Part shown: piece by piece, positions 1 through 64,000 of the stretch | Numbering within the stretch: the first letter of the stretch is position 1 | Layout of the letters: each line of letters opens with the position of its first letter | NCBI RefSeq assembly: GCF_964194155.1 | Contig: NC_135883.1 | Coordinates: forward strand, 19,592,001 to 19,656,000 | From: Cetorhinus maximus | Taxonomy: Eukaryota | DNA: 64,000 nucleotides | Reading direction: 5' to 3' | Made by a program: the position numbers and the translations under genes | Notes under the pieces: generated by a model | Databases searched by the model: none | What the model was told of the DNA's origin: nothing | What the model saw: the letters and a program-made list of their open reading frames with translations, nothing else

Positions 1-12
1 CTGCTAATCAGT
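1..12 (+). CDS. SMC6: SMC6 exon tail (LLIS)
   Basis: CTG CTA ATC AGT|gtaagt; joins the next exon to give [14 protein letters not shown], compared with vertebrate LLIKNNSVARAVMQ. Confidence 0.8.
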
Positions 13-3000
13 GTAAGTCCTTCTTTAGCAGTTTTATTTTCATAGAATTTCACATGTGACTGTCGTGGTTTAAAAGTTGGAAATTGAATGAATTAGCCTG
101 CATAATGCAGCGTATTGAACCTGAGCCCTTTATATTTGTTAAAAAGCTTGTTTAATCAAATATGTAGTGCATTACTTCAACTGTGATTCCAACGATGTAA
201 CTTGTGGCTAGAGTACTATGTTTGACCAGTTGTGTGCTTATTCAAAACTTTGATTTTTTCAGTCATATTAATCTATAATCTAAGAATTAATTTGCAAATT
301 TCATCTTTTCTTCAGTGGTCTGCTGAGTGAATTGTTTGAAGGCTCACATATTGTGGTTGAGTCTTAACAATTTCAAATCCATTATATTCAGATTACAAGA
401 GCCTGCCTTGCTATCTACCTAATCTCTTAAATTACATTAAGAGAAATAACTTTGTCTGCCAGAACAAAATAATACATTCCCTTCAGCCTCAGTAAGAATA
501 GGACATTGGTAACATGGAATCAATTTGAATTTGTAAATGGGTTGTAATTAGCATAATTGACATGTCATCCAATTAACATAAATCTTTCAAACCTCTTTGA
601 GAAGAAGAATTGCTTATTTAATTCAGAACACGTGCTTAAATTTAGAAGCTTATTTAATTTTTAGTTCTGTCATTAAATCATTGAATTTCTTGTTTTCAGC
701 ATGAATGTCAGTGTGGTAAGAGATAGCCAGCTGCAAAGCAAAGTTTATAGATAAATGCATCATGTGGCGTAGTACTTAAACCATTCCAATTCCTAGTCTG
801 GGATAAATTAGCTAAATTGAACTGGGGGTGGTACAGTTTGCTCTTAACAATTCTATTGTAGGCAGAGAAAAACTAGTGTTCATTTTAAATCCTGATCATT
901 ATCCAGTCAACTAGCGGAAAAGTCCTTTACCCTCCTTAGAGAATATTCCATGAACAATGCCAAAATTGGAGGGGCTGCCCCACAGACTAGTCAAGGAACA
1001 GCATGGCATAGTCATACTTTGTGCTGGGGACTTTGCTGTTTCTGGTGTGTACAAATGATTTGGACTTAAATGTAGGGGGTATGATCAAGAAGTTCACGGA
1101 TGATACAAAAATTGGTAGTGTGGCAAATAGTGAGGAGGATAGCCACAAACTGCAGGAGGATATCAATGGACTGGTCAGGTGGGCAGAGCAGTGGCAAATG
1201 GAATTCAACCCGGAAAACTGTGAGGTAATGTACTTGGGGAGGGCTAACAAGGCAGGGATTACACTATGAATGGTAGGACGCTGGAAAGTACTGAAGATCA
1301 GAGGGACCTTGGTGTGCATATCCACAGATCCCTGAAGGTAGCAGGGCAGGTAGGTAAGGTGGTTAAGAAGGCATATGGGATACTTGCCTTTATTAGCTAA
1401 GGCGTAGAATACAAGAGCAGGGAGGTTATGCTGGAATTGTATAAAACACTGGTTAGGCCACAACTGGAGTACTGTGTGCAGTTCTGGTCACCACATTATA
1501 GGAAGGATGTGATTGCACTGGAGAGGCTGCAGAGGAATTTACCAGAATGTTGCCTGAGCTGGAGGGTCTGAGCTATGAGGAAAGATTGGATAGGCTGGGC
1601 TTTTCCTTGGAGCAGCGAAGACTGAGAGGAGGGGATCTGTTGGAGATGTATAAGATTGTGAGGGGCATAGATAGGATGGATAGGAAGGCACTTTTTCCAT
1701 TAGTAGAGGGCTCAATAACCAGGGGGCATAGTTTTAAGGTAAGAGATAGAAGGCTAAGAGAGGAGTTGATGAGAAATTTTTTCACCCAGAGGGTGGTGGG
1801 AGTCTGGAACTCTTTGCCTGAAAGGAAGGAATGTTTGAGGACTCTGGGTCTATACTCGATGTAGTTTAGAAGGATGAGGGGGGATCTGATTGAAACTTAC
1901 AGAATACTGAAAGGCCTGGATAGAGTTGACGTGGGGAAGATGTTTCCATTAGTAGGAGAGACTAGGACCTGAGGGCACAGCCTCAGAGTAAAGGGAAGAC
2001 ATTTTAGAACAGAGATGAGAAGAAACTTCTTTAGCCAGAGAGTGGTGAATCTATGGAATTCATTGCCACAGAAGGCTGTGGAGGCCAGACCATTGAGTGT
2101 ATTTAAGACCGAGATAGGTTCTTGATTGCTAAAGGGATCAAATGTTACGGGGAGAACGCAGGAGAATGGTGTTGAGAAACTTATCAGCCATGATTGAATG
2201 GCGGAGCAGACTCGATGGGCCGAATGGCCTAATTTCTGCTCCTATGTCTTATGGTTGAGTCAGAAACGCTCGTAACATTTAAGAGGTATTCAGATATTCA
2301 CATGTGTTGCCGTAGCCTCCAGGGCTAAGGGCCAAGCACTAGAAAATGGGATTAGTGTAGTCAGATCTTTGTTGACCAGCACAAACACGATGTGCCAAAT
2401 GGCGGCCTCCTGTGCTATAAACGCCTGAGTCTATAAATCTTACAGCCACTGTCGCTGACACCTCCATTATCATCCCTATATATATTCTGTCCCATTGGCA
2501 GCACAGACCCACTAGAAGTGGTGGCTAAATGGTATGCGGTTGGAAGGGAGTGGCTGTGGGGGTCCTCAACATTGACTTTGCACCCCATGAAGTCTCATGG
2601 CATCAGGTCAAACATGGACAGGGAAACCACCTGTCGATTACCACCTACCACCCTCCCTCAGCTGAAGAAAAGCTGATGAATTAGTACTCCTCCATATTGA
2701 ACACCACTTGGAAGAATCACTGAGGGCACAGAATGTACTCTGGATGGAGGACTTCAATGTCCATCACCAAGAGTGACTCAGGCTGCACCACTACTGATTG
2801 AGGTGACCAAGTCCTGAAGAACATAGTTGCCAGACTGGGCTTGTGGGAAGTGGTGAGAGGACCAACAGGAGAAAAACCTACTTGACCTCACCCTCACCAC
2901 CTAGCCATCAGAGCTGCATCTGTCCATGGCAATGATGGTAATAGTGACCACCGCACAGTTCTTGTGGAGGCAAAGTTTCCCATCTTCATACTGAGGACAC

Positions 3001-6000
3001 CCTCCATCAGGTTGTGTGTCACTACTAACATGCCAGATGGGATAGAGAAAGAACAAATCTAACAGCTCCAAACTGGACATCCATGAGGTGGGCCATCGGT
3101 AACAGCAGAATTGTATTCAACCACAATCTATGGCCTCATGGCTCAACGTTTCCCTCATTTCACCACTACCATCAAGCTGAGAGATTAATCCTGGCTCAAT
3201 GAGGAGTGCAGGGAAGAATGCGCTGAATACCAGGCATGCTTAAAAATGAGGTGCCAGCCTGACGACAACATAAGAATAATGCAAGATAAACAGTCGAACG
3301 ATCCCACAACCAACAGATCTGATCAAAACTGTGCAGTTCTGCCTTTTCCTGCCCTAAACAACTAAGAGGAAGAAGAGGCTCCACATCCATCGCCATCCAA
3401 AATGCTGTTCGATTCCAGCACTTCAGTGCAAGATGCGAGGCTGAAGCATTTGCAACCATTTTCGGCCAGAAGTACCGATGAAATGTTCCATCTCGGCCAC
3501 CTCCTGAGGTCCCCAATATCACGCTTGTCAGTCTTCAGCAATTCATTTCACTCCACATGATGTCAAGAAATGCCGGAAGGCACTGGGTACAGCAAAGGTT
3601 GTGGGTCCTGACAACATGCCGGCTGTAATACTGAAGACTCGGGCTCCAGAACTAGCTGTATCTCTAACCAAGTTGTTCTGCTGCAAATACAACACTGGTA
3701 TCTACCCAGCAAAGTCGAAAATTGCCCAGATATACCCTGACTACAAAAAGCAGCACAAATCCAATCAGGCCAATTATCCAATCAGTTTACTCTAAATCAT
3801 CAGTAAAGTGGTGAAGGGTGTTGTCAGCAGTGCTATCAAGAGACACTCTCTCAGCAATAACCTGCTCACCAATGCACAGTTTGGGTTCTGCTGGGACCAT
3901 TCGGCCCCTGATCTCATTACAAACATGAAGAAAAGAGCTGAATGCAGGAGGTGAGGTTCGAGAGACTGCCCTTGACATCGAGGCAGCATTTGAGAGAGTG
4001 TAACATCAAGGAAACTCTTTCGAGTTACCAACAGTCACAGATTGCAACTTCTTTCGAGTACAATCATAGTTCTTGGTTTCCGGGAGTGGGACATGAACCC
4101 ACAACCCTCTGATTCAAAGGCGAGGGTGCTATGAACTGAGCCACAGCTGACACCTCCTAGCAAAATTGAAGTCCATGGGAATTGGTGGAAAAACCCTCCA
4201 CTGTTTGGAGTCATACCTAGCACAAAGGTAGATGCTTGTATTTGTTAGAGACCAATCATCTCAGCCCCAGGACATTGCTGCAGGAGTTCCTCGTGTTAGT
4301 GTCTAGGCCTAGCCATTTTAGCTGTTTCTTCAATGACCTCCCTCCATCTTAAGGTCAGATGTGGGGATGTTTGCTTATGATTGCGCAGTGTTTAGTACTG
4401 TTTGCAACACTTCAGATACTGAAACATTCCGTGCCTGCATGCAGCAAGACCTGAGCAACATTTGGGCTTGGGCTGATAAGTGGCGAGTAACATTTGCCAG
4501 GCTATGATTATCTCCAACAAATAATCTAACCATCTCCCCTTGACATTCAACAGTGTTACCATCGCTGAATTTCCATCATCAACACCTTAGGAGTTACCAT
4601 TGACCAGAGATTTAACTGGACCAACCATATAAATACTGTGGCTATAAGAGTAGGTCAGAGGCTAGCAATTCTGTGGTGGATAAAATGCATCTTAACTTTC
4701 CAAGCCTGTTACCATCTATAAGTCACAAGTCAAGAGTGTGATGAAATACTCTCCACTTGCTTGGATGAGTGCAGCTCCAACAGCACTCAAAGTTTGACAC
4801 CATCCAGAACAAAGCAGCCCACTTGATTGACACCCCAATATATCACCTTAAACATTCACTCCCTCCACCAACCAATATTCGTAGCAGTGTGTACCTTCTA
4901 CTAGATGCACAGCAGGAACTCACCAAGCCTCCTGAAAACACCCTCCAAATCTGAGACCTCTACCATCTAGATGGATAAGGGCAGCAGTTGCATGGGGATG
5001 CCACCACTTGCAAATAAACCTCCAAGCCACATACGCACATGAAACATATAAGATCCTGAGGGGTCATGACAGGATGGATGCAGAAAGGATGTTTCCTCTT
5101 GTGGGAGAATCTAGAACTAGGGGTCACTGTTTAAAAATAAGGGGTCGCCCATTTAAAAGAGATTAGTTGAAATTTTTTTGCTTACAGGGTTGTGAATCTT
5201 TGGAACTCTCTTCCTGTAGAAGATAGTGGAAGCAGTGTCTTTGAATATTTTTAAGGCAGAGGTTGATAGATTCTTGGTAAGCAAGGAGATGATAGGTTAT
5301 CGGGGGTGGGTGGGATTCAGATTTCGGGTTACTATCAGATCAGCCATGATCTTATTAAATGGCAGAACAGGCTTGAGGGGCTGATTGGCCTACTCCTCCT
5401 TGTTCATATGTTCATCCTGACTTGGAACTAAGTGCTGTTCCTTCACTGTCACTGAGTGAAAATCCTGGAACTCACTCTCTCTAACAGCACCATGGGTGTA
5501 CCTTTACTGCATGGACGCCAGTGGTTCAAGAAGGCAACTCGCCACCATTTTCTCGAGGGCACTTAGGGTTGGGTGACAAAGATAAGGTGGTTAAGAAGGC
5601 ATATGGGATACTTGCCCTTATTAGCTGAGGCGTAGAATACAAGAGCAGGGAGGTTATGCTGGAATTGTATAAAACGCTGGTTAGGCCACAACTGGAGTAC
5701 TGTGTGCAGTTCTGGTCACCACATTATAGGAAGGATGTGATTGCACTGGAGAGGCTGCAGAGGAAATTTACCAGAATGTTGCCTGAGCTGGAGGGTCTGA
5801 GCTATGAGGAAAGATTGGATAGGCTGGGTTTTTCCTTGGAGCAGCGAAAATTGAGAGGGGATCTGTTGGAGATGTCTAAGATTGTGAGGGGCAACATTCA
5901 CAGCCTGTAGAATTATAGAAAGGTTGCAGCACTGAAGGAGGCCGTTCAGCCCATCATGTCCATGGCAGCTCTCTTTAAGAGCTACTCAACCAGCCCCATT

Positions 6001-9000
6001 CCCCTGCCTTTTCCCATAGCTCTGCATTTTTGTTCTTTTTAGGTATTTATGCAGCTCTCTTTTGAAAGCTACGGTTGAATCTGCCTCCACCACACTTCTG
6101 GGCTGTGCATTCCAGGTGCTAACCTCTCCTGGATTTAAGAAATGTTTTTCCTCATGTCGCTGTTTCTTCTTTTGCCAATCACCTTAAATTGGTGCCCTCT
6201 GGTTTCCAATTCTTCCTCCAGAGCTGTAGGCTTATGGGTGTGAGTGTGGATGGTTCTGTCTGTGTGACTTATTTAATTAGACTAGAGAACACTTAGACTA
6301 CAAGATTGAAATTATTAACAGTTAGGTGTAACTTTTGAAGTGGAGATAAGAAGCTAGGATGAGGGTTCCACATATAGCGTGTGAAGGAAATATGCGTTTT
6401 TAGATAAGTGAAGGGGTTCTTTGATTTTCAATGAGATAGTGCAATATTTACAACTGGCAAGTGAGGCAAAGCAATACGTTTGTTTTTCCTAAAAGGAAAA
6501 GGCCATATTGATAACATGAAAGATTTTTATATTATGGGAAAAGTAACTTTCCAAAGACATTGTAGAACAATGGGGTTTTACACATTAAAGAAAGAGAAAC
6601 ATATATAACGAAGGATGGAAGACTGTTTGGGGTGTGGCCATGTAAAACCTGGAAAGATACACCGTGTGAACCAGACTTGGGAAAAACCTTTAGCCACTCT
6701 GAAGAAGTGCTGCACCAGTAACTAAAGTTGTGTTAAAAGCCTTTGGAATTCCACTGTCAAGTGGGTGTTTTAGTAACCTGGCAGGATTGCCTATTTGAAT
6801 TTAAAATATATTTTGGACTGTTGCTGTAAAGGGGGTGTGTGGTTGGGAGTCAAGTTAATTCGGAATTTTTGGAATTTGTTATAATACTATCATTGTAATC
6901 TTATGTATATGTTTGAATTCTTTTCTTTTGTTGATAAATGCTTTAATTTAATTTTCAAAATCTCTAAAGGTGTTAGTTGTCTCATTACTTCTGAATTCAG
7001 TGCACAAATCTTCCTGTAATAAATACAAATTGCAAAACCGTTGTGATAGTGTGGCCAAGTTTCCCTTGTGGATTTGGTCCGCCTGGCACATATCACCTGC
7101 CACATCATAACAAAAGAGAATAGTTTTTCCCTGTTGCTCCCTCCAGGCTCTTCATGATTTTGAACACTCTGATTCAATCTCTCTCGACCTTGTCTTTGGA
7201 GAAAACAGACGCAGCTTCCCCAATCTGTTGTTGAAACTGAAGCCTTTCACCCCCGGAGGCATTCTTATGAAATAGGGGCAGTAGTAGACAATATAGCCCC
7301 TTGAGCCTGCCCCACCATTCAGTATGATCATAGCTGACCCTCAGCCTCAACCCCACTTCCCACTGCTCCCCATATCCCTTGATTCCAGGAGATACCAAAT
7401 ATCTGTCTATTTCAGCCTTAAATCTTTTCAGCAATGGAGCATCCACAGCCCTTTGTGGTAGAGAATTCCAAAAATACACAACCTTTTGAAGAAATTGCTC
7501 ATCTTAGCCCGAAATGTTCGGCTGCTTATCCGGCGATTGTGTTCTAGATTCTCTAGCCAGGGGAAATAACTTGTCGGTGTCTACCCTATGAATCCCTCCA
7601 GAATCCTGTGTACTTCAATAAGATCACCTTTCACTCTTCTAAGCTTCTGAGAGTACAAATATAATTTACTTGGGTTCTCATCGTAGGACAACCCTCTCAT
7701 CCTTGGGACGAACCTAGTGAATCTTTGCTGTGTCACCTCCAATGCAAGTATATCCTTAAGTATGGAAACCAAAGCTGCACACTACTCTAGGTGTGGTCTC
7801 ACCAAAGCCTTATACAATTATAGCAAGGTTTCCTTACTCTCGTACTCCAATCCCCTTGCAATAAAGGTCAACATGCCACTTGCCTTCCTAATTACTTGCT
7901 GTACCTGCATGCTAATTTTTTGTGTTCCTTGTATGAGTACACCCAAGTTCTTCTGAACATCAACATTTACAAGTTTCATGCCTATTAAAAATATTATGCT
8001 TTTCCATTACTACCATGTTGAATGATCTCACTTCCCTACGTTATACTCCATCTGCCACCGTGTTGCCCACTCACTTAAACTATCTATATCTCTTTGCAGC
8101 CTCTTTGTGTCCTCATCTCAGCTTGCATCTCCCCCAAGCTTTGTTTCATCAGCAATCCTAGATACATTACTCTTTCTGTCTCTTCGTTTAAGTCATTAAT
8201 ATAGATTATAAATAGCTGAAGCCCCAGCATTAATCCTTGTGACACTCCACCAGTCACAGCCTGACAACTTGAAAACACCCTGTTTATCTATACTCATTGC
8301 TTCCTGTCTGTTAACCAACCTTTTATCCATGTTAATATATTACCCCCAATTCCATCAGCCCTTATCTTGTATCGCAAAAAAAGGTCAATACACCTAATTG
8401 AATACCTTTTGGAAATCCAAGTATACTACATCCACTGGTTCTCCTTTATCTACCCTACCAGTTACACCCTCAAAGTTTCAGTAGATTTGTGAAACATGAT
8501 TTCCCTTTTATAAAACTATATTACTTTGTCTGATCATACTATCATTTTCTAAGTGCATTACTAAGGTTTCCTTAATAGATTGCTGCATTTTCCCGACAAC
8601 TGACATTAGGTTAACTGGCCTGCCGTTCCCTTTTTTCTCTCTTCCCCTCTTTCTTGAATAGTGGTGTTACATTTACTAACTTCCAATCTGCTTAAACCAT
8701 TCTAGAATCTAGGGAGTTTTCAAAAATCAGAAGCAGGTTCTGTATCTTGTCTGGGGAATTTCCCTGCCGCCAGTACCAGACTTTTAAAATTCTAAACTAA
8801 ACATTCATTTGTTAAAAGTAGAAATGTACCAGAAAATAAATGTTATAATATAATTTTACTTAATTTGAGGCAGATTTCTGTTTATATATTCTAACTTCAT
8901 GCTTTGATTTCATTGTCTAGTGAGAGTTGGATTCATTGCAATCGGAAACCTGGTTCATTGCTATTTTGTCTCTATAATTGCAATACGGTGTGCAGAATGC

Positions 9001-12000
9001 TAACTCACTGCATAAACATGGCTGCGTTGTGTGATTTTTATCAGTAGCCAAAGGGTAATATAGCCAACAGATTATTTAATTGCCCTTCATAGAACAATGA
9101 GTAATATCTTGAGTAACTCTGCACTGGAATTTGTCTCAAACAAACACTTTAACCGTAAACAAATTCTAGCAAGAAACTAAGTATTTGCCGTTTCATTTCT
9201 AGAGCAACAGCAGGGCTCGTGAAATTATGCAACAGCAAAAACCACCCGTAAACTGTAGAGAAGCCTTTACTGCAGCAGGTGACCAGGTCTTTGTCAACCG
9301 CTATTACTCTTCAGAAACAGACAGGGCAAGATACTTGGGTGGTGATGTGGAATCAGAAATCAGGTTTGTAAATTTCTCTATCAACTATCTTAATATTGCA
9401 ACTTTACCAAAAAAATGCAGGCTGGAGCAGTAAGTCTTTAAAGATATTCTGGGGGTTCAGTCCTGTACATGCTTCACCTTTTCCCCTCCTCCCTCCACAC
9501 CCTGTCACTTTTCTTCCCCCTTCCTTGTCAGTCTTCCCTTCTGTCTTGGTGTATGTTCAAGTATGATTCTGAATCGTTAGGTGATAATGTGCTAATGGTT
9601 GAGAGAGGTTGGCATAACAAATGAAGAAACTAAATTGAATAGGTTGTTCTATAACCTGATATTGATGAAAAGTTTGTAATGCTAGTTTTTCTAAAACATT
9701 AAAGAATAAAGAAGTTAGCAATGTTGTCGTGCAGCATACTAGCATTACAAATTGTAAACTACAGAGAAGTAAAATGCCAGCATATCACCCCGCTGAGATT
9801 TCATCTTGTTTGTCTTGTGAACTAAATTATGCCCTTTTTATGAAAAACTGATCATAATCAACAAAGTTTAAATGATGACATCCTCGAGTGCCATATTAGT
9901 GTTGAATAATAACTCCTGTATGTTCCCTGACTGTTAATTCCAATCCATTTATAATGCCATTCTTTAAGAATATAATATTGCTAAGTAGTTAGAATTCTGT
10001 TGTTTATTCAGTCTTTCGGTTGACTATGAAGTATGCACGTTGTCCAGTAAATATCAATGCAAGGAGTTGGTGCAACTAAATATGCAATTCTACTATGCAG
10101 ATTCACCATTAGGAACAAATCTGCACCCTGGTCTGCTATTTAATGGGTGCCTGCCCATTTGTGCGAGTTCAGAAAAGCATTATTACTAAACGAGGAAATG
10201 TATATTAAGTACTTTTTGTTTTCCAGCAATATAAGCACTTTGGTCAGTATGCTTTTTTTTGTATTACAGTCGGCTGGAAATGGAAGTGAGCAATAAAATG
10301 GCGAAAATATCACATTTTCAACAACGATTGCAGTCAATAGTAGAAGAAATTCAGATAAATGAATCTCAGATGAAATTGAAACAAATGCAAAAGAGGAAAG
10401 TCCAGGTCTGTATTTAAAAATGGGAAAGAAACATGCTTTACTGTATTTTTACATAAAAAGGAAAATAACCTTCCCATATACTTTTTAATTTTTTTTTTGC
10501 TTCAGGAAAATATGACAAAGATAAAGCTAGAAATTACAGACTTGGAAAATGTGGACGAGCCCCAGTCTGTGGATATTTCCACGCTGGTGAGTGCCTTCAT
10601 CTTTTTTGAATTAGTTCATACCTCTTACGTTACAATTTCAAATTGTGCACAAAATAGGCTTTTGAATTTTCTTTTCATGTTATTTTTTTGGTGACTTGTG
10701 ATTGCTTGAAGATAAGTCATTCATACCAGTTTGGATGATAACTGATTCCTTTCTAGTAGACTCAACTTCTCATTTCTTAAAAAAAAAACTAGGAAGAAGA
10801 AGTGCAGGATATCTGGCACAGAATTGAATCTGGCAAGGATAAGTTGGAGCTGGCAAGGAAGGATATGGATGAGCACCGCAAGATAGTGAATGAGGCTGAA
10901 CAAAAGTATAAAGAGATAAAGGAAAAGATCAATTCAATAGCTGAAGGAGCTGATCCAATAAAGGTGCAAATTGATTGTGTAAAGTTTTCCAACTTTTCTT
11001 AGTTTGTTTCAGAATTGCATTATCGTCTTTAAAATGACCTGCATTTCTTCATAATAGGATGACCTAAATAAGATTGACACAGAAGTTGGAAAGTGTAAAC
11101 ATCATAAAAGACATTATGAAGAGAAAAGAAAAGAACACTTGGATGGGATAGGTAAACTGAGAGAGAGCCTGGAAAGTAAAGAAAAAGTTTTGGAGGTATA
11201 TACAAATTTTTCTTTCTACCAGTGATCATCTGATAACGCATCATTATAAGCTTTATAAAGGAAAGTCATAGCGTTGTAGAAATATTAATGTGGAAAATTT
11301 TAACTTATATCCTTAATTGTTTTAAGCACAGTTACTATTGTTATATAGGCAAATTATTTGACTACTTTATCTATTGTTTGACTACAGGTGAATATTTTCA
11401 ATTTTTTTCTGAAAAATATTTTTGGATTATTTTTCAATAAAGTTTTTAAATGATATAATTTTGATAATTCAGTTTTCAAAGAGCACTTAGAAATTTGATG
11501 AGAATAAAGTAATTATCATTAGCCAGTAAAGTGTTTCCCTTACCCCACCAATGTTCCTTTGCTCTTCTCCCTCCTTCCTTGAAGATCTAGAATTTATGCT
11601 AGGGATTAGTTATGTTAGTGCTGTGGTTATTGGTAATTGGGTAAGAGACATTCACGTGTAATATTTGTCTGAGAGTCACAGTTATTTGCCACAAAGCACA
11701 TTGCAGCTGAATCTGACCCTGCCTTTATCATATATTTAAATATTCAGGGTTTGTTTATTATTTTGCCCATCCATTATCCAAGGACTCTGAGGCATATTGT
11801 AGTATTCTTATTACTGAGCTGGTGGAGATCAACAAACTCAGACTGGGGTTTGAAACTGTCACCTTCCTGGTGTGTGTGGCTCATCTACTCATGCAAACTT
11901 GTTGAGCTGTTGGAGGAACTGTTAAAAATAATTTTGGAAAGTAATTTGCATTGAAACAATGTTTTGACACATTTGCAAATCGAGATGGTGCCACAAAACA

Positions 12001-15000
12001 TTCAATTTCAATAGAAGGCCTTCCTTCAGCACCAAGCACATATCCTTTCAGAATACTGGTCTCGGCTCCAGTTGACTGTTTGTGCCTCCTGAACCACAAA
12101 ATTACAACATGCTTGAAAATGTAATTCATATGTCTGTTTTTTATGAACGTTAATAGCTTTTTAGTACAGTTGATTTAGAACATGAGCATTTGCTGGCATT
12201 CAACAAAAAAGCAGATAAAATTCCAGCGATTAATGCTGCATTCTGCTGTTGCAATTGTTTTGTTTAACTGTTGTGAATATGGAACTTGGGGCATAATTGA
12301 AAAGATGATATGCTAATACAGTACCACAATAGTCATTCAGTTAGTGTAAAAGTATGTTGTAATCCAGAGTCCCACAAACTTAAAAATACTTTTCTCAGTA
12401 TCCTGCTTTTTCTTTTATTTCAACTGTTTGTGTCACCTTTGCCCTGATTCTTTGAGGCTGCATTGTTTCACCAGCACACTCCAACCTGATTTAGCCCCAG
12501 CATTCAGAACACTGGTTGGAATGTACGACTCCCTTAACACTCAAATATTTAAATGGTGCTGTCTAGAGTTCTGTTGTTGAATAGGCGATAGCCCAGCATA
12601 GTAGGCATGGAGCCTGAGCCTAGACAGCTCTCTGGAGGGCAAGTTGCCATAGATGTTAAGAGCACAGAAGGAGGCCATTCGGCTCATCAGCTCTTTGTTG
12701 CAGCAATCCAAAACTAATCTTGCTGCCTTGCTTTGTATCAATAGTCTTGAATTATTCACTGCTCCAAATATTTATCCAATTTTCACTTAAAGCAGTAGTC
12801 TTTGCCTCAGCTTATAGTAAATAATTTCATGTTCTTACAACTCTGTTTCAAAACAGAACTGAGCCCCCTTTCATGGCCTCCCTAACCAGAGAAAATAAGC
12901 TTTCCCTATTTGCTATCAAAACTCCTCGTGATTTGAAAAATTTCTGTTTGATCTTCTATTGACCATTTAAATGTCACAACCAAGTGGACACTAGTTGAAT
13001 GGAATATGCTAATAATGTGATGCTGCATTTGCCGTCTTCTGCCGAAATTGTTCAACTGACAAGGGAATTAGGATGGTTCGAACTTGTATGTTAGACTTTC
13101 GTTGTTGGAGCCAGCTGTACAGAGACTTAAATTTACCATCTTGCATGCTCGTACATATGGTAACAGAAATTATACATGGTGCTGCTGCATGAAATACATT
13201 GGTAGTTGGGATGAGATTGTTGTGCCAAGTGCCCTATTTTCCTTTCTCGGCTCCTTATGTTCTTGTTTATCCTAGGAAAATACTGCTAAAGCCAAGCAGA
13301 TTTATGCAGAGCGACTGGAGGTTGTTAGAACTCCCAAAAGCATTGATGTGGAGATCAATCGACTAAGAGAGAGAATCAGCACAGAACAAGAACGCCATGG
13401 GAACAAAGAAGAAATTACAAGGTGCTTACCCTATATGTAATGTGCATAACAAACAATCAATCCCATTGCTATTTTTTTAGTCTTGCAAATAGGAAAAGAA
13501 CATTCATTTCTTGATGCCCCTTGTGGTCTCAGGATATCCGAAAATGCGTACTAGCCAGTCAATTACTTTTGCAGTGTAGCCAATACTATAATTTAGTTTG
13601 CACACAGCAGGATTCCACGAACAATGGGATAGATACCAGATTTTTTAGTTATGTTGATTGGGAGATTGTATATAGAACATGCCCATCTCCCGCGCACCCG
13701 CCCTCACACCTTCCTCTCCCTCCCAGAACCATGATAGGATCCCCCTTGTCCTCACTTATCACCCCACCAGCCTCCGCGTACAAAGGATCATCCACCGCCA
13801 TTTCTGCCAACTCCAGCATGATGCCACTACCAAACACATCTTTCCTTCACCCCCCCAGCGGCTTCCGCAGGGATCATTCCCTCCGGAACACCCTGGTCCA
13901 CTCCTCCGTCACCCCCTACACTTCAACCCCCTCCCACGGCACCTTCCCATGCAACCGCAGAAGGTGCAACACCTGCCTCTTTACTTCCCCCCTCCTCACC
14001 GTCCAAGGGCCCAAACACTCCTTTCAAGTGAAGCAGTGCTTCACTTGCACTTCCCTCAATTTAACCTACTGCATTCGCTGCTCCCAATGTGGTCTCCTCT
14101 ACATTGGAGAGACCAAACGCAGACTAGGTGACCACTTTGCTGAACACCTTTGGTCTGTCTGCAAGCATGACCCAGATCTCCCTGTCGCTTGCCATTTCAA
14201 CACACCACCCTGCTCTCATGCCCACATGTCTGTCCTTGGCCTGCTGCATTGTTCCAGTGAAGCTCAATGCAAACTGGAGGAACAGCACCTCATCTTCCGA
14301 CTAGGCACTTTACAGCCTTCCGGACTGAATATTGAGTTCAACAACTTTAGGTCGTGAACTCTCTCTTCCATCCCCACCCCCTTTCCGATCCCCCTTTTTC
14401 CAATTATAATTTAAAAAAATATATTTTTCTTTTCCCACCTATTTTTTAAAATTTATTTCGACCTATTGTTTTATCTCTGCCTTTTAGCCCATTTCGATCC
14501 CTTCCCCCCCACCCCACCCCCATTAGGGCCATCTGCCACTTGCTTGTCCTGCTTGCTACCCTTAATGTCCCCATTAGCACATTCTTTAGATAATGTCACC
14601 ACCGTCAACACCCCTTTGTCCTTTTGTCTATGACATCTTTGGCAATCTCTTCTTTGCCCCCACCTATCACTGGCCCTCTATCCAGCTCTGACTGTCCCAC
14701 CCCTCTCTACCAGCTTATATTTCACCTCATTTCTCTATCTCCTTAGCTCTGATGAAGAGTCCTACGGACTTGAAACGTCAATTGTGTTCCTCTCCGCAGA
14801 TGCTGTCAGACCTGCTGAGTTTTTCCAGCTATTTTTGTTTTTGTTTCAGATTTCCAGCATCCACAGCATTTTGCTTTTATCTCAAGGATATATTGGTCCT
14901 GATTTTTCTTCTATTACCCTCCAAAAGACCCTGTTTTTTTGGTTAATGTTGCTTGGTTTGACTTTCTAAATGTTAGAAAGCTAAAGATTTGTATTCTCAT

Positions 15001-18000
15001 CCAGTATTCCTCCAAATTCAAAATGTTTTTCAGCCTCTGTCACCCATTGTCAAGGTGCCTTCTCACTAGGTATAAATTCTTGGGCAGCTATGTCAAGTAA
15101 CTTTTCAACATAGCATAAGCTCAGAATCTCAAATATCCTGGCGAATGTTAGATGACATTGGTTTCCTTTTGTAGTTCTATATGGAACATACTCCATGAAA
15201 TTGATATAGTTGAACACATTAGCATTACAATTTCTATATTTTTTGCAGATGATTAAGCTGTAAGGTGCCTTTAGCATAAACATTGGTATAGAGATAAATA
15301 TCTTGTTCATATGTACAATGTTCTGCCACCTCCTTCCCCCCCCACCCCCCCAAATCTGTTTCCCTCAATCTAAAGGTGATGCTTACCCTTTAGATGTTGT
15401 GTCAGCTGTGGCTCATTAATAACACTCGCGCCTCTATGTCAGAAGGTTATGGTCTGAAGTTCCATTCCAGAGACTTGGCACTTCACTGCAATACCGAGCG
15501 AATTCTGCACTTTCGCACGCGTTGTTTTTGGATGAGGCGTTAAATCTAGGCTCCATCTCCCTTCTCAGGTGGACATAAGATTCTGTGGCACAGTTCAAAG
15601 AACAATAATGGAGTTCCCTTCAGTGTCCTGACCAATACTAATTTCTCAAGCGGTGAGAGCAGATTATCTGGCCATTATCTCATTGCTATTTGTCAGACCT
15701 TGCTGTGTGCAAATTGGCTGTTGTATTTCAGACAATACAAGTATTTATGGACATAAGTGCAAAAATTATAGAATTGCATGCCAATTTGATCTTGGTGGCA
15801 ACCTCCTGGGAGAAGTGGTTTGTTAAGAGCTGAGTATCTTCGAAGAGAAAATTGTGGGCAGTTTCCACTGAATTCAGTCAACAAAAGCCGAGGGCCAGAT
15901 TGCATGCTTATTTGTTAGGGACTTGAGAGTCAGAAAATTATTGAAAAATTGCAGTGGGAAAATAATATTTTTTGCAGTAGGTCATGAAATTAAATCAACA
16001 CCAGCATTTCTACGATGCAAAACCAAAATTAATGTTAACAAATATTTACCAATGGATGTTTTGAATCTTAAGATGCAGTGTCTATTCTATTTAAGAGAGC
16101 ATTTTGGCAAATTTGTACATTCATGAATTTACATGTATCACATGCTCTTGTATAGATTGATTTCCAATTTGTATAAGACCCGAGAACAAGCTTGTGTGTT
16201 CTAACTCTTGTTCAAATGAACATGTGTTCTTGAGACTTCATGTTTTGCTTGCATTGATTCAACTTTTCGTTAATTTTTTTTCCATCAGGCAGTACTTTGA
16301 TGTTTTGGAAACATATAAGAATGTCAAAAGCCAGATCAAGAACCTGAAGAAGTTTATGCAGCTGCTTGATAAAATAATGGAGGAAAGGCACAAAGCATAC
16401 AAAATATTTAGGAGGTAACAGATTCATTTAATTTGATCTATTTATTTTGAGTGTCATAACTGTTGGTGCATTTCATTCCTTAATGAAATACCTTTTCACT
16501 TGCGTTAGTCCCGTAAGGCCTGCAGAGTTATACTTGCTCTACTCAGTCATGCTGTAGTTTCCCTCGTCTGAATTGGCAGTTCTGCACAAATTCATTATCT
16601 TTTTGGTGCATAGTGATGGCCTGGGTCTTGGAAAAAACTGAGTACAAAAACTGGATCTTATGTGTGATGCTTGTTACCTGATTATACTTAACAGTATTTA
16701 CTAATTTTGGTCTACAAGCTCAGAGAGGTACAGGGCACAAGACTGGTGTTAAGTAAGTTGATGGGACATTTGAGCAACCTACATTTGACAAAGACTAGTT
16801 TCAGTTGTATTGGATTTAAAACTCAGCCTTTCCAGCATTTGGTCTTAACATTCTGGCAATACACTCCAGGTCTGTCAACATTTGTACAGAGAAACGATGA
16901 GTTAATATTTCATTGTAAACCTGCTATGTATTTCCATGGTTGCTGTTCTTATTTCAGATATTCAACAGTTGAAGTTCTTTTTCCGCTGCTTGGTTTGTCA
17001 TGCTGAAAGTAGAGTATCTGAGCTGAAGTGCTTTAGTTGTTTTGTGTATTTCATATTGATTTCTTGTCTTGATGTGTATTTGGGAGCATATGAACAATAG
17101 GCCTTGCAGCTTCTCAAGTTTGTCCCATCGTTCAGTTAGGTCATGGTTGATCTGTATGTCAACTCCATTTTCCCACATTGGTCATATATCCCCTAATGCT
17201 ACCAAAAATCTGACATTCCTGGAGTCAACTGGGTGGATCACCCCAGGGTTAGCAGCTGCTCTCCCCTATGGGTGCCTGAGGGACCCTGGCTGACTCCTTG
17301 AGAAAGGGCAACTTTGGTTTTATTCACTCGTGGGATGTGGGCGATACTGGCTAGGCCAGCATTTATTGCCTATCCCTAATTGTTGCCCTTGAGAACTGAG
17401 TGGCTTGCTAGGTCATTTCAGAGGGCATTTAAGAGTCAACCACATTACTGTGGGTCTGGTGTCACATGTAGGCCAAACCAGGTGATGATGGCAGTTCTCT
17501 TCTCTCTCCTCCTCTCTCTCTCCCCACCCCGCCCCAAAGGGCATTAGTGAACCAGATGGGTTTTTATGACAATCAACAATAGTTTCATGGTCATCATTAT
17601 TGAATTCAAATTTCACCATCTGCCGTGGTGGGATTCGAACCTCTGAACCCAGAGCATACCCTGGGTATCTGGATTACTCGTCCTGTGACAATACCACTAC
17701 ACCACCAACTCCCCTGTGAGATCAAGCTGTCCTGCACCACACTCGTATTGACACTGTTGGAGGCCAACAATAGCTTCATCAATGGAGTTCAGCCCGCGCA
17801 GCAGTGCAGGACTAATGGCCTAGACCAAGGTCTCCATGGCGGCCGCCATCCTGCCAGTGTTGACCCCAGTGTGTTGGCATGACAGCACGATCACCTCGGA
17901 CTGAATGCAGAGGGACTCCCTCATCGTTCATTGCAATTTGAGGACTGCGGTTGAAATCTCTTCCTAATGTTTCCATCCTTGTTGCAGAGCTCCAGGAACT

Positions 18001-21000
18001 AATTTAGGACCGAGTCTGGAGGCTCGTCATTGGACTCGGACTTAGCAGAATTGCCTCCACAGTCCTTCGAGTGCCGCCGACCTCAGATGCCTCTGCATCC
18101 GCCTGCTGTGAACCAGATTGTGTGCTGTGCTGACCAGATTGTGATCCTGAGCCTGCTCTAGATCTAGGCCCCACCGAGGTGTATGTCTCTGCACTGCTGG
18201 ATGGTGTGGGTGAGCACTGTGACGGGCCTTCAACTGTGCTGTCCTCAGGGTCCTCATCAGAGGTGCTCTTGGGGCTAGAGCCAGGGTCCTGATTGCCTGA
18301 GGGCACCAGGTGCATGGCAGATGTGCCTAGGAGAGAAAGTGGAGATTACCAGTGCATTGGCATCCGAGTAACACACATCACAATGCACTCACAGTAGCGT
18401 TGACAGAGGGATGATCTGGTGCAGGATCCTCAAGTGGTGCTTGCCGCCGACCTCACCAGGAACAGTCAACGCCATCTCCCGCCTGCACGATAGCTCTTCT
18501 CGAAATTATGGAGGACCTTGAGTTCCAGCACATCGCCTCCAGTCTGGGACCTCTCCCTTTTATTGTGTGATCTTGTCCTGCATAAAGACCAATGGAAAGG
18601 GTGTGAGCATTATATATGGCAGGGCAGATGAGAAGGATGGCTGGCATTTGTGAGAAGCTTGTGGAGCCATGGGCGTAATGAGGACAAGATCAAAGGGGAT
18701 GAGTCCATATGAAGATGTGAGTGTGGTGTTGCCCATTGAGCTGGCAGTGAGTAAGATCCCCGTGGATGTGTGATGGCCTTGAGTTGAGAGTGATTAGGTG
18801 GTTGACTTACCGTAGCAGAACGGATGAGATCATTAAACCTCTTTCTGCACTGGATGGCTGACCTCTTCTGGGCAACATTTGCACTGACCACCACTGCCAC
18901 CATCTCCCAAGCTGGATTGATGATATTACTGCACCCCCCTGCAGCCAGAGTGGGAGTAGAAGACATCAAGGCAGACCTCCATGGCGTTGAGCAGATGCTC
19001 AAGTGAGTCATCATTATTAAACCTGGGTGCAGCACTCTTCTTAGGTTTTGGGGCCTCTTCAAGGGAGCTGCCCTGGGTTGCAAGCATTGAAACTGTGCGC
19101 ACTGTGGCTGTTTAAATATGGCGCCCGGAGTGAGAAAGTGGTAAGGTCACATCGGGACAGGCAAACAGGAGGCCGCCCACCAGCAATCCAGTGGGTTTCA
19201 CAAGGATACGTAATTAATGAGGCGGGACGGGGACAATGTGGTGTGAAAACCCGCCATTGCAACTGGTTGGATTTTCACAATCGTTACCGCACAAAGGAAC
19301 CATCACCATAATGATGAAAACGTTTTTTGTGTGGTGAGTGTTTAGGATCCGGAATGCACTGCCTCAGTGTGGTGGAGGAAGATTCAATCCTGATTTTCAA
19401 AAATGAATTGGGTGAGCACTGAAGAGAGAAATTTGTAGGGCTACGGGGGAAAAGGCAGGAAAGTGGGACTAGTTGAGTTGCTTTTGCAGTGAACTGGCAC
19501 AGACATAAGGGCTGAACAGCCTCCTCCTTTGCTGTAACTGTCCTACAATTCTAAGTGTAACAATCTCTATTACTGACTCTGTCAAATTTATTGCTTCTGT
19601 CCCTCAGGAGCATCGTGGATAAAGCTTTGTGAAATTTCCCATTCATCACATTTGAACAAAATTTCATAATGTTAGTGCAGCCCTGCAGCCTACACTTGTG
19701 GCTCTGATCAGTTCCATTTCAGGTAGCACATGTTCCCAACAGCATGTGAAACACCTCATTCTTCAAAGTGTGTTTTTATTTATGAATCCTTTTAATCCCA
19801 CATTAGAGCATTCTTCAAAAACATGTTCTTGTGTTTTCGTATGAAATGTATTGAACCAGTTTATTCATGAGATGGATTCTCAATTAACGTTTAATAGTGT
19901 TTACAAGGTCTGGGAAGATGTGATACAAGTAGGACTGTATAGGACTGACCCACTGTTTCTAGCATTCTGCATGTTGAAAGCAGATCTCCGGTCACTGATT
20001 AATAGTCTAATTTTTCAAGTCTATTATAACTATAATATCCAAGCTTTGACACCATCCCCATGATGCACTGCATATGTTCTGTCTCGAGTATCCTTTCTGT
20101 AAGGCAGTGCCTAGAAATATATGCAGTATATGACTGGCCTAACTATTGCTTTGTCCACATTTGCTCTTTACTTTTGTATTCATTACTAATGTATGTAAAA
20201 CCCAGAATCTCATTTTTTTTCTTTTAATGGCTTTCTCCCCCATCTACAAACTTTTGATTAAAGCATCCATCACCTTCTGCTACCCATCACTTCCACTGTC
20301 TTTGCTGCCAGACAACTTGTCAAGCATCAGTCTTGGATGAGCTGCAATTTCTCCCAGCTAAGTTTTGGAAGATCAAAGCTGTCATCCTCAGCCTCTGCCA
20401 TCAACTCTACATGCTTGATACCAACTCAAGTCCCCACCCCAGCCACTATCTCAGATTAATGCAGACTGCTTAAAAACTTGATGTATTTTACCTTGAACTG
20501 CATATCAAATTTCATATTCTTTGCATTTCAAATGCTGCCTAGTTCCATCTATAAACATTACCTATCTCTTTGCTGCCTCAGTGCACCTGAAATCCTTTTC
20601 CATATCTTTGTCACTTCTAGACTAGATTAATGAAATGCTCTCCTGCCCAGTTTCCAACCTACACCTATCTCTGTAGCCTGAATTCTATCGCTCATGAGTC
20701 CAACTTGCCTGCTATTACTTGTTTTGCTGACTTAGATTCTTCCCAGCACCCCCAATATCTCAAATTTAGAATTTATCATCCTTGTATTTATGGTATTGCG
20801 CCTCTCTTTTCTATAATTTCCTCCAGTTCTGCAACTACCTGTCTCTGGATTATCTGTTCCTTTGCTCTCTAGCGCATCCTCTGCCCCTCACCATTGCTCC
20901 CCACCCAGTTAGGCCGCATACTCTGGAACTCCCTCCCAAACGCCTCCAGCATCCTATTTTCCTTTCAGATACCTTAAAACCCAGCCCTGACCAAACCTTT

Positions 21001-24000
21001 GGTCATCCCTCCTAATTATCACCCATGACTTAATGTTAAACTTTTGACTATGTCTCTACAAAATGCCTTGGGACATTTTCCTACATTTAAAGCTGCTATA
21101 TAAATGCATGATAATGTTGAAAAGCTGTTTCAGACACACATCTAAACATTGTATTTGTACTTGAATCAAGTGGTTCAGCTCCGTTCATTTAACTGCCACA
21201 AAAGGCTGAATAATATTTGAAATAATGCAGCAAGCATGATTCGTGAGTTAAAGTGGTCTACTTACTGTGACAATTGAAGAAATTACTATCAAATTAATTC
21301 TGCAACAACTTCACTGAATTGCAAGGGGGAAAAACAAGACAATTGCTTTGCTTTTGTTATGCTCATGTGCACATATTCACATGAGATGTAAAAATATGAA
21401 ATGATATGACTTTAGAAAATCATGTACTACACTAGATTACTTAAAAATAATCCACTTGGCACATTTATTAAATGTATTCCTGATATATTTCTGTATTAGC
21501 TTTTTTTTAATTGCCTGTCTCATAGACTGTATACAATATTATAGGCTCATGTTTTCATTTATTGTATCTACGGTTCCTTTTGGCTTGATTTTTCATTTCC
21601 CACGTCCCTGTCGCAGCTCCTAAAGGCGATTGCTTGCTGAAACTAAGAGGGTGGAGAAAATGACAGAATCCAGAGATGAATGCCTTGTGGTAGTATGGTG
21701 ATGGCTCCTGCAAAATCCTGATACCATCATATTTTGAAACTTTTAACTAATTCTAGCAATCAGTTAATGTGCTCCTTAAAGGATTGAAGGGCTGCATGTG
21801 TTTTGTGTCTGCTCTATGATGGAAATGTCAGTAACATTTATTTTCAATTTGTGCTTGAATTAAATAGATACATTTCTCTTCGCTGCAAGTATTATTTTGA
21901 TTCTATGCTTTCCCAGCGAGGTTACCATGGGAAAATGAGCTTCGACCATAAGAGTGCAACACTTTCAATTGCAGTGAGTTATTTAAAACTTATTCTGTGG
22001 CTTTTTTAAACAAATATGAAGGAGCTAACTCCACAAATCCAGAGCAAAAGCAGAAATGCAGTGTTCAGAAATATTGAAGGTTACAGTTCGTTTTTAGCTT
22101 TGCAAAATCCTTCAGGATTTTTATCAAGGGATGAACAAACATTGGACAACACTGCGATTAAATTGTGAGCTTATAATTAGAAAGCTGGAAGAATGGAGCA
22201 CTGAATCGCCATCAAAAAAATCTTGAATTAAATTTTATTATTTACTCTTGTGCAGAAAATAGGTTTCACGGATCTGTGGCAAAGATGACTGAGATTTGTG
22301 TGTCAATAGTGTTAGCACCATGTAAGGGAGTTGTCCATCACTCTTCTGATGGAAGAGTTCACTGAAAATGCTTAAAGAGCAAACAATATAACAGAAGAAT
22401 GGAGGCCATAGTGGCCATGTGAATTTGGCTTCACTGGCACCACCTTAACTCAGTGATGAAAGTTTACATGAGGCAACAAGTGTATGCTCAAGCTCCAATC
22501 CGTAAACACAATCTAGGCTGACACTTCAGTACAGTACTAAGACTGTGCTGTAAGTGCGTGTGAAATATTCCATGGTACCAAAAGAAGTGCAGAGGCTTTT
22601 TTCCTGTCCTGGCCTATATTGATCCCTCAATCAACAGCACTAAAATAGGTGAACTATTCATTTTATCCCACTGCGATTGGTGGGACCTTATGTGCAAATT
22701 GCTTGCTGTTAAAACAGTGACTACATTTTAAAAATGCTTCATTGGCTTTGAAGCGCTTTGAGGTGTCCTTAGGACATGAAAGGTGTTACATAAATGCAAG
22801 TACCTGCTTTCACTATTCTTCCTGCTGGTGAAGATTAACTTCTGATTTAAATGAAGTGGCTCTATTAATAAAAGCAAAGTTCTGTTGTTCTTTATTAATA
22901 TGACAATCTCCATTAATGATTCAAGCAGTAGTAAATTTTGTCCCCACATATTTTGTTAGGAACTTTGTGAAGCATCAGCTGTAACCCTTTATGCTTGAGC
23001 CGTAAAAGTAAAATCAAGCTCAGTGTGTAGCACATACTGACATATTGACTAAACCTGTTGCTGTTTTACCGATGGCCCATAAATCTCTAAACAAAGGGGA
23101 GAGTTTTCTCTCCGTCAGGCGGGCCAGTCGGGAGCAGGCACAGAGCCAATAGCCACCCGCGATTGGCTGCGCACCGCCATATTACGTGGGCAGGCCAATT
23201 AAGGTCTGCCCAGCGTGATGTGCACCCGGAAGCGCTCAGTGCTACCTGTACGGGCCGGGGGGGAAGAGTGAGAATCGGAGCCTGTGCTCTTTCACGCATG
23301 CACTGCCTCAGAGAGATTAAGTTTAGAATGAAAAATTTTTTAAATTATTCAGACATGTCCCCTCATGTGACATTGTCACATGAGCTGGAACATGTTTATG
23401 AATTTTCATGAAACATTTTATTGAATTAATAAACCCTTCATGAAACCTCATCCTGCCCGTGGATGAGGTTCCATGAAAAATGTGAAGGCCACCAACCTTT
23501 AATTAGTTGATTAATGGCCTTAACAGGCCTTTGACAGTTCAGCAGTCGCGCAGCTGACACCAGCGCATGCCTGCTGAACTGAAGATCGGAATGACGCGCG
23601 GTGACGTTGGGGGACACACCCGACGTCACCGCGTGTCATTTTACACATCGGCGTGCGGGGCCCGTGCCCACACACCAAAAAGATTCTGCCCAAAGTTTTC
23701 TTTATTAAAACCCTGTCGTTTTCTGCGTCATCTACTTATTAGCAACCTCAAATACATGAATTCACTCCATCAGCTGTAATTTGCACACTGCAAACAGCAA
23801 AGTGATAATAACCAGATAATCTGTTTTTGTGATGTTGATTGAGGGATAAATATTGGCCAGGACATTGGAGAGATAACTCTCCTTTTTATTCTTCAAAATA
23901 GTGCCATGCGACCTTTTACATGTGAGAGGGCAGACGTGGCCCAAATTTAACATCGCTTCTGACACCTCTGGCAATGCAGAACCCCCTCAGTGCTGCACTG

Positions 24001-27000
24001 GAGTGTCAGCTTAGATTGTTGTGCTCATGCCCTGGTGTGGAACTTAAATCCACAACCTTCTGACTTGGGTAAGAGTGCTACCCACTGAGCTACTGGCTGA
24101 CACTATAGATGCAAATTTTAAGTTCATTGGGTCAGAGCAACAGAATGGGCAGTGAAGTCAGTTTTACTTTAATTTGTTTCAACTATCTTGATATGCTTTT
24201 TTTCCCCCTTGTTATTTCTAATTTTGTTTTTCTCTATTTCTTGATGAAAATGTTTTATTTTCCTTTAAAGTCTAAAGTTCTTATCTCTAGTAGAGCTCAG
24301 TCTTTGATTACATATTGGTCTTTACCCAAAGGAAAGTGTGAAAGCTTCAGCTGGAGTTGGCTACTAAATATGTAGTGTACTAGTTTCTTCCAGTCTTCAC
24401 GCAGTCAATATAATGTATTAAAAAACATGTCGGGCTAACTTTTGTCCTCTGGTTCAATTCTTCCTGTTGTTATGAAATTAGTTCCTTGAGTTCCACTAAC
24501 TGTCATTGGGCGTTAAAATAAGTCATTATTTCGTAGTTTTGGACTAATTTTACCCATGTAAATCTATAAAGTTGGGAAGAGAAACCACAGGGCATATAAA
24601 CCCCCCAGTGCCTTAAACTAAGGAATATGATGTGACTTAATATTTAAAAGAGATGAGCTCAAGACAGCAGAGGGCACCAAAGCAACACTGGATACTATAT
24701 TAATTGATGGATTTTTAAAATGTTATTTTGGGAGTTTTTACTTGCTATGAATTATTTCAGGATGATTAATAAAGCAAACTTATGATTTAGCCTGGCATTG
24801 AGAAATTTTAAGTGGGAGGTGTGACAAATGTTTGTTGCGTCGCGTTATGTTACAACTATTTATATTAATATCTTTTTGTTTAAATTTCAGCTGAGCAATG
24901 CATTAAGATTTTGAGGAAAAAATGCCTACTTATAAGATTTTCTTTGTCCATTGCCTTGGGGACATGTAGATAGCTTCCGTCTGCATGTGCATAGCAGATT
25001 TACTAAATGTTTGATTGCCATGGCTATTGACAGGGGTTTTATACCGGAGAAAAATTCCAAACATCCTTTGTTTTGAGCCTGAACTAGTGAAATGACTCAT
25101 CAGACATGAGACCATTGCTTTTCTCCTTTCGTCCACTGGAGTGTAGGAAGTAATTAATGTTGGTTAATAGCCAAAGTGGCTTTTTGGAAGCATAACACAG
25201 GGGGGAAAAAGAAGAAACCACACTGATGGGTACTTGGACTGATTGGCCAGTGTTTACTTTAGAGACTTATGGGTGTCATCCCATAGTTCCATCCTACCGT
25301 TATTAAACCTGATGTTTCTAACCTTAAAAATAAAGGAATGCCATAGATGAATTCTTGGCTTTTTAGTCATTAGGAAGCCTTAACTGAGACAAAGCATGAG
25401 TAAGATAGTTGACAGTGCAAAGTACTGAATGCAGTACAGACCCCAAATGTAAATAGATCTGCAAATATTTCTGCTTTTGAACACTTTTGTAGGGAAGTTG
25501 ACAAAACAAAGGAAGAACAAAAAGTAGCAAATTAAAAATAATCGAGAAAGTTGAGCAGGAGGAAATCATTTTCTTGAAAGTTAAAAGCTTGCCCAACTAC
25601 AAACCATTTCAATAAACTGAGAGCAGCAACACCTAAAAGTCACCTGCTAACATTCTGCATATTTAAGTATTTGCAGCAGTGAAGAAAAAGACCATTGAAA
25701 TGCCACATAACATAATTAATATAATGCATCTGAAAGCCATGCTTTATAATTTTTGTTAGTTGTTTGTGCCGATTTGCATTTTGCTACTATCCTGCAGAGT
25801 TTTAAAAAAAAAACCTGTTAATTGAACAGGGATCCTTGAAATGCCAAGCAAATTGAAGTTTCTTTTGTATGGAAGAGGAATGATACCTTTACGTCAGTTT
25901 CTTTTTCCCAACAAGGGTTATGTTGCTTGGTATACATTTTGAAATCCATTTTGCTATAGATTTGAACTGCTTGCAAGAGTTTGTTTAGTATTAAATTGTT
26001 TTTCCTTCTATTATTTTTGCTGGATTTATTTGTATTTCACTCTATTGAAAATTTCTTACTTATTGAAGGTTCAGCCTGGAGAGGGCGACAAGGCAGCACT
26101 CAGTGACATGCGATCCCTTTCTGGTGGTGAGCGTTCGTTTTCAACTGTGTGTTTCATCCTTTCGCTGTGGGACACCATGGAATCTCCTTTCCGTTGTCTA
26201 GATGAGTTTGATGTTTACATGGTATGTTTATGTTTAGGCTCAGTTAATCTTTCAGCTAATAGAAGTAAAAACGGTGACATTTATTGCAACTTGTAGCTTT
26301 TAACTTGGTCACAATCCAGCCCTAGAGCATGAAAATACTGGAGCTTTTCCATTTCGAGCATGCAGTTATTTTGGGCTGAAACCTTAAATCATTATATTAA
26401 ACTAAATGTACATTTGTAAATTGTATTTGTTAAGTTTATTTTTAAATCTAGTTTGGACATTTTTAATATTATGGTCTCCTGCTAACTATCTGTAATGCTG
26501 ATGTACAGACGTTACTTTAGCTCTAAAACAGCATGTTTTTTTTCTGTAATATATTCATCATCTAGCATTGTTTAAAATATAATGAAGTTAATGGCCTTCT
26601 GGCTAAGTAGGGTGGTATGTTGACACGTTTTAGGTTTTTAAAAAAAAGTTGGTTGCGTTTTCTTCTGCTTCAACGGTGGGTATAAAACCATTGGGGTAAA
26701 GATTGCATCATGTTCAGCCATTAATATTCTATATTATTAACTCTCATTGTGAAATTGCCCATAACTTAGCAGCTTTTTTAAAAAAGAGCAAAATGACTGC
26801 TTGATGAAATTACTTGAGTATCTATAATACAAGCATACAACTAGTATTATATTCCACATGGATAACAGATATTGAGTGGGAACATAACTGACTGATTTTG
26901 GTTGGACTGCATGTGATGTTCCATTTTCACAGCTCTAAGTGCCTGCACTACCAGATTTCCCTGTGTTTGCTTAAATGACAAGTGCCCTGACTATATATCA

Positions 27001-30000
27001 GCTAATTGATTTATCATGGATTTATCACCCAGTTTTGGGTGTTTACTTGACTTTATCCCTTTAGAAAGACTTACTGACCACTGTTTGCACACGGAAGTGA
27101 CTCAACAAGAGTGTGTCAGGGATGCATCAGCAAGCAGCTGAGACTAAACGTCCCTGCGTGGTCAACACAAGTGACTTTTGTTTCTGAACTATTTCTGTTG
27201 AGCTGCTTTATTGAGCCTTATGGAAAAAGTGCACTAAGAAGATTGTGTACCTTACATCCTGGATCTTGGACAAGTTTTTTTGTCTGAAATAAATAATTCC
27301 AAAATTTTACCATCACTCTCATGAGCTGTCTGCCTTGAACTGTGGCTTGATGAATTGTCAGAACCTACTAGAAGAAGAGCTTTTTGTTTCAGGGTCATAA
27401 TTTGCCCTGTGATATTCTAGATGAAATATAACAAATCATTTATCCAGAAAATGACCCCCTCCCCTTAGCAATAACAGCTCAATCAACTTGACTTATGAGG
27501 GAAGAAAATGCGTGCACACACATCACAATCCAAATGAGGATTGTGACTTGTGAACAAGTGGTGCATGTTAGTCTGTCAACTCCTGAACCTCTCCCTTGTC
27601 ACTGAACACTATACAGACTGCTCCAGGATCCATGGAATGAAATACATTTGACACTCTTCACTTGAAGTCCTGCAGCCCTGGGAATCTTGCTCTGCAGACA
27701 TAGTTGGGTCACATTTTCAGGCTTCTATATTATTCTGCACATGCAACTTGCTGGTGAAGTATTCCTTGGAGAGTTGGTGAAAGTGACTGGTGTTAGACAG
27801 TTTTGGCACCAACCAGTAAAGTTTTCAATCAGATCCATGATTTGCCTCCTTAACGTGGTTTGTTCTATTGTATGTAGGAGCAGCTACTTAGTAAGTGTGA
27901 GTTATGTTCTTAGTTTAAAAAGATTTAAAACATGCTATGGAATTGAGATGGGTCCAGGGAAAACGAATCCTCTTGGTTGTTGATTTGGCTTTTCAGCCAA
28001 CCTAAACTGTATAGTGGTTTCTACCTTCTGTTGCAACCACCTTGTGGCATCATGATCAACAGTATTTTTTAAGATAATACCAAACAGAAATAACTCTCTG
28101 TAAAATTCAGTGATAAAGTACACATGCAAAATTTCTTACATGAGTTCTAGCTACAAAGTTTAGAAAAACAGACTTCTGACTTTTTTAAACAATTGAAAAA
28201 TCTACCTTATCCATGATGTGTAAAGTGTTATTTGAATTTTAACTAGTTACTATGGCAAATGAGCTACTTCATTCAGTCTTCAGGAAAGTCTGAGAATTAA
28301 ATACCTTTGACCATAGAAAATTAGTGTGTGCTGTATATAATATATATAGAAAGTATTTATTATGTACTGTATTTATACACATGTATATCTTTTTGATGTG
28401 TAAGCCATACATTCCTTTAACAAAGCTTTAAAAAAAAAGGCTGAGAACTCAGTTTAGTCATTCATTGGAGAATTTGTTTCTACATATGAAGGCACTCCAC
28501 CACTTCGCAGTTTTCCTGCTAAGTTACTTGTTCTTATGGATTTATTTCAGTATTAAATGCCTAAATCTGGAGCTTTCTCCGAATTTTGCTCTTGTGAATC
28601 TACTTTTACATTAGCATTTATATTCCTGTTCAATTGCAGGATATGGTTAATCGTAGGATTTCTATGGACATGATGTTAAAGGTGGCAAATTCCCAACGTT
28701 ATCGTCAGTTCATCTTTCTTACTCCGCAGAACATGAGGTATGTACTCTTCTTCCATGAACTTGTATACTTCCATCTAAAGTGGCTATGTATATTAAAAGT
28801 AGTCATTTGATTGTATTTTACTGTAGCTTAGGGGTAGGACTAAATATCATTTAGTCCCACAGGTCTGGTCCGTCATTCAGTGAGACTGTGACTAGTCTGT
28901 GACGTAACTCCATATCCCCTTGCCCCTCAATACCTTAGGAGAACAAAAATCTCAGACTTAAAATTTACAATTGATCTTGCATCAGTTATGAGTTGTGGGA
29001 GAGCATTGCAAACTTTTACCACCCTTCATGTGTAGAAGTGTCCCCTAATTTCACTCCTGGAAGGTCTGGCTCTAATTCTTAGACTATGACCCCTAGTCCC
29101 AGACTTCAATTAAATTATTCCTTATCTTCTCAATTCCAGGGAGTACAACCCTAGTTTATGTAATCGTTCCTTGTAACTTAACCCTTGGATTCCAGGTATA
29201 ATTCTTGTAAACTATGCTATACTTCCCCCAAAGCCAATATATCCTTCCTAAGGAATAGTTCCTAAGCTGGCTCACAGTACTCTAGGATGTGGTCTAACCA
29301 GGGCTTTGTATAGCTGAAGCATGACTTCTACCCACTTGGAATGCTGGTCTTTATAGAGTACATTAGTCTTACTGATTATTTTCTGTACCTGTTCATGACA
29401 TTTTAATGATCTGTGTACCTGGACTCCTGAGTCTGTTTGGACCTCCATTCCTTCTAACTTTTCACTATTTTGGAAGTACCCGGCTCTATCCTTTTTAGAT
29501 CGAAAGTGGATGACCTGTATTTGTCTACATTGAAATCCAATCCACAGCTTTACCCATTTACTTAAGCTATCTACATGCCTCTGTAATTTTATGCCTCCAT
29601 CTGCATTACTGTCTATCTTTGTGACATCAGCAGACTTTTATCCCATCATCCAAGTCATTAATAAATATGGTGAATAGTTGAGGCCCCAATGGAGATCCTT
29701 GATGAGCACCACTATTCACATCCTGCCAACTTGAATACCAATCCATGATTCCTACTCTCTCCTACCTCAGTCAGTTTCCTTACCAAATCAGTAATCTGCC
29801 TTCACTTCAGCTTTTATGTTTTTCTATTTCCACCAGCATTAATATAACATTTAAGTTGAAACTGCTGCTAGGCTATACATATTTTCTCATAATATTTATG
29901 GCTGAAGTTGTTTTCCCTTCTATTTTTTCTCCTGCACCCCAGACCAACACTTCATGCCCTTTGGCATCTTGCCATTTTGCATTGTTACCAAGTGATCCAA

Positions 30001-33000
30001 AATGAAAATTAGACAACAGTATTATGAAGCTCGGGAAGAAACTAGTAAGCAGGACCTCCAAAGTTTGTGATCTCCGGATTACCCCTGGTCCCACCTGCTA
30101 GTGAATATAGAAATAGGAGGACAGAGCAGATGAATGTGTGCCTGGAGCGATGGTGCAAGAGAGAAGGCATTGGAACTGGTTCTAGGGTGATGGGACCTGT
30201 ACAGGCCAGGCAGGTTGCACCTGAACTGAGCCGGGACCAACGTCCTTGCAGGGTGGTTTGCTAGTGCTGTTGGGGGTGTTAAGCTAACTTGGCAGGGGGT
30301 GGAAACCAGAGAGTAACATTAAAGAGGAAATCAAGGTGCACAAAGAATTGGGTAAAACAGCATTAGAGTTCAGGTATAAAGGTGGGGTCAGAGTAATAGG
30401 GAGAACAATAAAATCTAATTTAGGTTCCTTGTGCACATATGTGAATGTATGCAGTGTAGTAAATAAAATGTGTGAGCTGCAAGTGCAGATAGACACGTGA
30501 ATATGATGTGGAGATAATGAGGCCTGGCTCTAACAGGGCAGGACTGGGTACTAAATGTTCTTGGATATGAGCTGTTCTGGAAACTTGGGGAAGGAAAGAA
30601 GGGAGGAAGGTAGTACAGTCGATTACGGATAATATTACAGTGTTGGAGGGAGAGGAAAAAATTCAAGAGGGGGCCAAGGGCAGAATCTGTTTAGAGCTAA
30701 GAAGGAGTAGGGGTACCAACACGCTACTTGGGTGTATTCTATAGGTCATCAACTAGTAGGAAAGGTATAGAGGAACAAATTTGCATGGAAATTAGAGAGG
30801 TACAAAAACAGTAGAGTCATTATAATGGAGAGCTTTAACTATCCTAATACAGCTATATTTAGTTTAGCATTCATAATATGCTCCTGAAAACTGGCGTGCT
30901 AAATGAAAACATGCTAAACAAAAATCACTTTCCAAAAAGAAAACACGTAATAACGGTGAGTTACACTCCTGACCTGAAATTTTTACATTAAAAATCTATT
31001 GGCTACCTTGAACCTAGCTGGTCCAAAAATCCTCTTTCTATTTCCTACTTTCTACTTCTTTACTAATTTGCTACTCTTACTAACTCGTTATTCAGAGAGA
31101 GGACTTGGGAGAAGGAAGCAGCAAGTGGGAGGGGGCAGCAGAGGGTCGGGAGGGGAAGCAGTGAGCGGGAGGGTCGGGGAAGGGAAGCGGCGAGCAGGAG
31201 GGAGTGAGTCGGAGGTCGTTGAGAGAGGGAAGCGGTGAGTGGGAGGGTTGGCAGTGGGAAGCGGTGAATGGGAGGGAGTGAGGGGATCAGGATAGGCAGT
31301 GAACGAAGTGGCTGGGCTGGCACGGTAACTGCATTATAATGAAAATGGAGGCAGCGCTATTCAAATAAGTTCTGTTATTTACAAACCATGCTAAAATGGA
31401 AACACGCTATTAGAATGCATTTTAAACGGAGGATACCTATAGGGATTAGGATAGTAATGATGGAGGAAGAGATCCCGAAGTGTGTTCTGGAAAATTTTCT
31501 AGATTAATGTTTCCAGTCCAAGGATGGAGGAGGCATTGCTGGATCTGGTTCTGAGGAATGAGGCGAGTTACGGGTCAATAAGGGAACATTTAGTGGACAG
31601 TGATCGTTTTGGTAAAGGATACAATTTTAAAGGGGTTGCTGGAACAGAAGGGCCTGGGAGTATATGTGCAAAAATTACTGAAGGTGGCAGAGCAGATTAT
31701 GAAAGTGATTAATAAGGCATATGGGATTTTCTGCTTTATAAATAGAGGCATAGAATAATGAAGCAAATGAAGTTATGGTGAACCTTTAAAAAATACTGAT
31801 TTGACCTCAGTTGGAGTGTTGTGTCCAGTTCTGGGCACCACACTTTAGGAAACATCTGTGAAGGCATTGGAAGATGCAGAAAAGATTGGCAAGATTGGTT
31901 CCAGGGATGAGGGACATCAGTTATATGAATAGATGGAGAAGCTGGGGTAGTTCTCCTTAGCAAAGACAAGGTCGAGAGGAGATTTGGTAACGGTGTTCAA
32001 AATCACCAGGGGTCTGGACAGAGTTTACAGAGAAACTGTCCCCATTGTTGGAAAGGCTGAGAACCTGAGGACAGCGTTTTAAGATGAATGGTAAAAGAAC
32101 CATGGGCGACATGAAGAGCAGCTATTTTACACAGCGAGTGGTTAGGGTCTGGAATGAACTGCCTGAGTGTGTGGAGGAGGCATGTACAACCATGGCTTTC
32201 AAAAGAGAATTGGATAATAATCTGAAAAGAATAAAATTGCAGGGCTACAGGGAAGAGGCAAGTGAGTGGGACGAGCTGATTACTTTTGTAGGGAGTGGAC
32301 ACAGACACAACGGGCTGAATGGCCTCCTGTGTTAAACGCATTCTATGATTGTGATATTCAAAAGACCAGAGATATCAATTTGTGTTAACAAATGATTTGG
32401 CTGTTAAAATGTGAAATGTTGTGGACACAAAAAAAAATGTTCTTCCCTGGTGTCTAATGAATTCTCTGTTCTTCAAATCATTGGTATCAATTTCCAGTCT
32501 CTAATGTGTTTTTAAATTTACAATCATAGATCAAATCATGGATCGGCTAGTGTCCTTACATCACTTTGCCTCAATTTCCGCTGATTCAAGACCCATGATA
32601 CTGTTCAGTGAATGCTCTTAAGTGTACTATCTCTTGACATGTGACTTTGAAGCATATACCTGTTTGAAATTAAATAAACACGTTCATTGTAAATTTTAGT
32701 TTCTTGGAATGTAAAAATAGACTCTTCTGTCACACAGCTGTTATAGGTCAGGCATGAATACCCAAATAACCAGCTAGGTCATGCTGCACATTGCATCTTT
32801 GAGTGAAAATGTCTGAGACAGTTGCAACTATTTCGAGCTCTAGCTTTGGCAGACAGTTATGAAAATGACCATAATGGTTGACGCAAACTCCATTCAGTTG
32901 AAAATCGACACCTTACTGAACTACCTGAATGCTGAACTAGTTGTCCAATTTGTTGACCTCCCTTCTTCAGTTTGCAAATCCAGCTGTAAGCTTTGCTGCA

Positions 33001-34214
33001 TTCTTGCAGGTGTTGAAGATGGAATCACTTTGAGTATGAAGCTCTTCTAGAAAGAAGCCTTTGATTTCACTTCCACATGAATTGTTTCTTGTGGGCTTTC
33101 CTGATGTGAATCCAGTCCCTTGTCACTGCACTAATAGATAATGACACATCTTTTGGCACAGGTGACCCTAGCCTAACCTCCCCACGTCATGAGCAATAAT
33201 GCGAAAAACACATTTCCTTTGTACATTGAGTACTAACAATTGGTTTAACAGTTGATAGATCTTCAACTTCAAATAAAGAAGAATGTAGAAAAGAGGATGG
33301 TCAGATACTGTGCATGTTTGCTTCCAGTCAAATTTCCTTTGGTTACAATAGCTGTATATCCTCAAGTATCGACCTTTTTCATTCTTGAGAATCCTTTCCC
33401 AAGTTAGATATCTTGTGTATTTGTCAACATCCTGAAGCTCTTAGCAATTTATTGTACTATCACCATAGATCTGTAATTTCTCAAGCTTCTGGAGGAAACA
33501 GTTTAAATTAATTCACTCCTCTCTTGATTTCTTCTAATATTTCATAGAGAAAACATAGAAGATTACTCATGTCAGCCAAGATGCCATACAAAATCATCCC
33601 TCATAAAACGTCAAAAATAGATGATATGTAAATACTGTATGCTTAGTGCAAACATCAGGCCATTACAGTTTTATCAAACCTTTGATTCAGACTTGTATTC
33701 ATCTCTCAATATTTCCTTGCACCTGAATTTTTTTAACATCATGGCCAATATGAGTTCTGTATAGCGCCTGGAGAAAAGAACCAGTGGGACACCTTATTTC
33801 CTGATGTTAAATTCCTTTTGGGATGGCAGAGAATTTTAAAATTGGGCCACCAGAAAATAATGTAGCTCTATGAGGACAGGGATGATGAGTGAGTGGGACT
33901 TGGTACAGGATAGGATATGGGCAACAAAGCAGTGGATGAAATTGAGTTTATGGCGGGTGGAGGATGGGAAGCCACCTAGGAGAGCATTGGGATAGTGGAG
34001 TCTGAAGATGACAACGCTAGCATTAATTAAAGGAAACATTGCTTTATGGTTGCTGGAGTGCTGTTTAAATAACTACATATTTTAAAAAATATTTTGTTTC
34101 AGTTCTTTGCCTTCCAGTCGCCTAATTAGAATCCTTCGTATGCATGACCCTGAAAGAGGACAGACCACACTACCTTTCCGCTCACGAGATCAAGCTGAAG
34201 ACTCAGATGATTAA
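1..34214 (+). CDS. SMC6: SMC6, 3' half of a spliced gene; join(1..12,9203..9363,10270..10405,10506..10586,10793..10963,11058..11195,13276..13421,16289..16414,21868..21973,26069..26221,28640..28737,34103..34214)
   Basis: All exons are bounded by AG/GT and the phases chain without stops. The translation follows vertebrate SMC6 ([19 protein letters not shown], VQPGEGxKAA..[53 protein letters not shown]). The 5' part lies upstream of the window. Confidence 0.97.
1000..2440 (+). mobile_element. CR1-type LINE 3' part, with a second CR1 tail nested at ~1824-2235
   Basis: RT remnant [20 protein letters not shown]; typical CR1 3' end (FFTQRVV, gggccgaatggcct). Confidence 0.85.
2470..5580 (+). mobile_element. 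Degraded CR1-group LINE (family B), interrupted by a SINE head (~4035-4153) and a CR1 tail (~5037-5413)
   Basis: [24 protein letters not shown]; 3' end homologous to the copy at 58025-59205. Confidence 0.8.
5581..5892 (+). mobile_element. CR1 fragment nearly identical to ~1355-1667
   Basis: [24 protein letters not shown]; direct sequence match. Confidence 0.85.
5910..7265 (-). mobile_element. CR1 3' end split by the LTR-like insert at 6225-7112
   Basis: Reverse-complement CR1 tail on both sides of the insert. Confidence 0.7.
6225..7112 (+). mobile_element. Solo-LTR-like element
   Basis: TGT...CATAACA ends, internal AATAAA, interrupts a CR1; no clear TSD. Confidence 0.5.
7266..8730 (-). mobile_element. 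CR1 LINE RT/3' fragment
   Basis: [23 protein letters not shown]; [10 protein letters not shown]. Confidence 0.85.
9203..9363 (+). CDS. SMC6: SMC6 exon ([42 protein letters not shown])
   Basis: ttctag acceptor and gtttgt donor; hinge-end motif. Confidence 0.95.
10270..10405 (+). CDS. SMC6: SMC6 exon ([18 protein letters not shown])
   Basis: ttacag acceptor and gtctgt donor; phase fits; coiled coil. Confidence 0.9.
10506..10586 (+). CDS. SMC6: SMC6 exon ([27 protein letters not shown])
   Basis: ttcag acceptor and gtgagt donor; QSVDI motif. Confidence 0.93.
10793..10963 (+). CDS. SMC6: SMC6 exon ([13 protein letters not shown])
   Basis: ctag acceptor and gtgcaa donor; [19 protein letters not shown]. 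Confidence 0.92.
11058..11195 (+). CDS. SMC6: SMC6 exon ([24 protein letters not shown])
   Basis: aatag acceptor and gtatat donor; KRHYEEK motif. Confidence 0.93.
13276..13421 (+). CDS. SMC6: SMC6 exon ([33 protein letters not shown])
   Basis: cctag acceptor and gtgctt donor; EINRLR motif. Confidence 0.93.
13680..14880 (+). mobile_element. Penelope-like element 3' part (GIY-YIG endonuclease + pLTR), inserted in a Deu-SINE remnant (~13490-13680)
   Basis: [52 protein letters not shown]. Confidence 0.92.
14744..14785 (+). ncRNA. Minimal type I hammerhead ribozyme motif in the Penelope pLTR
   Basis: CTGATGA (14749), stem II gagtc-ctacg-gactt, GAAAC-GTC (14772-14779); stem I is imperfect. Confidence 0.65.
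15399..15740 (+). mobile_element. tRNA-derived Deu-domain SINE (SacSINE1-like)
   Basis: gtgtcagctgtggctca head; ggatgaggcgttaaa..ctcaggtggac core. Confidence 0.75.
16289..16414 (+). CDS. SMC6: SMC6 exon ([32 protein letters not shown])
   Basis: atcag acceptor and gtaaca donor. Confidence 0.94.
17318..17713 (-). mobile_element. tRNA-derived SINE with the family-B LINE tail
   Basis: Minus-strand A box tggtgtagtgg and B box gttcgaatcc; tail caattagggataggcaataaatgctggcc. Confidence 0.8.
17720..19310 (-). mobile_element. PIF/Harbinger remnant with a spliced Myb/SANT gene
   Basis: [28 protein letters not shown] then donor gtaagt at 18810; next exon [11 protein letters not shown]-like. Confidence 0.75.
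19310..19555 (+). mobile_element. CR1 3' tail
   Basis: ggaatgcactgcc..gggctgaacagcctcc. Confidence 0.7.
20240..21115 (+). mobile_element. Old L2 LINE fragment
   Basis: tttgtcacttctagactagatta (FVTSRLDY-like); tail gctgctatataaatgca. Confidence 0.6.
21868..21973 (+). CDS. SMC6: SMC6 exon ([35 protein letters not shown])
   Basis: aatag acceptor and gtgagt donor. Confidence 0.95.
22490..22810 (+). mobile_element. Deu-SINE fragment
   Basis: ctaggctgacacttcagtacagtact..cagtgactac..ataaatgcaag. Confidence 0.7.
23096..23691 (+). mobile_element. Non-autonomous Harbinger-type MITE
   Basis: Degenerate TIRs ggggagagtttt / agattctgccc; 3-bp TSD AAA; homologous to the copies at 39308 and 55554. Confidence 0.7.
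23778..24102 (-). mobile_element. Deu-SINE
   Basis: Reverse complement of the 15399 family. Confidence 0.8.
26069..26221 (+). CDS. SMC6: SMC6 exon with ABC signature and Walker B
   Basis: [51 protein letters not shown]; gaag acceptor and gtatgt donor. Confidence 0.97.
28640..28737 (+). CDS. SMC6: SMC6 exon ([32 protein letters not shown])
   Basis: tgcag acceptor and gtatgt donor. Confidence 0.96.
28835..29820 (-). mobile_element. CR1 LINE 3' fragment
   Basis: Reverse-complement RT (gggcctcaactattcaccatatttattaatgacttggat) and tail. Confidence 0.75.
30010..32355 (+). mobile_element. Internally deleted CR1 LINE (ORF1 esterase-like end, endonuclease start, 3' end)
   Basis: [33 protein letters not shown]; [11 protein letters not shown]; [14 protein letters not shown]. 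Confidence 0.8.
30850..31439. mobile_element. Tc1/mariner (Tigger-like) MITE inside the CR1
   Basis: TA-flanked, imperfect TIRs cagctat../..ggataccta; host CR1 sequence rejoins across it. Confidence 0.5.
33830..34040 (-). mobile_element. L2 LINE fragment
   Basis: [30 protein letters not shown], matching the L2 ORF2 C-terminus. Confidence 0.7.
34103..34214 (+). CDS. SMC6: SMC6 last coding exon ([36 protein letters not shown])
   Basis: tttcag acceptor; TAA at 34212-34214. Confidence 0.96.
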
Positions 34215-34334
34215 ATGGCTATTAACATGCATTATAAATATAGTTAAGTGGTTTTTATGTGAATGAACATTTATTTAAAAGCGTAGATGTGTACTTGTTC
34301 TTTTAATAATGAAGTAGTATATTTTGAAGGTGGA

Positions 34335-34684
34335 AATAAACTACCAGAATGGTTTTCATGTTGAAATATGTCCGTGCCACTGTTTGTTTCATAGATTAGC
34401 CCAATCTCATTTTAACTGTTCTGGGTTCAGTTTGTAGCACCTTTTAATTTATAATGATGACTTGTGTATTAATTCATGATATTTGTAAAAGCCATAACAA
34501 ATGCATAGGCATTGCACCAAACACACTTTTACCAGCAATTTTTTACATTGTCTGCATGAAGGGAAGGGTTTGGTAAGCTTTATTATCTTCTGTCTGAACA
34601 GACAAACTAATGTCTTCATGGTCAAGCCTATGGAAAATATAACATTTGTAAGTTTCAACCTTTCAATATTAAATGTACAATAAA
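34335..34684 (+). terminator. Candidate SMC6 polyadenylation signals (AATAAA at 34335 and 34679)
   Basis: Hexamers in the AT-rich 3'UTR downstream of the stop; which one is used is unknown. Confidence 0.45.
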
Positions 34685-35257
34685 AGATAATTGTCATTTT
34701 TAAAGTTTTAACTTCTGTGTATTAATTGCAAAATATAAAAATGTTGAGCTCAAAGTTTTAAATAGCCAATGAAAATGATCTTTTAAAATGATTTCTAATT
34801 TTGTATAGGTCAAAATATATTCGGAAGAGATGTGTGCACACTTGCTTTTGCAGTCATCTCTTCTCGAGATTTCGATTTTTTTCAGTGTGAAAGGAGACAC
34901 TACAAAACTTGTCCTTTTTGGAGGATTGTAAATATTGCACCTCTGCTTAAAAAAGCTATGAGGAATAGACCAAGGAACTGCTGGCCAGGCAGCCTAATAT
35001 CATTGGTGAGGAAACTTTCAGAGAGTAACCTGGGACCAAAACCAATTAGCATTTGGAAGCATACAGGCTAATAAAAGAAAATCAGCACAGATTTGTTAAT
35101 GGCACATCATGTTTGACAAACTTGATCAAATTCTTTGAAATAATGGAGAGAATTGATGAGGGTAGTGTGCTTGATATTCTTTCAAAAGGCATTTTGAAAG
35201 TGCCACATAATATACTTGTTAGCAAAATTAATGGGACTGAAAGCAGAGAGTAGTTGT

Positions 35258-35455
35258 TGGTATGTACTGTATGTTTTGTTTAGCTTGCCGTACTTTGCAA
35301 GTCAGTGCATTATGGGATCACAGAATCCATCTTGTTAGTTTGGTTGCTGAAGTAAAATAAAAATGGAAGCTGCAATGTTCAACCACCTCCGCGCCTATGT
35401 GTGCATTGATTAATCTTTGAAAAGTTATCGGCAGTGCCAGTATTGAAACATCACA
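35258..35455 (+). repeat. Gypsy 5' LTR
   Basis: TG..CA ends; direct repeat of 40093-40280, roughly 85-90% identical by eye. Confidence 0.88.
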
Positions 35456-35465
35456 AATTGGTGAC

Positions 35466-36221
35466 TTATGACCAATGCAGTTGGTAAAGTGGAGTTATTT
35501 AAAATTCCCAGAGGGAAACTTTAAACAACTGTCATAACCTATAATTTTAAGTGTTATGTTTAAGATGCGACTCTAAATTCAGGAATCAGACTACCAGTTC
35601 TCGAGGCTTTACATTAAACTAATTGAAACATTTTATTAATTTACACAGGTTAAAAATATATATACACATGGCTACAAATTACTACTATTATAACTTTTAA
35701 CAAATTCTCAAACTAATCTCCATTAAGGCAACAGCAACCCGTAGACTTAACCAAACACCAGGCAAAGGATTTTCATCTTACAAATTCAAAATTAGGTTAT
35801 TTTCACTGTGGAGCCAGTTGGAGGCTTGCAGCTGCCTTTTGATCTTACATTGCCACTGCCCTGCACACCTGAAAACTACTGAAGTTATACCTACCACCAC
35901 AATTCAAATTCTCATTGTCTCACCAGTCTCTTTGAACTTTACCTTTTAACAATGAAACCTCTTTCATTGTACCAATTTTATTAGTTAATATGAGCATATA
36001 CTTTGGTATCTGCTAGATAGGCGTCAGGTTTTCACCCCATTTCTTGAATGCTGTATTCTAAAAATACAAATGCATGCTATCTCTCTTCCATATCAAAACT
36101 AGGACCCATCAAAGCACCCAGACTAGCTGGCTTTAATCCAATTAAGACATACCCGCAGACTAAACCTCTGCTTTAAAAGAAAAATATTTTCCAAAATATA
36201 TACATTAATAGCTTCATAACA
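35466..36221 (-). mobile_element. Solo-LTR-like element inserted in the Gypsy PBS
   Basis: Perfect 5-bp TSD GTGAC (35461-35465 / 36222-36226); ends in CATAACA; second copy at 43541. Confidence 0.8.
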
Positions 36222-36758
36222 GTGACAAGGACAACAGACCTTTGCGATAATGCCACTCAAAGCAAAACTAAAGTGAAAGAGCTAGCAAAAGGAAATTGCT
36301 AGTAAAAAATGCCTACCCGGCGATACTCCTGAAGCGCAAAGTTCAAAAACAAGGCCCTGCAGAGTTAAAAGAAAAAGAATCACCCAGAAAGGAGGCTGCA
36401 GATCTAAATGTTTTGATGGTTTTAAAAGAAAAATACGTCCACAACTACGAGGATCTATTTGAGCTCGAAAAGCGCAGGAATATTACTGGGAGAGGACTGG
36501 CCAGCTGCAGACGGCCCCCGAAGTTCAAAAAAAAAAGCAACACCTGCAGAATAAAAGCAAAACAAAAAAAAAACCTTGAGGTCAAAGAGGTTCCTACATT
36601 GATTCTTCAAAGGTTTAAAAAAAAGAACACAGATACTTGCCAGGAGCCTGACAAAACAAGAAACGTGCGGGAAACTGAAAGACAGAAAGCTGACAGCTGC
36701 AGAGAAAGCCTGAAGTAAGAGTTGCAACTCTTAAAGCAGCAACACATTTAAGGCAGGA

Positions 36759-39025
36759 AATGACTACACTTACCGGACCTATGGGACATTTTAATGAGAT
36801 GGTTGAACATTGGAGCTCCTACACTGAATGCTTTGTGTTTTTTGTCCTTGGAAATGGAATTGAAAATGATAGAAAGGTGGCAACTTCCTTAAATGTGATG
36901 GGAGCTTAAACCTTTGGATTATTAAGAAGCTTGGTGAAGCCTGACAAATCTGGTTTAAAAAAAAAATTGTTTGAGGGCATTGCAAAAGTCCTGGAGACGC
37001 ATTTTCCCTCTAAGCCACTTGTCATAGCAGAGAGACTTAGGCTTCACAAAAGAAACCAGGAAGAGGGGGAAACAATTGCACGGTATGTTGCAGTATTTAA
37101 AACATTCACTGAACATTGTGAATTCAATGAGGCACTAAATGAAACTCTCAGAGACAGGTTGGTGTGTGGCCTTCATACTGAAGCAATCCAGAAGCACCTC
37201 CTGACAGAGGCTAACCTCACTTTGCAGAAAGCCTTTGAGATTGAAGTCTCCATGGAGCTGGCTGCAAAAGAAGCTCAGCAGCTGAGTGCATCAACTCGAG
37301 TGCGTAACGTGACAGCTGAGCGTGCGCACAAAATAACAAGCAGCCCAGAATGTCACTGCTGTGGAAAGCCTGGTCACTATCCACCTGAATGTTGGTGCAG
37401 AGACCTTGAACGCCGTCAGTGTGGCAAGAAGGGACACATTGAGCATGCCTGTAAAATGAGAAAAGTAGCAGTGAATCAGAAGAACGAAACCAGAGGATAA
37501 GAAACCTGCGGTCTGGTGTAACAAGAAGAAAAATCTGCATGTCTTACAGCAGGGACAGGAGGACCAGAGTGACACTGAGTCCGAAGAAGAAGGGCCCCAC
37601 CGCATCTTGTCAGTGGCAGGTGGTTGACTGGGTAACACCGCTGCTGGAGGGCCAACCGATACGTATGGAACTGGACACAGGGCCATCAGTTTCTCTGGTC
37701 CCAGATGCTGTGTATAAGGAGAAGCATAAACATCTTCCCTTGACGCCTGCAAAAATTGTTCTGAAAACATATACAGGGGAATCGGTACCTGTGATGGGCA
37801 GAACGGAAGTTAAAGTGGAACTAAGTTGACTTTTATGATGGGTGATGGGCAACTACCCAGCTTTAGGTGGACAGTCGTGGCTTGAGAAGGTCCGGTTAAA
37901 CCGGGCAGAAGTACACAGCATTGCAAAAAGAAGAAACTGGTCTGACAGCCGTTAAACAAAGAATATGCTGTTGTTTTCAAAGGAGATTTGGGAAGCATGA
38001 AGGAAATTACCATAAAATTGAATATCAAAGCTGACTCTCAACCAATATTTCTGAAGGCCGGAACCTTATATGCCTTATACCATATGACCAAAACTCGAAG
38101 CTGACCTGGAGCGTCTAGTCAAGATAGGTGTCTTGGTTTCCCATAGTGAATGAGCACCCATCATTCCAGTGCTCAAGAAAGACAGCTCCACACGCATATG
38201 TGGAGCTTTCAAGGTTACTGTTAACCCCGTGTTGTGTGCTGAACACTATCCACTTCCCCATATTGATGGCTTTTTTGCTGGCCTGGTTGGTGGACAGAAA
38301 TTCAGCAAAGTAGATCTATACCAGGCCTACTTACAAATGCACATTGATGAGAAGTCAAGGATATCTCACCATCACAACACACAAGGGACTGTACCGATAT
38401 TGCTGCTTGCCTTTTCGAATAACATCAGCTCCAGCCTTGTTTCAGAGGGCCATGGACCAGATCCTGAGTGGCTTGCCTGGAGTTCAGTGCTACCTTGATG
38501 ACATCTTGGTAATGGGCAAGACTGTTGAGGATCATCTCAAGAACTTGGATGCCACCCCACAAAGGCTAGAGGAGTAAGGTCTATGGGTTCGCAAAGACAA
38601 ATGTGAGTTTTTTCAGCCCTCTGTTGGAATATTTGGGGCACGTCATTGATGCTGCTGGGCTTCAAAAAGCACCCTCCAAGTTCAAGGCTATTGCAGATGC
38701 CCCAGCTCCTCAGAGTACCAGCCAGCTTCACTTGCTCTTAGGGCTGATGTTGGCTGCTCACACATATGACATCAAATATCAAAACTCGACTTTGCATGCC
38801 AATGAGGATGGTCTTTCAAGGCTGCCACAACCAGGCAGCCTTATGGATACTGCTCAGGAAGACATCTACTTTGCACATGTGGAGAACACACCCATCGCTT
38901 CACTCCAAATCAAGAAGGCCACTCGAGTGGACCCAACATTGTCCAAAGTCATGGTGATGCATGGCAACTTTTCCCTGAACTTCCTAGTCTCACCTGGCAG
39001 AGAGGTGTTGACCAATTGTCGCTAA
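36759..39025 (+). pseudogene. Gypsy gag-pol remnants
   Basis: LRDRLVCGL, ELDTGPSVSL, YPLPHID, SAPALFQRAMDQILSGLPGVQCYLDDIL, HANEDGLSRLP; multiple stops and frameshifts. Confidence 0.9.
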
Positions 39026-39307
39026 GCCAAGCATCATCTAAGGATACATCTCTTGTGGAAGAGCCTGATCTCACCACTTAGAGTGAGTCACCTCCAAGTC
39101 AAGGAATGTCGACTCCAGTCTTACCTCCTCAGTCTAACTTGACTGAAGTTGAAGTCATCTCACATTCACCTGCATTAGACACTACTTCAGATTCTGCTAC
39201 AAGTCCTAAGTTGTCATCAGTCTCCAATGAACATTACTCTGTAACATCACCAGAAGTCCACTGTAACCCACACCAGGAGAGAAGACCTCCTGAAAGTCTG
39301 AGTTATA

Positions 39308-39952
39308 GGGCAAGATTTTTTAGTCGGTGTGCGGGGGCAGGCCCGACACACTGACGCGCGATGATGTCGGGCATGCGTCCCGATGTCATCGAGCTGTCTC
39401 GCAATGTTTCAGTCAGCGGGCACACACGGAAGTCGGCTGCACGCCCACCAATATTTAAACGACCTATTAAGGCCATTAAGGAAGTATTTAATGTCATTGT
39501 TAATGCTGCTCGAACAACTTTATGGTTGGCGGGCAGGCGAAAAGCCCAAGTTGCCTTCGCGTTTTTTTAGGAAACCTCATCCACAAGCGGGATGAGGTTT
39601 CCTAAAGCGCTTATTAATTAAATAAATTTTTTTAATGAAATATAAAATTACGCCCAATCTCACGTGACACAGTCACATGATGGGACATGCTTAAATAAAT
39701 TTTCAAGCCATTTATTTAATTATTTCAACATCGATTCAATCTCCCTGAGGCAGCTCCGTGCCTCGGAGACTGACCCGCTCTTTCGCGTGCATGGGGGAAA
39801 AGACCGTTGGCCCCGACTCTCTCTCCCTCCTGCTGCCCGCATGGGTAGCGCTGAGCGCCACAGCTCGTGCCTTGTGCTGGGCTGGCCTTAAATGGCCCGC
39901 CCTCGTAAAATGGAGACCGCTCCCGCCGAGTTCACCCGCCGCCTGAAAAATG
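39308..39952 (-). mobile_element. Harbinger-type MITE inside the Gypsy element
   Basis: gggcaagattttt terminus; same internal blocks as the 23096 copy in reverse order. Confidence 0.7.
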
Positions 39953-40092
39953 TGTGTTTTTTGGCAGGGTGGGGGGGGCAGGGTAACCCCCAGTGTTGGG
40001 CTGGGAATAGAGGCAGTCTACCCTCCTTCCCTAGTTCAGAAAATGTTTTGTTGAACTGACATTTCCTATAAGGTCGGTGGGGGGGAGGAATA

Positions 40093-40280
40093 TGTTATGC
40101 CTTGTTTAGCTTGCTGTACTTTGCAAGCCAGTGCACTATGGGGTCACAGAATCCATCTCGTTAGCTCGGTTGCTGAAGTAAAATAAAACAGAAGCTGCAA
40201 TGTTCAATCACCTCTGCGCCTATTTGTGTATTGATTAATCTTCGAAAAGTTATCGGCGTTATCAGTATTAAAACGTAACA
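40093..40280 (+). repeat. Gypsy 3' LTR
   Basis: Follows the polypurine tract; TGTTATG..GTAACA. Confidence 0.9.
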
Positions 40281-42159
40281 GTGGTGAACCGTTGTTTTTC
40301 AGACGAAGGAGGTATACAGAGCTGTTCCCCATTGGTCGATTTTTGGGACCACCGCTCTTTTTAACACATGTCAATTACCTGAATTTGGCTGTACAGGCAT
40401 AATTTGAAAGTTTCAGGTGATACGAAAGTTGGAAATGTAAATAATGAGGGCAAACATGTTTTGGGATGACATTAGAAAGCCTGTGAAATGGGCAGACAGA
40501 TGGCAGATTAAATTCAAGACAGAGAAGTGTGAAATAATACATTTTCATAGGAAAAATTAGAGGCTATATGAGTGAAATGCAGGTACACTACCTCAGTAAC
40601 TGGGCCGCGCTGAATTTCAGATGCTGCTGGATTTGGGGCTGAGCGGTTTGGGCCGCGGGCAGGTTGGGTGGGGTCAAGGGTCACTTGGCGCGTGGGATAG
40701 GGTGGCACGTGAAGCAGTGAAGCCATTAACTAGCCTGGAGCCACGCCGTACCAGTGCAGCACCTAGCCGAATTGTCCAGGTAAGATTTTTTAAAATTTTA
40801 CAAATTAAAATGGATGCACGGAACGTTATAAAAATACCCAGTTTTTGGACACCACCCCCTTTCGGGGAGCTGGATTCTGTGGTACTCAACCTATAGTAGA
40901 ATTTAAAAGGCACAGTGGGAACAGGTCTGCAGCCACGTGTACACATCTTTGAAGGTGGTAGGATCACTTGTGAAGACTTTCTCTATGATAAAAAGCATAT
41001 GGGATCCTTGGCTGTATTAATTGGAGTATAAACCTCACAACATTTGAGAAGTATTTAGATGAGCACTTGAAATGCCATACCATACAGGGCTACGGGCCAA
41101 GTGCTGGAAAATGGGATTCGAATAGATAGGTGCTTGATGGCCGGCACGGACACGATGGGCCGAAAGGCCTATTCCCGTGCTGTATAACTCTGTGACACTA
41201 AAACCAAAGAAGTTATGCTAAACCTTTACAAGATGCTACACAATAGCTGGAGCATTATGTTCAATTCTGGGCACTACGTTATCTGAGGGATGTCAAGGTT
41301 TTCAAGGTGATGCAGAAGACAGTTACCAGAACGTACTGGCGTTGAGGGACTTCAGTTTTGTGAAGAGAACAGAGAAGCTGTTGTTGTAACAGGATAAGTT
41401 GCGAGGAGATTTAATACAGCTGTTCAAAATCATGAATGGTTTTGATAGAGTAAATAAGGAGAAACTTCTAGCGGCAGCAGAGTTGGTAACCAGAGCGCAC
41501 AGATTTAAGGTGTTTGGCAAAAGAGCCAGGGGGAACATGATGAAACAAGCAAATTGTTGTGATCTTGCATACACTGTCTGAAAGCCTGTTGGAAGCAGAT
41601 TCAGAAGAAACATTCAAGAAATAGTTGGATAAATACTTAAGGGAAAATATTTACAAGGTTATGGGAAAAGAGCAGGGGAAGTGGATTATTTTGGATCTCT
41701 CTACCAAGGAGAAAAAAACATAACCAGCATGATGGGCTGATTGGCTTTCTGCATCACTCTGTAATTCTAACAGCACAAAGCTTTGGTCCAGTGAGGTAAA
41801 GTTGTGCATATTGGCCTACTAAATTTTTTTTTTTAACCGGATGCTTGTAATTTAGTTTGGAATTTTTCAATAAATACACTCTGTGGCATAGTCCCTTTTA
41901 ACAGGCTTTACAGTAAATTGCAAATTAACAGTGAAACGAAATGTCAAGTTTTTTTTAAAAAAGAGCACCTAAGTAGGTTAAAAGAACAGATCATGCAATT
42001 ACCTTCTCAAGGACAATAAGGGATGGGCAACAAATGTTGGCCTAGCCAGCAGTGCCTGCCTCCTGTAAAAGAATTTTTTTTAAATCTGGGGGATAAGCAC
42101 CTGTCCAACCTTTTCATATAGGGGAGGACACATTTCAATTTTTCTCACACTTACATACG

Positions 42160-42610
42160 AATTAGGAGCTCGATGGGCCAAATGGCCTATTTCTGCTCCT
42201 ATCTCTTATGGTCTATTGAGTAGGCCACTGGGCCCCTCAAGCCTTCTCCGCCATTCAATGAAATCATGACTGACCTGATAGTAACATCAATCCCACATTC
42301 CTAATTACCCCTGATAACCTTTCACTCCCTTGTTAATCAAGAATTATCCAATTCTGCCTTAAAAATATTCAAAGACTCTGCTTCCATCGCCTTTTGTTTT
42401 GAAGAGAGTTCTAAAATCTCAAAACCCTCAGAGAAAAAATTTCTCCTCATCTCTGTCTTAAATGAACGGCCCCTTATTTTTTAAGCAGTGACCCCTAGTT
42501 CTAGATTCTCCCACAAGAGGAAACGACCTCTTCACATCCACCCTGTCAAGACCCCTCATGACCTTAAACATTTCAATTACGTCACCCCTTACTCTTCTAA
42601 ACTCCAGTGG
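42160..42610 (-). mobile_element. CR1 3' fragments
   Basis: [40 protein letters not shown]. Confidence 0.8.
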
Positions 42611-43016
42611 ATGGAGCCAATGTGCACATTTCAGAAAGAATAAGGTTTGGCACAAAGTTAAACATGAATTTCAAAAACAAAAGCTGATGTATGAAAAGAA
42701 ACTTGCTGAGCAATTAAAAAATCGCAAATAAATTGATTATTTATGAATCATTTTTTAAATTAAGACGACCATTCGAGTGTGAAAAGATGAGTGTGTGTGT
42801 GTCCAGCTCACTCCCAGTCTCAGGGTGCTCACCTACGCTCACCCTTACTCAGCTTTGTTTGAAATTCATGTTTAACTTTGTGCCAAACCTTATTCTTTCT
42901 GAAATGTGCACATTTGGCTCCATCCACTGGAGTTTAGAAGAGTGGTGAGTAATTAATGAAGAGGTCGTTTCTCTTGTGGGATAAGGGCATTTAAACAGAT
43001 AGAAATTTTTTCTCTG
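42429..43016. repeat. Fold-back inverted repeat (arms 42429-42687 and 42849-43016)
   Basis: Arm 2 is the reverse complement of arm 1 with serial deletions. Confidence 0.85.
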
Positions 43017-43025
43017 TCTCTCTCT

Positions 43026-43065
<40 letters not shown>

Positions 43066-46000
43066 AGACCCCTCTCTCTGACACACATACTCACCCCCCT
43101 CTCCCTTTCACACACACTCACTCACTCTCGCTCACATATACACACTCCCACTCTCTCTCACACAAACATACCTGCCTCTCTTTCTCAGGCAACACACTCT
43201 CTCACATACTCACACACTCTCTTCTCTCTCACACACACGCACACTCTCACTCTCACACAGACCCCTCTCTCAGGCACACACACTCATCCTCTCTCTCGCT
43301 CACAGACACACTCTTCCTATCTCTCTCTGTCCCACACACACACACTCTCTCCCTCACACAAAAACTCTTTCCCCACACACACACTCTCTCTCACACACGT
43401 GCTCTCACTCTCCCTTTCACACACACACTCACCATATCTCATACACACACACTCACACTTTCTCTCTCTTATACACACAACCTCTGTCTCTCTCAGACAC
43501 ACCCTCTCTCGCACACATCCTCTCTCTCTCTCATGCACAATGTTATGACACAGCAGTTGGTAAAGACTGAGTTGTTTAAAATCCCAGAGGGAAACTTTAA
43601 ACAACTGTCATAACCTATATTTTCAATTGGTATTTTTAAAATTTATTCACGGGATGTGAGCTTCACTGGCTGGACCAGCATTTATTACCCATCCCTAGTT
43701 GCCCTTGAGAAGGTGGTGGTGAGCTGCCTTCTTGAACTGCTGCAGTCCATGTGGTGTAGGTACACCCACAGAGCTGTTAGGAAGGGTGTTCTAGGATTTT
43801 GACCCAGCAACAGTGAAGGAACAGCGATATATTTCCAAGTCAGGATGGTGAGTTACTTGGAAGGGAACCTCCAGGTGGGGGTGTTCCCATCTACCTGCTG
43901 CCCTTGTCCTTCTGGGTGGTAGCGGTCGTGGGTTTGGAAGATGCTGTCGAAGGAGCCTTGGTGAATTCCTGCAGTGCATCTTGTAGATGGTACACACTGC
44001 TGCTACTGCGCGTTAGTGGTGGAGGGAGTAAATGTTTGTGGATGTGGTGCCAGTCAAGCAGGCTGCTTTGTCCTGGATGGTGTCAAGCTTCTTCAGTGTT
44101 GTGGGAGCTGCACTCATCCAGGCAAGTGGGAAGTATTCCATGACACTCCTGACTTGTGCCTTGTAGAAGGTGGAGAGGCTCTGGGGAGTCAGGAGGTGAG
44201 TTACTCACTGCAGGATTCCTAGCCTCTAACCTGCTCTTGTAGCCACAGTATTTATATGGCTGGTCCAGTTCAATTTCTGGTCAATTGTAACCCCCAGGAT
44301 GTTGATAGTGGGTGATTCAATGGTGGTAATGCCATTGAACATCAAGGTATGTTTGATATGTAACTCTGAATTCAGAAATGAAACCACCAAGCCTCCAGAG
44401 GTTTTTTATATAAATTAAATTAAACATTTATTAATTTTACAAGGTATTAAGCACATACATATCTACAAATTACTACCATAATAACTATTAAACTAATCCT
44501 CAAACTAATCACTCCCAGGTAAATCTTCCCCAAGGCAACAATAACCCATAGGCTTAAACAGACACCAGGCAAAGCACATTTTATCTTACAAATTCAAAAA
44601 TGAGGTCCCTTTCAAGTTGTTCCTTCTCATGCACAGTTGTAGGCTTACAGGCTTGGATCTTACATGCCTCTGCCTTCCACACACATAACTCTCCTGTATA
44701 TACCTAGCCTTCCCTTTGAATGTAAATTCTCATTGTATCACCAGGCCCTTTGAACTCTGCCTCTTCTAACAATAAACCCCTTTCATAGTAGGAATTTTAT
44801 TAGTGATATAAACATATTGCTTGGTGTCTCCCAGCTAGGTGCAAGAATTCACCCCCAGTCTTTGAATGGTTTATTCAACAAAATACAAATGTCCCCTTTA
44901 CCTTATTGTTTACATCTCAAAACTGCTAAACATCAAAGCACCCAGACTAGCTGGCTTTAATCCAATTAAAACACACACACTCACACCCACAGACACAGAC
45001 CCGACTACAAGTCCAATTTAAAATAATTTCCAATAACATTATATACATTAATACCTTCATGGCACTCACACACCCTCTCTCTCCCACACACTCATCCTAT
45101 CTCTCACACCCACTCACCCTCTCTCTCACACACTCACTCTCTCTCACTCACACATGCACACACCATCTGTCTCTATCACACACACTCACCTACTATCTCA
45201 CACACACGCCTCGCTCTCACACACACTTACCCACTCTCTCACACATACACTCTCTCTCTCACACACATACACCCCCTCTCCCTCTCTCTCACATGCACAT
45301 TCACCCTCTCACACACACACACAACCTCCCTTTCACACAGACACATCCTCTCTCTTGCTCACGCACACACTCACCCTTTCTCTCTCAGACAGTTACCTTT
45401 TCTCTCACACTCACCTCCCTCTCTCTCACCCACCCTCTATTTCTCTCACTCACCCATTCCCTCACACACACTTACCCTCACTCTCTCTCTCCCATGGACC
45501 AACACCCTCTCTCACACACACAACACACTCACCCTCTCTCTCCTTCCTCACATACACACACGCTCAACGTCTCTTTCCCTCTCTCACATCCGCCCTCTCT
45601 CTCACACTTACCCTCTTTCTTTCTCTCTCTCTCCCTCTCACACACACTCACACCCTCTCTCACTCACAGACACACACTCACACCCTCTCTCACATACATA
45701 CCTTCTCTCACACACACACTCTCTCTCTCATGCACACACTCTTTTTTGCGCACACTCACTCTCTCTCATGCACACTCACCCTCTCATGCATACTCACTCA
45801 CCCTCGCATGCACACTCACCCTCACATGCACACTCACCCTCTCATGCACACTCACCCTCTCAAGCACTAACCCTCTCTCTCATGCACGTTCACTCTCCCA
45901 CGCACACTTATCCTCTCCCGCTCTTTCTCACGCACACACAGTCTCCCCTTTCTCTCTCACACACAAACATACCATCTCTCTCTCATTCACACACACTCAC

Positions 46001-48367
46001 CCTCTCTCTCTCACACACACTCACCTTCTCTCTCACACACACTCACCCTCTCTCTCTCACACACACTCATCTTCTCTCTCACACACTCGCCCTCTCTCAC
46101 ACACACACTCACCCTCTCTTTCACACACACTCACCCTCTCTCTCTCACACACACTCACCTTCTCTCACACACACTCGCCCTCTCTCTCACACACACTCGC
46201 CCTCTCTTTCACACACACTCGCCCTCTCTCTCACACACACTCACCCTCTCTCTCTCACACACACTCGCCCTCTCCCTCTCACACACACTCCCCCTCACTC
46301 TCACACACACTCGCCCTCTCTCTCACACACACGCCCTCTCCCTCTCTCACACACTCGCCCTCTCTTTCACACACACTCGCCCTATCTCTCACACACACAC
46401 TCACCCCCTCTCTCATGCACACTCACCCTCTCACGCACACTCACTCTCTCCGTCTCATCTCTGCATGCACACAAACACTCACACTCTCTCACACACTTAC
46501 CCTCTCTCTCTTTCCTCACATTCACACACTCTCAATGTCTCTTTCCCTCTCTCACATCCACTCTCTCTCACACTTATCCTCTTTCTTTCTCTCTCTCTCC
46601 CTCTCACACACACTCACTATATCTCTCCCTCACAGACATACTCACACCCTCTCACACACACACTCATGGCGTCTATCACACACACACCCCCTCTCTCTCA
46701 TGCACACACTCTCTCACGCATACTCACTCACCCTCACATGCACACTCACCCTCTCACGCACACTCACCTTCTCATGCACTAACCCTCTCTCATGCACATT
46801 CACTCTCCCACACACGCTTATCCTCTCCCGCTCTCACACACACTGCCCTCTCTCTCACACACACACTCACCCTCTCTCACATACACACTCACCCTCTCTC
46901 TCATGCACACTCACCCTCTCACGCACACTCACTCTCTCCGTCTCATGTCTGCACGCACACAAACACTCACACTCTCTCACACACTCACCCTCTCTCTCTT
47001 TCCTCACATACACACACTCTCAATGTCTCTTTCCCTCTGTCACATCCGTTCACTCTCTCACACACACACTCACCCTCTCTCACACACACACTCACCCTCT
47101 CTCACACACACACTCACCCTCTCTCTCATGCACACTCACTCTCTCTCATGTCTGCACGCACACAAACACTCGCACTCTCTCACACACTCACCCTCCCTCT
47201 CTGATACACACTCACCCTCTCTCTCACACACATTTATCCTCTCACAACCTCTCTCTCACACACGCACACTCAGCATCTCCTCTCTCCCTCAAGCACACAC
47301 ACCCTCTCTCTTTCAGACACACTCCCTCTCTCTCTCACACACACTTATCCTCTCCTGCTCTCTCTCTCACGCACACACAATCAGCCTCCCCTGTCTCTCT
47401 CTCACACACTCGCCCTCTCTCCCACACACACTCACTCTCTCTCTCTCACACACACACTCGCTCTCTCTCTCATGCACACTCACCCCTTCTCTTTCTCGCC
47501 CACACTGACCCTCTCTCTCTCACACATACACTCACCCTCTCCCTCACGCACACTCACCCTTTCTCTCTCATGTCTACATGCACACAAACACTCGCACTCT
47601 TTCACACACTCACCCTTCCTCTCTCACACACACTCACCCTCTCTCTCCTGCACACACACACCCCTCTCTCTCTTTCCACACATAACACACTCTCACCGCC
47701 TCTCTCCCTCTCTCACATTCACCCTCTCTCTCTCTCACTAATCCTCTTTCTTTCTCTCTCTCACACACACTCTCTCACAAACTCATTCTCTCTCTCACAG
47801 AGACTCACACAGACCCTCTCTCACGCACACTCTCACCCTTTCTCTCATGTACACTCACATCCTCTCTCTCACGCACACATTCTTTTTCATTCACACTACC
47901 CCCCCTTCTCTTATGCACACTCACTTTCTCTCTCACGCACACTCACCCACTCTCTCAAGCACACTCACTCACCCTCTCACGCACACTCATTCATCCTCTC
48001 ATGCACTCACCCTCTCTCTCAAGCACTCACCCTCTCCCTCACAAACACTCACTATCTCTCTCACACACACTTATCCTCTCCCGCTCTCTCTCATACATAC
48101 ACAATCAGTCTCCCCTCTCTCTCTCATGCACACTCACATTCTCTCTCATGCACACTCACCCTCTTTCTCACACACACTCACCCTCTCTCTCCTGCACACA
48201 CACTGGCCCTCTCTCTCACACACACTCACCCTTTCTCTCTTACACACACACACACTCACCTTCTCTCCCACGCACACTTATCCTCTCGCACTCTGTCTCT
48301 CATGCACACACACGCAGCCTCTCCTCTCTCTTACACACACACACCCTCTTTCTCTCATTCAAATACA

Positions 48368-48399
<32 letters not shown>

Positions 48400-48905
48400 G
48401 ACTCAACCTCTCTCTCACACACACTCCCCCTCTCTCTCTCTGACACACGCACACACCCTCTCTCTCGCACACACACTTGCCCTCTCTCACACACTTGCCC
48501 TCTCTTACACACACTCACCCTCTCTCTCACATGCACTTATCATCTCACGACGTCTCTCTCATGCACACACACTCAGCATCTCTGCTCCCTCTCTTTCACA
48601 CACACTCGCCCTCCCTCTCTCACACACACACACACACCCTCTCTCTCACACACACTTATCCTCTTGTGTTCTCTCTCTTTCACGCACACACACCCAGTCT
48701 CTCCTCTCTCTCTCACACAAACACATGCCCTCTCTCTTTATGATTCAAACACACTCCCTCTCTCTTTTGCACACGCACACACACACACACACACACTCTC
48801 CCTCTCTCTCTCTCTAACACACATACACACCCTGTCTCTCTGACGCACGCACACACTCACCCTCTCTCTCTTACACACACTTGCCCTCTCTGTCACACAC
48901 TCGCC
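43017..48905. repeat. Compound (CA)n/(CT)n low-complexity array, interrupted at 43541-45064
   Basis: Almost G-free + strand; units such as cacacactcaccctctct. Confidence 0.95.
43541..45064 (-). mobile_element. Second copy of the solo-LTR-like element, interrupted by a family-B LINE (~43635-44347, minus strand)
   Basis: Shares cccagagggaaactttaaacaactgtcataacc and aaagcacccagactagctggc with 35466-36221. Confidence 0.8.
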
Positions 48906-49385
48906 TATCTCTCAGTAAAGATAGCCTTTCTAACACCTCCTCCTCCTCAATTGTAAATTCCTCGAGTGTACCAGTTACCTCTTCTCTCACCTCAGCCTTG
49001 GTAGCATCCCTTTCCTTTGTAAAGACAGAAGAAAAGTATTTGTTTAATACCCCTGCTACTTCTGCCTCCACATGCAAGTCTCCTTTTTTATCCCTAATTG
49101 GTTATACTCTTTCTTTTACTGCCCTTTTATTATTTATATGCTTATTGAAGACCTTGGGATTCCCTTTCATGTTCGCAGCTAATCGCTTTTCATGCTCCCT
49201 CCTTGCTTTTCTGATTAGTTTTTTCACTTCCCCTCTGGTCCTTTTATATTCAGTCTGATTCTCCATTGTATTTTCTACCTGACATCTGTCTTACGTGCAC
49301 TTCTTCCTTTTCATCTTCACCTCTATTTCTCTCATCATCCAGGGTGTTCTAGATTTATTTGTCCTACCTTTCTCCTTCTAGGGAA
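48905..49385 (-). mobile_element. CR1 fragment
   Basis: EAEVAGVLNKYFSSVFTKE. Confidence 0.8.
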
Positions 49386-50214
49386 CAAACCAAAGATGAC
49401 AAAACTGTTTGCATTATTAGTCTAGGATCAATGTACACAAAATATTTTTAAGCCATGATCTTTGCTCTACTGGATTTTCTCCCTACCTGTGCCTTATTTT
49501 AATCTTTTTCATTTTTATAAAACATTTGCATCGTTTGGTCTTTTGAACAAGAGAAACAGTTTCCCCCAACCCCACTGAAATAGCCCAGAACACCTAGAAC
49601 CAATGGCATTTTTTGGCGCTATCCAATATTCTCAAAGCTACCCAATGTGCTTAGGAGCCTGCATTAAAGGAAATTAATTACTTAAATATTATCTGAGTTT
49701 TTCCACTTAGTCCAAAAACATTTTTCTGCTATAGAGTACATGCTTGAGAACACCACCTGATCCCCTTCAGTTCTTAATCCATTTTAGTCTCAGGGTCTAT
49801 ATCTTCCATCCACCCATCCCCCAGGTCCCAGGCTGTAAACTCTCTCCTCTCCCCAATCTCAGGATCTAATCTCTATCCCCAGCCCACTGCCCAACCCCAG
49901 TCTCAGTGTCTAAATTCTCCCCTCTCCCTCCACTTCCAATCCCGACTCTCTCTCCCCAACACCCCTCCCTCCTGTCTCCAGGAGTTGGGAGCTGCCAAAT
50001 TCCTGACCTCTCTCCATCGTTGCAGGGCCTCTCTCCCCTGGCCCGATCTCCCCAACACTTACCTCACCCTAACAGTCCCCTCTGCTCCTGCTCTGGCTTC
50101 ACATCTGCAACAGGGCCGGACAGAAACCATCACTTCTGGTTTCCAGCTGGTCCTGTAAATGGAGTTCGCCCATTGGTGGCTGAGGGAAAACTGGGGTGGG
50201 GGAAGGAAAACGAG

Positions 50215-50645
50215 GGAAGGGGTGAGGGGAGCAGGTGAGGGGTGGGAAAAAGGGAGAGGGGGTGAGGGGTGGTAAAAGGGGGGGGTGAGAAAAGGGGGGA
50301 GGGGAGTGAGGGGTGGGAAAAGGAGGGGGGTGAGGGGTGGGAAAAGGGGGAGGGGGTGAGGGGTGGGAAAAAGGGGGAGGGGGTGAGGGGTGGGAAAAGG
50401 AGGGGGTGAGGGGTGGGAAAAGGAGGGGGTGAGGGGTGGGAAAAGGGGGAGGGGGTGAGGGGTGGGAAAACGAGGGGAGTGAGGGGTGGGAAAAGGGGGA
50501 GGAGGTGAGGGGTGAGAAAAGGGGAGGAGGTGAGGGATGGGAAAGGGGGGAGGGGTAAGGGGTGGTAAAAGGGGGGAGTGAGAAAAGGGGGGAGGGGAGT
50601 GAGGGGTGGGAATATGGGGAGGGAGTGTGGGGTGGGAAAAGGAGG
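50215..50645 (+). repeat. G-rich tandem repeat (GAGGGGTGGGAAAAGG(G)n units)
   Basis: Many G3-G7 runs in ~20-25 nt units. Confidence 0.9.
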
Positions 50646-50849
50646 CAAGTAAGAGGTGGGAAAATAGGGAGGGGTGTGCGAGGGGGTGATGGGGGTGCTG
50701 CCAAGGGGATGGGAGAGAGAGAGGGGGAGGTTGTGATCAGGGAGGGAGGAAGAGAACTGCTACAATCTGTGGGGTAGGAAATGGGTGTTTTTTCTGGTTT
50801 GGAGTTTTACACTTATCAAGATAAATCCAAAAGACTGAAAGACCTTCCT

Positions 50850-53435
50850 GCCGGGATTTTCCAGCTGTGCCATGGTAGTGGGTGGGCACGGTGTGGTGCG
50901 GAGGGGGTAAAGAGAAACATAAAAGTAGATGTCAGTTACTTTACTAGTAATGTTAAATGATAGTGAAACGATGGCTTTCGAGTGCAACTGATGTCAAATG
51001 AGTACAAATGAACACCGTTGACTGAAAATGATGTCAAACTTTTCAGCGAGGGTGGTACCATCCTCTCCATCCCTCCCTTTGACATAAACGTTACAGCCCA
51101 GTCGAAACGCTCCAGGTGAGTCCCAGGCCTTTTCTCTGACTATTTCATAAAGCAGCACAATGTTGCCATTTGACATGACGTCACATTTTAATAGTGATTT
51201 GTCACGTATACACACCCCGTTACACAAGTGACAATGAGAAACGGTTCACTTGTGAAACCCCTCCTGTGACCATCGTGATTTAAATTTCCATTTACGTGTG
51301 CTACGTCTTGGTGCTTCCGCTCGCCGACAGCTGCCTTGGAGGCAGGCTGCTGACTCTGATGCCCCGGCAGCCTTGATGACTTTGGTGACCGTCCTCTGGT
51401 CACTGGGGCCTGTGTGGGCCCCGACTGGGCGGGAGAGTCCAGCACTGTGGCTGTGCATTCCTCAGTTGTCGCAGTCTCCCCAGATGTGACGATCACTGGC
51501 AAAGGGCCAGAGGAGCTGCTGCCATCATCAGGAGAGCCCTGAGAGGAGCCTCCAGATGTGAGCTTCAGGTCGTCCGCCAACATGAGGCCTGTTTGAACCC
51601 CCCTGCTCACCCTCGATGGACAGGATCCCAGCACAGTCACTAGGTGCCTCATCCATGTCTCACGATGACAGTGACATGCTTCCGCTCCATGAGAGTCGCC
51701 ACTCTCTCTCTCTATGGAGGATGCTGTGCATTCAGAGCTGTGGATTAATACAATGCTCACGCTCCACATGGACTCCTCCAATACAGAGACGTGGCACACA
51801 AACCCTTAGGGATCTCTGTCAAATCTTCACGTGCATCCCACTGGACATCCAGCATTTGTTGCTTAATAGACAACTCCAGAGGCTCATCATCTGCCTCAGG
51901 CTCAGTATCATCCTGGCCTCCAGCAGACCTCTGACTGGACTCTCTGCTTCCGCCAGTTCCTCAAGCAAGTGTGACGTGCCTTCCCCAGTGTGCACTACCA
52001 TCTGCTCCGGAACAATCATGCCCGCTGACGTGCCTGTATCTCTGCTGGCGCATGGTGCAGAGAGAGAATGTGACGTGAGTGCATCTGGTTACAGATCATC
52101 CTCTGATGTCAATGGAGGGTCTTCCAGGTCTTTTTGTGGTCTGGAGGATGTTCCATCTGAGGGCGGGGACACAGATGCAAGTCTTGAACAGCATTAAGAA
52201 CTCAGAGTGCATGCATCCTGGTAGATTCTCAGAATGGACATCTGGCTGAGCAAAGACTTCTGAATGGATGAGCAACAAGAATCAGTGGATTTCACATGTC
52301 AGTCTTACAAAATGCTGACATACATCTCTCATCCCCTCCCCCTAGTCTCTTCCTTGTCCACTGGACTCTTACCCTCTTCTGAAACCCCTGCCTCTCTGTG
52401 ACCAGTGGACCTTGCTCCACGTTCACAAGCCATCTCCAGGATCTGTTCATCCACCTGACTTAGCGGCAACAGATTAGGGATATCACCACCCGTCTGTCCT
52501 CGATCCTGTGCGTTGTGACTCCTTTTCTCCTGTAAGTACAATAGCGCTTTCATTAGAGCCCCCCCCCCACTCTACATTCCATTGTCCTCCCCAGAATCGC
52601 AGGTTTAGGTGCCCTTCACATTGCGGTACTTCACCCTGCTATACATGCCAGCCATCCTGTATACTCTTATGCAGTCTTTAAGGGCACAGGAAAATGTGCC
52701 AGTTTAAGCCCAGGGCTTCACATCTGGGACCCCTAGCAAGTGCAGTTGCACACAGACACATCTCTCTCCATGGTTGCATGAAGGTTCAATACTCACCCTG
52801 GCAGAGTACAGAAGGTCAGTGAACCACTTCCTGCACATCCAGGTCCCTCTGACTACATCATGGCCGCTGACCAGAGTTGACACCACCATCCATGCCTTCG
52901 TCGTTGTATGGAGGCCTCCTTTTTCCATCTCGAGGTGGCAATATCTCCCGACGTGCACTCACAGCCTTCATAGGTCCTGCAAACAGTCATCTGGAAAGCA
53001 GGGGACTGAGTGGTTCCAGCCATTTCCACTACGCCTGGCATGGGTTCTGCTTCCCAAAGTCATTGCTTGTGTCCCAGCTACGCTTACCTGCACAGAACAG
53101 CAGCGCAGTTGCCTGTCCCTTTAAAGATTACAGCACCGCTCTGAAACACTCATGACTCTATACAGTCCCTCCATGCATTGCAGCCTTCAGGGAGCTGCTG
53201 TTAAGCCCCCCTGCCCACAGTTACGTTTATTCTGGCACCCACTCTCCTCCTACACCCACCCCACCCCCACCCCGGCAGCGCTGAGCCTGTCTCAGCGCGA
53301 GTTTCACGCTGGCCAGCAGTTAACTGGCCCGCCAGTGCATAATCGCTGTGGAGAGCTAATCGCGGACAGGAGCGGATTTCACATCCTCTTCCGGTCCTGC
53401 CGATCATGCTCACCGGATGACCCTAAAATTCAGGC
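50850..53435 (-). mobile_element. Non-autonomous Harbinger element with a decayed spliced Myb/SANT gene
   Basis: TIR-like ends gccgggatttt / aaaattcaggc; AWMVVSTLVS..CRKWFTDL then gtgagt donor; exon EKRSHNAQDRGQTGGDIP. Confidence 0.72.
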
Positions 53436-53773
53436 TAACTTTTTTTTTCATTATGGAAGGTACAGGTAATTTCATGCGTTGGCAAATGAGATGGAATATC
53501 AAGCAGTTCGGTTGCTTTCAATTAATTATTTTGCTGTCTTGTAGAATTTAAAAACAGGTCTGAGTAATTGGTCTAACAATCCAAATCTCTGGAAAAACAT
53601 CTCTGAAAGATGGCAAAACTCAGCAGGGGTGTGGGAACCAGGAGAGAATATTAAAAAGTAATACCAGGGCACACGGGAGAGGCACATAGCATTAAAATAG
53701 AGAATAGTGAGTTAATAGATGGAGTCGGAGTAGGGAGCAAGTAATGACGTCTAAATCAGGGTTACCCTGCATG

Positions 53774-53930
53774 TAAAAGCAAAAAACTGCGGATGCTGGA
53801 AATCCAAAACAAAAATAAAAATACCTGGAAAAACTCAGCAGGTCTGGCAGCATCTGTGGAGGAACTGTGTCCCTCTCCGCAAATGCTGCCAGACCTGCTG
53901 AGTTTTTCCAGGTATTTTTATTTTTGTTTT
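53774..53930. mobile_element. Penelope pLTR inverted (hairpin) insertion
   Basis: Arms match the 14790-14880 pLTR; flanked by a duplicated tgcatgta. Confidence 0.8.
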
Positions 53931-55553
53931 ACATTGCATGTATATGAATGCAGGGAGTATAGTTAATAAAATTGGGGATTTACAGGCACAGATTGCCTCC
54001 TGGGATTATGATGTTGTGGCAATAGCGGAGACCTGGCTTAAGGAAGGGCAGATCTGGGTGTTAAATGTTCCTGGTTACAAGGCATTCAGAAAAGATAGGA
54101 AAGGGAAAAAATGGAGGAGGGATGGCGTGTTTGGTTAAGGAGAGTATTGCAGTACTGGAGAAAGAGGATATGTCAGAGGATTCAAGGACAGAATCGATTT
54201 GGCTAGAGTTAAGGAATAAGAAGGGTGCAATTACATTGCTTGGTGTGATATATAGACCACCAACTAGTGGGAAGGATATAGTGGAACAAATCTGCAAGGA
54301 AACTACAGAGAGGTGTAAACATCACATGGTAGTTATAGTGGGGGACTTTAATTACCCGCATATATACTGGGATAGTGGTAGTGTAAGGGGCAGCGAGGGA
54401 CAAGTGTTCCTAGATTGTGTTCAGGAGCATTTCCTACAGCAGTATGTGTCCAGTCCAACGAGAAAGGAGGGACTGCTAAACCTGGTTCTTGGGAATGAGA
54501 TGGGCCAATTAGATCAAGTCACAGTGGAGGAACATTTAGGGGACAGTGAGTATTGTATCATAAGGTTTAGGATGACGGTGGAAAATGACATTGGTCAATC
54601 CAGAGTAAGAGTAATCAACTGGCAGAGAGCGGACTTCAATGGGGCAAGAACAGAGCTGGGTCGGATAGACTGGAACCAAAGGTCGGTTAGAAAAACAGTA
54701 GCTGAACAATGGGCTATCTTCAAAGAGGAGATGGTTTGGGCACAGTCAAGGTATGTTCCCTCAAAAGGGAAGGGTTGGACAAACAAATCCAGAGCTCTCT
54801 GGATGACAAAGGAGATAGAAATTAAGTTAAAGAAGAAAAAGTGTGCTTATGACAGGTGTCAGGCAGTGTATACAATTGAGAACCAAGCTGAATACAGAAG
54901 GTTCAGAAGGGATATGAAAAAGCAAATACGAGAAGCAAAGAAGGATTATGAATAAGGACTAGCAGCTAACATGAAATGAAATCCCAAAGTATTCTATAAG
55001 CACATCAATAATGAAAGGATGGTAAAAGGAGGAGTAGGGCCGATAAGGGACCAAAAAGGGGATTTACACATAGAGGCAAGAGGCATGGCTGAGGTGTTAA
55101 ATGAACACTTTGCATCTGTCTTTATCTACGAGGCACATGCTGCCCAGGCCATGGTGACAGAGGAGGAAACTCAGTCACTAGAAGAATTTAAAATTGATAA
55201 GGAGGAGGTATTGGATAAGCTGTCCGTACTTAAAGTTAATAAGGCACTGGGACCGAATGAGATGCATCTAAGAATATTGAAGGAAGTGAGAGTGGAAATT
55301 GCGGAGGCACTGGCAATAATCTTTCAACGTTCCCTGGATTTCGGGGAGGTACCGGAGAACTGGAGAATTGCAAACATTACGCCCTTGTTCAAAAAATGTT
55401 GTAATGATCTGCCCTGCAATTACAGACTAGTCAGTTTAACTTCGGTGGTGGGGAAACTTCTGGAAACAATGATTCGGGATAGAATTAATGGTCACAGGGA
55501 AAAATGTGAATTGATTCGGAAGAGTCAGCGTGGATTTGTTAAGGGAAAATCAT

Positions 55554-56232
55554 GGCCAGAATTTTTCCCTCGTCGGGAGCCGGTGGGGGGGTGGGCGGGA
55601 AGCTGACTGCTGCCCGCGATTGGCTCCTCTCTGCGATTTCATGTGGGCCCACCCTGCGTGGACCGCGAGCAGCAGCGCTGAGTGCTACCTGTGCGGGCGG
55701 GCGGGGGGTGAGGGGGGAGAGTGGGACTGGCGCACAGTTCGCGCATTCGCACGACAGAGCCTTTCAATCTCCCTGAGGCACGGAGCTGCTTCAAGGAGAT
55801 TGTAGCACTTTTAAAAAAAAATTAATGAGGACAGTAAAAATTTTAAAAAAATGTCCCCTCACGTGACTCTGACACGTGAGCTGGGACATGTTTTTAATTC
55901 AAAAATAAAGTTTTCAGTTAATGTTTATTTGCTTTAGGAAACCTCATCCCGCTCGTGGATGAGACTTCCTAAAAAACCTAAAGGCCGCTTGGCCTTTTCA
56001 CCTGCCCGCCAGCTGTAAAGTTAGACGGGCAGCGTAAATTTGATTTTTAATGAGCTGGTTAATGGCCTTAGTAGGCCTTTCAATTATCAGTCAGCACGCA
56101 GCTGACTCCGGCATGCGATGCCGAATGAAATATCGCGCAAGTGCGTGATGACGTCAGGACACATGCTCAAAGTCATCGTGTGTCATATTATGTTCGGGCG
56201 TGTGCCCGCACGCTGAACATAGAATTCTGCCC
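55554..56232 (+). mobile_element. Harbinger-type MITE inside the CR1
   Basis: TIRs ggccagaatt / aattctgccc; TSD CAT; host rejoins as aaaatcatgtcta. Confidence 0.82.
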
Positions 56233-58024
56233 CATGTCTATCTAACTTGCTGGAGTTTTTTGAAAAGGTAACAGAGATGGTTGATAAGGGCAAGGCTGTT
56301 GATGTGGTGTATGTAGGCTTCCAAAGGTATTCAACACAGTGCTACATAACAGTCTTGTGAGGAAAGTTATAGGTCATGGAATAAAAGGGACAGTAGCAAC
56401 GTGGATATAAAATTGGCTGAGGAATAGGAACCAGAGAGTAATGGTTAATGGGTATTTTTCGGGCTGGGAGAAAGTTTGCAGTGGAATTCCCCAGGGGTCA
56501 GTATTGGAACCCTTGCTTTTCCTGAAATATATAAATGATCTAGATCTTGGCGTGCAGGGACAACTTCAAAGTTTGCGGATGACACAAAATTTGGGAGAAT
56601 TGTAAACTGTGAGGAGGACAGTGTAGAACCTCAAAAGGACATTGACACATTGGTGGAGTGGGCAGATAGGTGGCAGATGAAGTTCAATGTGGAGAAGTGT
56701 GAGGTGATACACTTTGGTACAAAAAACATGGAGAGACAGCATGAAATAAATGATACTATTCTAAAGGGTATGCAGGAACAGAGAGACCTGGGTGTATATG
56801 TACATAAGTAATTAAAGGTGGCAGGACAGGTAGAGAGAGCTGTTACTAAAGCACACGGTATTCTAGGTTTCATTAATAGGGGATAGAGTACAAGAGCAGG
56901 GAGGTTATGATGAAATTATCTGCTTAGACCTCAGCTGGAGCATTGTGTACAGTTCTGGGCACCACATTATAGGAAAGATGTGAACGCATTGGAGAGAGTG
57001 CAGAAGAGGTTTACGAGAATGGTTCCAGGGATGAGACACTTCAGTTATGAGGAAAGATTGGAGAAGTTGTGACTGTTTTCCTTGGAGAGAAGGCTAAGAG
57101 GAGACTTGATAGAAGTTTCCAAAATCATGAGGGGTCTGGACAGAGTAGATCGGGAGAAACTGTTCCCGCTCGTAAACGGATCGAGAACCGTAGGGCACAG
57201 TTTTAAAGTATTTTGCAAAATAAGGAAATGTGAGGTGAGAAATAACTTTTTCACACAGCGAGTAGTTAGGGTTTGGAATGCACTGCCTGGTAGTGTGGTG
57301 GAGGCAGGTTCAATTGAAGAGTTCAAGAGGGCATTGGATGATTATTTAAATAGAAACAATGTGCAGGGTTACGGGGAAAAGGCAGGAGATTGGCACTCAG
57401 TTAAAATGCTCAGAGAGCTGGTGCAGACACGATGGGCAGAATGGCCTCCTTCTACACTGTAACAATTCTGTGATTCTGTGAAAACTCAAAATAGGCCTGA
57501 TCGTAAAACCTACCTAATTTGATGCTGAAATTCAACTTATTGATGTAAATCGGCCTTCAATCCAATAACTTGGCAACTTTTCTGCATTTTCAGGGCCTGC
57601 CCTTCACTACGTCTAAATGAGCAAAAGATCTTTGTGAAGGAATTGTACCTACAAAGAAAATGAATATTGGAAGCATAGAAGAATTTAATACAATAGAAGC
57701 CAGCAGGAGAAATGAGAAAACTGCAACCTGTGGTCAAAATGGCAAGAATCCAAATTTACACTGGGTGAACATTTATCACTGATTTAGGTTGGGCTGTCTA
57801 GGTGGGACACTTCTCAGTAGGAAATAAGGAGTAATGCATTGTTTTTACACCCTTCATGGTCTCTGATTTCAGAGCCACCATTGAAAAGGTCTATGTTAGG
57901 AAGTGGAGGAAATCCAAAAGGGGGAAACATTTCTAAATAAAATATAAAAGCAAGAAATCCAGATGTCTTGGCAGATGACATATCTGAATCTATTGAGACC
58001 TGGGTATGGGATGATATGAGCTAC

Positions 58025-59205
58025 AAGTGACTGCCCTTGAAATCAAGGCAGCATTTGACTGAGTGTGGCATCAAGGATCCCTAGCAAAACTGCAGTCAAT
58101 GGGAATCAGGAGGACACTACCCTGAGGAACTCCTGCAGTCAATGGGAATCAGTGACTCCAACACTGGTTGGAGTCATACCTAGCACAAAGAAAGGTGGTT
58201 GTGGTTTTTGGAGGTCAATCATCTCAGTTCCAGGACATCACTGCAGGAGTTCCTCAGGGTAGTGTCCTTGGCCCAACCATCTTCAGCTGTTTCATCAATG
58301 ACCTTCCTTCCATCATAAGGTCAGCAGTGGGAATGTTCGCTGATGATTGCACAATGTTCAGCACCATTCGTGACTCCTCAGATACTGAAGCAGTCTATGT
58401 CCAAATGCAGCAAGACCTGGACAATATCCAGGCTTGGGCTGACAAGTGGCAAGTAACATTTACATCATGCAAGTGCCAGGCAATGACCATCGCCCCTTGA
58501 TGTTCAATGGCATTGCCATCGCTGAATCCCCCACTATCAACATCCTGGGGGTTACCATTGACCAGAAACTGAACTGGACTAGCCATATAAATATTGTGGC
58601 TACAAGAGCAGGTTAGAGGCTAGGAATCCTGCAGTGAGTAACTCACCTCCTGACTCCCTAGAGCCTCTCCACCTTCTACAAGGCACAAATCAGGAGTGCA
58701 ATGGAATACTCTCCACTTGCCTGGAGAAGAGCAGCTCCCACAACACTCAAGAAGGTTGACACCATCCAGGACAACAGGACAACGCATGCATCCCATCCAT
58801 AAACATTCACTGCCTCTGCTACGAATGCACAGTGGCAGCAGTGTGTACCATCTACAAGATGCACTGCAGGAACTCACCAAGGCTCCTTAGGCAGCACCTT
58901 CCAAACCCATGACTGCTACCATCTAGAAGGACAAGGGCAGCAAATAGATGGGAACACCACCACCTGGAAGTTCCTCTCCAAGCCACTCACCATCCTGACT
59001 TGGAAATACATCACTGTTCCTTCACTGCCGCTGGGTCAAAATCCTGGAACTCCCTCCCTAACAGTGTTGTGGGTGTTCCTACGCCACATGGACTGCAGCG
59101 GTTCAAAAAGGCAGCTCACCACCACCTTTTCATAGGCAATTAAGGATGGGTAATAAATGCTGGCCTTGTCAGTGATGCCCACATCCCATGAATGAATAAA
59201 ATAAA
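58025..59205 (+). mobile_element. Family-B CR1-group LINE 3' part
   Basis: GVPQGSVLGPTIFSCFINDLP..MFADD; tail ggcaattaaggatgggtaataaatgctggcc. Confidence 0.88.
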
Positions 59206-60429
59206 TGCATGAAGGTGCATGAAAAGTGCACCATTTTTCGTATTGATGGATTTAATTAAATTCTGAATTTTTTTGTATTGTGTTGATGCTAAATAACTTC
59301 TGATTGATTGCATCAGCAGTGCAGTAATACATGCTGTAATTTACTGTGTTGTATGCTTCAGATATGTGAGAATGGCGGATCTGAACACCATCTTGCAAGA
59401 TAGAAGCAAAAGTAGGCCATTTGGCCCCACTTGTGCAAACCCTGCCTATTATATATTTGTACTGTCAGCCTGATTGGTATTTCTACCTGTTCTTTATGTT
59501 ATCCATTCATCTATTCCATGATCTTCCTATTGGTTTGTATATACATTTCAAATACAATGGATGTGTAGCTTAAAAAAAGCTACACAGAACTTGTCATTGA
59601 GGGGAAGAACATTTTCCAATAGGCCCCTGTACGTAAAGTTACAGCAGCTGGCAGTACTTAACAAAGTTTGGAGGTTTTTCAGTCTAGCTCTGTGCTTAAT
59701 GACAGTGATTTTCAGAATGTTATTCTAAACTTGATGTTCGTTGTTTGGATGATAGAAAATGAAGAAATATTTTAACAGAGAAATCTCTGTTCGAACGTGT
59801 TGGTATTATGGCAACTTCATGGAGTAATAGTATTCTCTTATTTACTTATGTATACTCATGGATTCATCTAATATAAGTTTCTCTGTTTCAGAATGCAAGT
59901 CAATTGGGAATCATTGAAAGTATTTCATTGAAAATCTTCATGGGCCATGCTTGCCTTGGACCAATTACATTTGGGCCCCATTCGAACTTTGTGACTGGAA
60001 ATAATGGTAGTAAGTGTAAAAGTCTTTTAAAATGATCAGCTTCTCTTATAGATGCGGTCCTGTGATGTTTTTCCTTTCAGCTATTGATGCAATAAGTTGC
60101 ATCTTCACACAGGCAGTTTTGATCTGTAAACCTAGGGTTGTAAATTTTGATAGGATCTATGTAGTGAATTTTATGCTGTGCCGTTTCCTAATTGTATGTT
60201 AAGCACTTTCTGCATAAGGTTCACTTGCTATTTGTGATAATTTTAAGGTTATGCCAATCTGTCGTGTTTTGCTTACGTAAAGGCATTTTTTTCCCAGACT
60301 GTTCAGTAATTGATATTTTTAATTGAATTTCTTTTTATTCTATTCAGGGGATTCTGGCGTCACCAACAATGAGAGCATTTATTGCCTCTCCACCATTGGC
60401 CTTGAGAAGGTGGTGGTGAGCTGCCTTTT

Positions 60430-60870
60430 AGAAAGATTTGCATTTACATGGAACTTTGAATGAGCACCAGACATCTCAAAGTGCTTTTTGGCAAACTAAG
60501 TACTTTTGAAGTGTAGTCACTGTTGTAAATGTAGGAAATGCGCAGCCAACATGCACTCAGCAAACTCTCACGTGCTGCAATGCAATAATGACCAGATAAC
60601 ATGATTTTTGTGATGTTGACTGAGGGACGAATATTGGCCAAGACACCAAGGATATCCCCCCAACTCTTCTTCTAAATAGTACCACGGGATCTTTTGCATT
60701 CCCCCAAGAAGGCAAATGGGCCTTGTTTAACATCTCATCTGAAAGATGGCACCTCTGACAGTGCAGTACCCCCTCATTACTGCACTGGAGTGTCAGCCTT
60801 GGAGCAGAACTTGAACGCAGAACTTTGTGATTCAGAGGTGAGAGTGTTATCCACTGAGCTGTGGCGGACA
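60430..60870 (-). mobile_element. Full-length Deu-SINE nested in a LINE-B tail (~60335-61180)
   Basis: Head, core and tail all visible on the minus strand. Confidence 0.8.
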
Positions 60871-60974
60871 TGGCGAAATGCCTCCTGCAGTTCGTGTGTT
60901 GAAAAAACTTGTAATGCTGATAGCGAGGGAGTTCCAGGATTTTGACCAAGCGACATTGAAGGAACAGTAATATA

Positions 60975-61103
60975 AGCCGGGATTTTCTGGCCCTGTTGTG
61001 GGTGGGACCTGCCGTGGGCGAGGCAGCGCCCCAGCCAGAAGCCCGTTGACTTGCGGTGGGATCGGAAGATCGCGGCGGCGGGAGGGTGCGGAAAATCCCG
61101 CTG
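60975..61103. mobile_element. Small GC-rich MITE
   Basis: TIR cgggattttc / gaaaatcccg; TSD ATA; host LINE rejoins. Confidence 0.7.
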
Positions 61104-64000
61104 ATAGTTCCAAGTCAGGATGGTGTGTGAATTGGAGGCAAACTTGCAGGTGGTGGTGTTCCAATGAGTTTGCTTCCCTGCATTCAGCCCTCAATTCACA
61201 AATTTTGTTGACCAGATGATTCCTTCTATAAGTCAGGCTACTTATTTCTTTTGAGTTGTTGTTTTATAAGACCTATGGAATAACACACTGAAACCTCTGC
61301 TGGCCTTTCCTCCCCTACCTATATCAAATGTAACTGTAACTCTTCCAAACTACCCCAGAAAACCAGCCGGGTTATCAGTTGCGATGAATTGAAAGTCAAA
61401 CGTTCGAACATTATAACAATTTTAATGTTGAACATAACCACATTAAAGTGCATTCTTCTGTATTCTGCACAATTTCCCTCTTGCCCAAGTCATATAGAGA
61501 ATCAAGTAGTTCTCCGGAAATATCTGGCTTTCCGATGCGCATTAAATATTTTTGTAGTACAATTTAAAGAAGAACATGACATTCTTCTTGCTAGTTGACC
61601 AATATTCTTCCCTCACATATCATCGCAAAAAAGATGAACTGGCCATTCATATCATTTCTAATTGTGGCACCTAGCATGCAAAATAGCTATTGCATTCACC
61701 TATAAAATAACAGTGACTGTACTTCAAAGTAATTAGTTATGTGGGATGATGTGGATCATTTCTGAGATACGATGAGAGGCAAATTTCAAAAAGAAATTTT
61801 CACTTGATCAAGCCTCAGATTCCATTATCCAACTCTGGCCAGCTGCTTTCTACAAAGTTAACTCTGCAAATGTTGGAAATACGCAGCTGTTGACCTTCTG
61901 ATGCTGATGGTCTTGTCATGTATTTCAAGCCTTATTTTATTTCAGATGTAAGGGAAAATTTGCATGGCTATGGAGGAAAAAAACCAAGGAATTGGACTAA
62001 TACTAATTGGATATCTCCTTTCAAAAGAGCTGACACTGGCTATGGCCTGAATGGCCTCCTTCTGTGCTGTATCATTCTACAATTCTGTTACTATGGTATG
62101 CTTCAAGCGTCCGCTAACACTCATTTGCATAATCACAAGTATAAAATCTTCCATGAGCCAGACCAATTGACAGCCTAATAGAACATAAGCATTTTCCCGT
62201 TCCATTAAAACGTATTCCTTGATGTATTTGAGTGAAAACCACAGTTTTATTAATACAGCTGAAAATGGGTTCATCACCACAAAGAAGCAATGTTAGGAAG
62301 GGTGTCCGTGTCCTCAACCTGTGAGTAATCTGATTTACAATCACTGAAAATGACTTTAAAAAAAGCTATTCTGAACCACTTAGCAGGCACATTTTTGTAC
62401 ACTTGTCAGTTCCATAGTAAATTAAACTTTTCTTGACCTTACAAAGCGTTTAAAATATGAGTACTTGTGCCTATGCACCTAGGAATATGAGCACAATTTG
62501 TAGAGCCTTCCTGAATCAGTGCATTTGGTGGAATCTCATGATTTCGATCGGGGGCGGTTGGGGGGTGGTGGTGCATGGCCAGTTTTGTGAGAGAGGGGCC
62601 TTATTCAGGAAATTTGTATCTTGAGCCAGCATAAAAGATCACGGAAACCACGAACATAAGTGGTTTTGTGTGCAACTCACTTATATTTAAAGCTCTGCCA
62701 TCTTCTGTGTTGGTTTAACTGATTACACCTGAATTGTGCTGATGTGAAAACTCTATCCCAGTGACTTCTTGTTTTCACCTGGCTCCAGGTGGAAAGAGTG
62801 CCTTACTGACTGCTCTTATAATCGGGCTTGGTGGGAAAGCTACTGCCACAAACAGAGAGGATATCCCACAAAAGAATTTGCGAGAAATGGTCTAAAGTCA
62901 GATGCTTTGATAATATATTTTCCTTCCTTCCTTTTAATGAATTTCTTGTAAATTAAATATGGAAATTGGTAAATGAAACATTTTAATATCTATCTTAGAG
63001 AAATAAATGGGACAAAATGTGTTCCTAATCAAAAAGAAAGTGATCACACGTCTGTAGCATGGTTAAATATGAGTCCTTGATTTGTACATTTTCCCAAACT
63101 ATACTCTGCAAGGTCGAGTTGACCTTAGCAGCAGTCTGTACCTGAGACATAGACAAGAACAAGGAGGCATTGGGGTCGAGTTTTGTAGTGATTTTAATCG
63201 TTCGAAAGATTGACCGCAACCAATGTGGTGGGATGTTGAATTAAATCAGTGTTTAAAATATATCAAAGTTTGGGATATAGCACATGACTTATACAGCAAA
63301 AACATACCACCATGACAAGTAGACAGTACTGGTCTAGGTTGGGCAGGATGCCTGGCATGCACAAACAGCTCTTTCTTCTTCTTTCTCTTTTGTTCTTGGT
63401 GCTTATGTCTTTGCAACTTCTCAAACTACCCGAGAGTGTTAGCATGGATCTACTCTTTGGAGTTTCTCCCCACTGCCTACCGCACCGAGGCCTCTCAAAG
63501 TCCCTTACTTTATACCCTTTTCATATGGATGGATTATTTCCAAGGCCTTTTCACCCTATTAAGATATATTTTATAATGCAATACCCTATAAAATGTCAAG
63601 CTCTTTGTCTAAACGTTAGGTTGAAAAGTCTGCTTTTAATGCCATTCGCCTGCCGTTAGCTTTTGAGCTTTCCCACATATCTTCTGCCCTTGATCAATCA
63701 AGCCTAGGCCTTACATCATCGTTTCTTTATCACACCCTAGGTTGTTCTGCCTGACCAGTTTCATCTTGCCAAGAAACATTCCGCCTCCGACCTTCAAAGC
63801 TAACTTTCAGAAGTTTTGTTACTTTGTACCTATCCTATCACCATTTATTTATGGCCAAAGCCATTCATAAGGCCTTCTAATGAGTTGATTCTTTTTTTAT
63901 ATATCAAACTGAACCATGGAATTGTTCAATTATGCAACTTCTGTTCTACTTCTACACACTAATAAACTAGTGTTCCATTAGAGCCCTAATTAAGCAAGAT

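What the first reader, a model, noticed from the sequence alone, without database searches (positions are those of the whole stretch)
59892..62896. Hidden second SMC6-like gene in tandem, ~25 kb downstream of the intact SMC6
Seen: two short exons, not resolved by the ORF track, with canonical splice sites and matching phase (ggt a|gt gga). They splice to [54 protein letters not shown], the SMC6 head with Walker A. Known: SMC6 is single-copy in mammals, and SMC5/6 acts in DNA repair and restricts episomal viral DNA (the HBV HBx target). Inference: this is a head-to-tail duplicate. Changes at conserved sites (KNFMCH>KIFMGH, NVNF>HSNF) suggest an old divergent paralog rather than an assembly duplication. 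I recall extra smc6 copies in some amphibians and fish, so it may be an ancient vertebrate paralog.
Basis: partly seen in the sequence, partly recalled or inferred. Interest (0 to 1): 0.8.

Follow-up and report, generated by a model that had tools for sequence, protein, structure and literature searches.

The report
Dead second SMC6 gene of sharks
This is the broken remnant of an old second copy of the DNA-repair gene SMC6 that several other sharks still carry with an open reading frame; that copy has drifted far from the original except in two hinge exons, which the two genes keep copying from each other.

Summary
The two exons are real. They are coding exons 2-3 of a head-to-tail second SMC6 gene (SMC6b) in the order GEN1 - SMC6a - SMC6b - VSNL1. 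It is not an assembly duplicate: synonymous sites differ at 46% outside the hinge. Here it is a pseudogene. Only 19 of 26 exons remain, and the C-terminal ATPase half is gone. Open SMC6b proteins exist in 7 other shark species, auto-labelled 'SMC6-like'. Trees place the duplication inside cartilaginous fishes, before the shark-ray split, not in a vertebrate ancestor. SMC6b evolves 3-5 times faster than SMC6a and keeps the ATPase motifs. Unexpectedly, hinge exons 14 and 16 group by species rather than by paralog (14 vs 4 columns; the other exons, 15 excluded, 9 vs 340), and their synonymous difference is 12%. This points to recurrent, exon-limited gene conversion, plausibly because both copies must pair with one SMC5. 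I found no paper on it in a partial library. Expression and function of intact SMC6b are untested.

The parts
1..12 (+). SMC6a (intact copy), 3' end of coding exon 15; exons 1-14 and the ATG lie up to 37.2 kb before the window
   Evidence: 26 coding exons splice to P0003 exactly (1104 aa)
9203..9363 (+). SMC6a coding exon 16 (hinge, human SMC6 617-668); one of the two exons exchanged with SMC6b by gene conversion
10270..21973 (+). SMC6a coding exons 17-23 (10270-10405, 10506-10586, 10793-10963, 11058-11195, 13276-13421, 16289-16414, 21868-21973): return coiled coil and neck
26069..26221 (+). SMC6a coding exon 24 (LSGGE signature and LDEFD Walker B; motif names recalled); the only copy found in the genome
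28640..34214 (+). SMC6a coding exons 25 (28640-28737) and 26 (34103-34214, with stop)
57609..57764 (+). SMC6b pseudogene coding exon 1: ACG in place of ATG (57609), TGA at codon 4 (57618)
   Evidence: 67-69% identical to P0001/P0002, 35-39% for the same exon of SMC6a
59892..60009 (+).
62789..62896 (+).
62897..64000 (+). SMC6b intron 3. The pseudogene continues beyond the window to position 172478 in window numbering (exons 4, 5, 7-10, 12-21); VSNL1 last exon follows on the - strand near 192200

Best explanation
SMC6 was tandemly duplicated early in cartilaginous fishes, before sharks and rays split and close to the chimaera split. Shown: the second copy (SMC6b) still encodes a near full-length protein with its ATPase motifs in sawshark, cloudy catshark and five carpet sharks, and evolves 3-5 times faster than SMC6a. 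Shown: in this genome it is dead; the loss probably predates the split from two close relatives. Shown: hinge exons 14 and 16 have been homogenised between the two copies separately in several lineages, including at synonymous sites and in flanking intron. Inferred mechanism: where intact, SMC6b is an alternative subunit that pairs with the one SMC5 through the hinge to give a second kind of SMC5/6 complex. Ectopic gene conversion between the neighbours is tolerated or favoured in the two exons that carry the SMC5-pairing edges and purged elsewhere, where SMC6b has its own arms, neck and head surface (about 55% likely). What the second complex is for is a guess: a tissue-restricted, probably germ-line role (about 35%) or a role against foreign circular DNA (about 20%). 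The stretch in this window does nothing as a protein gene.
For: Pseudogene: 7 stops in the SMC6a frame; frameshifts in exons 3, 4, 7, 10, 16, 19 and a disrupted exon-15 end; 7 broken splice sites among the 19 exons found. Exons 6, 11 and 22-26 score no better than shuffles, while control exons 5 and 18 score 70 and 86 against shuffled maxima of 33 and 30. Exon 24 has 1 strong match in the genome. 23 of 193 otherwise invariant residues changed, against 9 of 202 and 6 of 199 in open SMC6b proteins. A short-read contig of run X4 matches L041:1594-2800 with 1 difference and no gap. Orthology and age: the pseudogene is sister to catshark SMC6b (94/89) in a 100/100 clade; duplication after the shark-ray split rejected (AU p=1.3e-4); chondrichthyan clade 100/100 with lamprey and invertebrate outgroups. 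Tandem order elsewhere: locus tags chiPu_0006608/6609 on one scaffold; A and B share contig length in 6 species. Conversion: pS 9/76 in exons 14+16 vs 183/397 in 16 other exons, Fisher p=4e-9; intron flanks align for 120-200 nt. By-species vs by-paralog columns 14:4 vs 9:340, p=3e-16; on these exons A and B pair within catshark (98/91) and sawshark (99/98). The well-conserved head exon 24 still sorts by paralog, 17 to 0. One SMC5 match in this genome. The last Smc6 hinge strands form a dimer interface (PMC5290277, passages and section 7).
Against: No expression or binding data for any SMC6b. Some models look imperfect: the whale-shark model lacks the exon-16 region, the zebra-shark model has an odd N-terminus, and the epaulette-shark signature reads LSGGEH, so SMC6b may be decaying in more lineages. 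No SMC6b protein was listed for rays, chimaera, Heterodontus, Heptranchias, Mustelus, S. canicula or Carcharodon, which needs several losses or annotation gaps. Exon 15, also hinge, mostly sorts by paralog (1:10). In carpet sharks the B copies still group together on exons 14+16 (99/95), so conversion there is older. Quartet columns are not independent of the tree. Shared stops in relatives rest on absent rows in a table with 51 rows hidden. No dN/dS for open SMC6b genes could be computed (proteins only). The mapping of exons 14/16 to the SMC5-pairing strands is inferred, not modelled.
Confidence: 0.8

Rival explanations
1. Same history, but conversion has no functional meaning: exons 14 and 16 stayed similar enough to keep recombining, and the process fed itself neutrally.
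For: These exons are among the most conserved of the gene. Tracts include intron flanks. Exon 15 between them is mostly not converted.
Against: Exon 24 is also well conserved (44 of 51 residues A vs B in two species) yet sorts 17:0 by paralog. The same two exons recur in distant lineages.
Confidence: 0.4
2. SMC6b never gained a distinct role; it is a redundant, slowly decaying copy under relaxed selection, lost many times.
For: Fast rate, death here, not found in many species, imperfect models in some.
Against: Open frames of 1070-1101 aa in 7 species spanning the deepest shark split. Only 3-4.5% of invariant columns changed in two open SMC6b proteins vs 12% in the dead copy. 31 clade-wide replacements at sites invariant in the other rows.
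Confidence: 0.2
3. The locus is a working hidden gene here and the lesions are assembly errors.
For: Exons 2, 8, 9, 12, 14 and 18 are open with normal splice sites.
Against: Substitution stops, splice substitutions and 7 missing exons. A short-read contig reproduces the exon 17-20 lesions (possibly the same individual).
Confidence: 0.02
4. False (haplotype) duplication or a recent species-specific copy.
For: Exon 14 is 95% identical between the copies.
Against: Other exons are 67-82% identical (exon 16, 90%), most introns do not align, AU p=0.0012, and two other species hold the B locus at about 96% identity.
Confidence: 0.01
5. An ancient paralog shared with amphibians and bony fishes.
For: Two X. 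tropicalis proteins (934 of 1121 residues identical) and a very divergent Oryzias javanicus SMC6 exist.
Against: The Xenopus pair are sisters; medaka P0220 plus B rejected (AU p=2e-7); B outside the jawed-vertebrate set rejected (p=0.015). Long branches weaken these tests somewhat.
Confidence: 0.04

Closest known systems
Vertebrate SMC6 (human chain 9lwi_A; SMC5/6 complex)
   Same: Same exon order and phases for 19 exons, same GEN1-VSNL1 neighbourhood (human order recalled); open SMC6b proteins hit Pfam SMC_N and AAA_23 and keep [13 protein letters not shown], LSGGE and LDEFD.
   Different: A second copy kept across deep shark lineages, 3-5 times faster, with replaced neck and head-surface residues; dead in this genome.
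Opossum X-linked Smc6l cluster (PMC9937046, passages read)
   Same: Extra Smc6-like genes in a cluster, one a pseudogene (Smc6l1ps).
   Different: On the X of a marsupial, four copies; not placed in my trees; no hinge conversion mentioned in the passages seen.
Daphnia pulex SMC6A/B (PMC2680839, passages) and Arabidopsis SMC6A/B (PMC5793187, passages)
   Same: Lineage-specific SMC6 pairs beside a single SMC5; the Daphnia pair lies 165 kb apart, perhaps an old tandem duplication.
   Different: Independent events. The Arabidopsis pair is Brassicaceae-specific. No exon-limited conversion in the passages seen.
SMC1B, the meiosis-specific vertebrate SMC1 paralog (mentioned in PMC2680839; details recalled)
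   Same: An SMC paralog that shares its partner SMC with the parent gene: the model for how SMC6b may work.
   Different: SMC1B is kept widely in vertebrates and has a proven role; SMC6b expression is unknown.

Membership tests
SMC6 family (by descent) | Best match and tree position with SMC6 rather than SMC5, SMC1-4 or RAD50 | tested here: met
SMC6 family (by descent) | Conserved exon structure and GEN1/VSNL1 neighbourhood | tested here: met
   19 colinear exons; GEN1-like exons upstream, VSNL1-like exons downstream, named from recalled motifs
Functional SMC6 gene (this genome's copy B) | Open reading frame from start codon through both head halves | tested here: not met
   ACG start, 7 stops, 6 frameshifts, exons 6, 11 and 22-26 not found
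Functional SMC6 gene (SMC6b of other sharks) | Walker A, Q-loop, signature and Walker B motifs in a protein of about 1100 aa | tested here: met
   6 of 6 B rows in alignment A1 (one with LSGGEH); TPQ>TPL/TSL also occurs in invertebrate SMC6
Functional SMC6 gene (SMC6b of other sharks) | Forms a hinge heterodimer with SMC5 and binds the NSE subunits | not tested
Functional SMC6 gene (SMC6b of other sharks) | Expressed and under purifying selection at DNA level | not testable with these tools
   Only protein models were available; protein-level constraint seen
Interlocus gene conversion | Local drop in synonymous distance plus tree switch from paralog to species grouping | tested here: met
   pS 0.118 vs 0.461 (this genome only); columns 14:4 vs 9:340 (proteins of 5 species pairs)
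Pan-vertebrate paralog | Orthologs in bony vertebrates grouping with copy B | tested here: not met

The most novel reading that the evidence does not exclude
Many sharks assemble two distinct SMC5/6 complexes from one SMC5 and two SMC6 subunits, a split kept since early cartilaginous fishes. Selection keeps the SMC5-pairing hinge exons of both SMC6 genes matched through repeated gene conversion, while the arms, neck and head of SMC6b diverged for a separate job (germ line or foreign-DNA silencing). This lineage lost the second complex, giving a natural knockout.
Probability: 0.35. Interest if true: 0.78.

Novelty: new member of a known kind. Interest (0 to 1): 0.52.

Why it matters
SMC5/6 is the least understood SMC complex, and its roles in replication, meiosis and silencing of extrachromosomal DNA are hard to separate because SMC6 is essential. 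A vertebrate paralog that kept the ATPase and an SMC5-matched hinge while changing the rest would be a natural separation-of-function variant, with species that kept it and species that lost it. The exon-limited conversion is a clean case of concerted evolution at a dimer interface and nominates the hinge residues that track SMC5. Practically, databases label both genes 'SMC6-like', so orthology sets can mix them, and hinge exons give wrong trees. The locus in this window itself is a pseudogene.

Tried and rejected
Catalytically dead SMC6b: I considered the clade-wide TPQ>TPL/TSL change, but TPL occurs in 5 of the 14 divergent representatives checked, so it is not a sign of inactivation. Antiviral escape at the LRCKL motif that HBx binds (bioRxiv 10.1101/2025.11.11.685253, passages): the region differs between copies (A LRCKY; B LRCKY, LRCKL or IRCKL), but that paper says HBx is specific to mammalian viruses, so I draw nothing from it. 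AlphaFold model of P0002: mean pLDDT 60.5, pTM 0.31, hinge and heads largely under 50; not used beyond strand order, and no fold search was run. Expression: no RNA holder listed; no evidence either way. Short-protein search with P0121 listed 53 proteins, none named as a shark; weak. Timing against the chimaera split is undecided (AU p=0.24; Callorhinchus moves). No unique homology between the 5' non-coding regions of the two copies beyond exon 1, so B's promoter was not located. Pfam SMC_N over the genome missed SMC6 itself, so it is no copy count. The earlier-findings index returned nothing. Tree rows left out: exons 1 and 14-16 columns; 10 of 30 rows (near-duplicates and two outgroups); 8 of 30; 13 of 35.
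Full report
Observation. Neither has a second match inside the window. A genome search found the partner 34 kb before the window start, at 76% identity. I fetched 120 kb upstream and 280 kb downstream, with no N in the 464 kb. The upstream gene (SMC6a) has 26 coding exons that splice exactly to P0003, 1104 aa, which its source labels Cetorhinus maximus SMC6-like. Recalled motifs place GEN1 head-to-head upstream (start near -55740) and VSNL1 on the minus strand downstream (last exon near 192200).

The second copy is a decayed whole-gene duplicate. 19 of the 26 exons are found in order between 57609 and 172478. Exons 6, 11 and 22-26 score no better than shuffles in their expected intervals, while control exons 5 and 18 stand out. 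Exon 24, with the signature and Walker B motifs, has one strong match in the genome; the other, weak match lies about 48 kb from the SMC5 exon on C2. Lesions: ATG>ACG; 7 stops in the SMC6a frame (exons 1, 5, 10, 19, 20, 21 twice); frameshifts in exons 3, 4, 7, 10, 16 and 19 and a disrupted end of exon 15; acceptors lost at exons 4, 13 and 17; donors lost at 5, 10, 16 and 17. A short-read contig of run X4 covers exons 17-20 with 1 difference and no gap, so those lesions are not assembly errors, though X4 may be the source individual.

It is an old paralog, open in other sharks. Exon 2 as query returned two proteins, from Scyliorhinus torazame and Pristiophorus japonicus. The wider search (best 120 of 1517 listed) and cluster look-ups gave SMC6b models in 7 species: those two, Chiloscyllium punctatum, C. 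plagiosum, Hemiscyllium ocellatum, Stegostoma tigrinum and Rhincodon typus. In 6 of the 7, A and B share a contig length, and C. punctatum has adjacent locus tags. Without exons 1 and 14-16, B is a 100/100 clade, the pseudogene is sister to catshark B (94/89), and ray SMC6 groups with shark A (100/99). AU tests reject a duplication after the shark-ray split (p=1.3e-4) and a species-level one (p=0.0012), and leave the chimaera question open (p=0.24). With lamprey and three invertebrate outgroups (named), chimaera, A and B form a 100/100 clade; B outside the jawed-vertebrate set is rejected (p=0.015), as is B with the divergent medaka protein (p=2e-7). These used LG+G4 and long branches are present; the mixture-model quick tree on full-length rows gave the same A and B clades. 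From the basal chondrichthyan node, B paths are 0.35-0.64 changes per column against 0.10-0.13 for A in the same species. Recalled dates put the shark-ray split near 300 and the chimaera split near 400 million years ago.

Age of the loss. 23 of 193 residues invariant in all open sequences have changed, about 5% per base (3.4-7.9%), an upper estimate since open B proteins show 3-4.5% of such columns changed in the same test. Two other species (organisms B and C) hold the locus at about 96% identity. Their contigs' gap letters sum to 12+6+1+23, leaving no room for the 12 nt missing from exon 20, so that deletion is shared. They show no row at the exon-17 splice lesions or at the stops in exons 19 and 20, but 51 rows are hidden, so sharing is probable, not proven. 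They lack the exon-19 insertion and have their own 12-nt deletion in exon 18. The gene most likely died before these three species split. No Carcharodon SMC6b protein was listed, which fits but is weak.

The unexpected part is the hinge. Exon 14 (human 510-575) and exon 16 (617-668) are 95% and 90% identical between the copies; the rest are 67-82%. Synonymous difference is 9 of 76 sites there against 183 of 397 in 16 other exons (p=4e-9; exon 15 left out, pS 0.14), and the downstream introns align for 120-200 nt. Across five species pairs, informative columns in exons 14+16 group by species 14 to 4; in the other exons, exon 15 excluded, 9 to 340. On these 122 columns catshark A pairs with catshark B, sawshark A with sawshark B, and the pseudogene with its own and the Carcharodon A (94/90). 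Protein constraint alone cannot explain this, since synonymous sites are affected and the conserved exon 24 sorts by paralog 17 to 0. Chimeric gene models are unlikely: A and B differ in these exons in each species, and both copies exist physically here. This is recurrent interlocus conversion. Against a simple 'whole hinge' story, exon 15 mostly keeps B-specific residues (1:10).

How it most likely works. Shown: sequence, lesions, tree, conversion, retained ATPase motifs in 6 of 6 aligned B proteins, 31 clade-wide replacements at otherwise invariant sites, one SMC5 match here. From the literature: SMC5 and SMC6 dimerise through two hinge interfaces, and the last Smc6 hinge strands form one of them (PMC5290277, passages and section 7). 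Inferred: exons 14 and 16 carry the strands at the two edges, SMC6b pairs with the same SMC5, and conversion is kept only there (about 55%, against neutral self-reinforcing conversion at about 40%). Guessed: a germ-line-biased role by analogy with SMC1B (35%), or a foreign-DNA role, given signs of adaptive evolution in primate SMC6 (bioRxiv 10.1101/202671, passages) (20%).

What is known. SMC6 duplicates are described in opossum (PMC9937046), Daphnia (PMC2680839) and Brassicaceae (PMC5793187); I read passages only. The shark paralog is in RefSeq and UniRef under the automatic name 'SMC6-like'. Searches for a description found none: smc6+chondrichthyan 0 papers, smc6+'cartilaginous fish' 0, smc6+duplication+shark 6 listed with none on this by title, abstract start or, for one, passages; the listings showed none. 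Most subscription journals are missing from the library, and I opened no supplements; gene-family tables of shark genome papers could list the duplication.

Verdict. A real, old SMC6 paralog of cartilaginous fishes, dead in this genome, with a clear signal of exon-limited gene conversion. It is a new member of a known kind.

Noticed in passing
SMC6a coding exon 5, 32634 bases before the window (L003): The intron after it begins with GC rather than GT; in the pseudogene the site reads TC.
   Followed up: partly
window 42960-48900: Long degenerate (CT/CA)-type arrays, period about 22, 162 copies at 45063-48664, giving spurious 700-1288 aa H/T/L/S frames; a G-rich 26-mer array at 50226-50642.
   Followed up: partly
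window 54065-55606 +: LINE fragment: endonuclease (PF14529) and weak reverse-transcriptase (PF00078) hits, between the two SMC6 copies.
   Followed up: partly
window 36910-39025 +: Broken frames that look like gag/pol pieces of an LTR retrotransposon (recalled resemblance; no Pfam hit).
   Followed up: no
window 13515-14357 +: 280-aa open frame just inside SMC6a intron 21 resembling a Penelope-type GIY-YIG endonuclease end (recalled; no Pfam hit).
   Followed up: no
window 53774-53935: Inverted repeat of about 125 nt at 90% (53806-53930) with many copies upstream of SMC6a, MITE-like.
   Followed up: no
P0220 (Oryzias javanicus): A very divergent SMC6 (45% to P0003, branch about 1.0) that does not join SMC6b; possibly an independent fast-evolving teleost paralog.
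   Followed up: partly
   Followed up: partly
P0014, P0013, P0145: Whale-shark SMC6b model lacks the exon-16 region, zebra-shark model has an odd N-terminus and an insert after Walker A's first half, epaulette-shark signature reads LSGGEH; annotation errors or early decay.
   Followed up: no
G000:C2:179056607-179105034 -: SMC5 gene; its Walker A exon has one match in the genome.
   Followed up: partly
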